Assembly: GCA_963818095.1 (NCBI GenBank)
Contig: CAWFRA010000001.1
Span: forward strand, 7,558-71,557
Direction of reading: 5' to 3'
Source of the DNA: an uncultured delta proteobacterium
GTDB lineage: Bacteria; Desulfobacterota; Syntrophorhabdia; Syntrophorhabdales; WCHB1-27
Length of the DNA: 64,000 nt
A program made the translations under genes and the position numbers. The notes beneath the pieces were generated by a model. That model saw nothing but the letters and a program-made list of their open reading frames with translations. It did not search any database and was not told the origin of the DNA. Positions 1 to 64,000 of the stretch are shown one piece after another; the stretch's first letter is position 1; the number at the start of each line of letters is the position of its first letter.

Positions 1-1
1 G

Positions 2-1735
2 GCGGGGACGCCGCTCGCCAACTATACCTGGACCTTCACGACTGCGGCTGCTCCCTCCACCACCCCTCCGACGGTGGTGCTCGTCACGCCGGAGAACGGC
101 ACGATGAACGTGCCGACAAATACGGTGATCGTAGCGGTCTTCAGCGAGCCGATGAACGCGTCCACGATAAACAGCACCAACCTTACGGTCGGCGGCGTCA
201 CGGGCACGGTCTATTACAGCCCTTCGACGTATACCGCGACCTTCACCCCGTCGTCGCCCCTTGCCGCGAGCACCACTTATACCGCCGCCGTTTCATCGGC
301 AGTGCGGGACCAGTCGGCCAACCACGTAGCCGGCCTGTCCTGGAGCTTCACGACCGGCACGGCGGCCGACTCGACGAGCCCCTACGTCATGACTGTGGTC
401 CCCGCAAATAACGCGGCCAATATCCCGGCCAACAGCGTCATCCGGGCCACGTTCAGCGAGCCTGTGAATGTAACGACGACTACTTTCGTCCTCGAAGCGG
501 GCGGCGTCGTGCCGGTGACGGGGACGGTGGACGTCGTAGGCAACGTGGCTACGTTTACTCCCGACAGCCCCATCGCTTCCCCGTACAGCTATACGGCGAC
601 CATAAGTACGGGCGTTCAGGACCTTGCGGGCAACCATATGACTGCCGACTACTCATGGACCTTCACGACTGTAAGTACCCCCGCCGCCGCTCCGGGAAGC
701 CTCCCGAATTCGGTGAAAGTCGGGAGCGTGACAGGCACGGGCGACATAACGATAACCGTGCCGGCGGGCGTGACCCTGTCTACTTCCAGCGTGCAGGCGG
801 TCTCGGACGGTCTTCGTTCCCTCAACAATGCGAACAGGCCGGCCGGCCTTCTCTTCCCCGACGGCATGGTCCAATTCACGGCCACGGGCGTTACGACATC
901 GCAGATCACCGTTACCGTAACGTTTCCGACGGTTATCTCCAGGGACGCCCGCATCTATAAGGTCGGTTCCTCCGGGTTCTACGACTTCACGTCCTATGCG
1001 ACGATAAGCGGCAATACGGTCACCCTTACCCTGACGGACGGCGGGCCGGGGGACGACGACGGCGTCAGCGTAGCCAACGGCACTATCATAGACCCCATAG
1101 GCGTAGGCAACCCCAGTCCCAGCACGCCGGCTATGCTGAGCTGGGGCTTCCCCACCGTCGCCATCGGATATTGGAACGCCCAGGCTTTCACGATGTCCGA
1201 GACAAACGGGGGCCTGCTTTCCATCGGGACGATAGCCCTTTCCGGACCCGACCAGAGCCAGTTCAGGATCACGAGCGACACCTGCTCGGGAGCGACGCTG
1301 AGCATGAGCTCCTGCACTTATGTAGTGGCCTTCGTTCCCACGTCCACAGGGGCCAAGAGCGCCACCATCTCCACCACGTCGAACGCGTCGGCCCTATCCG
1401 GCGCGCTAAGCGGAAGCGCCACTCCCGCACCGGCAGCGACGGCCGCCGCGTCAAGCGGCGGAGGCGGCGGGAATACCTGCTTCATCGCGACTGCGGCTTA
1501 CGGCTCATACCTCGATCCCCACGTAGCGGCACTGCGGGCGTTCAGGGACAGGCGGCTGCTGACATGCGCAGCAGGGCGGGCGTTCACAGCGTTCTACTAC
1601 AAACATTCACCGCCGGTAGCGCAGTTCATCGCGCAGCACGAGAGCCTACGGGTGGCGACACGGTGCGTGCTAACCCCGATAGTCTACAGCGTAGAGCATC
1701 CGTATCTGCTGTTCATCTTCGCGGGCATAGCATAG
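2..1735 (+). CDS. Surface/secreted protein with tandem SbsA/Big_5-type Ig-like repeats and a C-terminal CFIATAAYG-motif region; 5' end runs off the window
   Basis: The frame stays open back to nt 2 (..ANYTWTFTT ends an upstream repeat). Repeats follow the pattern PxNG/NxxNVPxNxVIxAxFSEPMN...YSWTFTT. C-terminus is [35 protein letters not shown] plus a hydrophobic tail. Confidence 0.7.
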
Positions 1736-1794
1736 CGGGGAGGGTAGGTGGCGGGGCTACAAACGCGTCTGAAGTAAAAAGCTAAAAGCTAAAA

Positions 1795-2040
1795 ACAAAT
1801 GCGGAGTACTGCGGGCGGCTGGACTCGCGCCTGCTGCCGGTGGAGGGGGCGCTCAGCCCCAATGATAGCGGCGCTCCTCCGGCCGCGACCGCCGCTAACG
1901 GAAGCAGCTACGCTGCGCGTTTCTTTGGCGGCGGTAAGGGCGGGTTGTGCTAAGGATATAGTTGGGATACTGCCCTTTCTATCTCCCTCTCCCCTTGGGG
2001 GAGAGGGTCGGGTGAGGGTGTCATTAACTTTCCCTGCCGG
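1795..2040. repeat. Composite intergenic repeat (family C); partial copies near 2560-2650, 18003-18090 and 63399-63450
   Basis: Shared strings gcggagtactgcgggcggctgg, ggactcgcgcctgctgc, ggagggggcgct(c/g)agccccaatgat and gggttgtgcta recur at the listed sites. It ends in the ccctctccccttgggggagagggt palindrome. Confidence 0.6.
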
Positions 2041-2443
2041 GCTTATCTTCCTCTTTTGGCTCGTGCTGCGCATATAGAATTTCTCTCAGGTTTTTCCGGG
2101 CCTCTGGGTAATCGGGCTTGATTGCCAGGGCCTTTCGGTATGCCGCCTCGGCCTCTGCGGGCCGGCCGCGGTCGTGGAGGATTACACCCAGGTTGGCCTG
2201 CGCCTCCACGTCCTTCGGCAGGAACGCGGCAGCCTTGCGCAAGGGCTCGACTGCTTCTTCGTTCTTCCCCTGCATCGCAAGCACCGCGCCGAGGAGCTTC
2301 CAGGCCATCCCGCTGCCGGGGACGCGCGCCGTCACCTTTTTCGTAAGTCTCTCCGCCTCGCCGTAACGCCCATGATTGACCAGATCGACCGCCGTGTCGA
2401 TCGCCCTCACCAATTTGTTCGTTGTCATCATCTGCATCCTCAC
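2024..2443 (-). CDS. TPR-repeat protein
   Basis: 139 aa with typical TPR strings (AWKLLGAVLAMQGKNEEAVEPLRKAAAFLPKDVEAQANLGVILHDRGRPAEAEAAYRKALAIKPDYPEA). Confidence 0.75.
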   Translation of the reverse strand: MRMQMMTTNKLVRAIDTAVDLVNHGRYGEAERLTKKVTARVPGSGMAWKLLGAVLAMQGKNEEAVEPLRKAAAFLPKDVEAQANLGVILHDRGRPAEAEAAYRKALAIKPDYPEARKNLREILYAQHEPKEEDKPGRES

Positions 2444-2653
2444 AAGACAGGCTACCGTGTCTACCGTAAGTTAGTTCCCTGTCCGTGAAACGGCAATAAA
2501 TAACAGCCGGATAGCATCCGCCTGCGGCGCTGGCCCACGAATGACCCTGCTGAAAGCAGCAGGGTCATAAAGCAAGCGAATGCGCCGCGCCGAGGGGGGA
2601 GGCTCCATGCGGCTTCGCCGCTGGAGGGGGCGCTGAGCCCCAATGATTGCCGC

Positions 2654-4627
2654 TTGTGGTCCGGACCCGATTTGCGCTATATTGACGGCGTGTCAATGGA
2701 AGAAACAGATCGCACGCAGGGCGTATCGCTTAGACGGATATACAGCCGGTTGCTGCCGCTCATGGCCCGCCCTGACGAGACCTACCTCGTCCAGTCCGTC
2801 GAGGCACAGGCCCTTTTCGTCTGCCGCGAGGACACCATAGTCGAGCGGTATGCGGCTTCGACGTCGCGCTTCGGCACGGGCATCCGCGAGAACTCGTTCA
2901 AGACCCCGCCGGGCGTCCACCGCATCAAAGAGAAGATAGGCGCAGGCGCGCCCCTGGGCCGCATTTTCAGGGACCGCGCGGATACGGGCGCTGACTGGGA
3001 CGGCGCATCTAAAGAAGAGAACCTGATACTCACCCGCATCATGCGGCTCGAAGGACTTGAAGCCGGGATCAACAAAGGCCCCGGCGTCGATTCCTTCGAA
3101 CGTTTTATTTACATCCACGGAACGAACCGGGAAGACCTCATAGGGACGCCGCTCACGCACGGCTGCATCGCGCTGCGCAACAGCGACGTCGTCCGCCTCT
3201 TCGACATCGCGGCTGAAGGCATGCTCGTTTACATCGACCCCCCGGCCATAAACATCGGCACGCGGCAGGCGCGAAGCGTCCATTTTACGGGCATCTTCGG
3301 CACAGGCATGAGCGCCCTGGCGCAATACCTGCGGTTCCTTGGCATCACCGTGTCCGGCTCCGACCGCCTCCTGGCAAGCGACGACACGGCAGCCATGCGC
3401 GCAAGCCTGGAAGCACTCGGCGTGCGCATCGCAGGCCAGGACGGCTCCGGCGTCGGGCTTGATACGGACGTCGTCTGCGTCTCGACCGCGATAGAAGAGA
3501 CAAACCCCGACATCGCGGCAGCGGCCCGCTGCGGCGCTCCCGTCGTGCACCGCTCGGACCTGCTCGCCGCGATCATCGGCATGTGCCGGACGGTCGCGGT
3601 GGCGGGCACCAGCGGCAAATCGACAGTAACGGCAATCGTCTTCGAGTTGCTGACTGCGTGCGGCAAATCACCCTCGCTTATAAGCGGCGCGCCCCTGAGA
3701 AGGCTCGAGAGGCAGGGGCTTATCGGCAACGCGTGGAGCGGCGCGTCGGACCTTTTGATCGTCGAGGCGGACGAGAGCGACGGTACCATCGTCAAGTACG
3801 CGCCGGAGGCGGCCGTTGTGCTCAACGTGTCGAAAGACCACAAGGGCGTCGATGAGCTTAAAGGGCTTTTCGCGACGCTCCTTTCACGCACCCGCTGGAG
3901 CGCGACGAACGCGGACGACCCCGTGCTCGCATCATTGCCTGCGACGGTGCGCTTCGGCCTGGCATCGGCCTCTGCCGGGTGGCGGCCGGAAGCAACCGAG
4001 CTGCTTCCCGCGTCAGTGCGCCTCGTCAGAGGCGGCGTCCGATACGACCTGCCCTTACCCGGCAGGCACAACCTGGAAAACCTGGCGGCAGCGCTCTGCG
4101 TATGCGAATACCTCGGCTGCGACGGCGACGGTCTGGCGCAGGCAGTGAAGGGCTTCGAGGGGACGGCGCGGCGCTTTGACATTACGCAGACGAAAGGGCG
4201 CGTGACCGTGATCGACGATTTCGCGCACAACCCGGCCAAGATAACGGCCGCGCTGACCGCAGCAAAGGGGCTGTCCGCGCGCATCATCGCCGTCTACCAA
4301 CCCCACGGCTTCGGCCCTACGCGCTTTTTAAAAGACGAATACATAGCCGCGTTCAGGGCCGCCATGCAGCCGGGCGATTCCCTTTATTTGCTGCCCATTT
4401 ATTACGCCGGCGGGACTGCGCAGAAAAACATATCATCGGAAGAGATCGTCGAGGCCCTGGGCAAGACGGAGTTTAGGGCAAAAGCGATTAAAGACAGAGA
4501 CGAGCTGCTCGTAACGCTGAAAGCGGACGCACACCCCGGCGATGCCGTAATAATAATGGGCGCGCGCGATCCGTCCTTACCGGCCCTGGTCCACCAAACA
4601 ATAAAACTCTTCGGCGGACAAGCGTAG
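2654..4627 (+). CDS. Fusion of a YkuD-type L,D-transpeptidase-fold domain to a MurC/Mpl-type Mur ligase; no signal peptide
   Basis: N-terminal YkuD catalytic motif IHGTNREDLIGTPLTHGCIALRN. This is followed by the Mur ligase N-domain FTGIFGTGMSALAQYL, P-loop VAGTSGKSTV, EADESDGT, DDFAHNP and YQPHGFGPTRF. The start could be ATG at 2696 instead of TTG at 2654. Confidence 0.8.
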   Translation: MWSGPDLRYIDGVSMEETDRTQGVSLRRIYSRLLPLMARPDETYLVQSVEAQALFVCREDTIVERYAASTSRFGTGIRENSFKTPPGVHRIKEKIGAGAPLGRIFRDRADTGADWDGASKEENLILTRIMRLEGLEAGINKGPGVDSFERFIYIHGTNREDLIGTPLTHGCIALRNSDVVRLFDIAAEGMLVYIDPPAINIGTRQARSVHFTGIFGTGMSALAQYLRFLGITVSGSDRLLASDDTAAMRASLEALGVRIAGQDGSGVGLDTDVVCVSTAIEETNPDIAAAARCGAPVVHRSDLLAAIIGMCRTVAVAGTSGKSTVTAIVFELLTACGKSPSLISGAPLRRLERQGLIGNAWSGASDLLIVEADESDGTIVKYAPEAAVVLNVSKDHKGVDELKGLFATLLSRTRWSATNADDPVLASLPATVRFGLASASAGWRPEATELLPASVRLVRGGVRYDLPLPGRHNLENLAAALCVCEYLGCDGDGLAQAVKGFEGTARRFDITQTKGRVTVIDDFAHNPAKITAALTAAKGLSARIIAVYQPHGFGPTRFLKDEYIAAFRAAMQPGDSLYLLPIYYAGGTAQKNISSEEIVEALGKTEFRAKAIKDRDELLVTLKADAHPGDAVIIMGARDPSLPALVHQTIKLFGGQA

Positions 4628-4780
4628 GGGCCGGAGGACATTTCAAAAGGGCGGCCGGAAATTTCCGATGGATTTCGCGTTGTTTTTCGAAGGCGAGAGC
4701 CGGAGCGTACGTTTTCTGTACGTGAGGACTCGCGCCGAGAAAAACGACGCGAAAGGCGCGAAAAGATCCGGCCGCCCCCC
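4627..4780 (+). repeat. MITE/REP-like element, family A copy 1
   Basis: Core ggagcgtacg-N6-gtacgtgaggactcgcg...cgacgcgaaaggcgcgaaaagatcc is bounded by ggggccgg/ccggccgcccc ends. It fills the gap between two convergent genes. Confidence 0.65.
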
Positions 4781-5560
4781 TTATTGTTTCGTGATTTGGC
4801 GGGCGTACAGGTCGTCGCCCTTTAAATAGCGCAGGGTCACGGTGTCGCCCACCGCTATCTCGCTCCCCATCCGGGAAACAGGCACCCTTCTGCCTTTTAC
4901 TACTACTACCGTGTCGGACTGTATCGCTGCGCCGACGGTCATGTGTCCGCTCGACCTGCCTGTCTTTATCACTATGCCGCCTGCGTCGTCCAGGGCTACG
5001 ACCGTGCCCGTCTCCGTCAGTATCCTTCCGCCGCCGGCGTGGCGCTCCGCGACGGCCATGCTGCTGACGCGGCCCTTTTTCCTCGGCTTTTCGGCGGGCG
5101 GATCGGGCTCTGCCTGCGGGTCAAAGTCTGCCTGCGGCTCCTCCGGCCCTATTGCCTCGACAGCTCCGGCCTGGCTCGAAGCCGTGATCCTGTATCTGAT
5201 CTCGCCGTCGAAGCCGTCGGCGAAGTCCTTGGCCACGTGCCACGTGATCCGTTTGTGCTTGCCTACCTTAACGGTACCATAGTCTCCAGTCAGGTGAAGC
5301 TCGTTTTCCGGGTAATCCTTGCCGTCCAGGATGAGGACGACGCTGACCTCGGCGTCTTTCTCGCCCTTATGGCCGACGAGGTCGTATGTGAATACGGCGT
5401 TGCCGCTCCTCTCGCTCGGCTTGATGTTGCGCACCTCGGCCGCACTGCACGGCAAGGCCGCTGATACGAGGGCGGCGAAGGCCGCTCCCAGGAGAAGAAC
5501 AAGTGCAACGTGAGCGGTCTTTTTCGCGGACCGGCCGCAAGCGCGTTTAATTCCCTTCAT
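4781..5560 (-). CDS. Secreted hypothetical protein
   Basis: ATG at 5560 is preceded by AAGGAGGAGAGA. Signal peptide MKGIKRACGRSAKKTAHVALVLLLGAAFAALVSAALPCSA. I recognise no domain. Confidence 0.6.
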   Translation of the reverse strand: MKGIKRACGRSAKKTAHVALVLLLGAAFAALVSAALPCSAAEVRNIKPSERSGNAVFTYDLVGHKGEKDAEVSVVLILDGKDYPENELHLTGDYGTVKVGKHKRITWHVAKDFADGFDGEIRYRITASSQAGAVEAIGPEEPQADFDPQAEPDPPAEKPRKKGRVSSMAVAERHAGGGRILTETGTVVALDDAGGIVIKTGRSSGHMTVGAAIQSDTVVVVKGRRVPVSRMGSEIAVGDTVTLRYLKGDDLYARQITKQ

Positions 5561-5635
5561 TCTCTCCTCCTTAGGTCGTCCTATCATAGCATCACTTTAT
5601 CAAGATAAGAAAAACCTTGTCAATGAATTTAACTG

Positions 5636-5784
5636 GGGCCGGGACATGCCGGGCTCTTTTCGCGCCTTTTCCCTGTCTCTCGGGCCCGCGCGTCCTCACG
5701 TACAGAACCGTACGCTCCGGGCGGCGACCCCTCGATCACGGTAAAATGCATCGAAAATCGCTCCCGGCCTGTCCCGGCCCCAAT
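5636..5784 (-). repeat. MITE/REP-like element, family A copy 2, inverted, with near-perfect 19-bp terminal inverted repeats
   Basis: Ends are ggggccgggacatgccggg ... cccggcctgtcccggcccc. The interior is the reverse complement of the copy at 11296-11447. Confidence 0.7.
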
Positions 5785-5879
5785 TATCTTTTAAAATCAT
5801 TCCTGCACGCGCCTTTACTCAACCTGCCGGGATATGGTAAGTAATGGCAGATTATCATTGACTTGGATGGGGGTGACGT

Positions 5880-6687
5880 ATGGCGCGCATTCTTAAGAAG
5901 ACGGCATTGGCCCTGCTGCTCGTGTTTTTTGTTGCAGTGCAGGTTTGCGGGGCGGCAGATAAGGCGGGCGTGGTGCTGATGCACGGCAAGGACGGGATAC
6001 CCTCGAACGTGAGCGCCATAGCCGACGCGCTGCGGAAGAACGGCTTTATCGTCGTTACCCCTGAGATGGCGTTCGGGAAGGACCGCCAGTTCGACAAGTC
6101 CTTGGAGGCCTGCGTCCCTGAGATAGACAGCGCGGTAGCCTATCTCAAAAAAGAAGGCGCTAATACGATCTTCATCGGCGGCCACAGTCTCGGGGCGAGT
6201 ATGGCCCTTTATTACGGGGCAAAGACGGCCGTCGCAGGCGTCCTCGCCATCGCGCCCGGCGGTAACACCGGCCACGCGGAGGGCCTCGTCAAGGACGAGA
6301 TCGAACGGGCGCGCAAGATGGCTGCGCAGGGGAAAGGCGACTCTGATAGCCCTTTTCGACGATTACAACCAGGGGATCAGGCACACCAGAAGAACGACCG
6401 CCAACATTTACCTGAGCTACCAGGACCCCGACGGCCCGGCGGTAATCCCCAGGGCCGCAGCGGCCCTTAAGCCGGGCACGCCGCTGCTCTGGGTGGTGGG
6501 AACGAAAGACCCCATGTACGAGAGGGGCGCGTCGTTCGCGTTCGAGAAGGCGCCGGCCGACAGCCGCAGCAAGTACATTGTGATCGAGGCGGCGGGCCAT
6601 ATGGATACCGTCTTCGACACAGGCGCAATAAGGCAGATCGTAGAGTGGATTAACGGGGTCCGGGCCGCAGGCGCGGCTCACCCCTGA
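5880..6687 (+). pseudogene. Alpha/beta hydrolase (dienelactone-hydrolase-like) with one frameshift near 6335-6345
   Basis: Signal peptide, then nucleophile elbow GGHSLGAS. After ..AAQGKG the sensible continuation (ATLIALFDDYNQGIRHTRRTTANIYLSYQDPDGPAV..WVVGTKDPMYERG..EAAGHMD) is in the +1 frame. Confidence 0.7.
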
Positions 6688-6985
6688 AAGGCGGCCGGCC
6701 GAAGTTATCGATAGCGCATTTTTTAGCCGAAAACAGGCGCGCGGCAACACTCCCGAGCTAAGCGCAGGTTGACAATTCGCCTCCCCGTTGCCACATTTAG
6801 CCCTAGGGGAATTACATAGGGGCCGGTGTGGCGGGACGAGAAAAGCGCGCTTTTTTCCCGTCCCGCCACGCACTGACGGACACATCCTGTCAATACAGCG
6901 AAACGACGATCCTCCCGGGCCGCGTCCACCACATTTGCGCGCGGACAAGGCGCACGCCCCTCCCCCTTCAAAGGAGGCTTGCGTC

Positions 6986-7972
6986 ATGAAGCACATCGAG
7001 ATCGCGGCGATCGGCGAGAGCGATTACGATTCCTGGGACAAATTCGTCTCAATCTCCGATAACGGCACCATCTTCCATAAGTCGTACTGGCTGAAGGCGT
7101 CAGGCAGGCCGTTCGACCTCTGGGGCGCGTACCGGTCGGGGAACCTCGTCGGCGGATACGTAGCCTCGCGCAAGAACATCCTGGGGATGCACATGGCCGG
7201 CGCCCCCTTCATGACCTTCTATTCAGGCTTCGTAGTCAAAAAGCCGGAAGGCAGCCTCGTCCATCAGATATCCTTCCAGCAGGAGGTGGCCTCCGCGTTT
7301 GCCAAGTTCCTGCCGGAGCAGTATTCCTGGGGCATATCGCTCTTCGCCCCCGGTGTTGACTGCATGCTCCCCTTCATCTGGGACGATTTCGTCGTGCGGC
7401 CGTGGTACACATACCGCCTCGATATCGGCGACACGGAGAAGGTCTGGCAGGGGCTGCACCAGCAGAGGCGGCAGGCCATAAGGGGCGCGAGGGCGGAGGG
7501 CATGCGCGTGCTGGCGGACGCCTCGACCGACAGGATCATGCTGATAATCGCCCAGACGTACGAGAGGCAGGGGACGCGGTTTCGGACCGAGGAGGCGCGG
7601 GCGTACCTCGACGAGCTGCAAAGGCGCAAGCAGTGCAGGATGTTCCTGTCGGTCGACAAGGACGGGAAAGAGCTGTCTGCGATCTGCGCAGTATGGGACG
7701 AGCACAGGATATACGCGCTGATGGGAGGATTCAGCGATGACAGCAACGGCGGGGCTTCGCCGCTGGCGTGGTGGGAGATGATAAAGTACGCCTCCGGTGA
7801 GCTGGGCCTGAAGGAGCTGGATACCCAGGGCACGCAGTTGCCCAGGCTGGAGGCGTTTCAAAGAAAGTACGGGTGCAGCCTGATTCCGCACTACGAGATA
7901 AGATGGGGCAAGGCAATCGGAACCCTGGTGGGACTGAATAAGTTTATCTCGCACCTGATGGTGCTGATATAA
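6986..7972 (+). CDS. FemAB-like / GNAT-fold (Acetyltransf_6-like) acyltransferase
   Basis: ATG at 6986 follows AAGGAGG (6971-6977). Size (~328 aa) and the N-terminal pattern MKHIEIAAIGESDYDSWDKFVSISDNGTIFHKSYWL resemble FemAB/BioF2-like families. Assigned from memory only. Confidence 0.5.
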   Translation: MKHIEIAAIGESDYDSWDKFVSISDNGTIFHKSYWLKASGRPFDLWGAYRSGNLVGGYVASRKNILGMHMAGAPFMTFYSGFVVKKPEGSLVHQISFQQEVASAFAKFLPEQYSWGISLFAPGVDCMLPFIWDDFVVRPWYTYRLDIGDTEKVWQGLHQQRRQAIRGARAEGMRVLADASTDRIMLIIAQTYERQGTRFRTEEARAYLDELQRRKQCRMFLSVDKDGKELSAICAVWDEHRIYALMGGFSDDSNGGASPLAWWEMIKYASGELGLKELDTQGTQLPRLEAFQRKYGCSLIPHYEIRWGKAIGTLVGLNKFISHLMVLI

Positions 7973-7973
7973 A

Positions 7974-9239
7974 TTAGTTCTCGGGGAGGTACACGCTCAC
8001 CGTCGTACCCTTCCCCTCCTCACTCTCTATGTCAATCTGCCCGTCGTGTTTCTTCACTATGCCGTAGGCTACGGACAGCCCCAGGCCCAGGCTTTCGCCC
8101 GACGCCTTCGTCGTGAAGAAGGGCTCGAAGACGCGATGGATTACCCTCTCCCCGATGCCCTTCCCCGTATCCTGTACCCTAAGAAGAATGTACGGCCCTT
8201 TGTTCAACCCGACGGGCAGCTTCTCCGCTTCCGCCCTCTCGACGCTTATCTCGATCTCTCCCTTTGTCTCTTCCACGGCTGCCACCGCGTTGGCGCAGAG
8301 GTTCGTCACCAGCTGCTCTATTTTTACCGCATCGGCAAGGATGGCAGGCAGCGTATCGCCCAGGCGCACCGACAGCCGAATCGAGTCTCCCATCGACGCT
8401 TCAAGCCGTTCGACTGCTTTTGCGACTACCTCGCCGAGATCGATCTTTTCTTTGCTCACGTTCTTCTGCCGGCTGAAGGAGATCAGCGCCCTTGTCGTCT
8501 CGCGCACCCTCATCGCCGCCTTGAGGATATGGTCCAGGCTCTCATGCACCTTTTCATCCTCGGCGTCCTCCAGGGCCAGCTCGGCATAGCCTACGATCAC
8601 CGTAAGGGCATTATTGATCTCATGGGCGATGCCTCCCGCCATCGTCGATAAGGCGTCCATCCTGTCATTCCCCGTCCGCGCCCGTTCCCGCTCCTCGGTC
8701 TCTTTCCTCCCCGTCATATCGATAAGGGCGATGTGAAAAATCGCTTCGCCGGAGGAACACCGAAGCGCCTGAGCACAGAGGAGCACGCAAATCGGCTTGC
8801 CGTCGCGCCCTCCCACGAAGACCTCGGCCATCTCTTTTTCCGAGCCTTTTCTCATCTTATGGAGGAGGTCCAGGAAGATAGGCTTCGAGTCCGGCGCCAT
8901 ACACAGCGAGAACGGCCTGCGGAGGAGAAACTTTTTGTTCCTGACCGACAAAAGAGACACGGCCGCCGCATTGAAGTCCTGGATGGCCCCCGCCATATCC
9001 ACAATGAAGCAGGAAACGGGCGATGACTCAAAGTACCGGGCATACTTTGTCCGGGCCTCCTCGACCACCTGCTGCATCTCGATCAGGTTCTGGTTCTGCA
9101 TCTCCAGCTCGATCTTGTGCAGGCGCAGCTCGTGGAACATGGTCCCTACGCTTCTCTCCATCTCGTCCAGGTACATGTCCGGTTTCATTCGCAGCATTTC
9201 TTCCGCTGCCGATCTCAGCGGGACGTCGTCTTTTTCCAT
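7974..9239 (-). CDS. PAS-domain sensor histidine kinase
   Basis: Coiled coil plus PAS, H-box GGIAHEINNALTVIVGYAELAL, N-box LVTNLCANAVAA, G-boxes DTGKGI and GLGLSVAYGIV. Confidence 0.85.
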   Translation of the reverse strand: MEKDDVPLRSAAEEMLRMKPDMYLDEMERSVGTMFHELRLHKIELEMQNQNLIEMQQVVEEARTKYARYFESSPVSCFIVDMAGAIQDFNAAAVSLLSVRNKKFLLRRPFSLCMAPDSKPIFLDLLHKMRKGSEKEMAEVFVGGRDGKPICVLLCAQALRCSSGEAIFHIALIDMTGRKETEERERARTGNDRMDALSTMAGGIAHEINNALTVIVGYAELALEDAEDEKVHESLDHILKAAMRVRETTRALISFSRQKNVSKEKIDLGEVVAKAVERLEASMGDSIRLSVRLGDTLPAILADAVKIEQLVTNLCANAVAAVEETKGEIEISVERAEAEKLPVGLNKGPYILLRVQDTGKGIGERVIHRVFEPFFTTKASGESLGLGLSVAYGIVKKHDGQIDIESEEGKGTTVSVYLPEN

Positions 9240-9323
9240 TGCGGGTTTGACCTCTCGTTAATAGCGACCCTGAGCCGGGTCGTCGCGGCGTGCGAACGTG
9301 CACGAAAAGGACCGGAGCCATTG

Positions 9324-9362
9324 GAAGAAGAAGAAGAAGAAGAAGAAAACGAAAAGAAGAAA
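9324..9362. repeat. (GAA)8 trinucleotide microsatellite plus degenerate GAA-rich tail
   Basis: gaagaagaagaagaagaagaagaa, then aacgaaaagaagaaag. It lies ~85 nt upstream of the start of the minus-strand kinase gene. Confidence 0.9.
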
Positions 9363-9463
9363 GCCATGCCGTAGCTCTACAGTGATTTACCTTCCGGATG
9401 CACCCGGATACATATTGTCGCAAGGATAGAGAATGATATCATCATTGTAATGCTTGTCAATAG

Positions 9464-10946
9464 TTAAGCCCGAGAGGTCAACATCTCTTTGATTTTGGCG
9501 AGGAGTGCGGTTGGCGATACGGGTTTTTGGATGAATGACACGGGCGCGTCCTTGCCATCCTTCGCCGCCCGCCCGACTATTGCCTCTTTGGCCCTGCCTG
9601 TGATGAACAGGACGCGCACGCCCGGGTGCGCCTTTTTTAAGAATTCGTAAACCTCTTTCCCGTTCTTTTTCGGCATGTCCATATCGAGCAGGACCAGCTT
9701 CACGATCTCCCTGTTCTCTGTGAACGTGTCGATCGCCTCTTCGCCGTCGGAGGCTTCCAGCACGCCGTACCCTTCCTCGCGAAGGACCTCCGCAGTCGCG
9801 CCGCGCGCGGCCGTGTCGTCGTCCGCCAGTAAGAGTACGTCCTGGGAGCTTTCCGCAGCGGGCCCCGCTTCCAAAGTTTCCGCGCGCCTGCTCTCTGCCG
9901 CGAGCGGGAAATAGATGCCCAGGTCCGCACCCGAAAACGCGATGCGGCAACCGTGGCGCCTCAGTGTCGCGTAGGCCGCGGAAAGGCGCATGGCGGCACC
10001 GGCGCGGTCGGCATCCGTCGGACTTACACCTGCGCTTTCGCCTGTGTACGAGATCGAGAGCATCCCCCAGGCGCGCTCCACCGCTTGCCCGCCCTGCCCG
10101 TCCGGAGGCCCGGCGGCAATGCCCGTTTCTATCCGTAGCTGCGTTTTCCCCGGCGCTTCATGTCAAGTCCCCGGCAAGGCAGACTATCGCCTCCGTGAGC
10201 TGCGCTGCGTCCGCGGATACTACGAGGCGCTCGCCTGCGAGCTTGGCGCTCATCCGGCCGCCTCCCGCGAGCAGCGCCTTTACTGCGCCCATTGCTATAT
10301 CGTTCAGGGCGCAAGGCGCGAAAGAGGCCCCTTCAGCGCCCGCGTCCCCGAATGTCCGAATGAAGCCGGCCGCGCTCTCCGAGGCATTGACTATCAGGTC
10401 GGCGTATCGTTTGAGTTTGTCGTCGCCGGTACTCGATTTGAGGAGGCTGGCGTAACCCATGAGCGCCATGAGGCTGTTGCCGACGTCGTGCGAAAGCTTA
10501 CCCGCGAACGCGCCGAAGCCCTCGACGGACCTCTGTAGGCGCGCTTCCAGAACGGCCCTGTCGCTCTCCGCTTTTTTGCGGTCTGTGACGTCCCTGACGC
10601 ATACGAGATAGGCAGGCCCGTCGGATGGGACGGCTGTAATGGAGACTTCGATGCGCGACTGCGTGCCGTCCCCGGCCACGCCCGTTGTCTCGAACCGGGC
10701 GGCCCCGCTTTGAAGAACGGCCGTTATGTCCGCAAGCCCACGGGCGCCGGGTTCGCCGGCCGCGTCGGATGCGCCCGCGTTGCCCGATGCATCCGTCCGG
10801 GGAGCGGCCCACCCCAGCATTTCGAAAAATTTGGGGTTAGCGAACAACTCGCCTTTCAGAAGTGCAATGCCCTCGCTCAGAGTCTTCCATAGCGGTTTTC
10901 CCGCCTCCGTCCACCCCATACCTCCAGCCCCGTCCGGTGCGCACAC
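9464..10946 (-). pseudogene. Hybrid PAS histidine kinase/response-regulator receiver, split by a frameshift near 10081-10158
   Basis: ORF 10158-10946 carries PAS plus the H-box LSHDVGNSLMALMGYASLL and ends at an N-box-like QLTEAIVCLAGD. ORF 9464-10081, in another frame, continues with an ATPase-like tail and a full REC domain (VLLLADDD...LLDMDMPKKNG...KP). Confidence 0.65.
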
Positions 10947-11295
10947 GCCCGGCGACCATAAAGTGATGCCTACCCGGCGCAGTCACTTCACATCGGAAGT
11001 CCGCGTGCCCGGCTGTCCGGCTGGAGGTGCAGCGCACCATTTCCTTTGGTCCGCTTCTCACCCGAGGTTTGTTATCACTGATTGACTAGTTTAATAAGGT
11101 ATGACATTAGTGTCAAGAGAAATCGGCCCAACCCCGGAGGAACCTTTGTCAAATGGCCCCTTTCGGGTAAAACTTTCACCACCGCGCGATGTTGTCCCGT
11201 ACACCGCTGGATTCCGGCTTCCGCCGGAATGACGGAAGAAGACGCACACCCGGTCGTCAAATGGGAATGAATTCCACGGAACTCTAATTGAAAAT

Positions 11296-11447
11296 GTCTT
11301 TTTCTTCTTCAACGACGGGACGGAGAGATTTTCGATGAATTTCCCCGTGATCGAGGGGACCGCCGTCCCGGAGCGTACGCAGTTGTACGTGAGGACGTGC
11401 GGACCCGAGAGACAGGGAAAGGCGCGAAAAGATCTCCGCCCCACCAC
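11296..11447 (+). repeat. MITE/REP-like element, family A copy 3
   Basis: Nearly collinear with the reverse complement of 5636-5784 (attttcgatg..ccgtgatcgagggg..ccggagcgtacg..gtacgtgaggacg..cccgagagacaggga..ggcgcgaaaaga). Confidence 0.7.
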
Positions 11448-11449
11448 CC

Positions 11450-11968
11450 TTATGGCGCTACTACGTTGAATACCTGGTCTGTCAGGCGCACATTCCCATA
11501 CCACATCTCAATCCGCCACTGCCCCTGCACCATCTCATACGGATAGTCGAAACCGTACCCTTCGATTGCGCTCGTGACTGACCCTTCCGCGTTCGTCTTA
11601 TAGGCCAGCGTCCTTTCGTAGCCCTTGGTGATGGTGCCGTCCGGCTTGCTCATCGGCGGGAAAGAGACGATCTTGCGGAAATTCACGTCGGCCGAGGCAG
11701 GCAGCCCGCTCACGGAGAACCGCACGCCGAACCGGATGCCGAGCCTCGCCGGGACCGTATGAGACGCGCTCGTGAACCGGGTGTTATCCACCGATATGAT
11801 GCGCGATTGGCCGGACGGCGTGTTCGGCGCGTTGACCATTCGCTCGGAGGTGGTCGTATACGTCCCCGAAGCGATAACGTTGCACTTTACTTCCTGGGCA
11901 GCCGCCATCGGCGCAAGAAACGCAATTGCGAGAATTGACAAGCAGCATACGGATAGGATGCGGTTCAT
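11450..11968 (-). CDS. Secreted hypothetical protein
   Basis: 172 aa with signal peptide MNRILSVCCLSILAIAFLAPMAAAQE. No motif recognised. Confidence 0.6.
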   Translation of the reverse strand: MNRILSVCCLSILAIAFLAPMAAAQEVKCNVIASGTYTTTSERMVNAPNTPSGQSRIISVDNTRFTSASHTVPARLGIRFGVRFSVSGLPASADVNFRKIVSFPPMSKPDGTITKGYERTLAYKTNAEGSVTSAIEGYGFDYPYEMVQGQWRIEMWYGNVRLTDQVFNVVAP

Positions 11969-12203
11969 ATCGTTTGCCTCCTTTCGGTTTTCGTCATCGA
12001 ATGATCATATATGCCAGGCGTGCTTGTCAAGACAAAAATCACGCAGGAAACGGACGGCTGCCGGGGCCGGAATATCCTTGACTTGTGCCGCCCGCTGGAG
12101 TAATTTCAATCGGTAAAATCAGCGCACCGCCGTTCGCGCCAAAGCCGTACAAATCCGACTGACGCCCCTCCAGAACTAATGGAGGGAGAGGGGGGGTGCA
12201 AGA

Positions 12204-12707
12204 GTGGATAGACTTGCAAAAACGGCCCGCAAAAACGTTTTTCCTAAATCACCTACAGGCATAAAAGGACTTGACGAGATCACCGGCGGAGGCATTCCGA
12301 AAGGCAGGCCCACGCTCGTGACCGGCCCTGCGGGCTCCGGCAAGACATTGATGGCGATGGAGCAAGCCCCGAAAAGCGGCGTCGAGATATTCGAGAAGGC
12401 GGCCGGAGGATCGAAGAAGGCGGGTTACGTCCTGCGCCTATACATTGCGGGGGCATCGGCCAAATCGAGCCGCGCCGTAGAGAACATGAAGAGGATATGC
12501 GAGGAGCACCTCCACGGCCGCTATGACCTGGAGGTAATCGACATTTATCAGAAGCCGGTGCTCGCTGCGGGAGAGCAGATCATCGCCGCCCCGACGCTCA
12601 TCAAGAAACTGCCCCCTCCCCTTCGCAGGTTCATCGGCGACATGACGGACGTTGAGAAAGTCCTTGTCGGCCTGGACGTCAAGCCAAAGGACAAGGAAAC
12701 GGCTTAG
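12204..12707 (+). CDS. kaiB: KaiB-like protein carrying an in-frame N-terminal fragment of KaiC (Walker A region only)
   Basis: aa ~20-53 (GIKGLDEITGGGIPKGRPTLVTGPAGSGKTLMAME) match the KaiC N-terminus. aa ~75-160 (YVLRLYIAGASAKSSRAVENMKRI...EVIDIYQKPVLAAGEQIIAAPTLIKKLPPPLRRFIGDMTDVEKVLVGLD) align along the whole of KaiB. Confidence 0.75.
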   Translation: MDRLAKTARKNVFPKSPTGIKGLDEITGGGIPKGRPTLVTGPAGSGKTLMAMEQAPKSGVEIFEKAAGGSKKAGYVLRLYIAGASAKSSRAVENMKRICEEHLHGRYDLEVIDIYQKPVLAAGEQIIAAPTLIKKLPPPLRRFIGDMTDVEKVLVGLDVKPKDKETA

Positions 12708-12759
12708 CCGCCGGCATCAAAAGGTAAAGTTGAATTGACTGCCGGTCGGTCCGGGCGAG

Positions 12760-13308
12760 GTGTACGAGAGAGGGCGATGGGAAGGGGAGCTTATCCACAC
12801 GACAAAGAACGGAGACCGCATCACGGTCCTTAGCCGCTGGGCGCTGCAAAGAGACGAAGCAGGCACGCCGTCGGCAGTGATGGAGATAAACCTCGACATT
12901 ACGAAAGGGAAGCAGGCGGAGCGCGCCTTACAATCGGCCTACGTCTATAACCGCAGCCTTATCGAGGCGGGCCTCGACCCGCTAGTCACAATCACGACGG
13001 AAGGAAAGATAGGCGACGTGAACGCGGCAACAGAATCGATCACGGGCAGGGCAAGGGGCGAGCTGATAGGCACGGACTTCGTCGATGACGAGCCGGGCGT
13101 CGTGTGGAGATGTCGAAGACGATGCTGGAGCGCGCCGGGTGGCGCGTGGCCGCCTTCACCGATCCCGGTCATACTTTGCACGGGTTACAGCGAGGCGGTG
13201 ACGCCGGAAAAGGCGAAAGAGGCAGGCATCAGGGAGTGCGTCCTGAAGCCGCTGTCGCGCAAGGAAATGTACCAGGCTATAGCCAGGGCAATGGAAGGGA
13301 TAGACTAA
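12760..13308 (+). pseudogene. Eroded PAS-PAS-(kinase)-receiver gene remnant
   Basis: It starts mid-PAS (WEGELIHTTKNGDRITVLSRWAL..). A second PAS N-half (NRSLIEAGLDPLVTITTEGKIGDVN..) runs straight into a receiver start (VDDEPGVV, continued as EMSKTMLERAGWRVAAFTD in another frame) and then a receiver C-end (PVILCTGYSEAVTPEKAKEAGIRECVLKP). No HisKA/HATPase core remains. Confidence 0.6.
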
Positions 13309-14251
13309 GAGAGCCGGCCGGGGAGTAAGTACCGGAGGAAAGTTGCCCTTTTTTACGGCAGTATAAGGATCGGGGGCGCCGGCTCGCTCTCGTTACGCGG
13401 GCGGCTGTCCGGCCTTGCGTCGCCGTTCTCTTCGCAGGTCTTATCGCGGTCTACGACGATAACGGAACCGGCGGTCGAAAGCATGATGTGCACATAGGGT
13501 ACGGTATTTCCTGACCTGATAAACTTCCAGATCGAGCTTTTCATGTCGCCCCCTTTTTAGCGTGCATGACCGTCCCAGGCAGCCGTGCGCGAAGGCCGTG
13601 ATAAAGATGTCCCGCCCGCGTCCCGCCTGGTCTTTTCCGCCCCATGGTCGCCCACGGGCCTAGTTGTCGCCGATTATCTTAAACCGTAGATTATCTTAAA
13701 ATTGTAAGGGATCATTGAAAAAAGTGTCAAGATAAATCTTGTAATCGCAAAAACGTTATATAAGCTGCGACATTGTAATAGCCGGGCGGCCAAGGCATTG
13801 CCTCCCGCCCGCCAGGATGTACATGCCTGTACGCGGCTGTCCGGCAATCGGCGCGCGGCGGGGCGCTACAGGGGCTAAATCCGCATGACAGGGGGAATGG
13901 GAGCGCCTATACTACGGTCGAGACGGACGGCCGCACATTTTTTGGAACGCGAGGTGCCCGATGTTCCTGCACGAAAAAGAGATGACCATCCCCGTGATTC
14001 CGGGCCATGCCGACCTGCGTGGGCGCTGAGATCGGCGGTCATTCCGGCGACGCCTCGGCGCTTCGCTTGCTTTATTAGTACCCACCCTCCCCAACCTGCC
14101 CTCCCCCTTTAACGAGGGGGAGGGCATTCATTATTTGTGGGAATTATTGGGGTTCAGCATGTCTTCTGACGATTTTATTTGGCGTCGGAGAAGCGTTCTG
14201 CTATCCTAGGTATGGGGTCAGTTTTGCTTCTTTAGGGCATTAAGGTAAGGG

Positions 14252-17200
14252 ATGATGCGAAGGCTTCGTGCTTCTATGGGAATCCGGAAGACGATCCTGC
14301 TTTTGCTCTTGTCCGTCTTTGTTCCCCTTCTCTTCCTCCAGGCGTTCACTTTCTATAGCTGGTACCGGGAGCGCAAGCAGACGGAGATGCGGTCCAACGC
14401 GGAAATCGCCCGGACCGTCGCCAAATCCTTTGAGACCTTTGTCTTTGACGTAATCCGCACGGAGGCAGCGATAGGCAAGGCGGCCACCGTAAAACCGCCG
14501 CCCTCGCAGAACGCCCTGCGCCAGATATTGCTCTCCGCGCAGATGGAGAATAAGGCGTTCAGGGAGTTCCTCTGGGCCGGCCCTGACGGCCGGGTGCTGG
14601 CAGCGAGCAGGCCTGAAGCCGAGAGCCTCGACCTCTCGAAGACCGGCCATTTCGCGGACTACATCTACGCGGAAGACTGGGTCCTGACCAACCTTTTTAC
14701 CTCCGAGCTGACGGGCAGGCAGATCTTCGCCATCGTCAGGCCTGTCCGCGACGCATCAGGGAAGCTCCTGGGCATAGTGAGCGCGGCCATCGTGCCCGGG
14801 ATGATGGACAACGTGCTCGCCATCGAACGGGAGGAAGACGGCGGCATAAGCCTGGTCGACGCAAAGGGCATGCACGTCTACCGTTACCCATCCACGCAAT
14901 ATTCCGATGGAGCAGCAGGACTGGCTGAAGCTCTACCCGTAATGGCCCAGACCATGAAAGGGAAAGAAGTCACGGCGAAGGTCCGGGCGCCCCGGCGAAA
15001 TCGTGGCGGCTCGCCGCCTTCGCGCCCGTCGGCTCCCTGGGGTGGGTGGTCGCGGCAAGCCGGGCGGAAGCCGCAGTCATAAAGGAGATATGGAAGGCCC
15101 TCGTTCCGCAGGCGCTTCTCGTACTCCTCGTGGCGGTCGCCGCCTTCACCGCCGTCATCGTGAACGCAGGCCCCATCTCGCAGGCGATCATCGGACTCCG
15201 CGACGGGGCGCGCGCCCTGGGCCGGGGAGAAAGGCGGAAAATGCGGCTGGATGCCGGACCGACCGAATTGCGGGAGCTTGCCGTCGAGTTCAACGAGATG
15301 GCGGAAAAGGTGCGCCTGCGCGAGGAGGCCCTGCGCGAAAGTGAAAAGCGCATGCGCCTTCTTGAAAACAACCTGCCGGACAGCGCGGTATACCAGTACG
15401 CCCGCGAGCCGGACGGGACCACACTGCTTCCTCTACGTCAGCAGCGGCATCGAGCACCTGAACGGCGTACGCGTGGCCGACGTGCTGGCCGACGCCGCCG
15501 TCCTGCACAGGCAAATCCCAAAGGGATACCGCGAGCGCATGTTGGAGGCGCAGGCGAAAAGCGCAGCCGACCTCTCGGACCTCGATATGGAAGTCCCCAT
15601 GCGCAGGCCGGACGGCCAGACGCGGTGGATACACCTCCATGCGCGGCCGCACCGCGCGCCGGACGGCCGGACGATATGGGACGGGGTGCAAAGCGACATA
15701 ACGGCCCGCAGGCAGGCCCAGGACGAGGTGCGCCGCTCGCGCGACGAGCTTGAGCAACGGGTGCTGGAGCGCACCGCGGAGCTTGAGAACGAGCGCCGCA
15801 GGCTGTACGACACGCTGGAGGCGGTGCCGCCCCTGGTCTGCCTGCTGACGCCCGACTATCAGATCGCCTTCGCCAACCGCGCCTTCCGTGAGAAATTCGG
15901 CGACGCCGGGGGGCGCCGCTGTTACGAGCACCTCGTACGGCAGGCGAGACGCCGTGCGACCCCTGCCCCGCGTTCTCCGTCCTTCAGACGCGCAGCGCGC
16001 TCCGCTGGGAGCGCATGACGCGCGCAGGCGATGTCATGGCCGTCTACGACGCCCCGTTCACCGACGTCGACGGGTCGCCCCTCATCATCGAGGTGAGCAT
16101 AGACATCACGGACCAGAGGAGGGCCGAGAAAGAAAAGGGCGTGCTGGAGGAACACCTGCGCCAGTCGCAGAAGATGGAGGCGGTAGGCACGCTGGCGGGC
16201 GGCATCGCCCACGACTTCAACAATATGCTCGCCATCATCCTCGGCAACGCGGAGCTGGTGCTGGATGACCTGAATGAGGCGTCGGGGACGTCCAGGAACG
16301 TGAAGCAGATCGTCAAGGCGTCGAAGCGCGCCCGCGACCTGACCAAGCAGATACTGACGTTCAGCAGGAAAACGGAGCGCGTAAGGAGTCCCCTCAAGCT
16401 TAAGCCCGTGGTGAAGGAGACGTACCACCTCCTGCGCGGCGCCATCCCCACAACGATCGGGATGGAGCTTGACTTCAAGGCGGAAGACGACATAATCCTG
16501 GCCGACCTTTCCCAGATACAGCAGATCGTGGTCAATCTCGCCACAAACGCCTCGCACGCAATGGAGAAACAAGGGGGCGTGCTCACGATCGGCCTTGCGA
16601 ACGTCGCCCTGCCGGGAGCGGACCCCCTGCCCGGCGTAAACCTGCCGCCCGGCAAATATGCCTGCCTTAGCGTGCGTGACACGGGGACGGGCATGAGCGA
16701 CGACGTGCGCCGCCGCATATTCGAGCCCTTTTTCACGACCAAGGCGCAGGGCAAGGGGACGGGCATGGGGCTTGCGGTCGTTTACGGCATAGTGAGGGAC
16801 CATGATGGAGAGATCACCGTGGAGAGCGCGCCGGGCTCGGGCACCCTGTTCAACGTCTACCTGCCCCTGGCGCACACGGAGGCGGCCTCCGACCAGGAAG
16901 ACGAAGGCCCGGCCGCGCGCGGCACGGAGCGCGTCCTTTTGGTGGACGACGAGCCGGGCATACTGCGCATGACCTCGCAGATACTGAAAGGTCTGGGTTA
17001 CATGGTGACTACGGCGCCGGGCGGCATCGAGGCCTGGGAAATTTTCAGAAAGCATCCCGGCAGGTTCCGGCTCGTCATCACGGACCAGGTAATGCCGGGG
17101 CTTACCGGCATGGGCCTTGCCGGGAAGGTGTTCAAGGCGGCGCCGGACGTACCGGTGATCCTCATTACGGGCTTCAGCGAGACGGTATCGGAGGAGCAGG

Positions 17201-17322
17201 CAAAGAGGGCCGGGGTGAGCGCGTTCCTGATGAAGCCGCTCACGAGGAAAGAGGTGGCGGAAACGGTCCGCCGCGTGATCGATGCGAAAGGGGACGGCGG
17301 TGACGAGCGGGCTGCGCAATAG
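14252..17322 (+). pseudogene. Large hybrid sensor kinase (TM-Cache-TM-HAMP-PAS-PAS-HisKA-HATPase-REC) with at least four frameshifts
   Basis: Collinear fragments are 14252-15082, 15046-15753, 15251-16018 and 16015-17322. Single extra bases near 14990 (gcgCCCCggc) and ~15015 restore ..VRAPGEIVAARAAFAPVGSLGWVVAASRAEAAVIKEIW. H-box GGIAHDFNNMLAIILG, G-boxes DTGTGM/GMGLAVVYG, REC VLLVDDEPGIL...ITDQVMPGLTG. Confidence 0.8.
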
Positions 17323-17361
17323 ACATTATTCGGGATGCTGACGGGAATACTTACAACTCAT

Positions 17362-17877
17362 TTACGGGCAGGCGGGCGTTTGCCCGTTTATTGTTCCATC
17401 CTCCCATATGCCTGAGTACCTCCTGCCGGATTTGCAGGTGAAAACTCCCTGGCCGTTGCGCTTGTCGTCTCTGTATTCGCCGACGTACCTGCTGCCGTCT
17501 GTCCAGTTGTATGCCCCGACGCCATGGCGCTTGTCGTCCCGGAAGTCACCCTCGTATTTGTCTCCGTTCGCAAAGGTATATACCCCACGGCCGTTGCGCC
17601 TGTCGTCCTTGTAATCGCCCTCGTACGTATTGCCGTTGGCCCAGGTATACATGCCTTCGCCATGCTTATTGCCGTTCTCGAAGCTACCCTGGTAGCTGTT
17701 CCTGCCTTTGGCGATGCTCCGGCCCGTCGCCAGGCCTTTCTCGCAGTCGCCGTAATATTCCACATTGATGTCCGTATCGCTGACCCGGCATTTTTCGGAC
17801 GCGAAAACAGGAGAGATAAGAAAAACAGCCAATGCCGCCGCCGCAAGCAGCTTTATCCTGCACCTCCGTCTGCTCGT
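17362..17877 (-). CDS. Secreted MORN-repeat protein (start uncertain)
   Basis: Five or more YxGxxxxGxxxGxG MORN units (YEGDYKDDRRNGRGVYTFANGDKYEGDFRDDKRHGVGAY..) follow the signal peptide KLLAAAALAVFLISPVFA. No clean ATG follows the GGAGG at ~17890. Confidence 0.7.
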   Translation of the reverse strand, partial: TSRRRCRIKLLAAAALAVFLISPVFASEKCRVSDTDINVEYYGDCEKGLATGRSIAKGRNSYQGSFENGNKHGEGMYTWANGNTYEGDYKDDRRNGRGVYTFANGDKYEGDFRDDKRHGVGAYNWTDGSRYVGEYRDDKRNGQGVFTCKSGRRYSGIWEDGTINGQTPACP

Positions 17878-18157
17878 ATTGTTCTTTATTGCAAATCCCC
17901 AATACCATCCCTGACCGGCGCGTGTCAAGAGTATCCACCCGCACCGGCTTATCCCGCCGGTGCTGGTTGCCTCCATGGACGCGGAAAAAGCAAGGAGAAA
18001 AAGCCAAACCAATGCTTCGTGCGGCCGGACTCGCGCCTGCTGCGGGTTGTGCTATGGGCTGTACGGGAATACGTCTTGGGATAGTATAGTGTCGTTGATT
18101 ATTTATTAGCCGGCGTGACGCCGAGAAGCCCGGAGATTTTCTTTGTTTCCGCCTCGA

Positions 18158-18916
18158 TCATCCCGGCCCCCTCGCGGAGGACGAGGCTCTCCGGCCGGAT
18201 TCGTCGTCCGGGTTTTCCACGAACCTGTCTGCCGCCATGACGATCCCCGTAAGGGCGCTTTTGCCCTCGCCTCTTCCGTGATGGCCTGCTATGACCGCGG
18301 AGAATTCATCGGGGAACTTCCACTTCGTCGATATGAAATATCCTAGCTCTGCGTGGTCGATGCCGAACTGCTCCCTTTCGAGCGAGCAGATGTCTCGGCC
18401 TGCGTCGCGGGCCTCCTGCTGCAAGCGCCTGTAGCGGTCGCCGTACTGGTAAAACGGGATTTTGCCTATGTCGTGGAGGATCGATACGGTAAAGGCCTTC
18501 TCGCGGTCCTCGGCCATTGTCCTCTCGGCCAGCATCTTCGCTGCGCAGGCGACCGACAAAGCATGGCTCCAGAGAGACAGCAGGTCATCGTTGCTCAGGT
18601 TCCACCGACTCAGCATCTCCTTGAGGAAAACGAGGCACATGACGATCCTCCGTATCTCGTCGAGGCCTATGGCAATCATGGCCCTTTCCAGGTTGACTAT
18701 CTGCGTCCCTCTGCTGTAGTACGCGGAGTTGGCGATGGCTATTACCTTGGAGGACATGGCCTGATCGTATTTCACGACGCCGAATAGATCGTGGAAGGAG
18801 GCGTTGTCGTTCGACAGCACGGCAAGCACCTTGTCGATGACTGCATTCAGCGTGGGCAGGACTTTGATTGTGTCCACCCTCGCTATAAGCTCTTTTCTTA
18901 TTGCCGACGCATCCAT
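18158..18916 (-). CDS. HDOD-domain signalling protein
   Basis: LPTLNAVIDKVLAVLSNDNASFHDLFGVVKYDQAMSSKVIAIANSAYY and LHDIGKIPF...GHHG are typical of HDOD/HD-type folds. Confidence 0.8.
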   Translation of the reverse strand: MDASAIRKELIARVDTIKVLPTLNAVIDKVLAVLSNDNASFHDLFGVVKYDQAMSSKVIAIANSAYYSRGTQIVNLERAMIAIGLDEIRRIVMCLVFLKEMLSRWNLSNDDLLSLWSHALSVACAAKMLAERTMAEDREKAFTVSILHDIGKIPFYQYGDRYRRLQQEARDAGRDICSLEREQFGIDHAELGYFISTKWKFPDEFSAVIAGHHGRGEGKSALTGIVMAADRFVENPDDESGRRASSSARGPG

Positions 18917-19314
18917 TAATTTTCCCGAAGATGTTTTATGATAACGACTCAGGCGGCTCGGCTGTCTCGCTGATGAAATGTTTGGGGGGTTACTCTTTGA
19001 GACCCTTTGGCTTTTTCGCGCCTATGTCCTTCGTGCAGCCAATATATAACAGTATATTAAACATCGTGTCAAGCAAAATGTATCGGAAACGAGGGATAAG
19101 ATGATTGTTATTCAGGACGAACCGGCCGTCCAACAAACGCATCCAAAGAATAACTTTTGCGGCCGGATTCCTCGCCTGTGCGGAGTTTAGATGTGCGGGA
19201 CTATGTTCACGGAATGGCCTCCGGGGTTCACCATCTGTGCCAACTGAAGTTTTTTTTCAGTACCAGAAAGATTCCTGACGGATTTTCCTGTTGTCGAAAA
19301 GACGCGGCCTATGC

Positions 19315-19439
19315 TCGCAACTAAAGCGGCAAGTATGAGGATGCAGATTTGGGTGAGCGCGAGCCCGAGGAACGGAGGCGTACTCTTTTGTACGTCGGAG
19401 TCCCGCAGGGCGAAGCGCGACCCCAAAGATGCGCCTCAT
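19315..19439 (+). repeat. MITE-like element, family B copy 1, with perfect 15-bp terminal inverted repeats
   Basis: gcggcaagtatgagg ... cctcatacttgccgc. The inner 112 bp (19316-19427) are identical to the reverse complement of 24467-24578. Confidence 0.8.
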
Positions 19440-19457
19440 ACTTGCCGCGCCTAAAAT

Positions 19458-19874
19458 CTACTGGGTCCACCAGACTGGTAGCGCCGACTGCCGTCCCAAT
19501 ATCGCCGCGCGCAGCTCCGCTTTCTTCGCCTGCACCTGCGCCAGCGCCCTCTCCCGCTGGGCCAGGTCGGAGCTGTATTGTATGGCGGACGGCAGCAGGA
19601 GCTGCAACTGCCTGTACCTCTCGGCTTCCTGCGCGTAGTTCTGCGTCGTAGCGCCGGTTATCTGCGAGATCAGGCCGTCCACCTGCCCCTTCTGCGACAT
19701 GAGAGCGTCCATCTGCTGCTGGAGCGCGGCCTCCTGCGCGGTATACTGCTGGTATTGCTGCCTGTAGATACCCTCTATGGTGTCCATATCCTGGGCCCCG
19801 GACGGGCCGGAGACGGAGAGGACCGCAAGAAGGAGCAGTCCGGCGAGCGCACAAGCGTGAGTAAGGCGAACCAT
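19458..19874 (-). CDS. Secreted coiled-coil protein
   Basis: Signal peptide MVRLTHACALAGLLLLAVLSVSGPSGAQD, then Q/A/L-rich heptad-like sequence. Confidence 0.55.
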   Translation of the reverse strand: MVRLTHACALAGLLLLAVLSVSGPSGAQDMDTIEGIYRQQYQQYTAQEAALQQQMDALMSQKGQVDGLISQITGATTQNYAQEAERYRQLQLLLPSAIQYSSDLAQRERALAQVQAKKAELRAAILGRQSALPVWWTQ

Positions 19875-19950
19875 TTTATCCTGCCTGACGAGTCGTTTAT
19901 TTACGGGAATAATGTAAGCATCGCGAGGCGGGCGGGCAAGCGGGCGCGGC

Positions 19951-20394
19951 TCAAAAGCCGGCCGGGTTTACGACCGGCAGCTCCTTCAGCACGGCAAAAG
20001 CCTTGTCGCTCGTCAACAACACGTCCGCTTTATGAACAACCGCCGTCGCGGCAATGATAGCGTCCGGCATCCTGAGGTTATAAATACCCCTGATACGCGC
20101 CGCCTCCTCTGCTACGATCTCATCCATCGGATAGACGGTCAGGTTGGGCATTTGGAACATGAGTTTTATCTGGTCGAGGGCAGCCCAGTTTCCCTCCCTG
20201 TACGGCAACACGGCGCACTCGGAAAACGTAAGAACGGATGCAATCAGTTCGTGCGTGCCTTTGCCGGCCGCTGCATCGATAATCGCAACCAACTTCTTAC
20301 CGGCTTTCTCCTGAGCGAAAATGGAGATAAATATGTTGGTGTCTACCGCGATACGCCTGAAACGCTTCAGAAAGTCGCCTATGCCTGGGACCAT
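19951..20394 (-). CDS. vapC: PIN-domain toxin (VapC-like)
   Basis: IAVDTNIFISIF..., ..MPDAIIAATAVVHKADVLLTSDKAF. The likely ATG at 20394 overlaps the upstream antitoxin gene by 16 nt. Confidence 0.8.
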   Translation of the reverse strand: MVPGIGDFLKRFRRIAVDTNIFISIFAQEKAGKKLVAIIDAAAGKGTHELIASVLTFSECAVLPYREGNWAALDQIKLMFQMPNLTVYPMDEIVAEEAARIRGIYNLRMPDAIIAATAVVHKADVLLTSDKAFAVLKELPVVNPAGF

Positions 20395-20630
20395 GACTCG
20401 CGTTCCTTGCGCGCCTGCTCCAGCGGCTTGTCTCCCCACGCGCCCTTGCAGCAGCCGAAGGCCGCCTTCGCCCAGTCTCCCGGCTTCTTGATGATGGAAA
20501 TGCGTCCGTTCCTGTCGCTTATCATAATAAGGACATCGCCCGGTACGATTTTAAGCTCTCGCCGGATACGCGCAGGGATGACTATCTGGCTTTTGACTCC
20601 TACCTTGATTTCCTCCGCCGTACCAAACAT
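20379..20630 (-). CDS. vapB: AbrB/SpoVT/MazE-fold antitoxin (VapB-like)
   Basis: 83 aa with the swapped-hairpin signature KSQIVIPARIRRELKIVPGDVLIM. It lies immediately upstream of, and overlaps, the PIN gene. Confidence 0.8.
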   Translation of the reverse strand: MFGTAEEIKVGVKSQIVIPARIRRELKIVPGDVLIMISDRNGRISIIKKPGDWAKAAFGCCKGAWGDKPLEQARKERESWSQA

Positions 20631-20736
20631 ATTTCACCTGCCTTGTATCCTACTATAAGATATCGTAGGATGATATGTCAAGAGGTAGTACTGTGTCGGC
20701 GTTGGGTAAGACAATGGAAAGCCGATGTCCGGCCGT

Positions 20737-21858
20737 TCAAAAAATAAACTTACCATTCCGGTAGATGATCTCACCGTCCGCCAGGATCTCCCCGCCCTTT
20801 CGCATATCGGCCAGCATGTCCCAATGCACGGCGCACTCATTCTTTCCGCCCGCCTCGCCGTACGACGAGCCGAGCGCCATATGTATCGTGCCGCCCATCT
20901 TTTCGTCGAACAGGATGTTTCGCGTGAAACGGTTGATGCCTGCGTTCGTGCCGATGGCCGCCTCGCCGAAGCGGTCCGCCCCCGGCACCTCCAGCACCTT
21001 CCCGAGAAGGCCCGCGCCCCTGGCCGCTTCCCAGCGCACTACCCGGCCGCCCTCCACTTCCAGGCGCACGTCCTCTACCTCCTGCCCCATGTAGATGGCC
21101 GGATAGGAGAAACGGACGCGCCCCTCGACGGAGTTTTCCACGGGACTCGTGAAGACCTCGCCGGACGGCATGTTGTGCCTGCCGTCAGAGTTGATCCACT
21201 TCCTGCCTTCAGTCGAAAATGTGATGTCCGTGTCGCGGCCCCTGAACGTGACGCTGCGCGCGCCGTTAAGCCTGTCAACAGCGCGCTGCTGGCGCTCGCG
21301 CACTTCCTGCCATGCGGCGGCGGGGTCAGGCCGGTTGAGGAAACACGCGCGGCTGATAAACGCCTCGTACTCGCGGCGCGACATGCCGCACTCCTGCGCC
21401 TGCGCGTCCGTCGGGAACTCGCAGAGGGTCCAGGCAAGCTCGCCCGCGACGGAGCGCTCCCTGAAGCGCTTTTTAACCTTCGTCTCGCCGACTGCCACGG
21501 CGCGCAGGCGGTCGGGGTCGACGGACTGCATCTCGCGCGTGTGGAAGGGCGCGCGGATGAAGAGGAACGCCTGGTAGTGCTCGACTGCATAGGCATAGAG
21601 CGGCGACGGGTGAGCAAGCTGCGCGGGGCTGCCTTCGTCATAAAGGCGGCGGACCAGCCCTGCGGCGCTGAGCCACGTTTCAGGGTACGCGCCTGCTGCG
21701 AGGGCCGCACTGAAGACCTCCTGCAGGAGGGGTTCGGAGAGGTAGGTGGAGACGATGAGCAGCTTGTCCCCTTCGTGCAGGTCGAGGCAGTAGCGGACCA
21801 GGAGGTCCGCGTAGCGGGCGTACAGCGTGTTTTTCTTGGTCTTGCTCTTCATCATCAT
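20737..21858 (-). CDS. M29-family aminopeptidase (AmpS/PepS-like)
   Basis: Full-length collinear resemblance to thermophilic metalloaminopeptidases: LLVRYCLDLHEGDKLLI, HNMPSGEVFTSPVE, EAAIGTNAGI, FDEKMGGTIHMALGSSY. Confidence 0.85.
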   Translation of the reverse strand: MMMKSKTKKNTLYARYADLLVRYCLDLHEGDKLLIVSTYLSEPLLQEVFSAALAAGAYPETWLSAAGLVRRLYDEGSPAQLAHPSPLYAYAVEHYQAFLFIRAPFHTREMQSVDPDRLRAVAVGETKVKKRFRERSVAGELAWTLCEFPTDAQAQECGMSRREYEAFISRACFLNRPDPAAAWQEVRERQQRAVDRLNGARSVTFRGRDTDITFSTEGRKWINSDGRHNMPSGEVFTSPVENSVEGRVRFSYPAIYMGQEVEDVRLEVEGGRVVRWEAARGAGLLGKVLEVPGADRFGEAAIGTNAGINRFTRNILFDEKMGGTIHMALGSSYGEAGGKNECAVHWDMLADMRKGGEILADGEIIYRNGKFIF

Positions 21859-21932
21859 GAACTCCTTGGCTGCACGCGCGGATCATCGATCCCGGCGCAT
21901 GGCGCAAAAAGCGCCCGGCCACCAAATATCCC

Positions 21933-23075
21933 TCAAATCTTGACGATTCTATATTCCCTCTCGCCCATGCCCATCCTCTCCGCATGGTCGAGTTGTATAT
22001 TCCAATCTATCGACGGATAAACCAACCTGAACTTGTCCTCCCCCGGCCCTGCCCCTTTTTTGATCGCTGTCCCCGGCAGCGCCTCTTCGTTGTTCACCAT
22101 GTCCACCGAGGCTGCGTCTATCGCCACCGGATCGACTGACGCCAGTATCCCCAGGTCGCGCACTATCGGCGCGTCGTTGCTCGGATAGCAGTCGCACGCC
22201 GGGCTTATCTGCATCAGGAAGTTGATGAAGACGCACTTGCCCGCTTTGCCTGCCAGCGCGCCTGCCGCGTGCTCCACCATCTTTTTCTGGAACCTGTCCT
22301 GCTCCTCGTTCCACTGGATCTCGATTGCGCCCTGCGGGCAGACTACGATGCACTCGCCGCAGCCTATGCACCTGTGGCCTTCTATCATTGCCTTTCTGCC
22401 TTTCCGGCCGGGCGCGCCTGCGTCTGCCTTACCCCCCTTCAGCTTTATCGCGTTCTGCGGGCAGTAATCGAGACAGAGTCCGCAGCCCTTGCACCGCTCC
22501 ACGTTGATCGACGGGCCGACGGTCGAGTGCTGCACCAGCTTGCCTTCCCTGGTGGCGCACCCCATGCCCAGGTTCTTGATCGCGCCGCCGAAACCGCAAA
22601 GCTCGTGCCCCTTGAAGTGCGTAGCGGCGACGAGGGCGTCCGCATCGACGATCTCCCGCGCTATGCTCACCTCCGTGAGCACGCCCCCGGCCGGGACCGG
22701 CACCTTCTCGCCCGATGCGCCCCGGAGGCCGTCCGCGATAACTACGGGGCAGCCGGCCACTGAGTAATCGAAGCCGTTCAGCACGGCGGTCTCCATGTGG
22801 GTGACGCCGTTGCTGCGCGACCCGGTGTAGAGCGTGTTCGTATCGGTCAAAAACGGCCGCGCGCCTGAGGCCCGCAAATGGTCCGCGATGACGCGCAGGA
22901 AAATCGGCCGCAGATACGCGCAGTTGCCCCGCTCGCCGAAGTGCACTTTGATCGCGGCAAGGTCGTTCTTGCGCACCTTTTTGGAAAGCTTTACCCGCAT
23001 CAGAAGGTCCTCTATTTTGTCAAGCAGGCTCCTGCCCGGTTTCGCCCTCAGATCGGTAAAATAGACCGTCGCCAT
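21933..23075 (-). CDS. DUF362-family protein with an inserted 2x[4Fe-4S] ferredoxin domain
   Basis: Two CxxCxxCxxxCP motifs (CKGCGLCLDYCPQNAI, CIGCGECIVVCPQGAI) sit inside a DUF362-like scaffold (KVHFGERGNCAYLRP...). Confidence 0.75.
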   Translation of the reverse strand: MATVYFTDLRAKPGRSLLDKIEDLLMRVKLSKKVRKNDLAAIKVHFGERGNCAYLRPIFLRVIADHLRASGARPFLTDTNTLYTGSRSNGVTHMETAVLNGFDYSVAGCPVVIADGLRGASGEKVPVPAGGVLTEVSIAREIVDADALVAATHFKGHELCGFGGAIKNLGMGCATREGKLVQHSTVGPSINVERCKGCGLCLDYCPQNAIKLKGGKADAGAPGRKGRKAMIEGHRCIGCGECIVVCPQGAIEIQWNEEQDRFQKKMVEHAAGALAGKAGKCVFINFLMQISPACDCYPSNDAPIVRDLGILASVDPVAIDAASVDMVNNEEALPGTAIKKGAGPGEDKFRLVYPSIDWNIQLDHAERMGMGEREYRIVKI

Positions 23076-23260
23076 TCTCGCGTCTCCTTTTCGACTATTA
23101 TCGCGGCTCGGCGCTTCGCCTACGCTCGCTTTATAATACTTCTGCTTACCAGCAGGGTTATTTATTTTCAGTCCTGATTATGGTACAAGTATACCGCAAA
23201 TTTTAGCGCGCACCAAACAACGTAGCGCACGCTGCCCAAACCCGAAAAAAAGGAGACGAG

Positions 23261-24449
23261 ATGCCGCAGCTTTCCGAAAGCAACGCCTTGATACAAAAAA
23301 TAGCCGAAAAGATGGCCAGGGAGAAAGTCGCGCCCAGGGCTAAAGCGATAGACGCAACCTGTGAATTCCCCTGGGACGTCGTAAACGCGTGCCGAGAGTA
23401 CGGCTTCCTCTACCTCATGCTGCCCGAGGCGTACGGAGGGCTGAACGCAAGCATTACGTCCCTGTGCGTCGTTATCGAGGAGCTCGCCAAGGCGTCCGGG
23501 TACGACGTCGCTCATCGTGCTCGCCCATAACGTCGGCCTTATGCCTATCCTGATCGCGGCGTCGGACGAGCAAAAGAAATTAATTTACGACAAGGTCGTC
23601 AATTCCAAAGAGCCTTACCTTGCCGCATTCGCCCTGACCGAGCCCGAGGCCGGCTCAGACCCCGCGCGCATGACGACCACCTTCGTCAAGGACGGCGACG
23701 GCTTCATCCTGAACGGCAGGAAGTCGATGATAACCAACGGGGCAAGCTGCAAGCTGCTGACGCTCTTCGCATCGAGCAACCCCGCCCTGAAGCACAAGGG
23801 CATCACTGCGTTTTTCATGGAGACGAGCCTCCCCGGCATCACGATCGGCAAGAACGAGGAGAAGATGGGGATGAACGGCTCCGACCTTACGGAGATCAGC
23901 TTCGACAACGTGCGGCTCACCCGCGACAACCTGCTCGGCGAAGGCAACGACGGATGGGGCGTTGCGATGTCCACGCTCAACCTGTCGCGGCCCGCGGTCG
24001 GCGCGCAGGCAGTCGGCATCGCCCAGGGCGCCCTCGACTACTCCGCGGAATACGCGTGGGGCAGGACACAGTTCGGCCAGAGGCTCGCAGAGCACGAAGG
24101 CATACAGGCGATGATAGGCGAGATGGCGACGGGGGTGGAGGCCGCCAGGCAGCTTGTTTACCACGCCGCGATGCTCCTCGACGAGCTGCCCGGCAGGGAC
24201 AGGGACACAATGGGCGCAATGGCCGCCGACAGGGCAAGCGCAATGGCGAAGGTCTATTCAGCCGACATGGCGATGAAGGTGACGACCGAGGCCGTGCAGA
24301 TACTGGGGAGCTACGGGTACACGAAAGATTATCCGGTCGAGCGCATGATGCGCGACGCGAAAGCGACCCAGATATATGAAGGCGCGAACCAGATTCAGAG
24401 AATGGTGATAGCGCGGTCGATCTTCCGCAGGTATAAGCTGAAGGGTTAA
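23261..24449 (+). CDS. Acyl-CoA dehydrogenase with one frameshift near 23505
   Basis: 23261-23530 (..VVIEELAKASG) and 23517-24449 (..SLIVLAHNVGLMPIL.., LTEPEAGSD, YEGANQIQRMVIAR) are collinear halves of one ACAD. Confidence 0.85.
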
Positions 24450-24455
24450 TTGTGC

Positions 24456-24592
24456 GCGGCGGCGTCTGAGGCGCATCTTTGGGGTCGCGCTTCGCCCTGC
24501 GGGACTCCGACGTACAAAAGAGTACGCCTCCGTTCCTCGGGCTCGCGCTCACCCAAATCTGCATCCTCATACTTGCCGCTCTTTAGTGGTGC
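24456..24592 (-). repeat. MITE-like element, family B copy 2, inverted relative to copy 1
   Basis: 24467-24578 is a 112-bp perfect reverse complement of 19316-19427. One terminal inverted repeat is degenerate here. Confidence 0.8.
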
Positions 24593-24901
24593 GGGTCATC
24601 TACCCGCTTTACTCGACTTTCGGGGCATCCATCGGAAATCTCCCGCCCACACCGGACCCTGTTCCGTTTTGTCGAGGCGCTGCAATCTCCCGTACCCTGG
24701 CACTGCGGCGCTGCCCCGTGCCTTCTTCATGTCCCTTGTCCCCTGGGTGAGGGTAGAATGAGGGGTTTATGCCTATGGGTTTGGCCTTACAAGTTCTTTT
24801 ACAAGATTTTCCTTACCCTGAAACAACACAGTATGGTAATGAATAACCATGTAGAGGCGAAGAAATAGCCGGAATTAAGGTCTGATCGCTGGGGTCTAGG
24901 T

Positions 24902-27028
24902 TTGAAGAACATGTCAATCGAGATCATTGACGAGACGTCACGCTACTTGACCGAAGTCAAAAGGCTTTGGAGAAAGAACAGCGAGATTCTGGGGTTCTTT
25001 CCCCAGGGTGCGTTTGAAGAATATGCCGCTAAGCGGACAATTATCGCGGCTGTTTCCCCAGAAAAGACTTTCATGGGCTATCTATTATTTCGGGTGGTAA
25101 GATACTCGGCCGGTTGGCCTGTAGCCGTTATCGTCCATCTATGCGTCGCTCGTGCAAGTCGAGGCAAGGGAATAGCCAGACAACTGGTGGAAAGCCTGCG
25201 CCGGTTAACGCATGATCAATTTCTGCGCATCGCGTTGAAATGCAGGCGCGATTTCGAGGTAAGTAAGATGTGGCCGACACTCGGCTTCACTTATGGTGGC
25301 GACGAGGCGGGTCGGGCAGGCCGTCCGCTTGGACGATGGTACATAGACTTGCGTGATTTGCCATTAATGGCGTTCTTTAGACAAAAGACATTGGCAAAAA
25401 GATTCTTGGCCGTTATTGACAGTAATGTGTTTTTTCGCTTGCAAGACGAAATAGGCCCAACAACACCGCAACATGAGAAAATCCTGAGTGAGGAAGCAAA
25501 AGCTTTGCTCGAAGACTGGCTCGGCGAAGACGTGGCTCTTGCGATCACCAAAGAGACGCTTAACGAAATAGAAAGAAATGACAATGCTTACGAACGCTGG
25601 CGTAGAGTATCATTTTCAAATGAGTTTCACAGCCTTACCTGTTCTTCCGATGCACAAGAAAGAGTTTGCGCGGTGGTTAAATCTTACCTTCCCGGTACGC
25701 TCAGTGATAACGACAAATCAGATATAAACCAAGTTAGTCAGGCTATCAGCGGCAAGGCCTACTGTTTTATTACGCAAGATACGCGACTGTTACGGATAAC
25801 AGAGCACGTGGAGAGGGAATTTGGCACGAAAATAATGACGCCCGGTGAGTTTGTAGGCCACGTGGACGAACTGATTCGCGAAATTCAATATAGGCCTGTC
25901 ATGTTCGCCGGTTCACGGCGCCTCGTCAAGTCCGCTATCCGTGGCCGACTGCCTGAAGATCTTTATTCTCAATTCCGTGATTCCGCCATTGGAGAAAAGA
26001 AAGGCGAATTCGAATCAAGCTTACGCGCTTTTATGGCCCGGCCGGCTCAATATGACTTGCAGTTGTGTACGTATCTGAATGGGAAAGCTTTAGTTCTGGT
26101 TGTCTACGATAGGAAGCGGCCCCTGGAACTCTCCATTCCAATGCTTCGTGTTACGTGGTCATCTCTTACCGAAACAGTTCTGCGCTACGTTCTCCGCCAA
26201 ATAGTAATGACATCATTTTTCGAAAAGCGTTCCACTATCAGGATAACTGATCGAAGCTGCGCTGAGAGTTTCAGAGAAGCGTTTGAGGAAGTTGGCTTCA
26301 GTCTAGTTGACAAGGAATATGTTAAGTGCAACCTGCCTTTCGTCGGTACAGGTGAAGAACTAAGCGCGCAAATGAACGGCCAAATGGATTTTCCTATTCT
26401 GCAAAGTCTTTCTGACGTTTTAAGTAGAGCGGTTGTGCTCCACGACCCTGTGGCTCTTATGGAGATCGAACACCGCCTGTGGCCGGCAAAGCTTCTCGAT
26501 AGTAATATTCCTAATTATATAGTCTCAATCAAACCAGGCTGGGCGGAGCATCTTTTTGACGAAGATTTAGCCGCTCAGACTCTTTTGGGAGCTAGAGAAA
26601 TTACTTCGCTTAAGAGCGAGAATGTGTACTATAGACGTTACAGATATCCTTCAGAAGTTCGAGGACCAGGCCGAATTCTATGGTACGTAACAAAAGATTA
26701 CAATCACCGTAACTCCATGCAATTAAGGGCTTGTTCCCTTCTGGAGGAAGTTGTAATTGGGAAGGCGAAAGCGCTTTTTAAAAGATTCCAGAGGCTTGGG
26801 GTTTACGAATGGACAAACGTGCTTCGGGATACCGATGGAAATCCGGACGCCTCTCTCATGGTTTTACGCTTTAGCAATACCGAGGTCTTTAGGCATCCTA
26901 TAAGCCTGGAGACTTTTGGACAGATCGTTCGAAGCGAGGATCAGAAATCGTTGTGTCTTCAGTCTCCTCAGCCGATTTCATCCAAGGCTTTTGCTATCTT
27001 ATATAAAACAGGAATGGGAATAAATTGA
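24902..27028 (+). CDS. 708-aa multidomain protein: GNAT acetyltransferase, PIN-like nuclease, second GNAT-like segment, C-terminal PUA/ASCH-like segment
   Basis: GNAT CoA pocket VARASRGKGIARQLVESL. PIN acidic core LAVIDSNVFF / ETLNEIE / DINQVSQ / CFITQDTRLL. C-terminal IVSIKPGWAEHLF...ILWYVTKD...MVLRFSNTEVF. The region is AT-richer than its flanks. Confidence 0.6.
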   Translation: MKNMSIEIIDETSRYLTEVKRLWRKNSEILGFFPQGAFEEYAAKRTIIAAVSPEKTFMGYLLFRVVRYSAGWPVAVIVHLCVARASRGKGIARQLVESLRRLTHDQFLRIALKCRRDFEVSKMWPTLGFTYGGDEAGRAGRPLGRWYIDLRDLPLMAFFRQKTLAKRFLAVIDSNVFFRLQDEIGPTTPQHEKILSEEAKALLEDWLGEDVALAITKETLNEIERNDNAYERWRRVSFSNEFHSLTCSSDAQERVCAVVKSYLPGTLSDNDKSDINQVSQAISGKAYCFITQDTRLLRITEHVEREFGTKIMTPGEFVGHVDELIREIQYRPVMFAGSRRLVKSAIRGRLPEDLYSQFRDSAIGEKKGEFESSLRAFMARPAQYDLQLCTYLNGKALVLVVYDRKRPLELSIPMLRVTWSSLTETVLRYVLRQIVMTSFFEKRSTIRITDRSCAESFREAFEEVGFSLVDKEYVKCNLPFVGTGEELSAQMNGQMDFPILQSLSDVLSRAVVLHDPVALMEIEHRLWPAKLLDSNIPNYIVSIKPGWAEHLFDEDLAAQTLLGAREITSLKSENVYYRRYRYPSEVRGPGRILWYVTKDYNHRNSMQLRACSLLEEVVIGKAKALFKRFQRLGVYEWTNVLRDTDGNPDASLMVLRFSNTEVFRHPISLETFGQIVRSEDQKSLCLQSPQPISSKAFAILYKTGMGIN

Positions 27029-27482
27029 AAAACCAACCGACAAAGAAGGTCATTCTATTGTCAGTCTTGCCGAAATTTGCTGAAAAAATCCTATCGGGGT
27101 TGAAGACAGTTGAATTAAGAAAAATACGCCCAAAAATCAGCGCGGGAGATCTAATTTTGCTTTACGTTACCTCTCCAGAAAAGTCTCTGCAGGCCATTCT
27201 CAGAATCAGCGACGTGAAATGCGATAGCCCGGATGCACTCTGGAAACACGCTCGCACGTGCGTCGGATTATCTTATACCGAATACAAGACCTACACTTTA
27301 ATGGAAGATCGATAGGTTATGCAATATATTTCGACAGGGTCGTGTCGCTATCTAATTCTTTATCCCTGCACATGTTGCGAAGCGTTTCGCCTGGTTTCCA
27401 ACCTCCGCGAATTCATCAGTATTTTTCTATTCGCGAAGTACATAATTTCATGCGTCGTCTTCGTGAACAGCAATCTCGTTAG
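27025..27482 (+). CDS. Small ASCH-domain protein, translationally coupled (TTGA overlap), with one frameshift near 27290
   Basis: KVILLSVLPKFAEKILSGLKTVELRKIRPKISAGDLILLY..LQAILRISDV, continued in the next frame as GRSIGYAIYFDRVVSLSNSLSLHMLRSVSPGFQPPRIHQYF. Confidence 0.6.
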
Positions 27483-27514
27483 AACATTGGCCCTGAAAGT
27501 GTTGACGTTCATCT

Positions 27515-27742
27515 TCACCTCCCCTGCTTTAGTCCCTTACAAAAATTCTCATGCACGCCGAGGGCAAGCAGCGAGAGGTTTTCCGCGTCGAATTTGTAGG
27601 CGAGGAGGTACTGCCGGTCGCCCGCGCGCCGCTTATAGACGCGAACGCCTGCGAGGTCGCTACGCTTTTCTTCGCCGCAGGTGGGGTCGCTCATGATGCG
27701 GCGGATGGCGCGGATTGACCTACCATTATCGTATAGCGTCAT
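27515..27742 (-). CDS. RelE/ParE-like toxin, short form
   Basis: The C-terminal pattern LAGVRVYKRRAGDRQYLLAYKFDAENLSLLALGVHENF resembles RelE/ParE (..YRiiY.i....i.vl.vgHR..). No convincing antitoxin lies upstream. Confidence 0.45.
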   Translation of the reverse strand: MTLYDNGRSIRAIRRIMSDPTCGEEKRSDLAGVRVYKRRAGDRQYLLAYKFDAENLSLLALGVHENFCKGLKQGR

Positions 27743-27944
27743 TCCTGCCGCTCGTGCACCTCACACTCTTGTGTAACTCATCACCCTTTTTCCAACGCCG
27801 AACCACCATTGTCCTTCGATACATACATAAATGTCTTGCAAATAATTCTATACCTGTGTTAGAAAGGAATTTGAGCGGTAATGTCCCGTAGAGGATTCTT
27901 TGGGTTAATAATGATTCTATCCTCCATATAACGGGAGAGACAAA

Positions 27945-28055
27945 TTGCTGCATTTTATTTTTGAGCTGTTCGCGAATTCAACTATTCTCGTCTTAATAGG
28001 GGTCCTCGTTCTAATAATAGTTGGCTTTATAGTGCGCGGGGAATGGAGGCTTTAG
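27945..28055 (+). CDS. Possible 36-aa single-TM hydrophobic peptide
   Basis: GGGAGAG (27933-27939), a 5-nt spacer, then TTG. Peptide (M)LHFIFELFANSTILVLIGVLVLIIVGFIVRGEWRL. It is too short for the supplied ORF track. Confidence 0.3.
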   Translation: MLHFIFELFANSTILVLIGVLVLIIVGFIVRGEWRL

Positions 28056-28120
28056 AGAATGTGTCGGGTTCAAAAGGGCCGTCAGTCAAGCCGCCGCACC
28101 TTCAAGGGTGTTTGAGCCCG

Positions 28121-29524
28121 TTACTCTCCGCAAACGCTTATCTTGGCGGCTGAGACGTCTGTCCGGGGGACTGAGACTTCGAGCGTTTCCTCCGGAGAGT
28201 TCTTTTTCGCTTTTCTCTTTATGACCAGTTGTACTACGGTGCCCGGCTTGCCGTAAAGCTTCAGCCGTGCCTCGCCCATGCTGCTCATCTTTGCCACTTC
28301 CGCCCCATCGATTGATACGATGTGGTCGCCCGATTTCAGCCCGGCCTTTTCCTCGCCAGGGCCGACCTGGGAAATGTACACGCTGCCGCGGCCGTCGGAA
28401 TTTACCCCCAGCAGGAGGTATCCGCTGGGGACCGGGCCCATCAGGACATTCTCCTCAACGACTGTCCCTGTCATGGAAACCCCTCCGCACGCCCACTTAG
28501 AGCTCCAGATCCCGGGGTCCACAACCTCCACCCGGAATTTGGGCCGGGTGATCTTAATGGTGATGCGTCCCCCGGCTTCATCTATCTGCGCTTCCACTTC
28601 CGCCATCGAAGTCGGGACGGTGCACGCGGTCGGGTAGGTTATTCCCGGGACTTCCCAGGAACCGACCCACTTGCCGCCTCGCTCGGTCAGAATGGAAGCA
28701 AGACAGTGCATTCCTCCCATATCGCTGCTATGCTTGCCGCCTATTACGTAGTCGATGGCGCCGTTCGAACCATAATGAACCCCCCGGAGGGTCAGCTTTC
28801 CACCATCCGCGTCAACCCTGTAAAGAGTGCCTGTCTGCGATATCCAGTATCCCGACATACTCTTGAAGCTCTGCGCCTGCTCGAGCCGGTACTCCAGCTT
28901 GACGATCTCATCTTTGATCCGCCGGGCGTCATCCGCGTTGGGGGCCAGGGCGACGTACTTCCCGTAGCTCTCGATAGCTTCCTTCAATTGCCCGATCTTC
29001 GCCTGGACGGAGCCCAGGTTGTACCAGGCCGCCGCCATGTTCGGCGCATAACCGGCGGCCTGTCCGAACTCCGACGCGGCCTTGGTCAGGTCCGCCTCGC
29101 TCCTGGCCATTTCAATGGCCGCCGCGCCGCGTATTATATGCTTCCGGGCCAGATCGTCCGCGGAGGCCCGAAGGACCGTGACAGTCTTCTCTTCCTCTTT
29201 TCTTTTTATCTTCAATTGCACCGGGGTACCCGCACGACCCCGGACCTTTTCAACCGCTTCATCCTTGCCCCCGATCCGCGCCGCATCCGTTCCGTCGATA
29301 GAGAGTATTTCGTCGCCGGTCTGCAAACCGGCCTGTTCCGCCGGGTCTCCTTTTTCGACCCAGCGTATCAACACCCTGCCCGAAGCCTCGCGCTCTATGT
29401 TGATGCCGACAACGCCGCTCGGCGAGACTTTTCCTGCGTCGCCCTGGCCGAAAACGGGGGCCGCAAGGCCCAGGCCAAGGATGAACGATGCGATTAACAG
29501 GATGCTGTAACAGGATCTCTTCAC
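28121..29524 (-). CDS. Secreted PDZ-TPR-(unknown central domain)-PDZ protein
   Basis: GTG at 29524 follows GGGAGA. Signal peptide KRSCYSILLIASFILGLGLAAPVFGQ. Two PDZ motifs (GDPAEQAGLQTGDEILSIDG; EEKAGLKSGDHIVSIDG). Its TPR block is paralogous to 31031-32116. Confidence 0.75.
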   Translation of the reverse strand: MKRSCYSILLIASFILGLGLAAPVFGQGDAGKVSPSGVVGINIEREASGRVLIRWVEKGDPAEQAGLQTGDEILSIDGTDAARIGGKDEAVEKVRGRAGTPVQLKIKRKEEEKTVTVLRASADDLARKHIIRGAAAIEMARSEADLTKAASEFGQAAGYAPNMAAAWYNLGSVQAKIGQLKEAIESYGKYVALAPNADDARRIKDEIVKLEYRLEQAQSFKSMSGYWISQTGTLYRVDADGGKLTLRGVHYGSNGAIDYVIGGKHSSDMGGMHCLASILTERGGKWVGSWEVPGITYPTACTVPTSMAEVEAQIDEAGGRITIKITRPKFRVEVVDPGIWSSKWACGGVSMTGTVVEENVLMGPVPSGYLLLGVNSDGRGSVYISQVGPGEEKAGLKSGDHIVSIDGAEVAKMSSMGEARLKLYGKPGTVVQLVIKRKAKKNSPEETLEVSVPRTDVSAAKISVCGE

Positions 29525-29708
29525 TCTCTTCTCCCTTTCCGTCGATAGGATTTCTCTTTCCGCGCGGCTATTTTCTACAACATTGCAGCGGGTAAGGTCA
29601 ACTGCATCGAGACGCCGTCGATATCTCCTTGAGGCCGCTGAATAATTTCCTTGACAATTGTATGCAATGAAAGCAAATCTAGGGACACCGATACGGGGGT
29701 ATGAAATA

Positions 29709-30428
29709 GTGAATCGAAAGGTAGTCGTGGCCGTCTTCATCGCAGCGCTTCTCGCCGCCTGGCCGAGTGCGGCCCTTGCCGAATGGAAGGTCTATTATAC
29801 GGGCAAGGCGGCAGGCATGTTCGGGTCTTACGGCAGGGGGAATTTCGCCACGAGATCGAAGTGCGAAGCCTACAGGACGTCAAGGCCGGCGTTCGAGTCG
29901 AACCAATCGCACTGCTCGGGGTTCGACGTCCCTTCATTTCAACCCGCCAAACCGGCGCCCCAGGTGCAAGGCAACGCCCCGGTGGCGCCCAGCCCGCAAG
30001 CACAGCCGAAGCCCTCGGCGTCCGGCCAGCCCGACCCGACGGAAGACCGGAAATTTAACGAACAAAAGGGCGCGCTGCTCAGGACCATCAGGATACCCGA
30101 CTCAGGCGATGTGCCGCAGGGCCCTTCCATCAGCCCCTCCCGGTTCGTGACGCCCGACATGTGCAGGCAGGCGGAACGGGACAGGGAGAAGCTCAGGAAC
30201 ACGCTGGCAGGCTTGCAGGAGCGGTCGAGGTCTCTCGATTCTTCCATGCGCGGAAGCGATCAGCGGATTTATGCTGAAAAGATGGAAAAGGTGCAGGCGA
30301 TGCTCGGAGTCGCCTCCAGGTTGCTCGACCTGGGCGCGCCGGCAATAGAGAAGGGCGCGCCGGCATATCTGAAAGGATACCGGTACATCCAGACGGCCAT
30401 GGGCGGGTTGGGTGTAGGGACCAGTTAA
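29709..30428 (+). CDS. Secreted Pro/Gln-rich hypothetical protein
   Basis: TTGACA at 29652-29657. GTG at 29709 gives the signal peptide VNRKVVVAVFIAALLAAWPSAALA. Confidence 0.5.
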   Translation: MNRKVVVAVFIAALLAAWPSAALAEWKVYYTGKAAGMFGSYGRGNFATRSKCEAYRTSRPAFESNQSHCSGFDVPSFQPAKPAPQVQGNAPVAPSPQAQPKPSASGQPDPTEDRKFNEQKGALLRTIRIPDSGDVPQGPSISPSRFVTPDMCRQAERDREKLRNTLAGLQERSRSLDSSMRGSDQRIYAEKMEKVQAMLGVASRLLDLGAPAIEKGAPAYLKGYRYIQTAMGGLGVGTS

Positions 30429-30454
30429 GCGCCGCCGAATTACAGAAATCGGCG

Positions 30455-30946
30455 ATGGACGCCGCCGATAAATGCAATGACCTGCTGAAAGATATCCGCC
30501 TCGACCCAAAAGCGCCGCAGGATTTGCGCGTGCGCCTGGAGAGCACCAACCGCGTACTTTCGGTGCTCAATAAGGCAGTCGCCTTCGAGCTGAAGCAGCG
30601 CGGCGAGGATAAGGCCCGTGACGTGGACGCCCTCTCTAAGGATTATGCGAAGCTGGCTACCGATATGCTGTCCACGTACTACCTGCCGGCCCTGCCCGCC
30701 TCCGTGGGGATGGACGTAGATGAATCGCTCAACAAGTACAGGGACGCGGCTGACATGGAGAGGCGTCTCAATCTCCTCAAAGCCGCGCAGTTCAACGCCA
30801 GGGAATATGTCGACGTCGAGATGCGCAATGTGCAGGCGCAGTTCGAAGCCGTGGAGCGGACGGTGGAGATCTGCCATTCGGACAAAAAAGCACCGGCCGT
30901 ATCCGGCCCTGCCCCTCTGGCGAAACCTGTGCCTCCCCTGAAGTAA
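30455..30946 (+). CDS. Hypothetical helical/coiled-coil protein
   Basis: 163-aa ORF in operon orientation with its neighbours. No motif recognised. Confidence 0.4.
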   Translation: MDAADKCNDLLKDIRLDPKAPQDLRVRLESTNRVLSVLNKAVAFELKQRGEDKARDVDALSKDYAKLATDMLSTYYLPALPASVGMDVDESLNKYRDAADMERRLNLLKAAQFNAREYVDVEMRNVQAQFEAVERTVEICHSDKKAPAVSGPAPLAKPVPPLK

Positions 30947-31030
30947 ACGGCCGCAATTAAGGAAACAACAGGTGCGTCCGCCGCCCCTTCATCGACGTCG
31001 CGCCCACGGACCTGTAACAGGAGGAACGTT

Positions 31031-32116
31031 ATGACGACTGCCCTTTGCCGGATGGCTCTCTTTGCATGTGCTTTCATTGTCCTGTCTGCCCCGGTATTTG
31101 CTCAAACGGACAATACCGACGCCCGGCGCCATCTGGTCCGCGGGCTGGCCGCTATCGAAATGGCCAAGAACAACGAGGAACTGGGAGAGGCGGCCGAGGA
31201 ATTCAGGAAAGCGACCGAGATTGCCCCGCAAATGGCCGCGGCCTGGTACAATCTGGGAGCGGTCCAGGCCAAAATGGGACAGGCAAAGGAAGGCATTGCC
31301 AGTTATCAGCATTATCTCGCCCTGGCGCCCGGCGCGGAAGACGCTCAGCGGGTGCGCGACGAGATCGTCAAGCTCGAATATCGGATGGAAAAAACGGAAC
31401 AATTCAAGGCCCTCGGCGGGCAGTGGATAGATGCCCAACGTAACGCATACGGTGTCTATGTTGAAGAAAACAAGCTGGTCGTGAAGGGGTCGCATCCCCG
31501 GTCCAGGGGCGATTTCGATTACAAGGATGTCATGCTCATCGACTGGGGAGGCATCGGCGGCCTGGGAACGGAGCAGCTCACCATCCGTGTCGAACGGCGA
31601 GGCAGCAAGCTCGTCGGCTCATGGGAGATGCCCTCGGGGAAGATTTATCCCTCCGACATATGTACTGTGCCTGCCGAAAGAGGCGACGTCGAAGGAGAAA
31701 TGAGCGCCGGCAACAACCGCATGGCATTGCGGCTCATGAGGGCCAGGTACAGGGTGGTGCAGGTGGACCCGCCCCTGTTCGGGAGCAAGACGTGCCAGGA
31801 GGTCACCATCATCGAGACCCGTCCGGTGGAAATGGTCTTTCTTGGTCCGCTGCCCCGTGGCGACATCCGTTTCACGAAGCTCAGCTCATCGGGCGCCTTC
31901 ACCATGCAAAATATTGAAAAAGGATCGCCCGAAGAGGCTGCGGGGCTGCTCAAGGGCGACGAGATAATTGCCATCGATGGGACAGAGGTCAGGCAAATGG
32001 GCACCGAGGGAGATAAGCTCATGAAGCGGCGTGGAGAGCCGGGCAGTACCGTGCAGCTCCTGATAAAGAGAGCCGATAAGACCCTCACAATCACGTTGCG
32101 CCGCAGCGAGCTATAG
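31031..32116 (+). CDS. Secreted TPR-(unknown central domain)-PDZ protein, paralog of 28121-29524
   Basis: Signal peptide MTTALCRMALFACAFIVLSAPVFAQ. HLVRGLAAIEMAKNNEELGEAAEEF..APQMAAAWYNLGAVQAKMGQ..VRDEIVKLEYRMEK parallels HIIRGAAAIEMARSEADL..APNMAAAWYNLGSVQAKIGQ..IKDEIVKLEYRLEQ. PDZ motif PEEAAGLLKGDEIIAIDG. Confidence 0.75.
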   Translation: MTTALCRMALFACAFIVLSAPVFAQTDNTDARRHLVRGLAAIEMAKNNEELGEAAEEFRKATEIAPQMAAAWYNLGAVQAKMGQAKEGIASYQHYLALAPGAEDAQRVRDEIVKLEYRMEKTEQFKALGGQWIDAQRNAYGVYVEENKLVVKGSHPRSRGDFDYKDVMLIDWGGIGGLGTEQLTIRVERRGSKLVGSWEMPSGKIYPSDICTVPAERGDVEGEMSAGNNRMALRLMRARYRVVQVDPPLFGSKTCQEVTIIETRPVEMVFLGPLPRGDIRFTKLSSSGAFTMQNIEKGSPEEAAGLLKGDEIIAIDGTEVRQMGTEGDKLMKRRGEPGSTVQLLIKRADKTLTITLRRSEL

Positions 32117-32153
32117 TGATTTCACGCGTATTGGACAACGGGAGGTAGCGTTA

Positions 32154-32885
32154 ATGACAACAAGATGCGCTTCGGTGATCGTCGCAATGATGTTTATCAT
32201 GATTTCAGGCTCTGTCTCGATGGCAGCCGAGGTATGCACAAAGGACCGGACAACGGGAAGTCAGCTCTGCGTATGGCTCTACAAGGACGCTTGCACCCTG
32301 GACAACGCAAGCTGGTCGGGGCCCGTGGTGGACGGTAAAGCGGAAGGCAGAGGCGTACTGGCGGCAGGTTATCATTGCGAGGGAGACCCTGTTTCAACCG
32401 CTCAATGCGACGGGACCATGAAGGAAGGGAGGCTTAACGGCAAAGGCGTTTGCCGGTCGGCCGACGGTGATGCTTTCGAGGGCGACTTTCTGAACGGCAA
32501 AATAGAGGGAAAAGGGGTTTACAAGTGGTCCGACGGTCGTATTTACACGGGCGACTTTAAGAATAACCAACCTAACGGCAAGGGGACATTCAAAAAGCCC
32601 GGCGACATAACGTATCAAGGCGATTTCAAAGACGGCAAGCCTAATGGCAAAGGCGTCGTGAAAAAAGCCGACGGGACCGTGTACGAAGGCGACTTCAAGA
32701 ACGGCGACCCCAACGGCAAAGGGATTGCCAAACTCCCCAACGGGACCGTGTACGAAGGTGATTTCAAAGACGGCAAGCCTCACGGCTACGGGATTGCACG
32801 GGTCCTTGGCGAGGTAAAGTATGCAGGGGAATGGAAAAACGGCCAGCCGGCGACAACCCCCGGCCGGCCGGCAAAAGTGGAGTAA
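32154..32885 (+). CDS. Secreted MORN-repeat protein
   Basis: Signal peptide, then seven or more MORN units (YTGDFKNNQPNGKGTF, YQGDFKDGKPNGKGVV, YEGDFKNGDPNGKGIA, YEGDFKDGKPHGYGIA). Confidence 0.8.
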   Translation: MTTRCASVIVAMMFIMISGSVSMAAEVCTKDRTTGSQLCVWLYKDACTLDNASWSGPVVDGKAEGRGVLAAGYHCEGDPVSTAQCDGTMKEGRLNGKGVCRSADGDAFEGDFLNGKIEGKGVYKWSDGRIYTGDFKNNQPNGKGTFKKPGDITYQGDFKDGKPNGKGVVKKADGTVYEGDFKNGDPNGKGIAKLPNGTVYEGDFKDGKPHGYGIARVLGEVKYAGEWKNGQPATTPGRPAKVE

Positions 32886-32994
32886 AGCGGACGGGAGAGG
32901 TCCGCGTTTAGCCGACACCGGTCAAGCCACCGCACCTTTAAGTGTTTTTGGGCCAACCTACACTGAGTGTTGCTTATCAATTGTTTGCCATACA

Positions 32995-33028
32995 TTGACA
33001 ACGCTACCTATGTAGTGTATTGTAGTGT
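32995..33028 (+). promoter_or_regulatory. Putative sigma70 promoter with tandem direct-repeat operator for the RHH-PIN operon
   Basis: TTGACA (32995-33000), 17 nt, TATTGT. The direct repeat tgtagtgta-t-tgtagtgta (33010-33028) overlaps the -10. Confidence 0.4.
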
Positions 33029-33041
33029 AAGAGGTGAGTTG

Positions 33042-33260
33042 ATGAGAAAGGTATTATCGCTCAGTCTATCTGATAAGATGGCGGCGGAGCTTGACGCCCT
33101 GGCGAAAACCACAGGCAGGAACAAGAGCGACATCGTGAAAGAGTCGCTAAGCATTTTTCTTTGGGAGACCAGGTTCAAGCAAGTGAAAAGCCGGCTGGTG
33201 AAAAAAGCAAAGGCCGCCGGGGTCGTCACAGAGGAAGATGTGTTCAAAGTGGTGTCGTGA
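33042..33260 (+). CDS. Ribbon-helix-helix (CopG-like) antitoxin
   Basis: MRKVLSLSLSDKMAAELDALAKTTGRNKSDIVKESL. The stop overlaps the GTG start of the PIN gene (GTGA). Confidence 0.75.
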   Translation: MRKVLSLSLSDKMAAELDALAKTTGRNKSDIVKESLSIFLWETRFKQVKSRLVKKAKAAGVVTEEDVFKVVS

Positions 33261-33661
33261 AGGTCGTTCTCGACACGAACGTCCTTGTCGCCGCGTTTCT
33301 TTCCGAGGGTGTCTGTTCCAAGCTCCTGCTGAGGGCCCGGAGGAAGGAATATGACCTCGTTCTCAGCCCGGACATTATCGCGGAATTTCGAGAGGTCCTT
33401 CTCCGTAAATTTTCGCTTTCGCAATCGGAACTAGCAGACGTCCGCAACCTCCTGGCTGAGGCAACAAGTGAAGTATGCAAGCAGGTTGACCCCATCGAGC
33501 CCGTGAGCAGGGACCCGGACGATGACAAGATTCTCGCCTGCGCGTTGGCGGTCAAGGCCGACTATCTAGTGACCGGCGACAGGGACCTTCTCGTGATTAC
33601 GCAATATGCGGGCACAAAAATACTTGCCCCGAGGGACTTCGAAAGCCTCTTTGCGGATTAA
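33257..33661 (+). CDS. PIN-domain toxin (TIGR00305-like)
   Basis: VKVVLDTNVLVAAFLSEG..., DPDDDKILACALAVKADYLVTGDRDLL. Confidence 0.8.
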   Translation: MKVVLDTNVLVAAFLSEGVCSKLLLRARRKEYDLVLSPDIIAEFREVLLRKFSLSQSELADVRNLLAEATSEVCKQVDPIEPVSRDPDDDKILACALAVKADYLVTGDRDLLVITQYAGTKILAPRDFESLFAD

Positions 33662-33846
33662 AGAGTATCTAAGAATATAAAACGGTATACAAATAGCGCA
33701 AGACACCCATCGCGCCTGCCTGAGGGCCCGGTTTTTCAATCGCGTTGTCGGAAGGCTTCCTTAACTTTGTTCCGGTCGTTGAATGGGCGTCCGGCCCCTT
33801 CGCGCGGGCGGGCGATCTTTCCGCTATGACTTTTTAAAGAAGCAGT

Positions 33847-35111
33847 TTAAGACGTAGGAGGTGAGGGCATAATCTGAGCCGGGTAAAGATCCGGAAAGAG
33901 GTAGCCCGCAACAAAGATGGGAAACGCCAATCTCACTGGCCCCTTGGGCGTATCGGAAACAAGCAATCCCTCACTCAACAACTGCCCGAGCAGTATCCGC
34001 CCGGTTCGTTCCGCCATGCCGGAGACCCGGATTATGTCTCCTCTTGCTACCTCGCCCCCAGCAAGGCTTCCTGTAGCATGTAAGCGGCCTCCGGCTTCAG
34101 CGTGGTTGGCCCTGTTTGGGCGGGGGCGCAACCTGGGCCGGGGGAGCTAAGTATCCGTTTATCCGGTCCAGCAACGCATTGAGTCCCAGCAAACCCCTCA
34201 TGTAATCAATCTGGGCAATACAGACGTCAAAGAAGAAGTTGCAAAACCTGAAAACCTTCATGCGAAAATTTCCCCGGCCATCGTAATCATTGCGGCGTGC
34301 TGCATCCGCCCACGTAAGAGCCGTCATGTAGTCTTCTCTCCGGCGGGCGAGGCCCCGGCTTACATTCCATAGACCGTATCCGGTAAGGGCAAACTTCAAA
34401 AACAGGCTCTTATCGAGACGCGCTACCCTGCCGTTTCCATCCAGGAATGGGTGAATCCACACGAGGCGGTGATGAGAGCTGCTGCGGCAATCAATGGTAT
34501 GATGCCGTGATGTCTATCGCTTCCGTAGAAGTCAGCGAACCGTTCTAAAAATGCCGGTACGGCATCAGCCTCCGGCCCTGCATGGCGCGCAACCCTAACC
34601 TCCCTTTCTCGTAGCTTGCCGCCAATTACTTCGAGCACTTCCCCTGTCGTACCATCCCTTACGAGTCGCAGCCTTTCGGGGAGTCGGTCATAGAAAATCT
34701 TATGCAGCCAGCAAAGAAAAGGTGTAGCCGCCACGTTCAAGTCCGGCTCTATCTTAAGCCGCTCCTCCATCTGACGCTGACACTCAATGTGGGCCAAGTT
34801 TTCCTGTTGTAAATCCCGCTTAACCGGGTCACGGTCATAGTCCTCCCGCATTGCCTCTTATATAGCTATAGAATGGGGACTGGCCCCTCGATGAGGTTCG
34901 AGTAATAACTATTTATAAGCCGAAAGACCTCAATACAGGCTGTAGGCTGATCGGAGGCAGAAACAGACAAGTAGCGCGGAACGGTCAACCATCTGCCGCG
35001 CTTTATCTTCCAAAGCCATACTTGGGCAGGAAGCAGCGGTTCCATCTGGTGTATTTTATCATACATCTGCCGATCTTGTTGCCGAAAGGCATGGTCACTA
35101 TTCTTTAACAT
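33847..35111 (-). pseudogene. Fic/DOC (Fido) family protein with a C-terminal winged-helix region, broken by about three frameshifts
   Basis: Collinear fragments are 34866-35111 (..SNLIEG), 34423-34851, 34097-34462 (Fic motif IHPFLDGNGRVARL) and 33847-34131 (wHTH-like GDIIRVSGMAERTGRILLGQLLSEGLL). Confidence 0.75.
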
Positions 35112-35203
35112 ATAAGCATAACTGAGTCAATAATCGAATTAATATTGAGAAGAATCTGCCGATGTTGTTGCCGATAAATTGAGTGGTAAGAGTTCGCTCG
35201 TAA

Positions 35204-35245
35204 AATGGGCGTCCGGCCCCTTAAAAATGGGGCCGGACGCCCATT
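35204..35245 (-). terminator. Perfect 17-bp hairpin downstream of the 93-aa gene; probably a terminator, with a weak U-tract
   Basis: aatgggcgtccggcccc-ttaaaaat-ggggccggacgcccatt. Confidence 0.45.
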
Positions 35246-35256
35246 CACGCGAGTCT

Positions 35257-35538
35257 CTACTTCTTTGGAGGCGGGGGAGGCGGTGCTGAGTTCCTCGGCT
35301 TTCCGCCGCTGCCGGGTATCGAGCCCGGAGGCGGTGTAGTCATGTGGACCGTGCTCGTCGAGCCCTGGACCGTGCCGGTCGAAGGCTGTACCGCCCCGGC
35401 GTTTACTACGTTGTTTGTCGTAGTTTTTGCCTGGCTTAAATCGATCGAGTGCTGGGGATTGCTGCTCTGGGCGCCGGCTGTGCCGATGCCTACAAAGAGC
35501 ACCAGTCCCAATACGAGAAAACCTGCCAGTACTTTCAT
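35257..35538 (-). CDS. Small secreted Pro-rich protein
   Basis: Signal peptide MKVLAGFLVLGLVLFVGIGTAGAQ. C-terminal PPPPPPKK. Confidence 0.5.
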   Translation of the reverse strand: MKVLAGFLVLGLVLFVGIGTAGAQSSNPQHSIDLSQAKTTTNNVVNAGAVQPSTGTVQGSTSTVHMTTPPPGSIPGSGGKPRNSAPPPPPPKK

Positions 35539-35656
35539 GCTGCTCCTCCTGTATGTGTAACTTCCCGCCGCATAGACTGCAACGGTCTTTCAGCGCAGTA
35601 TCGACAATATATTTCTCTCACGCCTCGTGACGTCCTGTCTACAAAAATCTTTTTTC

Positions 35657-35701
35657 TTGACATCGGGCATCCGCTCTGGTTTAATGTGAATAGTCATTCA
35701 C
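35657..35701 (+). promoter_or_regulatory. Sigma70-like promoter plus palindromic operator upstream of the TetR gene
   Basis: TTGACA (35657-35662), 17 nt, TTTAAT (35680-35685), then GTGAAT-agtc-ATTCAC (35686-35701). Confidence 0.5.
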
Positions 35702-35710
35702 ACATGGGAT

Positions 35711-36301
35711 ATGAAAGAGAAGAAGAGCACCAGCATAAGGAAGGGAGAGATCGTGCAGGCCGCCTTCGAGGTATTGGGCAAGGGCGGCGTTAAGTCGGTT
35801 ACTATCGCGGAGATCGCGAAGGCCGCCGGGATGAGCCAGGCAAACATTTACAGGCATTTCAAAGGCAAGGAGGCCATCTATTCATCCCTCGCGGACTTTA
35901 TCGGCGCCGAGGTAATGGGCAAGGCGTCAACCATCGCGGCAGGCAGCAAGAGGCCCGCTGAAAAGCTGGAGACGATCTTTTTCTCACATATGACGCTGAT
36001 TAAGGACCATCCGGGCATGCCCCGCCTGATCTTTTCCGAGGACGTGCGCCTGGGCAGCAAGAGGGTGGGAGAGAAGATCTCAGCGCGCTTGCGGGGCTAC
36101 GTGGAGACGCTTGCGGGCATAATCGCAGCAGGCGTCGAAGAGGGCGATTTCCGCAAAGGACTGTCGCCGAGGGAGACGGCGCTCACCCTTCTCGGCCTGA
36201 TACAATCGACGGCATTGCGCTGGACCATCGGCAGCGAGACTTTCGACATCAGGGATGAAGGGCAGAAACTGTGGAGCAATTTCATGCGCCTCGTCTCCTG
36301 A
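35711..36301 (+). CDS. TetR/AcrR-family transcriptional regulator
   Basis: N-terminal HTH IVQAAFEVLGKGGVKSVTIAEIAKAAGMSQANIYRHFKGKEAI. Confidence 0.85.
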   Translation: MKEKKSTSIRKGEIVQAAFEVLGKGGVKSVTIAEIAKAAGMSQANIYRHFKGKEAIYSSLADFIGAEVMGKASTIAAGSKRPAEKLETIFFSHMTLIKDHPGMPRLIFSEDVRLGSKRVGEKISARLRGYVETLAGIIAAGVEEGDFRKGLSPRETALTLLGLIQSTALRWTIGSETFDIRDEGQKLWSNFMRLVS

Positions 36302-36319
36302 TAATTTTTTTGCGCATGA

Positions 36320-36337
36320 TGTGAATGTATATTCACA
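36320..36337 (+). promoter_or_regulatory. Second copy of the GTGAAT-N4-ATTCAC palindrome, upstream of the VKOR-like gene
   Basis: tGTGAAT-gtat-ATTCACa, 25 nt before the 36362 start. Confidence 0.45.
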
Positions 36338-36361
36338 TCAATCCACTTCTGGAGGTGTTCG

Positions 36362-36808
36362 ATGAAAAAGTCAGCGACGTACGTGATGCTCGTGTGCGCG
36401 TTAATCGGAATGGCCATCGCCTCTTACGACTGCTATATGATCTACGCCGGCCAATTGCTCTGGTGCCCGCCCCCCATAGACGGGTGCAATACCGTTGCCT
36501 ACAGCCCCGACGGCCGCATATGGGGCGTGCCCATAGGCTGCTTCGGCCTCTGCTTCTACGCAGTCATGTTCGTTCTCGCGGCGCTGCTTGCGTTCGGCCC
36601 GTCCCCGCAAAGCTTACGCCTGGCCGTGCTTGTCTACACGGTGCTCGGCGTCTGCGGCTCGATAGGCTTCATGTACCTGGACCTCGTGTTCATCCGCGCC
36701 TTCTGCATCTATTGCCTCATATCCGCAATCAATACCGTAGTGCTGCTGGTATCGGCAATCGTGTACTACAGGGCGGGGGCAAAAGCCGGCGAGCCGGTCG
36801 CCGGTTAA
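36362..36808 (+). CDS. VKOR-family (vitamin K epoxide reductase-like) membrane thiol oxidoreductase
   Basis: Four predicted TM segments, loop cysteines (WCPPPIDGCN) and a CxxC in a TM helix (FCIYCLISA). Confidence 0.65.
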   Translation: MKKSATYVMLVCALIGMAIASYDCYMIYAGQLLWCPPPIDGCNTVAYSPDGRIWGVPIGCFGLCFYAVMFVLAALLAFGPSPQSLRLAVLVYTVLGVCGSIGFMYLDLVFIRAFCIYCLISAINTVVLLVSAIVYYRAGAKAGEPVAG

Positions 36809-36847
36809 AGGAGAGCTGCAATGAATGTGCGTTGAAAACGGGTGCGC

Positions 36848-37288
36848 CTATGCGGTCGGTCCGTAAAGCGATTCGGGCAGCGATTCTATGTAAGCCCTGA
36901 TCTCGTCGCGCACGCGCCGGTAGTGGCCCATCGCCTGCTCTTCGTCAGGGGCGCCGGCCGCGAGGCGCGGCGGGTCGTCGAAGGCGTGATGGATCAGGGC
37001 GGTTTTGGCGGGGAAGAAGGGACACGATTTCTGCGCGTCGTCGCACAGGGTGATGACGTAATCAAACTCCGTGTCCAAAAAGTCCATAGCCGATTTGGAC
37101 CGCCGGCCGGAGATATCGACTCCTGCCTCGGCCATGGCCCGCACGGCCCGCGGATCGACCGCCTTAGGCTCCGTACCCGCCGAGTGTGCGTCTATGACAT
37201 CGGCCTTTAAGTATTTAGCCCATCCTTCGGCCATCTGGCTCCGGCAGGAGTTACCCGTGCAAAGGAACAATATTTTCAGCTTTGGCAT
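36848..37288 (-). CDS. arsC: Arsenate reductase, LMW-PTP/thioredoxin-coupled type
   Basis: P-loop LCTGNSCRSQMAEG plus the downstream Cys pair ITLCDDAQKSCP. The start overlaps the hgcB 3' end by 13 nt. Confidence 0.85.
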   Translation of the reverse strand: MPKLKILFLCTGNSCRSQMAEGWAKYLKADVIDAHSAGTEPKAVDPRAVRAMAEAGVDISGRRSKSAMDFLDTEFDYVITLCDDAQKSCPFFPAKTALIHHAFDDPPRLAAGAPDEEQAMGHYRRVRDEIRAYIESLPESLYGPTA

Positions 37289-37581
37289 GGACTATCGTCC
37301 TCGACGACGCAGCAGGCCGTCTTTCTGCCGAGCATCTGGTTGATCATGCCGGCCGCGCAGCCGACGCCCGCCCTTACATCGAGGGCGCCGCTCGGGCAGT
37401 TGCGCCTGCACGCGCCGCACTCCATGCATGCGTCGCGCGAGGCGACCTCCACCTTGCCGTCCGAGGCCCGGAACACCTCGCGCGGGCAGACGGCGAGGCA
37501 CATACCGCAGCCGGTGCACTTCGCTGCATCGAACGCGAGGGTGGTTACATCGTCGAGGTAAAGCAAAGGGCGCACAGGCAT
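37276..37581 (-). CDS. hgcB: HgcB, the 2x[4Fe-4S] ferredoxin of the mercury-methylation pair
   Basis: CTGCGMCLAVCP and the diagnostic CMECGACRRNCP, GVGCAAGMI, and vicinal C-terminal cysteines (TACCV). It starts immediately downstream of the hgcA stop. Confidence 0.8.
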   Translation of the reverse strand: MPVRPLLYLDDVTTLAFDAAKCTGCGMCLAVCPREVFRASDGKVEVASRDACMECGACRRNCPSGALDVRAGVGCAAGMINQMLGRKTACCVVEDDSPCQS

Positions 37582-38647
37582 CTATCCTCCCGTTACAACG
37601 GCGGCAATCCACAGAATGAGGCCGCACGCCATCCCCGCGATCTCGAGCGGCAGGGCGACGCGCATCTCCTTTCGGACGCCGGAAAGCGACGTAAACGTGG
37701 ACGCGCCGGTGAAGTTCATCGCCAGAAATGCGGCCATTGCCGGAATGAAGACGAGCGCCGCGAGGACCGCAGCCGCGCTGTTATGGAGCGCGCCGCCGAC
37801 CAGCGCAACGCAAAGGCCGAAAAGAATACCCAGGCCGAGCCCCTTTGTTGAAAAGGCCCTGCCTGGGAGCCACGGCAGCAACACAGGCGTGAGTACGGCG
37901 CCCGCGAGGACCGCTGCGCCGAGCCAAACGCCGGCGAGCAAGGTCCAGCCTGCCGCCTTCGACGGCGAGAAGCCGGAAATGAAATAAGAGAGGACACACA
38001 GCGCCGCAGCCGCGACGATGCCCCACTTTACGGCAGGCACGACTTCTATTGGGACCAGGGCGAGCCTTTCGGCGAGCGGGAAATCTTTTGTCCGCATCCG
38101 GCCCGTCGCTTTGAGGCCGCCATCCAGAAAGGCGGGCAGGTCGTCTGCACGGACAGGTCCGTAGACCACTTTGAACCCGGAGCGCCGCCTCACCTCGTGG
38201 GCCGATACGCCCGGCGCGCCCAACTGGGGCACGATCAACCGCCTGTGGGACACGACCTCGGCAAGGCCGCTCGCCGCAATGCGCTCCACAAGCTCGTCCG
38301 TGCCGAATGTGCCCTTCCCCGCCGCGCACCACACATTGATGCCCTTCGTATCGAGCACGAGTATCCAGCCGTCTATGCCTGCGAGGGCCCGCCGCAGCAG
38401 GTCGAACGTCATCTTGTAGTTGGCCGTGACGAAAACGGGCGATTCCGGACGGGCGTTGCCTATGGCATACAGGCCGGGGTCAACGGTATAGTGCCATGCG
38501 GCCGATACCCCACCGGGACTTCCACGCCCCGAGGCGGTCCGACCGGGAGAACACGTGCGAAACCAGCGCCACCGGGCCGGCAGCGGTATCTATGGAGCCG
38601 GTCACGAAAACCTGCTCCATTCGCGGCGGACCCGCCTGGGTCCGCAT
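37582..38647 (-). CDS. hgcA: HgcA, the corrinoid mercury-methylation protein, with one apparent 1-nt insertion near 38494
   Basis: Cap-helix signature GINVWCAAGKGTFGT, upstream VDPGLYAIGNARPESPVFVTANYKMTFD, and a C-terminal multi-TM domain. Removing one base from atgGcac restores ..FVTGSIDTAAGPVALVSHVFSRSDRLGAWKSRWGIGRMHYTVDPGLY from the ATG at 38647. Confidence 0.8.
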
Positions 38648-38784
38648 CTTCGGCCCTCAACAGGATTGCAGCGGCAGGCGTTTCTATCTCACAATGGGTT
38701 TCCATATTTTCATAATATGCCTTTTCGATGTCCATGTCAAGACTACATATCAATCAGTTTCAATGTAGCATCAAAATTATTTGG

Positions 38785-38813
38785 TTGACACCATGCATAG
38801 TATGCGTTATTTA
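38785..38813 (+). promoter_or_regulatory. Putative arsR promoter with a palindrome in the spacer (divergent hgcA/arsR control region)
   Basis: TTGACA (38785-38790), 17 nt, TATTTA (38808-38813). The palindrome GCATA-g-TATGC (38795-38805) lies in the spacer. Confidence 0.35.
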
Positions 38814-38843
38814 TATTCATTATACTTGATGTAACCGGAGGAT

Positions 38844-39204
38844 ATGATGGACGAGCTTCTGTCCTTATTCAAGGCGTTGTCGGACGAAACGAGGCTCAGG
38901 ATAGTAAAGCTCCTGGAAGAACGGCGAGCTGTGCGTCTGCCACCTCGTGGCCGCCGTCGATATGCCCCAGCCGAAGGTCTCCTTCCACCTCAAGGCGCTC
39001 AAAGAGGCGGGGTTGGTGAAGGACAGGCGCGAAGGCAAATGGATGCACTACCGCCTCAATGAATCGGACCTCTTCAAGCGGCTCCTTTTTCTGTCGGTTG
39101 CGGAAAGGGTCCGTGACGAAGAGATCGCGTCCGACCGCGAAAGGCTGGATGCGTTCATGGCGTCGAAGGCGGATGCGGACGCAGCTTGCTGCGCAGGGGC
39201 ATGA
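38844..39204 (+). CDS. arsR: ArsR/SmtB-family repressor with one apparent 1-nt insertion near 38922
   Basis: [19 protein letters not shown], then in the next frame [32 protein letters not shown] (the canonical ELCVC As(III) site). The C-terminal tail ends ..DAACCAGA. Confidence 0.8.
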
Positions 39205-40298
39205 AAATGGGCGATGCAGCATCCGGCAGGCTTTCTTTCCTCGACCGTTTCCTGACGATATGGATATTCCTCGCCATGTTCGCAGGCGTAGGCTGGGGTT
39301 ACGCCTTCCCCGGCGTCGTCGGTTTCTGGGAGCGTTTCCAGAGCGGGACGACCAACGTCCCCATCGCCATAGGCCTTATTCTCATGATGTACCCGCCCCT
39401 CGCGAAGGTTAGATATGAGGAGCTCGGCGAGGTGTTCAAGAACTTCAGGGTGCTGGGCCTGTCGCTCGTGCAGAACTGGGTTGTCGGCCCCATCCTCATG
39501 TTCGTCCTGGCCGTTATCTTTCTGAGGGGCTACCCGGAATACATGGTGGGCCTCATCATGATCGGCCTGGCCCGCTGCATTGCCATGGTCATCGTCTGGA
39601 ACGACCTCGCCAGGGGCGACACCGAATACTGCGCGGGACTCGTAGCCTTCAACTCGCTCTTCCAGGTGCTTTTTTTCGCCGTGTACGCATACGTTTTTAT
39701 CACGGTGCTGCCCCCGATGCTCGGTCTGAAAGGGGTTGTGGTCAATATCACCATAGGTCAGATCGCAAAAAGCGTCTTTATTTACCTGGGCGTGCCTTTT
39801 ATCGCCGGGGTGGTCACCAGGTTTGTGCTCATCAACGTGAAGGACAAGAAGTGGTATCACGAGCGGTTCATTCCGAAGATCAGCCCCATCACGCTGGTCG
39901 CCCTGCTGTTCACCATCCTCGTCATGTTCTCCCTCAAGGGCGAATACATCGTCAGGATACCGCTCGATGTCGTCCGTATCGCGGTCCCGCTGCTCATCTA
40001 CTTCATCGTCATGTTCCTCGTCTCGTTCTACATGAGCGGGAAGGCAGGCGCGCACTACGGCCAGGCGGCGACCCTCTCTTTCACTGCCGCCTCCAACAAC
40101 TTCGAGCTGGCCATCGCCGTTGCAGTCGCCGTCTTCGGCATTAACTCGGGGCAGGCGTTTGCCGCCGTGATAGGGCCCCTGGTGGAAGTGCCCGTCCTGA
40201 TCAACCTGGTCCACCTGTCCCTCTGGTTCAAAAGGAAGTATTTCCCCTATGCGACGGAAACGGCAGTCGGTGTGTGCTACTACACGTGCAGGCAGTAA
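39186..40298 (+). CDS. acr3: ACR3-family arsenite efflux permease
   Basis: [24 protein letters not shown], ..[14 protein letters not shown].., about 10 TM segments, length ~360 aa. The start is probably an ATG at 39204-39210. Confidence 0.9.
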
Positions 40299-40389
40299 TA
40301 AAGCCGGGAGGGTAAGCATGGCGCTTTTTGAAAAAGTAGGCTGAATGACCTGAGGGGACGAGTCCGACGCGCCCGCAGTTAGCTGGCGC

Positions 40390-40633
40390 ATGCTGAAGTT
40401 TCCCGACGGCATCGCAAGTCCGCGTCAACGGCCTCACCGAGATACTGGCCGGCCTACACGCCGAAGGCAGGCAGGCGGACCGCGAGACGGCAAATGAGAT
40501 CCTCGAAAGGCTTGAAGCGAATAAGAACTTCATCCCTTCGTCGGGCCGCACCCGCACGGAGTACGCCCGCGTGCTGCTCGGCGAATACAGGCAGTACCTG
40601 AGCGAGCATGCCTCCGCAGACATTGGCGCCTGA
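40390..40633 (+). CDS. Possible small conserved ORF (~80 aa) with a 1-nt frameshift; function unknown
   Basis: MLKFPDG.. continues in the next frame as VRVNGLTEILAGLHAEGRQADRETANEILERLEANKNFIPSSGRTRTEYARVLLGEYRQYL. The 244-nt span is consistent with a single indel. Confidence 0.3.
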
Positions 40634-40763
40634 CGGCCGTTAAATACGGAAAAACGTCCCGGCGACCTTTTCTTTTCGTCACCACTCGACATTCTCGCCA
40701 ATTTATCTTAGAATCCAATTGTCGGAAAGAGTAATATTCTTTCTCGTGAAAGGAGAATCTCTT

Positions 40764-42039
40764 ATGACTTATTCAGCAGATTTCGAAAAGGCGCTTCAAT
40801 TCCGTCCCCCCAACATTAAACAGCTTTTCCCCAACTCCAAGGCGCTCATCGTCAGCGGCAAGGTCATCGACCGGGCCATGCGCGCCAAGGGGAAGGCGAT
40901 AGCGATGGCGTGCAACGGCAGGAACTACTTCGTCGTCCGGGGTGCTTTGCGGGCCGCCCAGCGCGCGAGGGCAGCCGTCATCATCGAGATAGCGAAGTCG
41001 GAAGGCGGGCAGAAGGCGTATTGCGCGGTCAATTACTGGAACATGGCGCGCATCGTCGATACCCTGTGCGACGAGATGGGCATCACCGTGCCGGTCGCAG
41101 TCCACGCGGACCATTACGGCATCAAGAGCGCGGGTGACGTCGCCTCCGCGAAGGTCGAGATACCGACGATGTTCGAGGCAGGGCTGACGTCCATCGCCAT
41201 CGACGCGTCGCATTTGCCCGACGATCAGAACCTGCTCGCCAATCTCGAGCTGAACCCGTTCGTTCCGAAATGGGCGGGCCTGGAGACGGAAGTCGGCGAG
41301 ATCAAGGGCAAGGAAGGCCTCTCGACGGTGCCCGAGGCAAGGTTCCTCATCCAGGGCCTCAACGCGAACGGCATCTTCCCCGACTGGATAGCCCTGAACA
41401 ACGGCACGACGCACGGCATCGAGGCGTCCGACGCGGGCATTCAGGTCGAGCTTACCGCGGAGATCCACAAGGCCCTCACCCCTTACAGCATCAGCGGGGC
41501 GCAGCACGGCACGTCCGGCAACAGCTCCGAGCGGCTGCGCGAGATCGCGAACCTGACGGCAACGACCAAGGCCAACGTGGCCACCGCCCTCCAGTTCATC
41601 TCATGGGGGGTCGAGGTCAACGACTACGGCAACGCCCAGCTCGACCCTAACGGCAACTTCATCAAGCGCAAGGGCGAAGGCATGACGGAAGAGCTGTGGG
41701 CCGAGATGATCGCCTACGCGGAAGGCAAGGGCTGGAAGAAGGGCGACTTCAAGAACCTGAACCTGCCCTTCGAGAACAAGCTGCTTGCGCAGCCCGCCGC
41801 AGTCCGCGAGGGGATGGCGAAGGCAGTAGAAGAATTCGCGTACAAGATGATGACCAAGGTGCTGAACGGCGCAGACACGGCCGAGCTCGGCATAGAGGCG
41901 CTCCTTTCGGCAGGCTCCTACGACCTGGGCCCCAAGGGCAAGCAGATAGAGAAGCCGGAAGAGTGGACGAAAGACAAGATCATCGAGCGTGGAAAAGGGC
42001 TGGGCGCCAAGGGGTCCGGCGGGCAACTTCGACGACTGA
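40764..42039 (+). CDS. fba: Class II fructose-1,6-bisphosphate aldolase; an apparent 1-nt insertion at ~42020 causes read-through in the raw sequence
   Basis: AAGGAG precedes the ATG at 40764. VPVAVHADHYG, SIAIDASH and NGTTHG motifs. Dropping one G from ggcGggc gives ..GSGGNFDD-TGA (42037-42039), just before a perfect terminator hairpin. Confidence 0.85.
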
Positions 42040-42047
42040 GCAATAAA

Positions 42048-42077
42048 GGCGGCGGGTGCGGAGAAGCACCCGCCGCC
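42048..42077 (+). terminator. Rho-independent terminator of fba
   Basis: ggcggcgggtgc-ggagaa-gcacccgccgcc (12-bp perfect stem), followed by a T-rich tcactctcctctttt. Confidence 0.65.
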
Positions 42078-42282
42078 TCACTCTCCTCTTTTCCATTCCG
42101 GACCGTCATAACAAGTCAACATCGGTGCGCGCCTCGCGGCGTCCGTCGTGCCATGACCCTTGCCAACCGATGGATGGGACATCATGGCAACCCGTTTGCG
42201 GTCTGATCGCGCAGAGACGAACATACTCAAAGAGGCCTGGGCAGGCCGAAGACTTCCGACGGGTGCACTCACCGACGTAAGG

Positions 42283-42420
42283 AGGGAGGGTCGTATCGCG
42301 TTGTTTTCGACCGAGCGAGCCGCAGCGTACGTTGTGTGTACGTGAGGACTCGCGACCGAGGAAACGACGCGAAAGGCGCGGAAGATCCCGGCCTGCCCCG
42401 GCCCCCACAATTCCGGTCCC
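42283..42420 (+). repeat. MITE/REP-like element, family A copy 4
   Basis: gcagcgtacgttgtgtgtacgtgaggactcgcgaccgaggaaacgacgcgaaaggcgcg(g)aagatcccggcctgccccggccccc. Confidence 0.65.
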
Positions 42421-42515
42421 GGCCCCCTCCCCTATTTCTTGACAACCGCCCTGTCCCCCCATACATTCCATTAAAAGCAAAACTCACATTCGGCTAAAGG
42501 GGGCCGGGACCGAAA

Positions 42516-44236
42516 TTGGACTATACCATCCGCATCGGCGGGGAAGCCGGCCAGGGGATGCAGACTATCGGCGATGGCCTGGGGAAGATTTTTACCAGGT
42601 CGGGCTATCTACGTCTTCATCCACCAGGACTACGAATCGCGCATAAGGGGCGGGCACAATTTCTGTCCAGGTCAGGGTGTCGGACTCACCCGTCGGCTGC
42701 TCGCGCGACTGCGCCGATATCGTGCTCGCTTTCGACAGGGCGAGTATCGGCGAGACAGGCGGCAAACTCGCCCCGTCGGGCATAATCGTCTACGACCCCG
42801 CGATGCTAAAGGAGCACCACGAAGGCCCGCAGTTCCTGGAGGTGCCGTTCATCGAGCTGGCAACGCAGGACGGCGGCAGCAGGATCATGGCGAACACGGT
42901 TGCAACAGGCGCGCTGCTCGGCATGCTCGGCCTGCCTCTCGACGTCTACATGGACGTCATAAACAGGCAGATGCGCAAGAAAGGCGATGCGACCGTAGAG
43001 GAGAACCGGAAGGCCGCCGAAAAAGGGCGCGACTACGCGGCCGCCCACTGCACGCAATGCAGCTTCACGAAGGCCCCGCCCGGCCCGGCCCGCATGCTGA
43101 TCGACGGCAACGCAGGCATCGGCCTCGGCGCGGTGCTGTCCGGCTGCGGCTTCTATTCCGGCTACCCGATGACCCCGTCCACCGGCGTGCTCCTCTATAT
43201 GGCCGCCAAGGCGAAGGAATACGGCATGGTCGTGGAGCAGGCGGAGGACGAGATCGCGGCGATCAACATGGCCATCGGGGCATCCTTACGCAGGGCGGCG
43301 CGCCATGACTGCTACTGCCGGCGGGGGCTTTGCCCTCATGGTCGAAGGCGTCTCGCTGGCCGCGATGACGGAGACGCCCGTCGTGATCGTCGTCGGCCAA
43401 AGGCCCGCCCCATCGACCGGGCTTCCCACGCGCACCGAGCAGGGCGATTTGCTTTTCGTCCTGCACTCAGGCCACGGGGAGTTCCCCAGGGCGCTTTTTG
43501 CGCCGGGCTCGCCCGAGCAGGCCGTCTTTCTGACGAACAAGGCCTTCGACCTGGCGGAAAAATACCAGATACCGGCCTTCGTGCTGACGGACCAGTACCT
43601 TGCCGACTCATCCTGGACATACGACGGGATCAGACCGCGAAGATCGTCTATAAGGACTACCGCCTGCGGGACGACGCCGGCACGCAGGCGCGTCATACAA
43701 GCGGTACGCCTTCACCCCTTCCGGCATATCGCCCCTGGCGATTCCGGGCGCAGGACCGGCCCTCGTAGTCGATGACAGCGACGAGCACGACGAGGAAGGC
43801 CACCTGATCGAGGACGCGCGAGACCCGCGTAAAGATGGTGCAGAAGCGGCTGCACCTGAAGCTGCCTGCGCTACGCCAGGAGATCGCCCCTCCCCTGCTC
43901 TACGGCAGCCGCGCACCCGACGCGGTGCTCGTCGGCTGGGGCAGCACTTACGGCGTGCTGCGGGAGGCGGTCGATACGCCTCTCGTCCCGCAAAGAGATC
44001 GCCCTTCTCCATTTCAGCGAGATCTGGCCCTTCCCTTCGACGGAGGCGTTCGACTACATCGGGCCTGCTCAGGCGGCCAAAAAGACGATCTCCGTCGAGA
44101 ACAACGCGACGTCCCAGTTCGCCCGGCTGCTTGCGGCGGAGACGGGTTTTTCGTGCGCTGCGGCGATCAACAAATACGACGGCAGGCCGTACCTGCTGGA
44201 TGAGCTTCTGGAGGAGTTGGATGGCAGACTTGCGTG
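42516..44236 (+). pseudogene. korA: 2-oxoacid:ferredoxin oxidoreductase alpha subunit (gamma-alpha fusion type) with five or more frameshifts
   Basis: Collinear pieces in shifting frames: IRIGGEAGQGMQTIGDGLGKIF / YVFIHQDYESRIRGGHNF / [49 protein letters not shown] / [48 protein letters not shown] / ..[14 protein letters not shown] / ..[18 protein letters not shown]. Confidence 0.8.
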
Positions 44237-45070
44237 AGTTCGACGGCAGTCACGCCCGCCTGGTGCCCCGGATGCGGCAATTTCGGCATCCTCGGCGCCT
44301 TTAAGAAAGCGATGGCGGACCTCGGCCTCGAACCGCACCAGATCATCGTCGTATCCGGCATAGGCCAGGCAGGCAAGTTCCCGCACTATACGCGGTGCAA
44401 CACCTTCAACGGGCTGCACGGCAGGGGCCTGCCCGTTGCCACGGGCATCAAGCTCGCAGGCGCGCCCACGCCCGTCATCGCGGTAGCGGGAGACGGCGAC
44501 GCCTACGGCGAGGGAGGGAACCACCTTATCCACGCGATCAGGCGCAACATCGACGTCAAGTTCTTCGTCCACGACAACCAGGTCTACGGCCTCACCAAGG
44601 GGCAGGCGTCCCCCACCTCGATGCAGGGCATGAAGACGAAGGCCCAGCCGGAAGGCGCGCCCGCCGCTCCCCTCAACCCCCTGGCGCTGGCCATCGCCCT
44701 CGATTGCAGCTTCGTCGCGAGAGGCTACGCCGGAGACCAGGAGCACCTCGCCCTGATGATGAAGGAGGCGATCAACCATGAAGGCTTCGCCCTCTTCGAC
44801 ATCCTCCAGCCCTGCGTCACCTTCAACCACGTCAACACGTACCAGTGGTTCGCAAGCAGGGTCTACCGCCTCGACGCCTCCTACGACCCCACGAACAGGG
44901 CCGCCGCCTTCGCAAAGGCGCTGGAGCCACCCGACACGATCCCCCTGGGCATAATCTACCGCAACAACCGCCCGCCTTACACAGCCCGCGCCGACAAGGC
45001 CACGCCGCCCGCAGCCGGGGCGTCCTTGGACTCCACCAGACTCGCAGGGATACTCCGGGAATTCTACTGA
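44234..45070 (+). CDS. korB: 2-oxoacid:ferredoxin oxidoreductase beta (TPP-binding) subunit
   Basis: [54 protein letters not shown]. Confidence 0.85.
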
Positions 45071-45133
45071 CAGCTGTTTGGGTATCGACTGCCTTAGCCG
45101 GGGCCCTCGCGGTCTTGCAGTGCAGAGTCAGCG

Positions 45134-45844
45134 ATGGTAACCTTTGACACGTGTGGAGGGCTTGGACGAGCCGGTGAAATATCGGGGGAGGCATTGACTA
45201 AATTTCCGTACCTGGTAAAGGAAATCATCTATACACTTCAAGGTGAAGGCGCGAACGTTGGTCGCCCGGCAGTCTTGTTGCGGTTCAGTGGTTGTAACCT
45301 GTGGTCGGGAAAAGAGGAGGACCGGCAGGGCGCCGTATGCACTTTCTGCGACACTGATTTACTGGGTACTAACGGACCTAATGGCGGAGAATATGTCGAT
45401 CCGCAACAGTTGGCTGAATCGGCAGTTCGCCTCCTCCCGCCTGTTCGGTGGGCACACATTCGTCCCCTGATTGTTTGCACCGGGGGCGAGCCGCTGCTTC
45501 AATTGGATGAGCCTCTAATTCAGGCTCTCCACGCGGTTGGATTCGAGGTGGCCGTCGAAACGAACGGGACGATCATGCCCCCCGCCGGAATAGATTGGAC
45601 CTGCGTCAGCCCTAAGGCGGGAGCGCCCTTGAAGGTCACGGTGGGCGACGAGCTCAAGCTGGTGTTTCCCCAGAGGGGAGCAGAGCCGGAACAATATGAG
45701 GAGCTTGATTTCAGGTACTTCTTCCTTCAACCCAGAGACGGCCCGATGCATGGGCAGAATACAAGGCTGGCGGTAGGATACTGCCTGGAGCATCCCCGGT
45801 GGCGACTAAGCCTGCAGACCCACAAGCTCCTGGGAATACCATAG
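45134..45844 (+). CDS. queE: 7-carboxy-7-deazaguanine synthase (radical SAM QueE, CX14CX2C type)
   Basis: EIIYTLQGEGANVGRPAVLLRFSGCNLWSGKEEDRQGAVCTFCDTD, with 14 residues between Cys1 and Cys2. The start (ATG 45134 or TTG 45194) is uncertain. Confidence 0.85.
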   Translation: MVTFDTCGGLGRAGEISGEALTKFPYLVKEIIYTLQGEGANVGRPAVLLRFSGCNLWSGKEEDRQGAVCTFCDTDLLGTNGPNGGEYVDPQQLAESAVRLLPPVRWAHIRPLIVCTGGEPLLQLDEPLIQALHAVGFEVAVETNGTIMPPAGIDWTCVSPKAGAPLKVTVGDELKLVFPQRGAEPEQYEELDFRYFFLQPRDGPMHGQNTRLAVGYCLEHPRWRLSLQTHKLLGIP

Positions 45845-45854
45845 TGAGGATGAA

Positions 45855-46223
45855 ATGATAATCTTCAAGTCGTTCAAGATAGATGCGGCCCATCTCCTCC
45901 CCAATGTTCCGGTGGGCCACAAATGTTCACGCATGCACGGTCATGCGTTCCGGGTCGAGGTCCATATCAGAGGACCCCTGCAACCACGCACCGGGTGGGT
46001 CATGGACTTTGCAGACATAGCCAAGGCGTTTTGCTCCTCTTCATGACCAGTTGGACCATCGGTGCCTGAACGATATAGAGGGCCTTGAGAATCCGACATC
46101 TGAGAACCTGGCTCGCTGGCTATGGAAGCGCCTTAAGCCATCCCTTCCGGCCTTTGCAAGCTCATCGTGCAGGAAAGTCCTGAATCGGGATGCATTTATG
46201 AAGGCGAGTCCGAGGATGGTTGA
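45855..46223 (+). CDS. queD: 6-carboxytetrahydropterin synthase QueD with two compensating indels (~46030 insertion, ~46150 deletion)
   Basis: [38 protein letters not shown], then (+1) [39 protein letters not shown], then [21 protein letters not shown] at 46221. Confidence 0.8.
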
Positions 46224-46272
46224 TACCGGGCGATCAAGAACACATCATTGTCATGGCTATTCGTTGGGCGTG

Positions 46273-46417
46273 ATCTACCGCAACAACCGCCCGCCTTACA
46301 CCGCCCGCGCCGACGGGGCCACGCCGCCCGCAGCAGCAGCCTCCTTCGACCCCGGCCGCCTCGCAGGGATCATGCGGGAATTCTACTGACAGGCGTTTGG
46401 GTATTGACGGCCTTAGC
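46273..46417 (+). repeat. Diverged direct duplicate of the korB 3' end and its downstream sequence (partner 44954-45098)
   Basis: My manual alignment gives 125/145 identical positions. It still reads ..[38 protein letters not shown]-stop, versus korB ..[38 protein letters not shown]-stop. Confidence 0.85.
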
Positions 46418-46656
46418 TTGCCCCCGCCGTCAGACCTCTTCCATTTAGGGAGTAAGGGGCACCGAACGTTCAGGGCCTCGCGGCAGGGGGTCTTTCGGTT
46501 GTAAATATTTTTGTTTTTTTCCGTCAAGTTTCTCTTGCATTCGGCGCGTACGAGTGGTAATTGATAAATGGGTAGGCTGGGGGTCAACACCTCAGCAAGT
46601 GAAAAGGGTGAAGAACGCCCCCCTCGTCCCCACTATATCAAACCACAAAATTAATG

Positions 46657-46692
46657 TTGCACTTTAATCTGGGATTTGTATAATAGTCCCAG
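46657..46692 (+). promoter_or_regulatory. Putative promoter of the methyltransferase genes, with an inverted repeat bracketing the -10
   Basis: TTGCAC (46657-46662), 16 nt, TATAAT (46679-46684). CTGGGA (46669-46674) and TCCCAG (46687-46692) flank it. Confidence 0.45.
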
Positions 46693-46703
46693 AATGAGCG
46701 AAC

Positions 46704-48167
46704 ATGGCGTTTGAGACTCTGCTCGAAAGAGGCGACCTTGAGTGGTACGAAAGTCAGCTGGAAATGGCTGCACTTTTGCCATCGGGCGAGCCGGAAGTGG
46801 AGAACGAATTAGAGCAACTTTCCTCTCTTGATTCTACAGAAAGGGTCTTCGCAGAATTACAGTCAATCGATTGGGCGTTTACTAAAGATGAGACAAATTA
46901 CCTTTCACATGACATACACCCATATCCGGCAAAGTTTATACCGCAGATACCGCGCCACTTGATCTACGCCTATCTCTGCGCGGTGAGCTCGTTTACGATC
47001 CGTTCGGGGGGTGCGGTACAACGGCCCTAGAGGCAATTCTTTTGGGCAGGCACGCCTTAAGCTCTGATCTTAACCCTCTGGCAAAGGTGATCGGTGACGC
47101 AAAAACGCTCACTCTTACAAAGGAGGACGATGACGCCGTATGTGATTTTGTAGAGCAGCTTGTTTTGTTCTCCTCAAACCGTGATCGACTGAGGGGCGAA
47201 CTGAGTCAGCGCAGACGATTATCAACACCTCATTCCAGACATACCTAACATCTCCCGTGGTTCCACGAAAACGCTATCACCGAACTGGCGTATTTGCGCT
47301 GGCGTATTGAAAATCTTGGTTGCCTGAAAGCTCGGGCCCTTGCCTGCGTGTCGTTTTCGAAGTCTATTTTAAAAGCCTCATATCAGGACGGAGAAACGCG
47401 CTATGCGCGCAATCCGCGAAGTAGAAGCGGGCTCAATTATCCGATGGTTTGTAGCGAATCTTTCGACAGCGCTGAAGAAGGTACGTAAACTTGGTCCTCT
47501 TCTCCGATTTCGAGAAGCAATTTTCAAGACAATAGACCTGAGATTTCTTCCGATCGGAGAGAAGGAAGGGATGAGGGATGATAGGTTGGCAGACAACTCG
47601 GTCGACTTGATTGTTACTTCCCCCCCCTACCCGAACACAACAGACTACCATCTCTATCATCGGTTTCGGCTCTTCTGGCTTGGCTATAATCCTCGTGACC
47701 TGGGGCATGCTGAGATTGGCTCGCACCTAAGACACCAAAAAGAAGGAACCGGGTTTGACGGTTACCTTAAAGAAATGACGTTCTGTCTGCAAAAGATGAA
47801 GCAGGTCCTTCGCCCTGGTCGGTACAGTGTGATAGTCGTCGGAGATGGGGTTTTCAAGGGAAAAACATACAACACTGCGGAGCATCTTGGGAACGCTGCG
47901 AGAGAAATAGGTTTTGACGTCATTGGTACCTTGAATCGAGCGGTCCATGCCACAAAACGTTCCTTTATCTCCGCAGCAAGGCGGATGCGTACCGAAAACA
48001 TTCTTGTTTTGCGGAAACCAATGTGCGAAATAAAGCTTCAGCTCATCAAGCCACCCTGTGGAGCCTGGAATATTAGGAATAGCTTGATACCATGGGGATT
48101 GAAACATTTCGCCACAAAGCCCAAAGCATTGTGGGTAAGGAAATCTGAAACAAACAAAACGCTATAA
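46704..48167 (+). pseudogene. Amino (N4-C/N6-A) DNA methyltransferase 1, motif order I then IV (SPPY), with five or more frameshifts
   Basis: HDIHPYPAKFIPQIPRHLI / RGELVYDPFGGCGTTALEAILLGRHALSSDLNP / ..IPDIPNISRWFHENAITELAYL / ..DLIVTSPPYPNTTDYHLYH..RPGRYSVIVVGDG..ENILVLRKP. Confidence 0.7.
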
Positions 48168-48171
48168 GGCG

Positions 48172-49568
48172 ATGAAGGTATCAGCAAGCTTACCACTTTA
48201 CACATTGGGTTTGTCGCGCGCGAACTGTCCGAGGAAGCAACTTGGCAGGCAATAGTTGAAAATGGAGATATCCTCGCAGACCGGTCACAACATAAAGATC
48301 CAAAATATGCAACGCATGGTATTCATGCTTACAAGGGAAAGTTTTATCCTCAGCTTGCTAAAAGCCTTTTTAATCTCGCTCGCCTTGAGAATGGGCAGCG
48401 CGTTCTCGATCCATTCTGTGGCAGCGGAACCGTTCTGCTTGAAGGTTACCTGAACGGCCTCACTGCCTACGGGACGGATTTAAATGTGCTTGCCGTAAAA
48501 GTGGCACGTGTTAAATGAAATCATTCATGTTGATCCGTACCTGCGGGATCGGTTTTTGTCTCGTTTAGAAACACGATTAGAAACAATGGATGCTTCCGAT
48601 CACTGGCTCGATGTATTCACGGAGGTCGCTATCCAAGAGTTACAGTCCTGGTTCCCCAAACTCGTTCTGGCAAAACTGGGATGTCTTTTGCATAGCATCG
48701 GGGAGGTATCTGAACCACGCGTGCGTGAGTTTCTCGAAGTCATTGTGAGTAGCATCGTCCGGGACGTGTCCCAACAAAACCCCAGAGATTTACGGATTCG
48801 CCGGCGTCAAGAACCACTCACGGATGCGCCGGTATTGGAACTCTTCAAAGAACGTCTGCGCAGTATGCGCATACGGCTCCAACATTTTTCTGAGCGCTTA
48901 AAATATGCTCCGACAGCGTTTCATCCGGCCACAGCCATACATGGCGACTGTAGTGTTCCTAGTGTTTTTGAGGAAAATGGAATCGGGAGGTGTAGTATTG
49001 ATGCGATTATAACGAGCCCTCCATACGCGACCGCGCTTCCCTACATAGACACCGATCGCCTGATATCCTTTTACTTTTCGGCCTGAACTCACGGGAACGG
49101 CACGCTTGAAGCGTCACTCATTGGCAGCAGGGAAATTAGCAAAAAGAAAAAGAGAGATATTGATGAGTTAATTAACCGGAAAGTTTTTGATGGTATTCTC
49201 TCGGAAACCGCATGCTCCATCGTTCGAGAAGTGCGAGAGAGAGGAACAAAACAACCATCGTAGGGTTTCGGCGAGAAAACACTGCTGCGCTGCTTTATCT
49301 CTATTTCAGAGACATGGCTGTGGCGATGCGCAACCTTGATCCTATCCTCCGGCCTGGTGGGTCGGCCTTTTTTGTGATTGGAGATAACAAAACGACTGCG
49401 GGTAACGCAGAAGTGAAGATCACGAGTGGCCGCGTGCTACAAGAAATAGGCATGAGCATCGGATGGAAAGTGGCCGACGTAATCCCAATCACGGTAACGA
49501 CTGAGAACCGACTTCACGCTAAGAACAGCATCACTAAAAATGAGATCATCTGGTTCAGAAAAGCTTAG
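48172..49568 (+). pseudogene. Amino DNA methyltransferase 2, paralogous architecture, with three or more frameshifts (start uncertain)
   Basis: HGIHAYKGKFYPQLAKSLFNLARLENGQRVLDPFCGSGTVLLEGYLNGLTAYGTDLN / ..IDAIITSPPYATALPYIDTDRL / ..LRPGGSAFFVIGDNK..NEIIWFRKA. Confidence 0.7.
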
Positions 49569-50806
49569 AGCCAACCCATTTTGCGGGCCTGGGCCTTGCC
49601 TCCAGAGGGCATTATCTGATTGCAGGCGTTAAGATACTGCTCGTAAAGGGTACTCGCGGGCTGCCCTGGATTGAAAATATCCACATCATAATCGTGATCA
49701 TCCCCGGTCAGACGCATGACCATGATAGAGTACGGGGCGATCTTCGCAACGACATCAGGCGAAAACGTAATTCTTATCTCGGCCTTGGTCTCATAGTAGA
49801 CCGTGTTAAGTGTGAAGTTGGGTTTGCTCAGAGATAGATTACCAGCGGCGTCATAAACAGTAATGTTTACTACCGGTATGGGATGCGCTGCGGATAGGAA
49901 GGGTTGCGTGCGATTTTTGGCGTCGTCGAGCCGGTGAATGGAAATCCGAAAAACGCCGGGTTTTGATTCACCGCAATCTTGCTGAGAAACACTTCACCGT
50001 TATGGTGCGGCACGATCTGGATGACAAGCGCTTCAGCGGATAAGGTTGCAGGTGACGTTATTGCTTGTTGGGTTCCGGCTTGTGCTTGAGGTACCACCGG
50101 AATTATAGAAAATACCTGCTTCGGGATCGGGCTGGGTGGCCTCGGGTGAGTCCTTGGGAAATAACCCCTGAATAAGCTTCGCCGAGGCGGCCGATGGCGA
50201 CATGGCCGGAGGCGATCCTATTCTCTTTTGGCTGCTTTAGTCTTGTTACGACGTTCTCGTCGAAGATAATGTCCAGCTTCAAGTAGTGCCTCAATCAGCC
50301 TTTTCGTCAAGCTCCTGGGTCATGGAACAAGCGGCGGGTAGTAGCGAAGTCCATGAGGAGAGCGCTTCCTGAAACGTCGTTTCGTCATCTGGCCGATCAA
50401 GCTCGACTTTTACGGCGCCCTCTAAGTTGGTCTCAGTTCCACCAACAGTGAGGTTATGCGATCCTTGGTAACATACTGCATGGCTGTCACCAGAGAAAAG
50501 ATAGAACTTTGGGTGAAATGTAGCGTGGGTGTCGAGTGGAGAACATAGACCTTGCTGAACATCTGCAAATGCAAGCTCTAGTGCTTGCCTGCTCGTTCCT
50601 AAAAGATCGACACCGATGATGGCGTCTATGGTTTTGTTCTTCTGTTTCCACTCCTTTAAAGGCAGAGCAAGGCGAAGCATGGGTCCGCTTTTCGCGAAAG
50701 CAACAGAAAATCGAAACTGGTCGTAATCGGCGGAGTGTAAACAGGCCTTAAGCTCCTGTAAAAAGCGGTGAGTACCATCAAACTGATCAATCGGGCGAAG
50801 AAACAA
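49565..50806 (-). pseudogene. PLD/Nuc-family (HxK) nuclease with a ~200-aa C-terminal extension; candidate BfiI-like type IIS restriction endonuclease with about three frameshifts
   Basis: ORF 50291-50806 has TFHPKFYLF...CYQGSHNLTVGG (HKD motif). Downstream fragments in other frames (..LVIQIVPHHNGEVFLSKIAVNQNPAFFGFPFTG.. and PIPVVNITVYDAAGNLSLSKPNFTLNTVYYETKAEIRITFSPDVV..) run to the TAA at 49565-49567. It is convergent with the methyltransferases and overlaps them. Confidence 0.6.
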
Positions 50807-51210
50807 ATGCGGAAGACGTCAGATCACCGCAAAGCGCCAGAGGCGCTGGCTCTGGGCAGATGAACTAACATCCGGAATTCATCGCGGTTCTTCGCAATAG
50901 ACGCTCGAAGACGGTCATTTCCCATTCCTTCCATCCTTATAGTAGAGTACTTTAAGGGAACTGTTAAGTATTGTAAAGAAAATATTTGGGGGTGCGTCGG
51001 TGTAGCCAGCGGAGAGCCGTCAAGGACGCCCATTAAATTATCAAAGTCTTTTCGTCCTCCTGGCATTTGCAGTTATTACGCCATTATCGGTGGTGAGTCG
51101 CACTCCAAACGAGCTATCCAACTCAGCCACTAGCAGGTGAAAGCAACAATCCATATAGATCGCCCCCGATGTATTACATTCATGTATTACATCACCGCAG
51201 CCGATGAACA

Positions 51211-51250
51211 GCAATAAGGCCGGACCCGTTCTTGGGTCCGGCCTTATTGC
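51211..51250 (-). terminator. Perfect 17-bp hairpin downstream of the beta-propeller lipoprotein gene (no clear U-tract)
   Basis: gcaataaggccggaccc-gttctt-gggtccggccttattgc. Confidence 0.45.
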
Positions 51251-51268
51251 CTATGGCGGTCTTGCCTG

Positions 51269-53401
51269 TTATTGAATGTTGGTGGATGTCGCGAGGAACG
51301 CGGGGTAGCCGCTCGACGTGGCCGAGCCTGCCTGAGTAACCGCCCCTGAAGATTGATCGATCGCATAGGCGGCGACATTGTTGTCGCTGCCGTTTGCCAC
51401 GTAGAGGAAGCGGCCGGTGGCGTCGGTTGCCGCGCTCATGGGCTGGTTGCCCGTAGGGGCAGTCCCGATTGCGCTGAGTGCGCCCGATGACTGGTCGATG
51501 AGGAAGGCCGTGACCAGCCTGGCCGACTGGCTGGCGGCATAGACGAACCGCCCGCTGGGTTCGGTGGTGAGACCGTAAATCCCCGTATGAGCGAAAGTCA
51601 AAACGCTTGTCGAGGCGCCGGTGGAGCGGTTAATGGTAATGATAGAGACGGTGCCGTCGCTGGTGTTCGCCACATAGAGGAAGCGGCCGGACGGGTCGAA
51701 GGCGATGGCACGGGGGCCTCTCCCCACCGAAATGCTCGCAATGGCTGTTAGCGCGCCGGACGACTGGTTGATGGAGAAGAGCAAGACGCTTTGCGAGCCG
51801 CAATTTGCCACGTAGAGGAACCGGCCGGCCGGGTCGATAGCGATGCCGCCCGGCTGGGCCCCCGTCGATAGAGGCGACCCGACCGCAGTGAGGCTGCCGG
51901 AGGTCTGGTCGATGCTGTAAGTCGAGATCGTCGCGCCCGACCAGTTCGTCGCGTAGGCAAACCTGCCGGACGGGTCCACAGCTACGGCCATCGGCGACCC
52001 TCCTCCTCCTACAGACCCGACAGAGGTGAGTACGCCGGTCGCCGGGTCTATCGTATAAGCCGTCACGTTATTGGACGAGAAAGACGCGACATAGGCGAAC
52101 CGCCCGAAGGGGTCCACGGCCACTCCCTCAGGCGAGCTGCCCGTAGATGCAGGCGCGCCGGCGGCGCTGAGCACCCCTGATGACGGGTCAATGGTAAAGG
52201 CGGAGACGTTGTTGCCGGACATGTTCGTCGCGTAAGCGAACCTCGACGAGTAGCCGACGGCGGTCGGGCCGTAAGAAATGGCGATCTGGGAGACATTCGA
52301 GCGGGCGGCAGTCGTCGCAGTCGAAGCAACCGCCCCCGAAGACTGGTTGAGGGAGAAGACGGAGATCGTGTTCGCCGTGCTGTTCGCCGTGTAAAGGAAC
52401 TGGCCGGACGGGTCGATCGTTATGTATCCGGGCCCGCCCCCCGTTGCTACTGTCGTGCCTGTAGAGCTGAGCGCGCCCGTCGACTGGTCCACCTGGTAGA
52501 TGGAAATTGTATTGTCGCCCTGGTTCGTTACGAAGACGAAATGCCCGGCCATGTCGGCGGAAATGTCCGAGGGGCTATTCCCCGTCGAAACGGACGACCC
52601 GACAGGTGTTAAGGCGCCGCTCGCCTGGTCCACTGCATACGACCAGACCTTATCGCTGCTGTCTATCACGTAGACGAAGCTCCCGTTAGCGCTTACGTCG
52701 AGGCTCACGGGGGCTGCCGCCGTTGTCGTCGTGCTCGTTTTATGGACACTGCCTGACGATTGGTCGATGGCATAGACCGATACGCTGTTCGCCGCCTCCG
52801 CAAAATAGAGCCACCTGCCCCCCGGATCGACTGCGAGCCCCACTGCGGACACGGACCCGATGGTCGTCGTACCGGCGGACGTCAGGCTGCCCGTATATGG
52901 GTCGATCCTGAAGGCGGAAATGTTACCGTCGCCGTAGTTTGCCGTGTAAACAAACCGGCCGATAGGGTCTACAGCGATCGATATCGGACCGCCTCCGGTG
53001 GCCGTGGCCGAGCCGGTGGACGTGAGGCGGCCGGTGGTCGGGTCTGCGCTGAAACCGGAGATAGAGTTGTCGGTAAAGTTCCCCACATAGACGAATTGGC
53101 CGGAAGGCGTGACGGTTACCGACCTAGGCCCCGCCCCGGTGCTGACCCAGCCGTTCTGCCGCAGCCTGCCCGACGATGAATCGACCGCAAAAACGGAAAG
53201 CGTATTATCGCCGGCATTGACCGCGTAGGCAAAGCGGGGGTAGACAGGCATAGGGGGCGGCACGGGAGGCGACGGAGAGGGGGTTGGACCCGCAGCACTC
53301 GAGCCGCCGCCTCCACAACCGGCAAGCGCAGCCAGACAAAAACAAAGCAGCAAACAGGCTACACCTAATTTACCCCTCTCGAACACCAAACACCTCCTCA
53401 A
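51269..53401 (-). CDS. Lipoprotein with ~14 lactonase-type beta-propeller blades (two 7-bladed propellers)
   Basis: Lipobox LAALAGCGG. Repeated units of the form GxxPxxIAVDPSGRFLYVANxxxNTISVFxIDxxSGxLT run along the whole 710 aa. Confidence 0.8.
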   Translation of the reverse strand: MRRCLVFERGKLGVACLLLCFCLAALAGCGGGGSSAAGPTPSPSPPVPPPMPVYPRFAYAVNAGDNTLSVFAVDSSSGRLRQNGWVSTGAGPRSVTVTPSGQFVYVGNFTDNSISGFSADPTTGRLTSTGSATATGGGPISIAVDPIGRFVYTANYGDGNISAFRIDPYTGSLTSAGTTTIGSVSAVGLAVDPGGRWLYFAEAANSVSVYAIDQSSGSVHKTSTTTTAAAPVSLDVSANGSFVYVIDSSDKVWSYAVDQASGALTPVGSSVSTGNSPSDISADMAGHFVFVTNQGDNTISIYQVDQSTGALSSTGTTVATGGGPGYITIDPSGQFLYTANSTANTISVFSLNQSSGAVASTATTAARSNVSQIAISYGPTAVGYSSRFAYATNMSGNNVSAFTIDPSSGVLSAAGAPASTGSSPEGVAVDPFGRFAYVASFSSNNVTAYTIDPATGVLTSVGSVGGGGSPMAVAVDPSGRFAYATNWSGATISTYSIDQTSGSLTAVGSPLSTGAQPGGIAIDPAGRFLYVANCGSQSVLLFSINQSSGALTAIASISVGRGPRAIAFDPSGRFLYVANTSDGTVSIITINRSTGASTSVLTFAHTGIYGLTTEPSGRFVYAASQSARLVTAFLIDQSSGALSAIGTAPTGNQPMSAATDATGRFLYVANGSDNNVAAYAIDQSSGAVTQAGSATSSGYPAFLATSTNIQ

Positions 53402-53867
53402 TGATATGGGTTTACCCCCAAGGACATGCCCATCTTTTAATACGGGAAAAAAAGGCAGACAACGTAAAGCGTGTAGTTACAGGATGTTAGCCGGACATGA
53501 GCGCCATAAGGGGGCATTTGGGGACATATGCGCCGGAGAGGGCGGAACGGCGGACCTGCAGAAAGACGGGCCGGTGGACAGCCCTAATAGCTATGGGAAA
53601 AGAAGCTCACGAATCTGTTTCGATCGCATTCGGGCTCGTGGATAGGGTACGTGCGGCGGGTATGAGTGCTTTCAACGGGTCAGAACGTAATCTTCATCGA
53701 CCGTCGTCTTTTTGGGGCGGCGGTCTCCTTCCTGAAGGCGTTTATTGCCCCCTCAACAGAGAAGATGAACGGTTCCAGTGGCAATCGGTGGCAGATATAG
53801 CCCATACCAAGTAAGATTTGGCTCTCTGGTAAACTTCTCTAATTTAAGAACAAAGAAGCAAAGGCTA

Positions 53868-54567
53868 TTACCGTCGCCCGCCCAGGGCCTCATCGCAAAC
53901 CTTCATGCAGACGGAGCAGGTGAGCCCTGCCTGTCGATATGCGCGGCAGGAGAACTTGTTCATGGCATAGACCGTGTCCTTAGCGGGAACCTCCAAAGAT
54001 TTTGCGGGGCAGTGTGTCACACAGGCGCCGCACCCCGAGCAGAGATCGTCGAAGGTGCGGGGCGAGGGCTCCAGGTCGGCCTCAGTGAGCAGGCAGGCGA
54101 GCCTGACCCGTGGCCCAAACTCCTCCGTGATCAGCAGGCTGTGCCAACCGATCTTTCCCATGCCGGCGAGCTCCGCGACGTGCTTGTACGAGATAAGGGC
54201 TTCCAAGAAACGCGGGTCTGTTGGAGCGACGGCGGGAAGGGGCAGGGAGCGATAACCTCGTCGCCGGAAGTGTGCGGCCAGTCTCATGCACTCCCCTGTT
54301 GAGCCTTCCGTTTAGGTACTCCGAATGCACGGGTAGGAGGTCCCCTCCGTGCGCCTCGCCGGCCTCGTTTGAAGGCCTCAGTAGGTCTACGACTTCAGAG
54401 TATATCTCCTTGGCAAAGACGACGACCGACCGCGCAGTGGGCAGGAGGGGATGAACCCTCTTCTCCAACTCCGGGAAACGGGCGCTCTCGATGGTCGTCA
54501 CCCCAGCCAGATCAATCTCGAACCGCGCCTTCATTTCGTCGAGAAAACTCCTGCCGAACGCTTCCAT
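53868..54567 (-). CDS. Fe-S protein related to the epoxyqueuosine-reductase/reductive-dehalogenase family, with one frameshift near 54290
   Basis: 54082-54567 is the N-half. 53868-54287 (..LAGMGKIGWHSLLITEEFGPRVRLACLLT..CSGCGACVTHCP..CSVCMKVC) is the C-half. Confidence 0.55.
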
Positions 54568-54599
54568 TCGTGTCTCCTTGTTCTTCCCTTCCGGGTTTG

Positions 54600-55067
54600 T
54601 CAGTTCTCTGCGTGAAGGATCAGGTTGTCCTTTATATCAATGCAGCCAATCACGCTTTGGGCGGCAGGGCATGAGGCAATGTAGGAGGCAAAAGCATCGC
54701 GGGCCCCTTGCGCCTTTTCGTCTTTTGCCGTAAAGTGGTAATCGACTCGAATCTGAGTGATCTTCAATACTCCGTTAACGTTCTCTATGTCACCCTCTAC
54801 TTCTGCCCGGTAAAGGTCGCCCCTCGTGTCTATCTCTTTTCTGGCCAGCACCGCGGCCAGTGTTCCCATCATTCAGCCGGCCGTAGCGGCGATCATATGA
54901 TCGAGGGTGGCGGGATATTCCTTCTCCGGTTCGACGCCGTAGAACTTCTTGATGCCGCTATGGACGCCGTAATATACCGGCTCATTGAACCCCTCGATGA
55001 CTGCCTTCCTCGTGGGGCCCTTCTCCCTCACGATCCTGATGCGCGATGTGTGGATGACTTCTCCCAA
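54600..55067 (-). CDS. OsmC/Ohr-family peroxiredoxin-like protein with an in-frame TGA (candidate selenocysteine) at the catalytic Cys position
   Basis: ORFs 54873-55067 and 54600-54872 are contiguous in one frame: ..LDHMIAATAG-TGA-MMGTLAAVLA..., plus the resolving-Cys motif YIASCPAAQSV. AAGGAGG lies 4 nt before the TTG start at 55067. Confidence 0.7.
54841..54860 (-). promoter_or_regulatory. Candidate bacterial SECIS hairpin
   Basis: On the mRNA: UGA, 12 nt, then CUGGCC-GCGGUGCU-GGCCAG (6-bp stem, GGU-containing loop). Confidence 0.5.
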
Positions 55068-55079
55068 AGAACCTCCTTT

Positions 55080-55826
55080 TTAATCCCCCCGTACCACCAG
55101 GCGCCTCTTCTGCTGGAAGACGCTCCCCGTTCTTTTCAATTCCTTGAGCGCCCTCGTGACGCTCACCCGGTGGGCGCCAACGAGGAACGCCAGGTCCTCA
55201 TGGGTGAGAGGGAACTCTATGACCAGACCGTCCTGGCTTTTGATCCCGTGTTCCAGCGCCACGTGGCGAAGCACCTGGTACAGGCGCTCGCTCAGGTGGG
55301 TGAGGGACATGCTCTCTATGCGGCTGGACAGAGATGATATGCGCTTGCTCAGATTTCTCATTACCTGAAGTCCGATGCGCGGGTGGTCAAGGACCAGCTT
55401 CTCGAACCCTTCCTTCGTAAATCCGCAGGTCAGGGTCTCCTCCATGCACAATGCCGTCACCGGGTAGACGGTCTCTTCCCCGAGCATGTTCTCGCCCAGG
55501 AAATCGCCCGCTTTCCTTATGTCGAGAGTAAGCTCCGTTGTCTTCAAGGAGTTGCTCAACTTAACCCTCCCTGCCTTGATGAGGAACATCCGGTCGGTAG
55601 GATCGGCCTGAACGAAAATCGGCTGGCCCTGCGCATAGACGTTCCTCGCCGCCGAACCTATGAGGGCCTGCAAATCAGGAGGCTCGAGGCTCTCGAAGAG
55701 CCAGACGCGCCCCAGGCACAACCCCGAACTGGTCCCCGAGACGGGTATCTCGGTGCAAGGGCATAAAGGCTTTTTCTCTCTCACCGGGCCTCCCGCTCCA
55801 TTATAGCACAAGGGCTTGGTCGGCAT
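55080..55826 (-). CDS. Crp/Fnr-family transcriptional regulator with a Cys-rich N-terminus
   Basis: cNMP-binding-like barrel (MFLIKAGRVKL..), C-terminal HTH LTHEDLAFLVGAHRVSVTRALKELK, and N-terminal cysteines (LCYNG..LCPCTE..GLC). Confidence 0.8.
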   Translation of the reverse strand: MPTKPLCYNGAGGPVREKKPLCPCTEIPVSGTSSGLCLGRVWLFESLEPPDLQALIGSAARNVYAQGQPIFVQADPTDRMFLIKAGRVKLSNSLKTTELTLDIRKAGDFLGENMLGEETVYPVTALCMEETLTCGFTKEGFEKLVLDHPRIGLQVMRNLSKRISSLSSRIESMSLTHLSERLYQVLRHVALEHGIKSQDGLVIEFPLTHEDLAFLVGAHRVSVTRALKELKRTGSVFQQKRRLVVRGD

Positions 55827-55851
55827 GACTCGCCTTTCCGCTGCGGTTGGC

Positions 55852-56270
55852 CTATATCGATTTCTCCCAGCCCTGTCCGAAGTCGGCGAAGGGTCTTACC
55901 TCCTGTACCTCAAAGGTGATGGCTGCGTGCATCATGTTCGCGGCGGACTCTCCCGCTTTTGCCCTAAGCTGGGCCTTCAAAGAATCGAGCCTCTCGCCGG
56001 ACGTCTGACACTCAGTCATTCTCAGATAAACCTTACTCCCTTCCATTCGGGCGGGGTCTGACCGGGCTCCATAATAGCGAATAGAGCGTAAGGATTCTCC
56101 TGGAGATAAGAAAAGGTCCGGTTCTTGCCGCAGCCCATGAATATCGTTTTTTCGTCTATCATCTGCGCCGATCCGAAGTAGGCGGCATCTATCTTTCCGT
56201 CCTTGCCCGCAGTGGCAAGAACCCCCAACCGGGGCATCTTGTTGAAATACGCTTTCAGGTCCGTCGACAT
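55852..56270 (-). CDS. Pyridoxamine-5'-phosphate-oxidase-like FMN-binding split-barrel protein with one frameshift near 56030
   Basis: MPRLGVLATAGKDGKIDAAYFGSAQMIDEKTIFMG...EWKGVR, continued in the next frame as VYLRMTECQTSGERLDSLKAQL.. Confidence 0.6.
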
Positions 56271-56837
56271 TGGTTCCTCCTTATAGATAGTGGGCCTGCA
56301 ATCCCATGGATATTATAAACATCGAAAGATCGACGGCGTCTGTAGCGATTGCTACAGCGGTGGGTCCGGAAAAGAAAATTCATGTGAGAGCGGACCAAAA
56401 AAGAAGAATCTAGTCAGATGCTGAAGCAACCGTGAAGGGGGGGAATAGCGGACAGCCGTAAACAAGCAACTCCAAAGGAGATGAGGACTTGGCTCTATAT
56501 GTTGTCTGTCCGGTGGAGGATCGCCCTTTCCTGCGGTAATCCTTGTTCCAGCCTAACCGCCAACTCAACGCCTTGTATATGACATTGACAAGCGGCAGGG
56601 GGTGATAGGATATGCGGATTACGCCTGCGGTGCGGACTCAACGGCATTGTGAAGAAGCGTGTTACCTATCTTACGTCATTCTTTCGTTCGGAATGAGCTG
56701 CGGCGAGGACGGGCCTGTCGGCACGGAGCCGACGAAAAGACACTTACGGAGGAAACGGGAGGGGCCTGTCCGACCGGGACAGGGCAGGGACGTCAGGCAT
56801 CGCGTGGGAGGGACAGGGCAGGCCCCCTTTGTGCCTT

Positions 56838-57164
56838 TTAGTCCATCGACAGATGGGCGGACATCTCCGAGAGCTCGATCTCCGTTACGCCTTCGGGTCC
56901 GTATCGCAGGACCTTGCTTCTGAAGTCTTCCTCGTCGATCTTGCCCCTGACCCACTCGTCCCAGGATTCTTTACGGGCCGAGACGATGGACTCGAAATCT
57001 CCCGATTTGCCGAAGCCGGGCAGCGCCTCATCCTCTATCCAGACGCAGTAGTTGGTCCTCTTCTTTCCCTCTTCCGAGACGACGTAGAAATACTGGAAAT
57101 GCCTGCTCCCCGGCTTCAAACCGTCTTTGATGTCGTAGCTCTTATAAGACCATTCTTGCTCCAT
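56838..57164 (-). CDS. Hypothetical protein
   Basis: 108-aa ORF with ordinary composition and a GGAGGGGAAGG-type RBS region upstream. No motif recognised. Confidence 0.45.
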   Translation of the reverse strand: MEQEWSYKSYDIKDGLKPGSRHFQYFYVVSEEGKKRTNYCVWIEDEALPGFGKSGDFESIVSARKESWDEWVRGKIDEEDFRSKVLRYGPEGVTEIELSEMSAHLSMD

Positions 57165-57710
57165 CCTTCCCCTCCTCTTTTGGGACCGCCGCTTTCAGGC
57201 GCGGACCTTGCGCCGGGTTGAGGCGACCGGTCCGACTCTTTAGCGACGTCGATACCCCTCATTACTCAATGTAATGCCGTCCCCTTCGTGCGGCAATTTG
57301 CGCCCGGCCCTCCGGGTGTGAGCTGCGACGTGCTTCTTTGCAGTCTACAACATGTCGGCGGCCCCTGGTTGACAATTCCGCCTTTCACGCCTAAATTCTC
57401 TCAAGGCTTTTCTTTCGGATGGGAATCCTCAACTTATGGCGACCATGCGGACGCCTTCTTTGCACGTGTAAGCCCCATATCCCCCATCAGGCCGTAATCT
57501 TCAATAATCCACTTGCTTACTTTGCCCCTCCCCTCCTTCCTGTAAGCGCGCAGCGTGTCTTTTTCCCTGTTCCAGCAAGAAATGGCTTGATAGGGTGGGC
57601 GGTGAAATGGTAATCAATACGTAGATGCGCGATCCTGAAGGCGGGATGGGCGATCTGTACCGGGTGTGGGGCACGGCCCGGATTGGAGAACGCGCGGCCC
57701 GGAGGAAAAC

Positions 57711-58475
57711 ATGAAGAAGATACGTACCGCAGTAATGTTCGTCCCAGCCGCGCTCGCCCTGCTCTGCTTCCCCCCCGCCTGCTTCGCGCAGGCGCCGGAG
57801 ATCGAGATGGTCTCCGTTAAGGGCGGGTGCTTCCAGATGGGCGACGTTTTTGACGACGGGTTTGCCGACGAGTCGCCCGTACACGAGGTCTGCGTCGGTG
57901 ATTTCCGGATAGGCAAGTACGAGGTGACCCTGGCCGAGTGGAAGGCGGTGATGGGGAGCGCCCCCGGCAAGCTCACGGGCGACCGCCGCCCCGTAGCCGT
58001 CGTGAGCTGGAACGAGGCCCAGTTGTTCATACAAGCGCTCAATCAGACGACCGGCAAGTCCTACCGCCTCCCCACCGAGGCGGAATGGGAATACGCGGCG
58101 CGCAGCGGAGGCAAAAAGGAAAAATGGTCGGGCACCTCCGATAGTAAGAAGGTCGGGGATTATGCCTGGTATGCCCTGAACAGCGGCAAGAAGAAGACGA
58201 CGCAGGACGTAGGGGCCAAAAAGCCGAACGGCCTCGGCATCTACGACATGAGCGGAAACGTGTGGGAGATGATCCAGGACCGCTACGATCACCTATGGTA
58301 CGAAAGGAGCACCAAGGACAACCCGCAGGGGCCGCCGGAAGGCAGGTCCAGGGCGCTGCGGGGAGGCTCCTTCGCCAACGAGGCAAAGAGCGTCCGCGCC
58401 ATGGAGCGCAGCGGCAACGACCCGAACGGCCGGGATGAAGGCGTCGGCTTCCGCCTGGCCGCACCGGCTAAATAG
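57711..58475 (+). CDS. Secreted formylglycine-generating-enzyme (SUMF1/FGE-sulfatase) domain protein
   Basis: Signal peptide MKKIRTAVMFVPAALALLCFPPACFA. VSWNEAQLFIQALN, YRLPTEAEWEYAAR, GIYDMSGNVWEM, RGGSF, VGFRLA. Confidence 0.85.
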   Translation: MKKIRTAVMFVPAALALLCFPPACFAQAPEIEMVSVKGGCFQMGDVFDDGFADESPVHEVCVGDFRIGKYEVTLAEWKAVMGSAPGKLTGDRRPVAVVSWNEAQLFIQALNQTTGKSYRLPTEAEWEYAARSGGKKEKWSGTSDSKKVGDYAWYALNSGKKKTTQDVGAKKPNGLGIYDMSGNVWEMIQDRYDHLWYERSTKDNPQGPPEGRSRALRGGSFANEAKSVRAMERSGNDPNGRDEGVGFRLAAPAK

Positions 58476-58679
58476 TACCTTAACGCGCTCGTTTTTCCGT
58501 ATGTTATCAAGAACGTATCACATGGTAACGGCTTTATAGGCCGGGGACGGTCCATCTCCCGCCTTTCTTTCGCTTCGATGCGAAGCATCCCCTTGCCGGG
58601 CGCGGATTTGCTTTTACTTGTTATATCGGAACCTTACAGAATCGGGGCAAAAATAGATCGAGGCTCAGGTACTTTTTGC

Positions 58680-58708
58680 TTGACAATACCGGCGCCTCTG
58701 TCTAAATA
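58680..58708 (+). promoter_or_regulatory. Sigma70-like promoter of the M23-bactofilin operon
   Basis: TTGACA (58680-58685), 17 nt, TAAATA (58703-58708). Confidence 0.5.
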
Positions 58709-58714
58709 TATATC

Positions 58715-58903
58715 ACATCCGGCAAGTCTTACTTACTAGTAAGCCCAACTGGGGTCGTTCGGGTCCAGCAGTGTTGGGGAGTCTCGGACTATCCAGAGGC
58801 AGGGGATAAAGCGCTTTACGCGCGTCGGACTCCCTTACGCATAGCCGGAGGCACTAAGGCGGCCGTACTATTAGCACTGTTTTTGGGTTAAAGAAAAGAA
58901 CGA
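58715..58903 (+). promoter_or_regulatory. ~190-nt structured 5' leader; candidate riboswitch/cis-regulatory RNA
   Basis: Hairpin cttact-tact-agtaag. Long-range pairing GGGAGTC(58777..)/GACTCCC(58829..). Repeated GGGG tracts (tGGGGtc, tGGGGag, aGGGGat). It ends ..gccGGAGGcac well upstream of the ATG. Confidence 0.3.
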
Positions 58904-59740
58904 ATGCAGAAAGTAAGGAACTTCTTTAAAAAGGCTTTTACGGCGATTACGATAATGGTAGTGCCGCATTCCGGCATTACTCCCCGGCAGTTGAAGATAC
59001 CCTTCGCAGTGATCGTGCTTCTCATCGTCGGGTGGGGCTTCGGCACTGCTTATGCCGTCTCGGTCGGGGTCCGCACGGCCCAATACCTTGAGATGAGCAA
59101 GCGGCTCGCCTATTTCTCGGACAAATTCCTCGAGATGCGGTCCAGCCTTTCCAGCCTCCAGACACATGACAAAGAGTTCAGACAGCTCCTTGCCATGAAG
59201 TCGAAGAAGGATATACTCAAGACGGCCGGCCATAGGGAAACAGGCTATCCGGACGTGGACCTGCTGAAGAAGGAGATCGACGAGTCGATGTCCTCCGTCA
59301 CGGAGATAAAGCAGTATCTCAGGGAAGAGCGGGATGCCTATTACGCCACGCCGGAAGGATGGCCCGCGCCGGGCGTCTTAAGTTCTGTCTTCGGGAAAAG
59401 GCTCAGCCCCAAAACAGGCGAGCCGGCTTTCCATTCGGGCATAGACATCAGGGTGTCCGTGGGCACCCCTGTGAGGGCCACAGCCGACGGCGTCATAGGC
59501 GTCTCGGGTTGGGTCGGCGGCAACGGCAATATCGTCTTCATAGAGCACGGGCACGATTTCAGCACGGCTTATGCACATAACAGCAGGCTCCTTGTGAAGG
59601 TCGGACAGAGGGTTAAGCGCGGCGACGTCATAGCCCTCTCGGGCAACACCGGAAATACTACCGGTCCACACGTACATTACGAGGTGTGGCGGCACAGGGT
59701 CCCAATGGACCCGATCCCATTCTTAGGGGGTAAATCATGA
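58904..59740 (+). CDS. M23/LytM-family metallopeptidase with an N-terminal TM and coiled coil
   Basis: HSGIDIRVSVGTPVRATADGVI, GNIVFIEHG, TGPHVHYEV. Confidence 0.85.
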   Translation: MQKVRNFFKKAFTAITIMVVPHSGITPRQLKIPFAVIVLLIVGWGFGTAYAVSVGVRTAQYLEMSKRLAYFSDKFLEMRSSLSSLQTHDKEFRQLLAMKSKKDILKTAGHRETGYPDVDLLKKEIDESMSSVTEIKQYLREERDAYYATPEGWPAPGVLSSVFGKRLSPKTGEPAFHSGIDIRVSVGTPVRATADGVIGVSGWVGGNGNIVFIEHGHDFSTAYAHNSRLLVKVGQRVKRGDVIALSGNTGNTTGPHVHYEVWRHRVPMDPIPFLGGKS

Positions 59741-60117
59741 TGGGCGGCAAGAAAGAGCAGCAGTATATGACTGTGATAGGGGCCGATTCCAGTCTGCACG
59801 GCGAGCTGGTTTCCAAGGGGACGGTCAGGATTGACGGTTCTTTCGAGGGGAACATGCAGGCGGACTCGGTGATTATCGGCGAATCGGGCATCATAAAGGG
59901 CGACATCGTCTCGCGGAGCGCGACGATAGGCGGCAAGCTGGAGGGTTCCGTAACCTGCAGCGAGGCGGTCTCGATCACGACGAAAGGCCACGTCCAGGGA
60001 GACCTCTCGACACCCAAGCTCTCCCTGCCCGAGGGTGGCATCTTCGAGGGCCGCGCCCATATGCTCGATGCAGACAGCGCTACCGTGCTGCCTATCACGG
60101 GCGCAGAGAAAAAATAA
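59737..60117 (+). CDS. Bactofilin (CcmA-like polymer-forming cytoskeletal protein)
   Basis: Beta-helical repeats GTVRIDGSFEGNMQADSVIIGESGIIKGDIVSRSATIGGKLEGSVTCSEAVSITTKGHVQGDL. There is a 4-nt overlap with the M23 gene. Confidence 0.85.
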   Translation: MMGGKKEQQYMTVIGADSSLHGELVSKGTVRIDGSFEGNMQADSVIIGESGIIKGDIVSRSATIGGKLEGSVTCSEAVSITTKGHVQGDLSTPKLSLPEGGIFEGRAHMLDADSATVLPITGAEKK

Positions 60118-60141
60118 CGGCCGGGTGCGAAGCAAGGCAGG

Positions 60142-60182
60142 CCGGGTGAGCGGAAAGGGCTTCCGCTCACCCGGCTTTTTTT
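60142..60182 (+). terminator. Rho-independent terminator
   Basis: ccgggtgagcggaa-agggc-ttccgctcacccgg, followed by cttttttt. Confidence 0.85.
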
Positions 60183-60540
60183 GCGCCCCTGGTGCGGGAC
60201 CTGGGCAGTGTCGCAGCACCCGGAATAAGGCAAAACGGAACAGTCAAGGCAATCGATTCGATTAACCCTCCGGGCCGATTTACAAAAAGCCGGGTCATTG
60301 TCCCTTTCTCCGTCACCCCGGTCCTCTTCTCCGTCATCCCCGTTCGCGGAAGCCGGTATGCCAGAGGTCTTCGCAAGCGCTTGAAAGAGATGGATTCCGG
60401 GTCAAGCCCGGAATGACGGAAGAAGAGGAAACGCACAGCCGTCAGGTGGGAATAACTTTTGCGGATTGCTCCAAGGTGGTGTTAAACAAAAACGGCCGCC
60501 CTTATCAGGGGCGGCCGCGTTGATCGCAGATCCGGTGGTT

Positions 60541-61253
60541 TCAGCCCTTTGTGTTATACCTTTTCCTCATCATGCCAAGGCCCAACAAGCCGGGGACAAG
60601 CAGGAGGACCGTTGGAGGAATCGGGACCGGAGACGAAGGGTTCAGCATGAAACGCTGGGAAGTACTGGTGTCGGTAGCGCTCCAGTTGGTAGGAATGAAA
60701 ACGGAGTTGTCGGCCACGTACCCGTGAGTGGCCGCGTATACGGCATCGTTGATCCATTGCTGGGCCGTCGCATCCAGCGGAGCACCGGTTGAGCCGGGGA
60801 CCATGATATTCCATATGGCGACGCTGATAGGGCCGACATAGGCCGCGTTAGCAGCGTTCGGACCCGTCTGGGTCATGCCGCCCAGATGATCGACCAGCCA
60901 TGAAGCTTCCGTGTAGAGCAAGACTTGTCCGGCGGAGAAACCGGCGGTACTGGTAGGGACGGATGACCAGCTCGAGGGGGTATACCACGTACCGTTCACG
61001 GGAGTCCCCTCCAACGCTCCATGGGAATAATCCAGGCAGGTCACATATCCGGAAAATGTTTGCGTTCCGTACACTACACTGGCGCTGTAAGGGCTGACAG
61101 GCACATTGGCGCCGCCATTCGGAATTGTGTACATAACCAGTTATTAGCCGGATTATCGGTAAGCTGCACGCTCCCGGATAAGATGTCAGCAAAGGCGTTG
61201 GACGCAAGAAGCAAAAATACGAAAACCAGTCCTATCGAGCCGATCTTTTTCAT
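60541..61253 (-). CDS. PEP-CTERM-type sorted secreted protein (VPIP variant) with one frameshift near 61120
   Basis: Signal peptide MKKIGSIGLVFVFLLLASNAFA (ORF 61074-61289). The body is in ORF 60541-61134. C-terminus is SPVPIPPTVLLLVPGLLGLGMMRKR. Confidence 0.7.
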
Positions 61254-61529
61254 AGTATCCGCCCCTCTCCCTTCGTTTTCTGCAGCCACCCCTTACTAAC
61301 TGGTGCTACTGCCATGCTGCGTGCTCTACGGTTCGTTTGGATTGCTTGTCGTATAGTGTTATATAGGATCGGCTCCAATGTCAACACAAAAATTTATCGG
61401 CAATGCCGAATTTTTCTTTAATTTGGGCGTTTGCTTCGTCCCGGCCGTTATGCGATAAGAGGTTATACTTGTGATTACAGCTATTTGCGCTTTATGACAG
61501 AAAACCGTGATTGCATTGAAAAAAATTAT

Positions 61530-61558
61530 TTGACAATGTATTTACAAGTGTGTAGACT
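61530..61558 (+). promoter_or_regulatory. Sigma70-like promoter with an A-rich upstream element, ahead of the VPEID-CTERM/xrtE genes
   Basis: TTGACA (61530-61535), 17 nt, TAGACT (61553-61558). gaaaaaaattat lies upstream. Confidence 0.5.
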
Positions 61559-61643
61559 ATCCCTTCAAAGAGCGTACAACAAGACCAGTCGTTATAATTA
61601 TCGCTCGTAGCTTTCTTCTCGAAAGAGTGGAGGAGCAGAAGCA

Positions 61644-61814
61644 ATGAGACTAATCAGATGTATAGTTGCCGCATTCTTCATCCTTGCAGCCTGGGCAGGC
61701 AATACGTGGGCGTTGCCTTACTTCCCGGAGATCGACTGGTCGGGTGCATCATCCGCAATAGGGCTTCTCGTTTGCGCCGTTCTGGTTCTCTTCGAGAGAA
61801 GGGTTAAGATCTGA
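61644..61814 (+). CDS. 56-aa mini-protein: signal peptide directly followed by a VPEID-CTERM-type sorting signal
   Basis: GGAGGAG lies 8 nt upstream. MRLIRCIVAAFFILAAWAGNTWA-LPY-FPEID-WSGASSAIGLLVCAVLVLF-ERRVKI. It is too short for the ORF track. Confidence 0.6.
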   Translation: MRLIRCIVAAFFILAAWAGNTWALPYFPEIDWSGASSAIGLLVCAVLVLFERRVKI

Positions 61815-61888
61815 CCTCCCGAAAGGGACACGTCCGGGCGTCCCTTATCGCAATTGCCGGTTTCGAAATATTCCTGTTAGCCATACGG

Positions 61889-63382
61889 GTGGAAGCACCC
61901 ACATCCGGGTTCTTGTCTTACACAAGGGGTCTGCCTGCCCTTGCGATGGTATTCATCCTGTTCGCCCTGCTCATGTCGCGCTGGGCGCCCGCCGCCGATT
62001 CGCGGGAGCGCATTCCCTTTGGTGAATCATCCTCCCTGCTGTTCATCATGCTGCCCATCCAGGTGGCGATCTACATACTCTTCTCCCAATTGACCGTATT
62101 AGTTTTCCGGGCCGGCGCCCTCTCGTGGCCTCCGACGCCTGCGGCCGTAGGATGGGTAGTATCGGGCCTCGGCGCAGTCGTCTTATGGTGCATGGCGGCC
62201 GTGCCCGCGCGCTATTGGGGACGGCTGGCCTCCCGGTGCTCGCCCCTTATTGCGCCGTGCGCCATACTCGCAGGCCTTTCCCTGATCTCCGGTGTGCTCG
62301 CTACGCGCGCCTGGGAGCCCCTGCGAAGCTGGACCTTCGCTTTGGCCGCAGGTCTTTTGAGGTGGCTCGGCCAGGACGTCTTCAGTCAGCCGAAAGAGAT
62401 GGTACTAGGCGTGAACGGGTTCAATGCAGGCATCTATTGGCCGTGCTCCGGTTACGAGGGCATCGGTCTTATGGTGCTCTTCGTCGGGGCCTACCTCTGG
62501 TTCTTCCGGTCCAGGCTGCGCTTCCCCCTGGCCCTGCTGCTTTTCCCTATCGGCGCGCTGACTATCTGGCTCGTGAACGTCGCGAGGATCGCGGCTTTAC
62601 TCATGCTGGGCGCCTATGTCTCGCCGAAGCTCGCCTCCGAAGGTTTCCACTCGCAGGTCGGATGGCTCGCATTCATTGCGGTATCGCTCGGGACCGTGGG
62701 CCTGGCCGAGAAATCGAGGGTCTTGTCCAAAGTGGCCGGCAGCCGCACGCGCCGTGCAGGGAGAGTGACCGCGTATCTCGTGCCGCTGATGGTCCTTCTC
62801 GGCTCGGGCCTTTTCATGGGCCTTTTTACCAACGGGTTCGACCGGTTCTATGTCCTGCGGAGCATAGCCGCGGCTGCGGCGCTCCTTTATTACTGGCGGC
62901 CCGCGCCGCTACGTGAGCTGTTTTCCGGGCTTTCCTGGCGCCCGTTCGCGGCGGGCGTCCTCGCCTATATCGTCTGGACCGCCTTACAGCCGGCAGGGGG
63001 TCACCAGACCTCGACTGTCAGCCACGGCCTCGCCCTCATGACGCCGGGACTTGCCGCTGCCTGGATTTTTTTCCGCGCGGCCGGCTCGGTCCTCGTAGTG
63101 CCTGCGGTAGAGGAGCTTGCATTTCGCGGGTACCTGCTCCGGCGGCTCTCGACGCAGGGCACGGCCGGGCTGCGCTTCTCACTGGCAGCGTTCGTCCTAT
63201 CATCAGTCCTTTTCGGAGCGATGCACGGGCGCTGGGTAGTCGGAGCATTTGCCGGCGCATGCTATGCATGGACGATGTACAAGCGGGACCGCGTGGTGGA
63301 TGCATGGATAGCGCACGCGCTCACCAACGCGCTGATAGCATGTGAAGTGCTGCTGCTGGGGCATTATTCGCTCTGGTCTTAG
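61889..63382 (+). CDS. xrtE: Exosortase fused to a CPBP/CAAX-type intramembrane protease (XrtE-like)
   Basis: Exosortase motifs WPCSGYEGIGL and WLVNVARIAALLMLG. C-terminal CPBP motifs VPAVEELAFRGYLLRRL, LFGAMHG, HALTNAL. Confidence 0.8.
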   Translation: MEAPTSGFLSYTRGLPALAMVFILFALLMSRWAPAADSRERIPFGESSSLLFIMLPIQVAIYILFSQLTVLVFRAGALSWPPTPAAVGWVVSGLGAVVLWCMAAVPARYWGRLASRCSPLIAPCAILAGLSLISGVLATRAWEPLRSWTFALAAGLLRWLGQDVFSQPKEMVLGVNGFNAGIYWPCSGYEGIGLMVLFVGAYLWFFRSRLRFPLALLLFPIGALTIWLVNVARIAALLMLGAYVSPKLASEGFHSQVGWLAFIAVSLGTVGLAEKSRVLSKVAGSRTRRAGRVTAYLVPLMVLLGSGLFMGLFTNGFDRFYVLRSIAAAAALLYYWRPAPLRELFSGLSWRPFAAGVLAYIVWTALQPAGGHQTSTVSHGLALMTPGLAAAWIFFRAAGSVLVVPAVEELAFRGYLLRRLSTQGTAGLRFSLAAFVLSSVLFGAMHGRWVVGAFAGACYAWTMYKRDRVVDAWIAHALTNALIACEVLLLGHYSLWS

Positions 63383-63759
63383 GTACTAAGAGACAAAGAA
63401 AAGCAAAGGCGGAGCACTGCGGGCGGCTGGTACCGTAGAGACGGGTGGGATAATAAGACATCAATTCTATCAGAGGGTCTTTATGATCGGGCTTGCACAT
63501 GGGACGGTGGCATGAGGGCAAGAGCCGGTAATCACGAAATGCCGTGTGAAATGTAGCAAGGTGGAATTGCGCCGGCGCGTTAGCGATTTGCTCCATCGTT
63601 TTGTTGGCCCGCGTCCTTTTCTATTTCTGCCACTTTGTTGGGTTCCTTGCCATCCTTTGGGTACCATAGATTATTGTTCGAAAGTACGGAATTGGGAAAA
63701 ACGCTCTTACAACGTTTGTATAAAATACCCAGGGGCGTTCTGTCAGGTTCTAGAAGTGC

Positions 63760-64000
63760 TCATTTTGATATACGAAGCCGGCGCGGCCCCGCTAGGTCGA
63801 ATTCCCAGAAACGAATGAATTGGACTTCCAAAAACAATCCCTGGATCTCGAAGGTGCCAAAAGTCCCTTTGATTTCTTTCAATAGATCGAAAGTCTTGCG
63901 GTACCACATGCTCGTCTTCAAAAGAGAACAGGCCAATGTACGGTTTAGGCCATTGAGCCCGCTTGTGGAAAAGCTCGGCGATATTATGCAGTTTCTGGAT
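63760..64000 (-). CDS. Partial unknown ORF running off the window, with an apparent frameshift near 63890
   Basis: IQKLHNIAELFHKRAQWPKPYIGLFSFEDEHVVPQ.., then the next frame KTFDLLKEIKGTFGTFEIQGLFLEVQFIRFWEFD..stop at 63760. AT-richer region. Confidence 0.3.
   Translation of the reverse strand, partial: SRNCIISPSFSTSGLNGLNRTLACSLLKTSMWYRKTFDLLKEIKGTFGTFEIQGLFLEVQFIRFWEFDLAGPRRLRISK

Follow-up and report, generated by a model that had tools for sequence, protein, structure and literature searches.

Within a 64,000-nucleotide stretch of DNA from an uncultured delta proteobacterium (the window), a low-GC island holds two overlapping genes (Table 1): a large one, which combines acetyltransferase-, nuclease- and ASCH-like domains, and a small ASCH gene directly behind it. 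The locus raises the question of what such a gene pair does. In RefSeq the products of such four-domain modules are named only 'GNAT family N-acetyltransferase' (large) and 'hypothetical protein' (small), and an earlier note had read the pair as an RNA acetylation/deacetylation plus RNase module, acting as a toxin-antitoxin (TA) or anti-phage system and belonging to no named system.

Table 1 Features of the two-gene module and its surroundings (positions counted from the first nucleotide of the window).
Feature	Position (nt)	Strand	Remarks
Low-GC island, atypical codon usage	~24750-28120	.	Holds module and ParE-like remnant
134-nt repeat, left island edge	24454-24587	.	Second, inverted copy 19320-19450
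Large gene GNAT1-PIN-GNAT2-ASCH-like, 708 aa	24902-27028	+	Intact ORF, TTG start 24902
GNAT1, canonical acetyltransferase, aa 1-151	24902-25354	+	PF13673 and PF00583 above gathering cut-offs
PIN domain, VapC-like, aa 167-330	25400-25891	+	D173, E218/E222, D274, D293
GNAT2, GNAT fold without motif A, aa 340-495	25919-26386	+	Foldseek
C-terminal ASCH-like (PUA-like) domain, aa 526-708	26477-27025	+	hhalign and Foldseek
Small ASCH partner gene, PDC-M11B-like/ZmASCH-like, disrupted	27025-27482	+	Two ORFs
2-bp insertion AC (TAC-AC-TTT)	27295-27296	+	Frameshift cause
ParE-like toxin gene, 75 aa	27515-27742	-	PF15781 E 8e-18 (Pfam)

The island differs in composition from its surroundings, as the earlier note had seen. 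In 500-nt windows the GC content was 0.42-0.51 at 24750-28250 versus 0.57-0.66 on both sides, and the large gene (GC 0.471) showed a GC3 of 0.474, while the flanking genes reached 0.84, 0.68 and 0.80. Judged by this foreign composition in the window, the module is horizontally acquired. Direct repeats and a tRNA gene were looked for at the island flanks and none was found. The repeat at the left edge, which had been described as MITE-like, does occur in two copies (95.5% identity over 134 nt by blastn) and is at most a putative MITE. At the other end, the predicted RelE/ParE-like gene was recovered by Pfam, its alignment covering only positions 24-87 of the 87 in the model, so that it is possibly truncated at the N-terminus. 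No recognisable antitoxin was found for it, and the ORF upstream (27726-27953) gave no match in Pfam, NCBIfam or PADLOC. The ParE-like gene is a neighbour of the module and stands outside it.

The reading frame of the large gene proved open throughout, in agreement with the 708-aa ORF proposed before; the public record starts it at ATG 24911, resulting in 705 aa. Compared with 106 homologs, the protein retains 55 of the 56 positions that are conserved at ≥93%. A full-length AlphaFold2 model (structure models were built on 13-14 sequences only) gave a pLDDT of 79.9 and a pTM of 0.57, too low for confidence in how the domains are placed relative to one another. The single domains could be assigned, and all four calls of the original reading (GNAT, PIN, a degenerate GNAT fold and a divergent ASCH-like domain) were verified as follows.

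The acetyl-CoA pocket expected in GNAT1 was borne out by Pfam and by a conserved motif A (R87-G-K-G90-I-A92), which is followed by motif B (D117..A120..W124..G128-F129). The motif R/Q-x-x-G-x-A is retained in ~95% of 107 homologs, and GNAT1, which holds 22 of the 56 best-conserved positions, is the most conserved domain of the protein, including a very conserved LGFFPxGAFEE motif at its N-terminus. From its sequence, GNAT1 thus looks able to bind acetyl-CoA. Foldseek revealed a resemblance to Naa30, Naa10 and Ard1 (TM ~0.8), and the PDB profile matches were aminoglycoside, N-alpha and RimI-type acetyltransferases. TacT or AtaT entries appeared neither in the PDB profile search with GNAT1 nor among the best 50 full-length Foldseek matches. 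The analogy to TacT/AtaT toxins drawn in the earlier note consequently found no support, the nearest solved relatives being N-alpha protein and aminoglycoside acetyltransferases and not TacT/AtaT or TmcA. An identity as RNA cytidine acetyltransferase of the TmcA/NAT10 type is not supported either, since the corresponding helicase/ATPase and tRNA-binding domains are absent in Pfam, NCBIfam and fold searches of the large protein.

For the PIN domain, the window protein alone gave a weak match (PF13470, E 2e-3), while in a set of 41 family members 38 were matched by PF13470 (best E 6e-15) and 26 by PF01850. The acidic residues listed in Table 1 are (near-)invariant across homologs; together with the family matches they substantiate the acidic core that had been noticed in the sequence, and the domain is predicted to be a nuclease with a complete acidic site. 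The second GNAT-like segment, GNAT2, was likewise recovered: Foldseek matched its AlphaFold2 model (pLDDT 77) to many GNATs with E values of 2e-5 to 4e-4 and TM ~0.6, though without motif A. Pfam returned zero matches for it, the R/Q-x-x-G-x-G/A motif is absent from aa 412-430 in 107 sequences, and only E365, R416 and F466 are highly conserved. GNAT2, which aligns colinearly with the GNAT region found in a classic protein of the PIN-GNAT-EVE type, is probably a degenerate or scaffold domain.

The C-terminal domain was unseen by Pfam (0 of 41 members), for which reason it cannot be classified specifically as EVE, and by PDB sequence profiles. In profile-profile comparison (hhalign) it aligned with the family of the small partner with a probability of 96% (E 5e-9, 130 columns), and Foldseek placed it on ZmASCH (5GUQ, E 1e-7, TM 0.7), which confirms the ASCH/PUA-like assignment. 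It carries an insert of ~17 aa relative to the partner and 21 highly conserved positions, including Y576, Y577, R591, W594 and Y595; the G-x-K...E part of the ASCH motif is replaced. On the strength of these alignments, the domain is a paralog of the small ASCH partner.

The partner gene itself turned out differently than described. A single ASCH ORF at 27025-27482 would comprise 458 nt, a length not divisible by three, and in fact two frames are present: the first runs over 96 codons from 27025 to 27315, with its stop at 27313-27315, and the remaining part of the domain follows in another frame at 27297-27482. The causative insertion was placed against the closest intact homolog ('EYKTY-FNG'), the frame switching exactly at EYKTY|FNG in tblastn. 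In the other 105 loci the partner is one continuous frame through this site. The translationally coupled pair does show the reported TTGA overlap of stop and start at 27025-27028, and an AGGA lies 12 nt upstream of the partner start. The reconstructed partner (152 aa) matched PDC-M11B with an E value of 1e-24 over model positions 1-138 of 142; in the frameshifted part two conserved positions are altered (P111S and Q128R). The partner family has a median length of 150 aa, consists of the ASCH domain only, with no HTH, and belongs with its consensus G.KtvELRr to the GxKxxExR ('GKER') group of ASCH proteins. The closest solved homolog is ZmASCH (5GUQ), which an intact partner homolog matched over its full length (E 2e-15).

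With a frameshift in the partner and a seemingly intact large gene, the window copy is either disabled or mis-assembled; it is possibly inactivated. ACAD is likewise frameshifted, and because of this an assembly error has to be kept in view as the source of the frameshift. The partner gene of the window needs either a correction or a pseudogene flag.

With respect to its distribution, the four-domain family comprises 1,125 clusters (at 50% identity) with E ≤ 1e-30, spread patchily over at least 10 phyla. A scan by peptide patterns, which gives a minimum estimate, located the module in 39 of 185,579 species representatives; the phage collection searched yielded no copy. A small ASCH gene lies directly downstream of the large gene in 105 of 106 loci, the sole exception carrying a different ASCH gene, and the two genes are mostly spaced by -4, -1 or +1 to +5 nt. 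The gene pair is thus obligatory across phyla and the surroundings are not conserved: a check for conserved housekeeping synteny revealed none, no neighbour family occurring in more than 9 of 116 loci. The module was found on plasmids and inside restriction/defence clusters, with defence-type neighbours such as McrBC, type I/IIG/III restriction-modification, BrxL, AbiEii, Fic, RhuM, mad2, IetA, PDC-S05 and PDC-S23; on the Calothrix plasmid pCAL6303.01 it is flanked by an Eco29kI restriction-modification pair on one side and a McrBC-like pair on the other. TA-type genes are also nearby (ParE-like in the window; HicB, AbiEii and TumE at other loci). Defence genes are frequent in these neighbourhoods, which is a qualitative statement only; housekeeping genes are common neighbours as well. 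At locus L001 an RNA methyltransferase with a PUA domain is encoded next door.

These neighbourhoods bear on the reading of the large protein as a housekeeping enzyme of RNA processing or modification, such as an acetyltransferase/nuclease acting on tRNA or rRNA, with RNA-binding PUA-like domains and no role in conflict. In its favour, PUA/ASCH domains are a typical component of RNA-modification enzymes, the neighbours include housekeeping genes (among them the methyltransferase beside L001), and the very conserved LGFFPxGAFEE motif suggests an invariant cellular substrate. Against this, the small number of carriers among the species representatives (a lower bound), scattered over many phyla, the lack of conserved synteny, the locations on plasmids and in restriction/defence clusters and the strongly foreign GC3 in the window make a housekeeping role highly improbable.

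The architecture is not as nameless as the earlier note had assumed, as its core with an adjacent ASCH gene has already been described on computational grounds (PMC5499597, PMC7641849) and is related to the PADLOC candidate PDC-M11. Matelska et al. 2017 described the families PIN_15 and PIN_17, with a PIN domain, a GNAT without motif A, a PUA-like domain and an adjacent ASCH gene (PMC5499597), and Bell, Wolf and Koonin 2020 described the '(PIN)-GNAT-EVE' class (PMC7641849). Both credit the first notice of the class to Iyer et al. 2013 (Iyer/Aravind), who according to these papers proposed nucleic-acid acetylation for it, and both predict roles in TA or defence. No experimental phenotype was found in the literature for the (PIN)-GNAT-PUA + ASCH class or for PDC-M11.

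The module shares with this class the N- to C-terminal order PIN, motif-A-less GNAT, PUA-like domain, the presence of another PUA/ASCH domain encoded by the adjacent gene (frameshifted in the window), and the sporadic spread near restriction-modification and other defence genes. Furthermore, its core aligned over 438 colinear columns (hhalign, 95.9%, E 5.7e-9) with a PIN-GNAT-EVE-type protein from Rhizobium etli that is 512 aa long and is flanked by genes for an HTH-ASCH protein and an AAA ATPase. The HTH-ASCH/ZmASCH proteins in operons of this class are homologs of the partner. In contrast to the class as described, the large protein carries an additional N-terminal canonical GNAT with intact acetyl-CoA motif, absent from PMC5499597 and PMC7641849; its C-terminal domain lacks a Pfam EVE/ASCH call (0/41) and is a paralog of the partner; and the partner lies downstream without HTH, no AAA_17 ATPase gene being associated. 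New here are the N-terminal GNAT with its intact acetyl-CoA motif and the C-terminal domain paralogous to the partner.

In comparison with PADLOC, the large protein matched PDC-M11A with E 6.7e-9, covering ~30% of the model; the PDC-M11A models (PADLOC-DB v2) are 376-501 positions long. The match comprises the PIN part (positions 4-149 of 486) and a weak C-terminal part, the N-terminal GNAT falling outside the models. All 46 diverse family members tested matched PDC-M11A (best 5.6e-21), and none of them matched a different PADLOC family. PDC-M11 has the same arrangement of two genes, and the reconstructed partner, encoded adjacent and on the same strand, matches PDC-M11B; PDC-M11 itself is a PADLOC candidate only.

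Taken together, we regard the pair as a mobile, self-contained two-gene conflict module, a candidate system for anti-phage defence or abortive infection that belongs, like PDC-M11, to the (PIN)-GNAT-PUA + ASCH class, with a probability of roughly 0.6. The general idea of a mobile toxin or anti-phage-type module is supported, as the strict pairing, the variable, defence-rich contexts, the plasmid locations and the relation to PDC-M11 fit it; the YqfB-type deacetylase part of the earlier proposal is not. Within such a conflict module, the fused and the free ASCH domains would form a joint recognition unit for nucleic acid, likeliest RNA, or for a modified RNA or DNA base. Ligand binding would position or activate the PIN domain for RNA cleavage, and GNAT1 might acetylate an amine group either of that target or of a substrate associated with it (e.g. 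aminoacyl-tRNA, a protein N-terminus or a base). The combined action of PIN and GNAT1 would result in translation shutdown or in marking of the invader nucleic acid, with GNAT2 as a structural or pseudo-dimer scaffold.

The same two genes could also be read as a classical type II TA system, in which a PIN and/or GNAT toxin is constitutively neutralised by the ASCH protein as antitoxin and which serves addiction or stabilisation of mobile DNA. PIN and GNAT domains both occur commonly in toxins, the coupling of the two genes is tight, TA function is predicted for the class (PMC5499597, PMC7641849), alpha-proteobacterial relatives have the ASCH protein joined to an HTH, an element that many antitoxins also carry, and there are TA genes near the module. 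With TacT, AtaT, ItaT, KacT and the VapC toxins it shares the two superfamilies, the small mobile operon and a plausible translation-targeting outcome. It differs from these systems in that there is no RHH/DUF1778 or VapB-type antitoxin and in that a single 700-aa protein combines both toxin-type domains with reader domains, a four-domain toxin of this size being atypical. An upstream antitoxin with a DNA-binding domain such as RHH, HTH or AbrB was looked for as a type II feature and not found: in the four-domain subfamily the partner lies downstream and is ASCH only. It is moreover a paralog of a domain within the 'toxin' itself, and therefore a shared recognition role fits better than that of an inhibitor. 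Finally, a frameshifted partner beside a large gene with 55 of 56 conserved positions is unexpected for an essential antidote, with the reservation that an assembly error is possible. We thus consider a type II TA system unlikely.

According to a further reading, GNAT1 would acetylate RNA (e.g. to ac4C) or aminoacyl-tRNA and the ASCH protein or proteins would deacetylate it like YqfB, as a switch coupled to the PIN RNase. Some ASCH proteins of the YqfB type are indeed ac4C amidohydrolases (PMC6972931), and a 2026 preprint reports for all 19 ASCH proteins assayed that they removed ac4C34 from tRNA in vitro (bioRxiv 10.64898/2026.02.27.708502). The intact acetyl-CoA motif of GNAT1 and the nucleic-acid acetylation attributed to Iyer et al. 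2013 point in the same direction. The partner shares the fold of YqfB, a protein of 103 aa with a GK[T/S]R octapeptide and no nucleic-acid binding, but is of the GKER type (GxKxxELR), ~150 aa long and ZmASCH-like. ZmASCH from Zymomonas mobilis (PDB 5GUQ/5GUS), the closest characterised homolog, binds nucleic acid and cleaves ssRNA in a Mg-dependent manner (PMC5615036), whereas it left the ac4C nucleoside unhydrolysed over 24 h, and tRNA ac4C levels in vivo were not reduced by it (bioRxiv 10.64898/2026.02.27.708502). The partner keeps its Tyr47, GxKxxExR and FQPPQ(S); the equivalents of Lys53 and Ser128 are conserved in at least 60% of partner members, and the ZmASCH fold is common to the C-terminal domain of the large protein. 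The 5GUQ chain is named 'Helix-turn-helix domain-containing protein' by its depositors, while the partner stands alone.

Because ZmASCH binds nucleic acid, cleaves RNA and spares the ac4C nucleoside, the writer/eraser idea is speculative, and the YqfB-type deacetylase role given to the partner before is not supported, in view of its octapeptide and of this relative. In addition, GNAT1 resembles N-alpha protein/aminoglycoside acetyltransferases and lacks a TmcA/NAT10-type helicase domain, and the C-terminal domain has lost G-x-K...E by replacement. An enzymatic pair of acetylase and deacetylase is hence improbable. A bolder reading is an acetylation-based immune or conflict circuit, in which the ASCH pair would sense (modified) nucleic acid, GNAT1 would acetylate aminoacyl-tRNA or a nucleobase, ASCH would read or erase this mark and PIN would destroy RNA with or without the mark. 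This circuit is doubtful as well, if slightly less so. If it were true, the fresh active GNAT beside the internal motif-less GNAT would put acetyl transfer at the centre of the mechanism, and a writer-reader/eraser-nuclease circuit of this kind would have no characterised precedent in prokaryotic defence.

For the window itself the message is more modest: a horizontally acquired copy, possibly inactivated. The significance lies with the class, in which PIN and GNAT, both classic toxin enzymes, are joined by a pair of PUA-like reader domains, which three comparative-genomics studies as well as PADLOC have singled out, and whose four-domain subfamily is large and phylogenetically broad. Conservation nominates R87 and G90 of GNAT1, D173, E218/E222, D274 and D293 of PIN, and Y595 (large protein) and Y47 (partner) of the ASCH domains as candidate catalytic residues; with these residues, the domain boundaries and the universal paralogous partner the system is directly testable. 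If it is a defence system, it would show the use of acetyl transfer together with base or nucleic-acid reading in immunity.

The module comprises an intact open reading frame of 708 aa, deposited as P0001 with the ATG at 24911 as its start, and a small ASCH gene as its partner. The TGA stop of the large gene overlaps the TTG start of the partner (TTGA), with an AGGA 12 nt upstream. The four domains which the earlier note had read in the large protein were all borne out, although the evidence differs in strength: Pfam for GNAT1, Pfam across the family for PIN, the fold for GNAT2, and fold and profile alignment for the ASCH-like domain. The domains are outlined in the table, and the low-confidence linkers 152-166 and 331-339 of the full-length model (pLDDT 79.9, pTM 0.57) mark domain boundaries.

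Features of the module, its surroundings and a related plasmid locus (nt, window positions unless stated otherwise; aa, residues of the large protein)
Feature	Position	Strand	Evidence or remark
Large gene	24902-27028	+	708 aa, intact
GNAT1	aa 1-151		Pfam PF13673 and PF00583 above gathering cut-offs
PIN	aa 167-330		window sequence by itself weak: PF13470, E 2e-3
GNAT2	aa 340-495		AlphaFold2 model from 13 sequences, pLDDT 76.9, pTM 0.77
ASCH-like domain	aa 526-708		fold matches 5GUQ, E 1e-7, TM 0.7
134-nt repeat	24454-24587		island left edge; inverted copy at 19320-19450, 95.5% identity
ParE-like toxin gene, 75 aa	27515-27742	-	PF15781, E 8e-18; island right side
ORF upstream of ParE-like ORF, 75 aa	27726-27953	-	no family match
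Acyl-CoA dehydrogenase, N-terminal domain	23207-23527	+	PF02771
Acyl-CoA dehydrogenase, middle and C-terminal domains	23445-24446	+	PF02770, PF00441; another frame
Split-gene candidate 1	10161-10982, 9467-10162	-	HisKA, then Response_reg ORF in other frame
Split-gene candidate 2	5877-6467	+	alpha/beta hydrolase N-terminal half; overlapping ORF 6139-6684 without match
Split-gene candidate 3	37585-38656	-	CdhD-like ORF, model positions 267-378 of 387 only
Island on plasmid pCAL6303.01	3835-11539 (locus)		in order: cytosine methyltransferase, Eco29kI endonuclease, GNAT-PIN-GNAT-ASCH, ASCH, AAA ATPase, McrC-like

GNAT1 shows the strongest conservation of the four domains: 22 of the 56 positions with at least 93% conservation lie in it, and about 95% of 107 homologs keep its motif A (R/Q-x-x-G-x-A). 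Among solved structures, its closest relatives are the N-alpha protein acetyltransferases Naa30, Naa10 and Ard1 (TM ~0.8) and aminoglycoside/RimI-type enzymes; TacT/AtaT and TmcA are absent from this set. For PIN no credible match was obtained among PDB sequence profiles, and the call was settled by Pfam scans across family members, in which PF13470 was found in 38 of 41 (best E 6e-15) and PF01850 in 26. The PIN acidic residues, whose conservation across homologs had been named as a check, are invariant or nearly so (D173, E218/E222, D274, D293). GNAT2 is identified as a GNAT from its predicted fold alone: the model matches dozens of GNAT structures (E 2e-5 to 4e-4, TM ~0.6), Pfam gave no match, and an hhalign comparison of aa 333-520 with GNAT1 was not significant (probability 2%). 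Since motif A is absent and only three residues are highly conserved, this domain looks like a degenerate GNAT. For the C-terminal domain, Pfam scored in none of the 41 members and PDB sequence profiles returned nothing. Its profile aligns with that of the partner family (probability 96%, E 5e-9, 130 columns), which makes the domain a divergent paralog of the partner; it carries an insert of ~17 aa in place of G-x-K...E of the ASCH motif.

The partner itself, reconstructed to 152 aa, matches PDC-M11B of the PADLOC collection end to end (E 1e-24), and an intact homolog matches the ASCH protein of Zymomonas mobilis (ZmASCH, PDB 5GUQ) along its whole length (E 2e-15). Conserved in the partner family are S13, P16, G25, K27 and E30-L31-R32 (octapeptide GxKxxELR), Y47, P51 and W73, and furthermore Y90, P111, L114, F124, P127-Q128 and Y132. 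ZmASCH binds nucleic acid and cleaves ssRNA in a Mg-dependent manner, with Tyr47, Lys53 and Ser128 in its cleft (PMC5615036). According to a 2026 preprint it is inactive on the ac4C nucleoside and tRNA ac4C was not lowered in vivo; in vitro, all ASCH proteins tested removed ac4C34 from tRNA (10.64898/2026.02.27.708502). The earlier note had proposed a writer/eraser pair, acetylation being reversed by deacetylation. As neither ZmASCH, the closest characterised ASCH protein, nor the affinities of GNAT1 support such a pair, we regard this as improbable.

A word-indexed search saturated at 14 homologs even with a profile, a ceiling set by the method itself. By pattern scans, 39 loci were obtained among GTDB species representatives and 193 from metagenomes. 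An exhaustive profile search with the core lacking GNAT1 recovered 2,106 representatives at a threshold of E <= 1e-3, of which 1,125 reached E <= 1e-30. The top 150 matches of this search are, with few exceptions, ~700 aa long and their core begins near residue 160, so the four-domain fusion constitutes a large family. The hosts include Desulfobacterales, Scalindua, Nitrospira defluvii, Gallionella, Sulfurifustis, Nostoc, Anabaena and Calothrix as well as Verrucomicrobiota, Planctomycetota, Kiritimatiellia, Bacteroidota, Eubacteriales and Solirubrobacteraceae. The suspected coupling to a small ASCH gene was corroborated: at 105 of the 106 loci with downstream room a partner homolog lies immediately downstream on the same strand as one uninterrupted frame, mostly with gaps of -4, -1 or +1 to +5 nt. 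The single exception (locus L106) carries a different ASCH gene at 8006-8443 with the motif GAKVWEVR, which looks like a non-orthologous replacement. An ASCH partner is thus universal in the family and the pairing obligatory.

The architecture, which had been taken as unrecognised, turned out to have a computationally described core. The families PIN_15 and PIN_17 were defined by Matelska et al. 2017 (PMC5499597), and operons of (PIN)-GNAT-EVE plus ASCH, close to type I restriction-modification, were put forward as putative toxin-antitoxin or defence systems by Bell, Wolf and Koonin 2020 (PMC7641849), who state that none of these modules has been characterised; both papers credit Iyer et al. 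2013. PADLOC lists the same pair as the candidate system PDC-M11, and 46 of 46 diverse family members match its large protein PDC-M11A and no other PADLOC family. No experimental study was found in the literature, where PDC-M11 has one mention, as a software call. The core in the window aligns with the classic 512-aa protein of Rhizobium etli over 438 columns (hhalign probability 95.9%, E 5.7e-9); both have PIN, GNAT and PUA-like domains in colinear order, and the R. etli gene has HTH-ASCH and an AAA ATPase as its neighbours. Furthermore, the partner family occurs with GNAT-EVE in a prophage region of Rahnella and, in Rhizobium, with an EVE protein adjacent to SIR2. The former locus (Rahnella aquatilis pKM05, 2956-4372) encodes an 'N-acetyltransferase' of 353 aa and, overlapping it, an ASCH protein of 125 aa amid prophage lysis and antitermination genes, consistent with the phage-borne GNAT-EVE plus ASCH form of Bell et al. 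(PMC7641849). As hhalign of GNAT2 plus ASCH against this GNAT-EVE protein was not significant with the small profile used, any homology with phage forms lacking PIN is at most putative. Compared with the class of Matelska et al. and Bell et al., the family described here differs in three features not described there: an extra N-terminal GNAT bearing motif A, a C-terminal reader domain paralogous to the partner, and a downstream partner devoid of an HTH. The module is real and well-defined, and a variant of a computationally described class.

The AT-rich island seen in the sequence was confirmed: GC is 0.42-0.51 in ~24750-28120 versus 0.57-0.66 on either side (500-nt windows), and GC3 of the large gene is 0.47 versus 0.84, 0.68 and 0.80 in the three flanking genes tested. 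By composition the region is foreign. No tRNA gene and no flanking direct or inverted repeats were found at its borders, where promoter and terminator matches stayed at background level. The ParE-like ORF covers positions 24-87 of the 87 of its model, the first ~23 being unmatched, and Pfam and PADLOC family scans gave no recognisable antitoxin for it. Together with the ORF upstream (27515-27953, GC 0.59 versus 0.45 in the surrounding AT-rich DNA) it is possibly a decayed toxin-antitoxin remnant. A 14-nt direct repeat, GTTTGAAGAA(C/T)ATG, which lies at the large-gene start (24900-24913) and recurs 112 nt further on (25012-25025), is probably due to chance.

The partner gene at 27025-27482 (458 nt) had been read as a single ORF, which it is not. 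After 96 codons, frame 1 runs into a stop at 27313-27315, and the rest of the domain is encoded in a different frame up to 27482. The switch lies exactly between EYKTY and FNG of the closest intact partner (locus L120, 71% identical upstream), where the window reads TAC-AC-TTT, that is, a 2-bp AC insertion at 27295-27296 (TACACTTT). Programmed frameshifting was ruled out by the 105 of 105 homologs in one frame and the simple AC duplication. Downstream of the insertion two of six highly conserved positions deviate (P111S, Q128R) and upstream none of 11, a contrast which hints at decay without reaching significance (Fisher p ~0.11). The neighbouring acyl-CoA dehydrogenase gene (23207-24449) is also frameshifted, near 23497-23505 (TCCGGGTAC), and the window holds two or three more split-gene candidates; at the HisKA/Response_reg junction a start codon is missing and HATPase_c was not detected. 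These three further candidates suggest assembly indel errors or many pseudogenes. In view of the split genes, the partner frameshift may be an assembly indel error; possibly, this copy of the module is inactive. The broken partner also bears on a classical toxin-antitoxin pair, which we consider unlikely: 55 of the 56 conserved residues are retained in the large gene while its partner is disrupted, the partner lies downstream and lacks an HTH, and it is paralogous to part of the supposed 'toxin'.

A conserved third gene, such as the AAA_17 ATPase of related operons, was ruled out, as no other neighbour family occurs at more than 9 of 116 loci. Among the families listed are McrBC, ResIII, N6_Mtase, Eco57I-like, MmeI and BrxL, and furthermore AbiEii, Fic/SoFic, RhuM, mad2, IetA, PDC-S05, PDC-S23 and transposases; genes of ordinary metabolism and signalling occur too. 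In qualitative terms, defence genes are frequent company. Housekeeping synteny without the ASCH partner was not found, the neighbours being unconserved and the partner present (105/106). With this absent synteny and the patchy distribution, a housekeeping role is very improbable.

The module is also mobile. On the mobilizable plasmid pCAL6303.01 of Calothrix sp. PCC 6303 the pair, annotated 'GNAT family N-acetyltransferase' and 'hypothetical protein', lies between Eco29kI restriction-modification and a McrBC-like pair in a compact defence island. A Caulobacter rhizosphaerae plasmid (NZ_CP048816.1, locus positions 4959-7548) encodes a divergent four-part protein of 713 aa (24% identity over GNAT1 and PIN), directly downstream of an NTP pyrophosphohydrolase gene; its ASCH ORF (7090-7548, 152 aa) overlaps the large-protein stop and is absent from the PLSDB gene table. 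A phage genome collection gave no match to the module, and a viral structure library only generic GNAT and ASCH matches.

We favor, with a probability of about 0.6, a conflict or defence module in which fused and free ASCH readers are combined with PIN and GNAT1 effectors. The two ASCH domains would jointly recognise nucleic acid or a modified base, PIN would then cleave RNA, and GNAT1 would acetylate an amine on the target or an associated substrate, with GNAT2 as a putative scaffold. With respect to the size and breadth of the family and its unusual enzyme combination, the module is a good experimental target.

What the first reader, a model, noticed from the sequence alone, without database searches (positions are those of the whole stretch)
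36848..40298. Mercury-methylation genes hgcA-hgcB wired into an arsenic-resistance operon
Seen in the sequence:
- The minus-strand run hgcA (37582-38647), hgcB (37276-37581), arsC (36848-37288) has no intergenic gap. The hgcA stop abuts the hgcB start, and hgcB overlaps arsC by 13 nt.
- This unit is divergent from arsR-acr3 across a 196-bp control region. That region holds a TTGACA/TATTTA promoter with a GCATA-g-TATGC palindrome in its spacer.
- HgcA has the diagnostic NVWCAAGKG cap helix and a TM domain.
- HgcB has CMECGAC and a C-terminal CC.
- ArsR has the ELCVC As(III) site plus an unusual C-terminal ..AACCAGA tail.

Established knowledge: ArsR-like regulators next to hgcAB have been reported.

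Inference: here hgcAB appears translationally coupled to an arsenate reductase, implying arsenic (metalloid)-responsive co-expression of Hg methylation and As(V) reduction.

Caveat: hgcA and arsR each carry an apparent 1-nt insertion (~38494, ~38922).
Basis: partly seen in the sequence, partly recalled or inferred. Interest (0 to 1): 0.7.

Follow-up and report, generated by a model that had tools for sequence, protein, structure and literature searches.

The report
Mercury-methylation genes beside arsenic-resistance genes
A Syntrophorhabdaceae-like bacterium carries its mercury-methylation genes (hgcA-hgcB) fused head-to-tail to an arsenate reductase gene and back-to-back with an arsenic sensor and pump; this type of linkage is already published, and the apparent gene breaks are most likely sequencing errors.

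Summary
The gene order is real. On the minus strand it runs arsC, hgcB, hgcA; on the plus strand arsR, acr3. HgcA, HgcB and Acr3 pass their specific NCBIfam cut-offs. ArsC keeps the Cys10/Cys82/Cys89 set of thioredoxin-type reductases.

Three details of the finding need correction:
- hgcA starts about 58 nt further upstream, at 38705. It encodes a selenocysteine (UGA at 38659-38657, motif SC-U-GP) followed by a covarying SECIS-like hairpin. This matches Haft et al. 2022. The shared control region is therefore 138 bp, not 196 bp.
- The GCATA-g-TATGC palindrome is at chance level and is absent from the closest relative.
- The locus carries four single-base insertions, not two: two in hgcA, one in arsR and one in a small downstream ORF. 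Other genes in the window are also frame-broken, and the repaired genes show dN/dS of 0.05-0.26. Assembly error is the likeliest cause.

arsC directly after hgcB recurs in six related loci. hgcAB also sits inside ars operons in Kiritimatiellia and Fibrobacteraceae MAGs. McDaniel 2020, Gionfriddo 2022/23 and Peterson 2025 already describe hgcAB next to arsR, acr3 and arsC.

Verdict: a new member of a known kind. Co-transcription of hgcAB with arsC is likely. Control of hgcA by ArsR is plausible but not shown.

The parts
36848..37288 (-). arsC: low-molecular-weight-phosphatase-type, thioredoxin-coupled-type arsenate reductase, 146 aa
   Evidence: PF01451 at 72.6 bits. TIGR02691 at 129 bits, below its cut-off of 174. 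Best solved structure is B. subtilis ArsC 1JL3, E = 5e-31, with Cys10, Cys82 and Cys89 aligned. Of the 79 closest homologues, 39 have arsR and 38 have acr3 within 4 kb.
37276..37581 (-). hgcB ferredoxin, 101 aa. A GTG at 37575 is an alternative start that aligns with the L001 start. The 3' end overlaps arsC by 13 nt.
   Evidence: NF040864 at 116.6 bits, cut-off 99. Two CX2CX2CX3C motifs, Cys75, and CC at 90-91. The same overlap is present in L001.
37582..38705 (-). hgcA: 373 codons after removal of two 1-nt insertions. N-terminal extension METHCEIETPAAQSC-U-GPK, then a corrinoid-binding domain and about 5 TM helices.
   Evidence: NF040863 at 449.8 bits, cut-off 275. Repaired translation has only the UGA at codon 16 and the terminal stop. 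The extension is conserved in 20 of 21 related loci. Cap helix and TM segments.
38657..38659 (-). In-frame UGA, read as selenocysteine (C-U-G-P motif)
   Evidence: Conserved TGA in an (S/P/A)C-U-(G/P/A/S) motif in 20 loci, most often C-U-G-P; L169/P0007 has Cys at this position (SCCGS). Matches the PCUGP motif reported by Haft et al..
38627..38644 (-). SECIS-like hairpin CGGACCC-AGGC-GGGTCCG; its stem begins 13 nt after the UGA
   Evidence: RNAalifold gives 6 pairs, 4 of them with compensatory changes. 96.4% of cells are paired against 35-55% in slid controls. 11 double-change cells against 3.3±2.0, 0 of 500 shuffles.
38492..38495 (.). 1-nt insertion that breaks hgcA after codon 52 of the old model
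   Evidence: Absent in L001, L002 and L008.
38670..38670 (.). 1-nt insertion that breaks the N-terminal extension of hgcA
   Evidence: Absent in L001 and L002. Removing it restores METHCEIETPAAQSCUGPK, which matches L001 MKTHCEIETPAAQSCUGPK.
38712..38740 (-). Promoter-like site for hgcA: TTGACA (38740-38735), 17 nt, TATTAT (38717-38712). The -10 ends 6 nt before the ATG, which suggests a leaderless transcript (inference).
   Evidence: 11 of 12 consensus matches. CTTGACA and the ATATGGAA start box are invariant or nearly so in 9 loci.
38749..38753 (-). Conserved TTGAT box 13-14 nt upstream of the hgcA -35; candidate ArsR half-site (inference)
   Evidence: The position is invariant in 7 of 9 loci as scored. 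L002 lacks it and L007 was mis-anchored. TTGAT/ATCAA boxes total 33 against 7.0±2.6 in shuffles.
38785..38813 (+). Promoter-like site for arsR: TTGACA, 17 nt, TATTTA (weak -10)
   Evidence: Sequence. The -35 (GTCAA in hgcA orientation) is invariant in 9 loci. It was not reported by the consensus scan because the -10 matches only 3 of 6 positions.
38795..38805 (.).
   Evidence: 1 observed against 0.88 expected. Broken in L001, absent in L002 and L003.
38826..38830 (+). Conserved TTGAT box between the arsR -10 and its RBS (GGAGG at 38837); inverted relative to the box at 38749-38753
   Evidence: ATCAA lies at -88 to -90 from the hgcA -35 in the loci as anchored. Coordinates.
38844..39204 (+). 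arsR: 119 aa after removal of a 1-nt insertion at 38918/9. Cys30/Cys32 (ELCVC) plus Cys115/Cys116.
   Evidence: NF033788 at 106 bits, cut-off 55; PRK10141 at 93.8 bits, cut-off 97. The insertion is absent in L001, L002 and L008. ELCVCH and the C-terminal CC are conserved in 9 loci.
39201..40298 (+). acr3 arsenite efflux permease. Its ATG overlaps the arsR stop (ATGA).
   Evidence: TIGR00832 at 452.7 bits, cut-off 282.8. Junction sequence. The same 4-nt overlap is present in L161.
40390..40633 (+). Small ORF after acr3 (about 78 aa, no family) carrying a 1-nt insertion at 40411. In L001 it directly follows arsR.
35711..36808 (+). tetR (35711-36301) and a VKOR-family gene (36362-36808), convergent on arsC. 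A conserved neighbour rather than a demonstrated part of the unit.
   Evidence: Pfam and NCBIfam hits. The same pair occupies the same place in L161, L162, L168 and L169. It is absent from L001.

Best explanation
This is a compact metal(loid) locus in a Syntrophorhabdaceae-like genome. It consists of two divergent transcription units separated by 138 bp.

- **Minus strand.** A transcript that is probably leaderless encodes a selenocysteine-containing HgcA, HgcB and a thioredoxin-type ArsC. It is read as one mRNA. hgcB and arsC overlap by 13 nt, so arsC translation can be coupled to hgcB translation or can use its own GAGGA.
- **Plus strand.** arsR-acr3, joined by an ATGA overlap, followed by a small ORF.

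The ArsR has an ELCVC pair plus a conserved C-terminal CC. It most likely binds the shared AT-rich region at conserved TTGAT/ATCAA boxes that flank both core promoters. On binding As(III) it would be released, switching on arsenite efflux, arsenate reduction and HgcAB together.

The four single-base insertions (two in hgcA, one in arsR, one in the small ORF) are most likely errors of a long-read-type assembly, so the genes are probably intact in the organism.

Shown: gene identities, junctions, synteny, the Sec codon with its hairpin, and promoter conservation. Inferred: the operator, arsenic induction, the leaderless start, and the error origin of the frameshifts.
For: **Identities.**

**Junctions.** There are no promoter-like sites between the hgcA start and the arsC end. 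The only terminator-like site is a weak hairpin inside hgcA, which is below chance.

**Synteny.**
- The divergent arsR(-acr3)/hgcAB layout is present in 8 of the 9 closest genome loci, including the cultured Syntrophorhabdus aromaticivorans UI.
- arsC lies right after hgcB in the window, L001, L002, L161/L162, L165 and L166.
- L161/L162 are short-read contigs with the same gene order as the window.

**Unrelated lineages.** hgcAB is embedded in ars operons in Kiritimatiellia (L102, arsR-hgcA-hgcB-arsC-acr3) and Fibrobacteraceae (L137).

**Control region.** Both -35 boxes and the start box are conserved, and the TTGAT/ATCAA boxes are enriched.

**Selenocysteine.**

**Frameshifts as errors.**
- All four are insertions unique to the window.
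- A pyruvate/2-oxoacid:ferredoxin oxidoreductase-type gene (Pfam POR and POR_N domains) has one Pfam domain split across two frames.
- A Fic gene lies in four ORF fragments. Only one fragment hits Pfam Fic, and only over the C-terminal part of the model.
- A crude gene model flags 20 frame switches in 40 kb, some of which are true gene overlaps.
- The repaired genes have dN/dS of 0.14, 0.26, 0.15 and 0.05 against L001, with no further lesions.

**Literature.** An ArsR-like regulator controls hgcAB and responds to As in P. mercurii ND132. Presence of an arsR-like gene is linked to lower hgcA transcription in a lake.
Against: - No operator has been identified. The conserved boxes are about 75 bp apart and are not a classical 12-2-12 site.
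- The ArsR studied in ND132 belongs to a different subfamily. It is co-directional with hgcA and has an RCVCGD...CYC motif; co-directional ArsR-likes of this type in the survey are only 38-41% identical to the window ArsR. That precedent therefore transfers only loosely.
- Four relatives in the same clade lack arsC after hgcB.
- ArsC and ArsR both score just under their equivalog or subfamily cut-offs.
- No reads and no second assembly of the same population could be found to settle the frameshifts.
- The selenocysteine machinery was not looked for in this genome. The window contains no tRNA gene.
Confidence: 0.6

Rival explanations
1. Adjacency without shared regulation. ArsR represses only arsR-acr3. 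hgcA-hgcB-arsC is driven by its own promoter and is expressed constitutively or under some other signal. arsC merely landed in a permissive slot after hgcB.
For: - The slot after hgcB varies between close relatives. It holds arsC in 6 loci, a CoA-disulfide-reductase-family flavoprotein in 3 (L167-L169) and nothing related in L163.
- Further relatives have unrelated genes there.
- The two -35 boxes are separate, and no palindrome overlaps the hgcA promoter.
- hgcA was originally thought to be constitutive.
Against: - The divergent arsR/hgcA pairing is held across HgcA identities from 93% down to 63% with a short, conserved control region.
- hgcAB sits between arsR and arsC/acr3 in unrelated phyla.
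- There is experimental precedent for ArsR-family control of hgcAB.
Confidence: 0.22
2. The frameshifts are real. hgcA and arsR are recently inactivated pseudogenes, and the locus is decaying in this lineage. Loss of ArsR would leave acr3 and the remaining genes derepressed.
For: - hgcA has two lesions and arsR one within 430 bp.
- None lies in a long homopolymer, the classic site of long-read errors.
- The sister genome L001 has lost acr3, so this locus does change.
Against: - Similar breaks affect housekeeping-type genes elsewhere in the window.
- Apart from the single inserted bases the reading frames are clean and under purifying selection.
- A related long-read-style contig, L168, shows the same kind of broken genes.
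Confidence: 0.12
3. HgcAB itself acts in arsenic metabolism, for example by corrinoid-dependent methyl transfer to As(III) or thioarsenic species, and this is why it is recruited into ars operons. Mercury methylation would then be a side reaction.
For: - hgcAB is placed repeatedly and in different arrangements inside ars operons in at least three lineages.
Against: - No mono- or dimethylarsenicals were detected in ND132 cultures.
- The authors' summary reports no significant loss of As resistance on loss of hgcAB.
- Most of the 80 closest hgcAB loci have no ars gene nearby.
Confidence: 0.06

Closest known systems
hgcAB gene neighbourhoods flanked by ars genes (McDaniel et al. 2020 mSystems, Fig. 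6; Peterson et al. 2025 ES&T, Fig. 4c)
   Same: hgcAB lies immediately next to acr3, arsC and arsR.
   Different: - This is a Syntrophorhabdaceae-type lineage; the name does not occur in the main text of McDaniel 2020, Peterson 2025 or the 2023 rice-paddy study.
- arsC overlaps hgcB by 13 nt.
- arsR is divergent from hgcA rather than preceding it.
arsR2-hgcA-hgcB operon of Pseudodesulfovibrio mercurii ND132 (Gionfriddo et al. 2022/2023)
   Same: An ArsR/SmtB-family regulator lies next to hgcAB. In ND132 it controls hgcAB and responds to arsenic.
   Different: - In ND132 arsR is co-directional and co-transcribed with hgcA, has a distinct four-Cys motif, and has no other ars genes nearby.
- Here arsR is divergent, has ELCVC plus a C-terminal CC, and is paired with acr3.
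- Co-directional ArsR-likes of the ND132 type in the survey are only 38-41% identical to it.
Selenoprotein HgcA with an N-terminal PCUGP extension (Haft et al. 2022 bioRxiv)
   Same: An in-frame UGA in a C-U-G-P motif lies upstream of the formerly annotated start. The extended length of 373 aa falls within their 363-400 range.
   Different: The motif here is SCUGP; S. aromaticivorans UI has PCUGP.
Canonical arsR-arsC-acr3 arsenic resistance operons
   Same: The same three gene families are present. The closest ArsC homologues mostly sit in such operons. arsR and acr3 share an ATGA overlap.
   Different: arsC is detached from arsR-acr3 and placed behind hgcB on the opposite strand.

Membership tests
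HgcA (NCBIfam NF040863) | Scores above the HgcA cut-off and above CFeSP paralogue models | tested here: met
   449.8 bits against a cut-off of 275. The CFeSP gamma model gives 77.5 bits (cut-off 306) and the HgcAB-like fusion model 204.6 bits (cut-off 285).
HgcA (NCBIfam NF040863) | Cap-helix motif N(V/I)WC(A/S)(A/G)GK with the Cys ligand | tested here: met
   NVWCAAGK at residues 104-111 of the 354-aa model. CFeSP has no Cys at the aligned position.
HgcA (NCBIfam NF040863) | C-terminal membrane domain of about 5 helices | tested here: met
   Five hydrophobic segments between residues 195 and 354 by a Kyte-Doolittle scan.
HgcA (NCBIfam NF040863) | Uninterrupted reading frame | tested here: inconclusive
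   There are two 1-nt insertions relative to relatives. They are probably assembly errors, but no reads are available.
HgcA (NCBIfam NF040863) | Hg(II) methylation activity | not testable with these tools
   Needs culture or a heterologous assay.
Selenoprotein form of HgcA (Haft et al. 2022) | In-frame UGA in a C-U-G-P motif within an N-terminal extension, at a position where some homologues have Cys | tested here: met
   SCUGP in the window. 20 of 21 related loci have a TGA there, and L169/P0007 has SCCGS.
Selenoprotein form of HgcA (Haft et al. 2022) | SECIS stem-loop shortly downstream of the UGA | tested here: met
   A 6-7 bp stem beginning 13 nt after the UGA, with 4 of 6 pairs showing compensatory changes. 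96.4% of cells are paired against at most 55% in slid controls.
Selenoprotein form of HgcA (Haft et al. 2022) | Genome encodes selA, selB, selC and selD | not tested
   The window has no tRNA gene and the rest of the genome is not available. The relative S. aromaticivorans carries another selenoprotein system.
HgcB (NCBIfam NF040864) | Above the cut-off; two CX2CX2CX3C motifs; conserved Cys around position 73; C-terminal Cys pair | tested here: met
   116.6 bits against a cut-off of 99. Cys at 22/25/28/32, 52/55/58/62, 75 and 90-91. The CC pair is followed by a 10-residue tail that is conserved in L001 and L003.
Thioredoxin-coupled LMWP-type ArsC (pI258 / B. subtilis type, TIGR02691) | Scores above the family cut-off | tested here: not met
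   129.4 bits against a cut-off of 174.3. It is a divergent subfamily.
Thioredoxin-coupled LMWP-type ArsC (pI258 / B. subtilis type, TIGR02691) | CX5R P-loop with Cys10, plus Cys82 and Cys89 | tested here: met
   Cys at 10, 15, 82 and 89, aligned with 1JL3.
Thioredoxin-coupled LMWP-type ArsC (pI258 / B. subtilis type, TIGR02691) | Nearest homologues lie in ars operons | tested here: met
   39 of 79 have arsR and 38 of 79 have acr3 within 4 kb.
As(III)-responsive ArsR (R773 / type-1 site) | Winged-helix ArsR/SmtB fold | tested here: met
   PF01022 at 70.5 bits and NF033788 at 106 bits.
As(III)-responsive ArsR (R773 / type-1 site) | Three-Cys site ELCVCDLC in helix 3 | tested here: inconclusive
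   Only two of the three Cys are present (ELCVCHLV). A conserved C-terminal CC could supply the third ligand; that is an inference. PRK10141 scores 93.8 bits against a cut-off of 97.
As(III)-responsive ArsR (R773 / type-1 site) | Binds an operator in the regulated promoter and is released by As(III) | not testable with these tools
   Only conserved TTGAT/ATCAA boxes were found.
Acr3 (TIGR00832) | Scores above the equivalog cut-off | tested here: met
   452.7 bits against a cut-off of 282.8.
ND132-type arsR-hgcAB operon | arsR directly upstream of hgcA, co-directional and co-transcribed; four-Cys ArsR2-type motif | tested here: not met
   arsR is divergent here. Co-directional ArsR-likes in L013 and similar loci carry RCVCGD...CYC and are 38-41% identical to the window ArsR.

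The most novel reading that the evidence does not exclude
hgcAB was recruited independently into arsenic-resistance operons in several phyla and in different gene orders:
- acr3-arsR / hgcA-hgcB-arsC in this lineage;
- arsR-hgcA-hgcB-arsC-acr3 in a Kiritimatiellia MAG;
- arsR-arsC-hgcA-hgcB-acr3 in a Fibrobacteraceae MAG.

The reading is that the selenocysteine- and corrinoid-containing HgcAB has a native role in handling arsenic or another thiophilic metalloid, and that mercury methylation is a by-product.
Probability: 0.08. Interest if true: 0.85.

Novelty: new member of a known kind. Interest (0 to 1): 0.3.

Why it matters
The native function and the regulation of hgcAB are open questions, and they limit prediction of methylmercury production. 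This locus adds a lineage in which hgcAB is joined to arsC in one transcription unit, next to a canonical-looking As(III) sensor. Syntrophorhabdus aromaticivorans UI is a cultured relative with the same divergent acr3-arsR/hgcAB layout. That makes arsenic control of mercury-methylation genes testable outside Pseudodesulfovibrio. The locus also shows that hgcA gene models need the Sec-containing N-terminal extension, and that frame breaks in such assemblies should not be read as gene loss.

Tried and rejected
- **Riboswitch or known RNA in the hgcA leader.** Nothing was found in the window or the control region. L008 gave only weak miRNA-like hits that reflect a palindrome.
Rejected: it is at chance level and not conserved.
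- **MerA after hgcB in sister lineages.** Rejected: the 452-455 aa flavoprotein in L167 and L169 (truncated to 371 aa in L168) is of the CoA-disulfide-reductase/Nox type. TIGR03385 scores 357 bits; MerA scores 156 bits against a cut-off of 454.
- **A second copy of the same population to settle the frameshifts.** The exact ArsC protein is not on record. The exact DNA pattern across the hgcA break gave 0 metagenome hits. The best HgcA in 5.8 billion proteins is the 93%-identical L001 protein.
- **Function for the small ORF after acr3.** No Pfam or NCBIfam hit, and it is found only in the window and L001.
- **Intrinsic terminators.** None lies between hgcB and arsC or after arsC. The only hit is a weak hairpin inside hgcA, below the chance expectation.
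- **The published version of Gionfriddo et al. (PMC10132117).** Not held in the library, so the preprint was used.

Full report
**What is in the sequence**

On the minus strand, arsC (36848-37288), hgcB (37276-37581) and hgcA (ending at 37582) form an uninterrupted run. On the plus strand lie arsR (38844-39204) and acr3 (to 40298).

The hgcA stop TAG is followed directly by an ATG of hgcB. A GTG six bases further on aligns better with the start in the closest relative. hgcB and arsC overlap by 13 nt, and a GAGGA lies 9 nt before the arsC ATG. arsR and acr3 overlap by ATGA, which puts the acr3 start at 39201.

**Identity of the proteins**

- **HgcA.** The repaired protein scores 449.8 bits on the HgcA equivalog model (cut-off 275). 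It scores only 77.5 bits on the CFeSP gamma-subunit model.
- **HgcB.** 116.6 bits against a cut-off of 99.
- **Acr3.** 452.7 bits against a cut-off of 282.8.
- **HgcA features.** It has the NVWCAAGK cap helix and about five hydrophobic segments. The only solved relatives are the corrinoid domains of CFeSP, which lack the Cys.
- **HgcB features.** Two CX2CX2CX3C motifs, Cys75 and a CC pair. The pair is followed by a ten-residue tail that is conserved in relatives.
- **ArsC.** It has the low-molecular-weight phosphatase fold. It falls below the TIGR02691 cut-off (129 against 174 bits). It aligns with B. subtilis ArsC (1JL3, E = 5e-31) and keeps Cys10, Cys82 and Cys89.
- **ArsC relatives.** Of its 79 closest relatives in species-representative genomes, 39 have arsR and 38 have acr3 within 4 kb. 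It is therefore an ars-operon enzyme.
- **ArsR.** It has ELCVC (Cys30, Cys32) without the third Cys of the R773 site, plus a C-terminal CC. Both features are conserved in all nine related regulators.

**Correction of the hgcA gene model**

Upstream and in frame lies TGA at 38659-38657, within Ser-Cys-TGA-Gly-Pro. Further upstream is a conserved ATG at 38705-38703. Reading through requires removing a single inserted base at 38670, which both L001 and L002 lack.

The doubly repaired gene has 373 codons and begins METHCEIETPAAQSC-U-GPKMRTQ. L001 reads MKTHCEIETPAAQSCUGPKMRTQ. S. aromaticivorans UI has PCUGP. The homologue P0007/L169 has Cys in place of the TGA (SCCGS).

This matches the report that most HgcA proteins are selenoproteins with a PCUGP extension upstream of the old start.

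A hairpin begins 13 nt after the UGA: CGGACCC-AGGC-GGGTCCG, 38644-38627. In 14 diverse sequences it keeps 96.4% of its pairs, against 35-55% when the partners are slid. Four of its six pairs show compensatory changes. It has 11 double-change cells against 3.3±2.0 in shuffles. I read it as a SECIS element.

**The control region**

With the corrected start, the space between hgcA and arsR is 138 bp.

- The best sigma-70-like site is on the minus strand: TTGACA (38740-38735), 17 nt, TATTAT (38717-38712), matching 11 of 12 positions.
- Its -10 ends six bases before the ATG, and there is no Shine-Dalgarno sequence. A leaderless hgcA mRNA is therefore likely. This is an inference.
- The -35 boxes of both divergent promoters and the ATATGGAA start box are invariant or nearly so in nine loci.
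It is already broken in the closest relative.
- What is conserved is a TTGAT box 13-14 nt upstream of the hgcA -35. An inverted ATCAA/TTGAT box lies between the arsR -10 and its ribosome-binding site. Such boxes total 33 against 7.0±2.6 in shuffles. Relatedness of the sequences inflates this figure. They are candidate ArsR sites, not demonstrated ones.
- No riboswitch or other Rfam family was found.

**The frameshifts**

Relative to L001, L002 and, where compared, L008, the window has single-base insertions at four sites:
- about 38492-38495, in hgcA;
- 38670, in the hgcA extension;
- 38918/9, in arsR;
- 40411, in a small ORF after acr3.

The same kind of damage appears elsewhere in the window.
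- A pyruvate/2-oxoacid:ferredoxin oxidoreductase-type gene has one Pfam domain split between two frames, POR_N positions 2-58 and 58-160.
- A Fic gene lies in four ORF fragments. Only one fragment hits Pfam Fic, and only over the C-terminal part of the model.
- A crude frame-aware gene model flags 20 frame switches in 40 kb of coding sequence. Some of these are true gene overlaps.

Against L001 the repaired genes have dN/dS of 0.14 (hgcA), 0.26 (hgcB), 0.15 (arsC) and 0.05 (arsR), with no other lesions. A related long-read-style contig, L168, shows similar breaks.

I conclude that assembly error is the likeliest cause. This cannot be proven here. No exact copy of the population was found in the protein or metagenome collections.

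**How widespread the arrangement is**

- The closest HgcA is 93% identical, from MAG MFD02138.bin.2.11 (L001). The next relatives are Syntrophorhabdaceae, including S. aromaticivorans UI at 67%.
- The divergent arsR(-acr3)/hgcAB layout is present in eight of the nine closest loci.
- arsC directly after hgcB is found in the window and L001, with the same 13-nt overlap. It is also found in L002 (77-nt gap), L161/L162 (55 nt), L165 (33 nt) and L166 (54 nt).
- L161 and L162 are short-read contigs with the same order as the window, including the convergent VKOR and tetR genes.
- Four relatives lack arsC there. Three of them carry a CoA-disulfide-reductase-family flavoprotein in the same slot; it is not MerA.
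- L001 has lost acr3 and lacks tetR-VKOR.
- Outside this clade, the ArsC survey turned up hgcAB inside ars operons in a Kiritimatiellia MAG (arsR-hgcA-hgcB-arsC-acr3) and a Fibrobacteraceae MAG (arsR-arsC-hgcA-hgcB-acr3). It found looser linkage in two more MAGs.

**Comparison with what is known**

- McDaniel et al. 2020 showed hgcAB flanked by acr3, arsC, arsM and arsR.
- Gionfriddo et al. showed that an ArsR-like regulator controls hgcAB in P. mercurii ND132 and responds to arsenic. They also noted co-location with arsC, arsB and arsM in MAGs.
- Peterson et al. 2025 saw acr3 and arsC near arsR-preceded hgcA genes, and lower hgcA transcription where arsR was present.
- A 2023 rice-paddy study repeats the point.

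The association is therefore published. What differs here is the lineage, the divergent position of a canonical-looking ArsR paired with acr3, and the overlap of arsC with hgcB. The ND132 regulator belongs to another subfamily and is co-transcribed with hgcA, so its behaviour transfers only as an analogy.

**Verdict**

- Co-transcription of hgcAB with arsC is very likely.
- Translational coupling is possible in this lineage only.
- Arsenic-responsive control through ArsR is the best available model, at roughly 0.6 confidence, but it is untested.

This is a new member of a known kind, of modest interest. Its main value is to point to a cultured relative in which arsenic control of hgcAB could be tested.

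Noticed in passing
window 42516-44250 (+): A pyruvate/2-oxoacid:ferredoxin oxidoreductase-type gene (Pfam POR and POR_N domains) is broken by several frameshifts. The Pfam POR_N domain is split between two frames near 43290, and the crude gene model flags six frame switches between 43316 and 44235.
   Followed up: partly
window 33847-35111 (-): A Fic-domain gene (HPFLDGNGR motif) lies in four ORF fragments. The matching stretch of L001 differs by 18 gap openings in 1.85 kb and also lacks a long ORF, so this may be a true pseudogene or a badly assembled stretch.
   Followed up: partly
window 40390-40633 (+); L001 4114-4350 (-): A small conserved ORF of about 78 aa (MLKFPDGSQVRVNGLTEILAGLHAEGRQ...) follows acr3 here and follows arsR directly in L001. 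It has no Pfam or NCBIfam family and was found only in these two genomes.
   Followed up: partly
L167 4904-6262, L168 4766-5881, L169 4973-6340: In sister lineages the gene right after hgcB is a 452-455 aa CoA-disulfide-reductase/NADH-oxidase-family flavoprotein (FSICGLPYY active-site Cys) instead of arsC. VKOR follows in all three, and tetR after it in L168 and L169. A thiol-redox enzyme in the arsC slot is unexplained.
   Followed up: partly
window 35711-36808 (+); L161, L162, L168, L169: A tetR-family regulator and a VKOR-family membrane thiol oxidoreductase are conserved neighbours. They converge on the hgcAB unit in several relatives but are missing from L001.
   Followed up: no
L163 2859-3314, L169 1408-1857: In some relatives a C_GCAxxG_C_C protein (PF09719) lies beyond arsR on the side where acr3 would be (directly adjacent in L163, about 1.1 kb away in L169).
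   Followed up: no
L102 2336-5513; L137 3636-6905: Tight co-directional operons are present in two MAGs: arsR-hgcA-hgcB-arsC-acr3 in Kiritimatiellia and arsR-arsC-hgcA-hgcB-acr3 in Fibrobacteraceae. In neither did the script find an in-frame CU motif upstream of hgcA.
   Followed up: partly
L008 4789-4826 (S. aromaticivorans UI): A 35-bp near-perfect palindrome, ATATCAATACTATTTA-ATA-TAAATAGTATTGATAT, lies over the arsR promoter. It produced spurious miRNA-like Rfam hits and could be the ArsR operator in that species.
   Followed up: no
window 24000-28000 and 46000-50000: Two stretches have lower G+C (0.46-0.53 against about 0.60) and almost no coding signal under a codon model trained on the rest of the window. 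They may be foreign islands. The whole 64 kb has no tRNA gene and no Rfam family hit.
   Followed up: no
window 38844-38849: arsR begins ATGATG. Relatives align from the second Met (MDELL...), so the true start is probably 38847.
   Followed up: no

Follow-up and report, generated by a model that had tools for sequence, protein, structure and literature searches.

Within the window, by which we mean the whole 64-kb stretch of DNA that was analysed, the minus strand carries two open reading frames (ORFs) that share one frame with zero intervening bases, the first encoding 64 amino acids (54873-55067) and the second encoding 90 amino acids (54600-54872). The junction of the two ORFs reads ...LDHMIAATAG-TGA-MMGTLAAVLARKE. 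The first-pass annotation of this DNA, made from its letters and ORFs, had described two abutting same-frame ORFs split by a TGA alone, and the TGA does lie where it was placed, at 54873-54875. When the two ORFs were joined, the resulting 155-amino-acid product matched the Pfam family OsmC (PF02566) over residues 51-145 at 41.5 bits, above the cut-off of 27.5 (E = 1.9e-10), and the N-terminal 50 residues of the protein fall outside this match. Orthologues were colinear with the joined 155-codon gene along its full length, and the closest of the sister loci described below, L001, features an ATG start codon at the site equivalent to the TTG of the window. A look-up of the exact sequence of the 90-amino-acid ORF in public assemblies returned no record. 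We conclude that positions 54600-55067 very probably represent a single gene of the OsmC superfamily, in which the internal UGA is read as selenocysteine (Sec). The features of the locus are listed in Table 1.

Table 1. Coordinates of the predicted selenoprotein gene, its functional elements and its neighbours in the window.
Feature	Position	Strand	Remarks
OsmC-family selenoprotein gene (predicted)	54600..55067	-	155 codons; TTG start 55065-55067; internal UGA at codon 65; terminal TGA 54600-54602
In-frame TGA, predicted selenocysteine codon U65	54873..54875	-	same column as the Ohr peroxidatic Cys; codon counts among orthologues in text
Cys133 codon (TGC), SCPAAQS motif, predicted resolving Cys	54669..54671	-	counterpart in Ohr (6d9n, 2bjo): resolving Cys of CP(Y)S
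Cys142 codon (TGC), family-specific third Cys, GCI motif	54642..54644	-	kept in 137/138
SECIS-like stem-loop	54841..54860	-	5' arm CUGGCCG 54854-54860; loop CGGUGC 54848-54853; 3' arm UGGCCAG 54841-54847
AGGAGG ribosome-binding site	55072..55077	-	4 nt 5' of the TTG start, read from sequence
Crp/Fnr-family regulator gene, Cys-rich N-terminus	55080..55826	-	12-nt gap 5' of the OsmC gene; cNMP_binding, HTH_Crp_2 and Crp domains
PNPOx-like gene, frameshifted into two ORFs	55852..56270	-	PF01243; intact 139-aa single ORF in L001
Fe-S (4Fe-4S ferredoxin-type) protein gene, frameshifted	53868..54567	-	Fer4 domains; 32-nt gap 3' of the OsmC gene; intact in L001

The OsmC gene belongs to a minus-strand run of PNPOx-like, Crp/Fnr, OsmC and Fe-S protein genes, and the Pfam matches reproduce this gene order as it had been read in the first-pass annotation. 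A second copy of the run was found in L001 (CAWEPK010000012.1), which is 97.6-98.2% identical to the window across 53725-56577 only and features unrelated flanks. The copy in L001 has uninterrupted PNPOx-like and Fe-S genes but carries a frameshift in its Crp/Fnr gene; the TGA is present in L001 and the window alike. Because the disrupted genes differ between the two assemblies, the frameshifts in both look like indel errors. The earlier remark that the other disruptions are frameshifts, unlike the clean TGA of the OsmC gene, agrees with this comparison, as the defects in the neighbouring genes are indels that differ from L001. The Crp/Fnr and OsmC genes are probably co-transcribed in the Syntrophorhabdales-like lineage. 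The description of the run as a redox-stress unit held only in part: the run exists here, but among 80 loci the Crp/Fnr, PNPOx and Fe-S neighbours occurred in 12, 8 and 3-5 loci, respectively, all of them close relatives. A conserved redox operon as a family-wide feature was rejected, since these neighbours are common to close relatives only. Occurrences of the FNR/CRP box TTGAT-N4-ATCAA were not above chance, with zero upstream of the operon, and a scan of 53600-56800 for promoters and terminators gave matches at background level, none of them convincing.

To assemble an orthologue set, we used two scans of one-genome-per-species contigs, which yielded 142 distinct orthologous loci. Codon 65 was TGA in 138 of these loci, TGC in three and TGT in one, and neither TAA nor TAG was observed; within the first scan, TGA was present in 80 of 80 loci. 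The terminal stops of the orthologous genes served as a control and were divided among TAA (56), TGA (48) and TAG (37). The TGC and TGT codons, which encode Cys, occur in three separate lineages. Mean pairwise amino-acid identity was 0.80 for the N-terminal half and 0.67 for the C-terminal half, and comparison of the sequences indicates that purifying selection is acting on both sides of the TGA. According to record titles, the hosts are mainly Thermodesulfobacteriota (Syntrophorhabdales, Syntrophales/Smithella, Desulfobacterales, Desulfomonilia, Desulfobaccales and others) and Nitrospirota (Thermodesulfovibrionales and Ca. Sulfobium), with a few bins labelled otherwise. The proposal that the gene encodes a selenoprotein was borne out to the extent that TGA is found at 138 of 142 orthologous loci with Cys at the other four, and that a conserved hairpin lies at SECIS distance.

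The same codon divides the gene in protein databases. A protein search returned 2391 relatives, only about 20 of which were full length, and most of the others were fragments of either approximately 88-90 amino acids that start at MMGTL or approximately 87 amino acids that end at ATAG. In the full-length relatives, the TGA column is occupied by C or 'W'. The 'W' entries have TGA in their DNA (P0001 in L164 and P0068 in L165), and the 'W' forms are the product of gene callers that apply genetic code 4/25. A profile search that covered 1.84 billion representatives exhaustively returned 774 matches at E <= 1e-3, of which 270 had E <= 1e-10, which describes a compact family. By manual count of the best 150 of these matches, profile position 64 is the last one covered in roughly 40, and position 66-67 is the first in roughly 20. 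Because matches end and begin at these positions, splitting of the gene at the TGA is systematic in public gene calls. Distant full-length relatives, which share 50% identity or less, mostly have Cys in the TGA column, and a few lack it. An alternative genetic code was also considered and ruled out: TGA terminates 8 of the 24 Pfam-supported ORFs in the window, which means that TGA is not a general sense codon in the genetic code of this organism.

We also investigated where the TGA falls relative to the active site of OsmC/Ohr proteins. A search of the PDB with the single sequence yielded zero OsmC matches, and Ohr was reached by the family profile alone, weakly. In the alignment of the family profile with the solved Ohr structures 6d9n and 2bjo, for which the sequence match is weak (E = 0.011), U65 is matched with the peroxidatic Cys (...aaGYSAC...) and C133 with the Cys of the C-P motif that acts as the resolving residue. 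Cys142 is aligned to Asn in both structures. The 138 Sec-form sequences show no variation at U65, C133, R14, R20, D56, H57 or T69, and all but one of them (137) have C142. These results match two expectations from the first-pass annotation, namely that the TGA occupies the conserved active-site Cys of OsmC/Ohr, as the alignment of homologues puts Cys or TGA in exactly that column, and that an SCPAAQS motif lies downstream, where it supplies Cys133 at 54669-54671. For the fold, on which the evidence is stronger than that of the sequence match, we examined an AlphaFold model of P0004, a Cys-form orthologue that is 68% identical to the window protein (pLDDT 82, pTM 0.80). When this model was compared with the PDB, 48 matches were obtained at E <= 0.001, all of which were OsmC, Ohr or OsmC-like. 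On the model of this orthologue, the family is predicted to adopt the alpha-beta fold of OsmC/Ohr.

Downstream of the UGA, the mRNA can form the hairpin CUGGCC-GCGGUGCU-GGCCAG, which starts 12 nt 3' of the UGA and is extended by a G-U pair to a stem of 7 bp. Folding of the local RNA gives the hairpin at 54841-54860 both as the minimum-free-energy structure and as the centroid. Its thermodynamics alone are unexceptional (z = -0.7), with 50 of 200 shuffled sequences folding equally well. We aligned 80 sequences from the UGA to +47 and scored pairing in the 76 that are distinct. Each of the seven stem pairs (columns 16-22 with 29-35) is formed in 65-76 of the 76 distinct sequences, and an eighth pair (23-28) is formed in only 15. 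Of 77 sequences, 75 have G24 in the apical loop and 65 have G25. Compensatory covariation is scant because the stem hardly varies: one pair changes from C-G to U-A in five sequences, such that all five sequences with U16 have A35 (p = 2e-4 by a naive hypergeometric test that ignores relatedness), and the remaining variation in the stem is between G-C and G-U or between U-A and U-G.

Constraint on the stem was instead apparent at synonymous sites. The third positions of four-fold degenerate codons have entropies of 1.3-2.0 bits at nearly all sites in the gene, with one further site at 1.07 bits. Within the stem codons (residues 69-71 and 74-76), the corresponding values are 1.0 for Thr, 0.06 for Leu, 0.26 for Ala, 0.0 for Leu, 0.51 for Ala and 0.63 for Gly, and the entropy returns to 1.87 bits at the next scored site past the stem. 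Support for the putative element rests on this synonymous-site constraint and not on covariation. As far as sequence comparison can tell, the presence of TGA in all 138 orthologues without Cys, combined with the near-invariance of synonymous positions across the stem, is far beyond chance. The earlier claim of a SECIS-like hairpin 12 nt after the UGA is upheld by the conserved stem, the canonical distance, the conserved loop guanosines and the synonymous constraint, but the covariance-model scan suggested along with it gave zero matches between 54500 and 55200 at E <= 10. That scan used the whole Rfam library, with the assumption that bacterial SECIS models are present in it, and also gave zero matches for the whole window at the gathering score.

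The hairpin varies among clades in a manner that is consistent with a SECIS. In L046, the protein is changed to LARFLGQHG, and a 6-bp stem is still possible with its 3' arm shifted by one base; the centroid structure shows such a stem. The divergent clade of L165, in which the UGA is followed by a different motif (U-L-L-G-T), features a different 6-bp hairpin, CCGCAC-UGGAU-GUGCGG, located 19 nt past its UGA. Of the lineages with Cys, the Smithella group (CTGTCC...GGCCAG) and L160 have a disrupted stem, whereas L162 keeps it. Loss of the stem in two of three Cys lineages, a sample of three lineages only, would fit relaxation after replacement of Sec by Cys.

Decoding of UGA as Sec depends on dedicated factors, and we searched the available sequence for them. 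ARAGORN detected no tRNA-Sec in the window or in any of the fetched loci, tblastn with the E. coli proteins gave no match to SelA, SelB or SelD in the 64-kb window and 80 loci, and Pfam annotation of approximately 40 window ORFs revealed neither sel genes nor another classical selenoprotein. Examination of every in-frame TGA in 1.75 Mb of window and locus sequence identified no second Sec/Cys gene pair; apart from the OsmC family, the screen picked up nothing but shadows of that family in other frames and artefacts from adjacent genes. Anaerobic Deltaproteobacteria rank with the bacteria richest in selenoproteins (PMC9312934), and Syntrophorhabdus aromaticivorans is named among the genomes that contain a selenoprotein-containing SAO cassette (bioRxiv 10.1101/2022.07.06.499078). 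Use of Sec is plausible for the host lineage.

From these observations, we infer a scheme that covers SelB binding, Sec insertion, peroxidase chemistry, the reductant and regulation. The stem-loop at 54841-54860 would act as a bacterial SECIS that recruits SelB·GTP·Sec-tRNA(Sec) to the ribosome, which would lead to insertion of Sec at UGA-65. By homology to OsmC/Ohr, Sec65, positioned at the N-terminal end of the long helix, would attack a hydroperoxide to form a selenenic acid, which Cys133 of the C-P motif would resolve to a selenenylsulfide, and a dithiol donor would then re-reduce the enzyme. For Ohr, this donor is a lipoylated protein. Our confidence in the peroxidase chemistry of Sec65, which is drawn from what is known of the family, is lower than our confidence in the decoding of its codon.

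Other readings of the junction were weighed against decoding as Sec. The UGA could be a real stop, with termination and reinitiation at UGA-AUG-AUG producing chains of 64 and 90 amino acids that assemble an OsmC-like fold without the catalytic residue, maybe only when selenium is scarce. Such a split gene would account for the ATG ATG directly 3' of the TGA in the window and almost all orthologues, and exactly those two products are predicted by public gene callers. However, the Met-Met pair is equally kept after Cys in the Cys forms, which marks it as a constraint at the level of the protein rather than a start signal. If the codon were a real stop, all three of TAA, TAG and TGA would be expected to turn up there, as they do at the ends of the genes, yet the codon is TGA in 138 of 138 sequences. 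Furthermore, no conserved ribosome-binding site precedes the ATG, as the third positions of codons 61-64 are free to vary (1.86-1.98 bits), the product would be missing the peroxidatic residue that Cys homologues keep, and the conserved hairpin would be left without explanation. A split gene is, in our assessment, very unlikely, and termination-reinitiation at limiting selenium, which the invariant UGA-AUG-AUG junction might also permit, has a slim chance of occurring alongside Sec insertion.

Read-through could also take place without Sec, if a near-cognate tRNA inserts Trp or Cys with stimulation by the hairpin in a genome without Sec machinery. Neither the window nor the fetched loci revealed such machinery, and the codon appears as W in the output of some gene callers, both of which would be in line with this reading. 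Against it, the 'W' forms originate from code 4/25 and have TGA as their underlying codon, genes of the window use TGA as a normal stop, and the host lineages are known Sec users. In addition, alternation of Cys and UGA at the catalytic Cys, combined with a hairpin at SECIS distance that contains loop guanosines, is the classical signature of Sec (PMC1088965). We consider read-through of this kind to be highly improbable as well. Finally, a TGC or TGT codon could have become TGA through a nonsense mutation or a base-call error, a scenario to which the frameshifted neighbours lend some weight in that they suggest an error-prone assembly. Yet those other defects are indels that differ from the 98%-identical L001, which is the pattern of long-read assembly errors, whereas the TGA is common to L001 and 137 other independent genomes and is flanked on both sides by sequence under purifying selection. 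A pseudogene or assembly error is effectively refuted. Taken together, the comparative data make it highly likely that UGA-65 is decoded as Sec.

For annotation, decoding as Sec would mean that the locus should be recorded as one 155-amino-acid selenoprotein rather than as two ORFs or a pseudogene, and hundreds of database entries need the same treatment. Because the clade fails the curated NCBI model for OsmC-type selenoproteins, a dedicated HMM would let annotation pipelines recover it. The family extends the defences of strict anaerobes, e.g., syntrophs and sulfate reducers, against oxidative stress by a predicted Sec-dependent enzyme that detoxifies peroxides. It also offers a clean natural example of a putative SECIS that overlaps coding sequence and of apparent stem decay after Sec-to-Cys replacement. 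The understanding of Sec decoding and of OsmC/Ohr chemistry is unchanged by these results, which would not surprise a specialist.

The predicted protein resembles the two-Cys peroxidases of the Ohr/OsmC group (the Ohr proteins of Xylella, 1zb9, Pseudomonas, 1n2f, and Elizabethkingia, 6d9n, and OsmC of E. coli, 1qwi) in its fold and its length of approximately 140-155 amino acids. The arrangement of the active site is also similar, in that the long helix opens with the reactive residue and the resolving Cys follows approximately 68 residues later in a C-P motif. In contrast to these peroxidases, the window clade has a predicted Sec in place of the peroxidatic Cys, an extra Cys142 and an invariant D56-H57 pair. 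None of the 33 family members scored reached the curated models for Ohr (TIGR03561), OsmC (TIGR03562) and SACOL1771 (TIGR03563), with best E values of 1e-3 to 4e-4 and scores of 13.6-20.4 bits against cut-offs of 85.8 and 166. NCBI entries for the clade consist of truncated proteins of approximately 89 amino acids named 'OsmC family protein'.

The minimal SECIS element of E. coli fdhF is a 17-nt upper stem-loop approximately 11 nt past the UGA, in which SelB binds a loop G and U. Like this element, the stem-loop in the window lies within the coding sequence, begins 12 nt past the UGA and presents G-G-U in its apical loop. The two differ in that the putative SECIS of the window has another sequence, lacks the bulged U and features a 7-bp GC-rich stem formed from two Leu-Ala codon pairs (CUG GCC).

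The closest precedent is a family of OsmC-like selenoproteins described in 2005 by Zhang, Fomenko and Gladyshev from the Sargasso Sea, which are of the COG1765 type and carry the motif UxxT (PMC1088965). This Sargasso-type family is the only OsmC entry in the selenoprotein catalogues of 2022 and 2026 (PMC9312934; PMC13188914), and it is presumably the basis of the NCBIfam model NF041052, 'OsmC-related (seleno)protein'. The window clade shares with it the PF02566 domain, Sec in place of the redox-active Cys and a downstream bacterial SECIS with guanosines in the apical loop (both predicted in the window clade), and the existence of Cys homologues. However, the window protein scored 15.8 bits against NF041052, for which the cut-off is 95, and the best of 33 family members reached E = 2e-6. 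The motif of the 2005 family is UxxT, whereas that of the window protein and all 138 orthologues is U-M-M-G-T, with Thr at +4. The habitats differ as well: the 2005 family comes from surface-ocean plankton, whereas the window clade comes from anaerobic Thermodesulfobacteriota and Nitrospirota of soils, peat and sediments. Identity of the two is unlikely. OsmC-type selenoproteins are already known as a kind, and the window clade is probably separate within them. Whether it amounts to a distinct, uncatalogued selenoprotein family apart from the COG1765-type UxxT proteins is an evenly balanced question in our view; such a family would be compact, with near-fixed Sec (138 of 142 species-level genomes), a SECIS built from two Leu-Ala codon pairs and genes that public annotation, that of NCBI included, consistently splits or truncates.

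The OsmC-family gene with the predicted Sec codon, OsmC(U), lies in a block whose closest relative is L001, a locus on contig CAWEPK010000012.1. The two loci match over only ~2.9 kb, at 97.6-98.2% identity, and this common block holds the PNPOx, Crp/Fnr, OsmC(U) and Fe-S genes. The 10-kb flanks on either side are unrelated between the window and L001; the isolated block could be a paralogous cassette or one that has moved, or it could stem from a rearrangement or from chimeric assembly. Within the block, the PNPOx-like and Fe-S genes flanking OsmC(U) carry frameshifts in the window, whereas both are intact in L001, its 98%-identical counterpart. Conversely, the Crp/Fnr gene is frameshifted in L001 and intact in the window. 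Because different genes are broken in the two loci, these frameshifts point to indel errors of long-read assembly rather than real pseudogenes.

Coordinates of the common block, its genes and other features
Feature	Window	Strand	L001	Remark
Common block	53725-56577		8125-11147	
PNPOx-like gene	55852-56270	-	8433-8852	
Crp/Fnr-type regulator	55080-55826	-	9049-9915	
Fe-S gene	53868-54567	-	10201-11004	
Cys142	54642-54644	-		third cysteine, conserved in 137/138 of clade
Asp56-His57 pair	54897-54902	-		conserved in 138/138 of clade
ORF with in-frame TGA	48508-49260	+		
TGA of this ORF	49084-49086	+		

The window's Crp/Fnr-type regulator carries four N-terminal cysteines (C7, C22, C24 and C37), an arrangement resembling the Fe-S sensor motif of FNR-type proteins. 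A search around the operon turned up no site similar to an FNR box. Elsewhere in the window, the translation of another ORF ends ...ITSPPYATALPYIDTDRL... at a TGA that is followed by 58 in-frame codons. Its SPPY-like motif may point to a DNA methyltransferase, and this TGA is probably a frameshift or an ordinary gene end.

Several genomes contain the TGA-bearing OsmC gene twice (locus pairs L002/L006, L005/L012 and L105/L107), either on two contigs, as in MFD01828.bin.1.64 and MFD01476.bin.2.71, or at two sites on one contig, as in Desulfomonilia JBEKDT010000007.1. In public gene calls, the Sec position appears as Trp in protein entries P0001, P0003, P0009, P0011-P0013 and P0067/68/86. The underlying DNA reads TGA in both entries that were checked (P0001 in locus L164 and P0068 in L165), and the Trp calls are a product of gene callers choosing genetic code 4/25 on short metagenomic contigs, which could mislead alignments. 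L165 (569-628, on a JGI metagenome contig) represents a divergent branch of the family, with ~50% identity and the motif U-L-L-G-T. It also contains the in-frame TGA, and its hairpin differs (CCGCAC-UGGAU-GUGCGG, 19 nt after the UGA).

Conservation within the clade extends to Cys142 and the Asp56-His57 pair, which may act as an additional resolving residue, bind a metal or take part in acid/base catalysis. When the solved Ohr structures 6d9n and 2bjo were aligned to the family profile, the Cys142 column was occupied by Asn, and Asp56-His57 lay upstream of the aligned segment.
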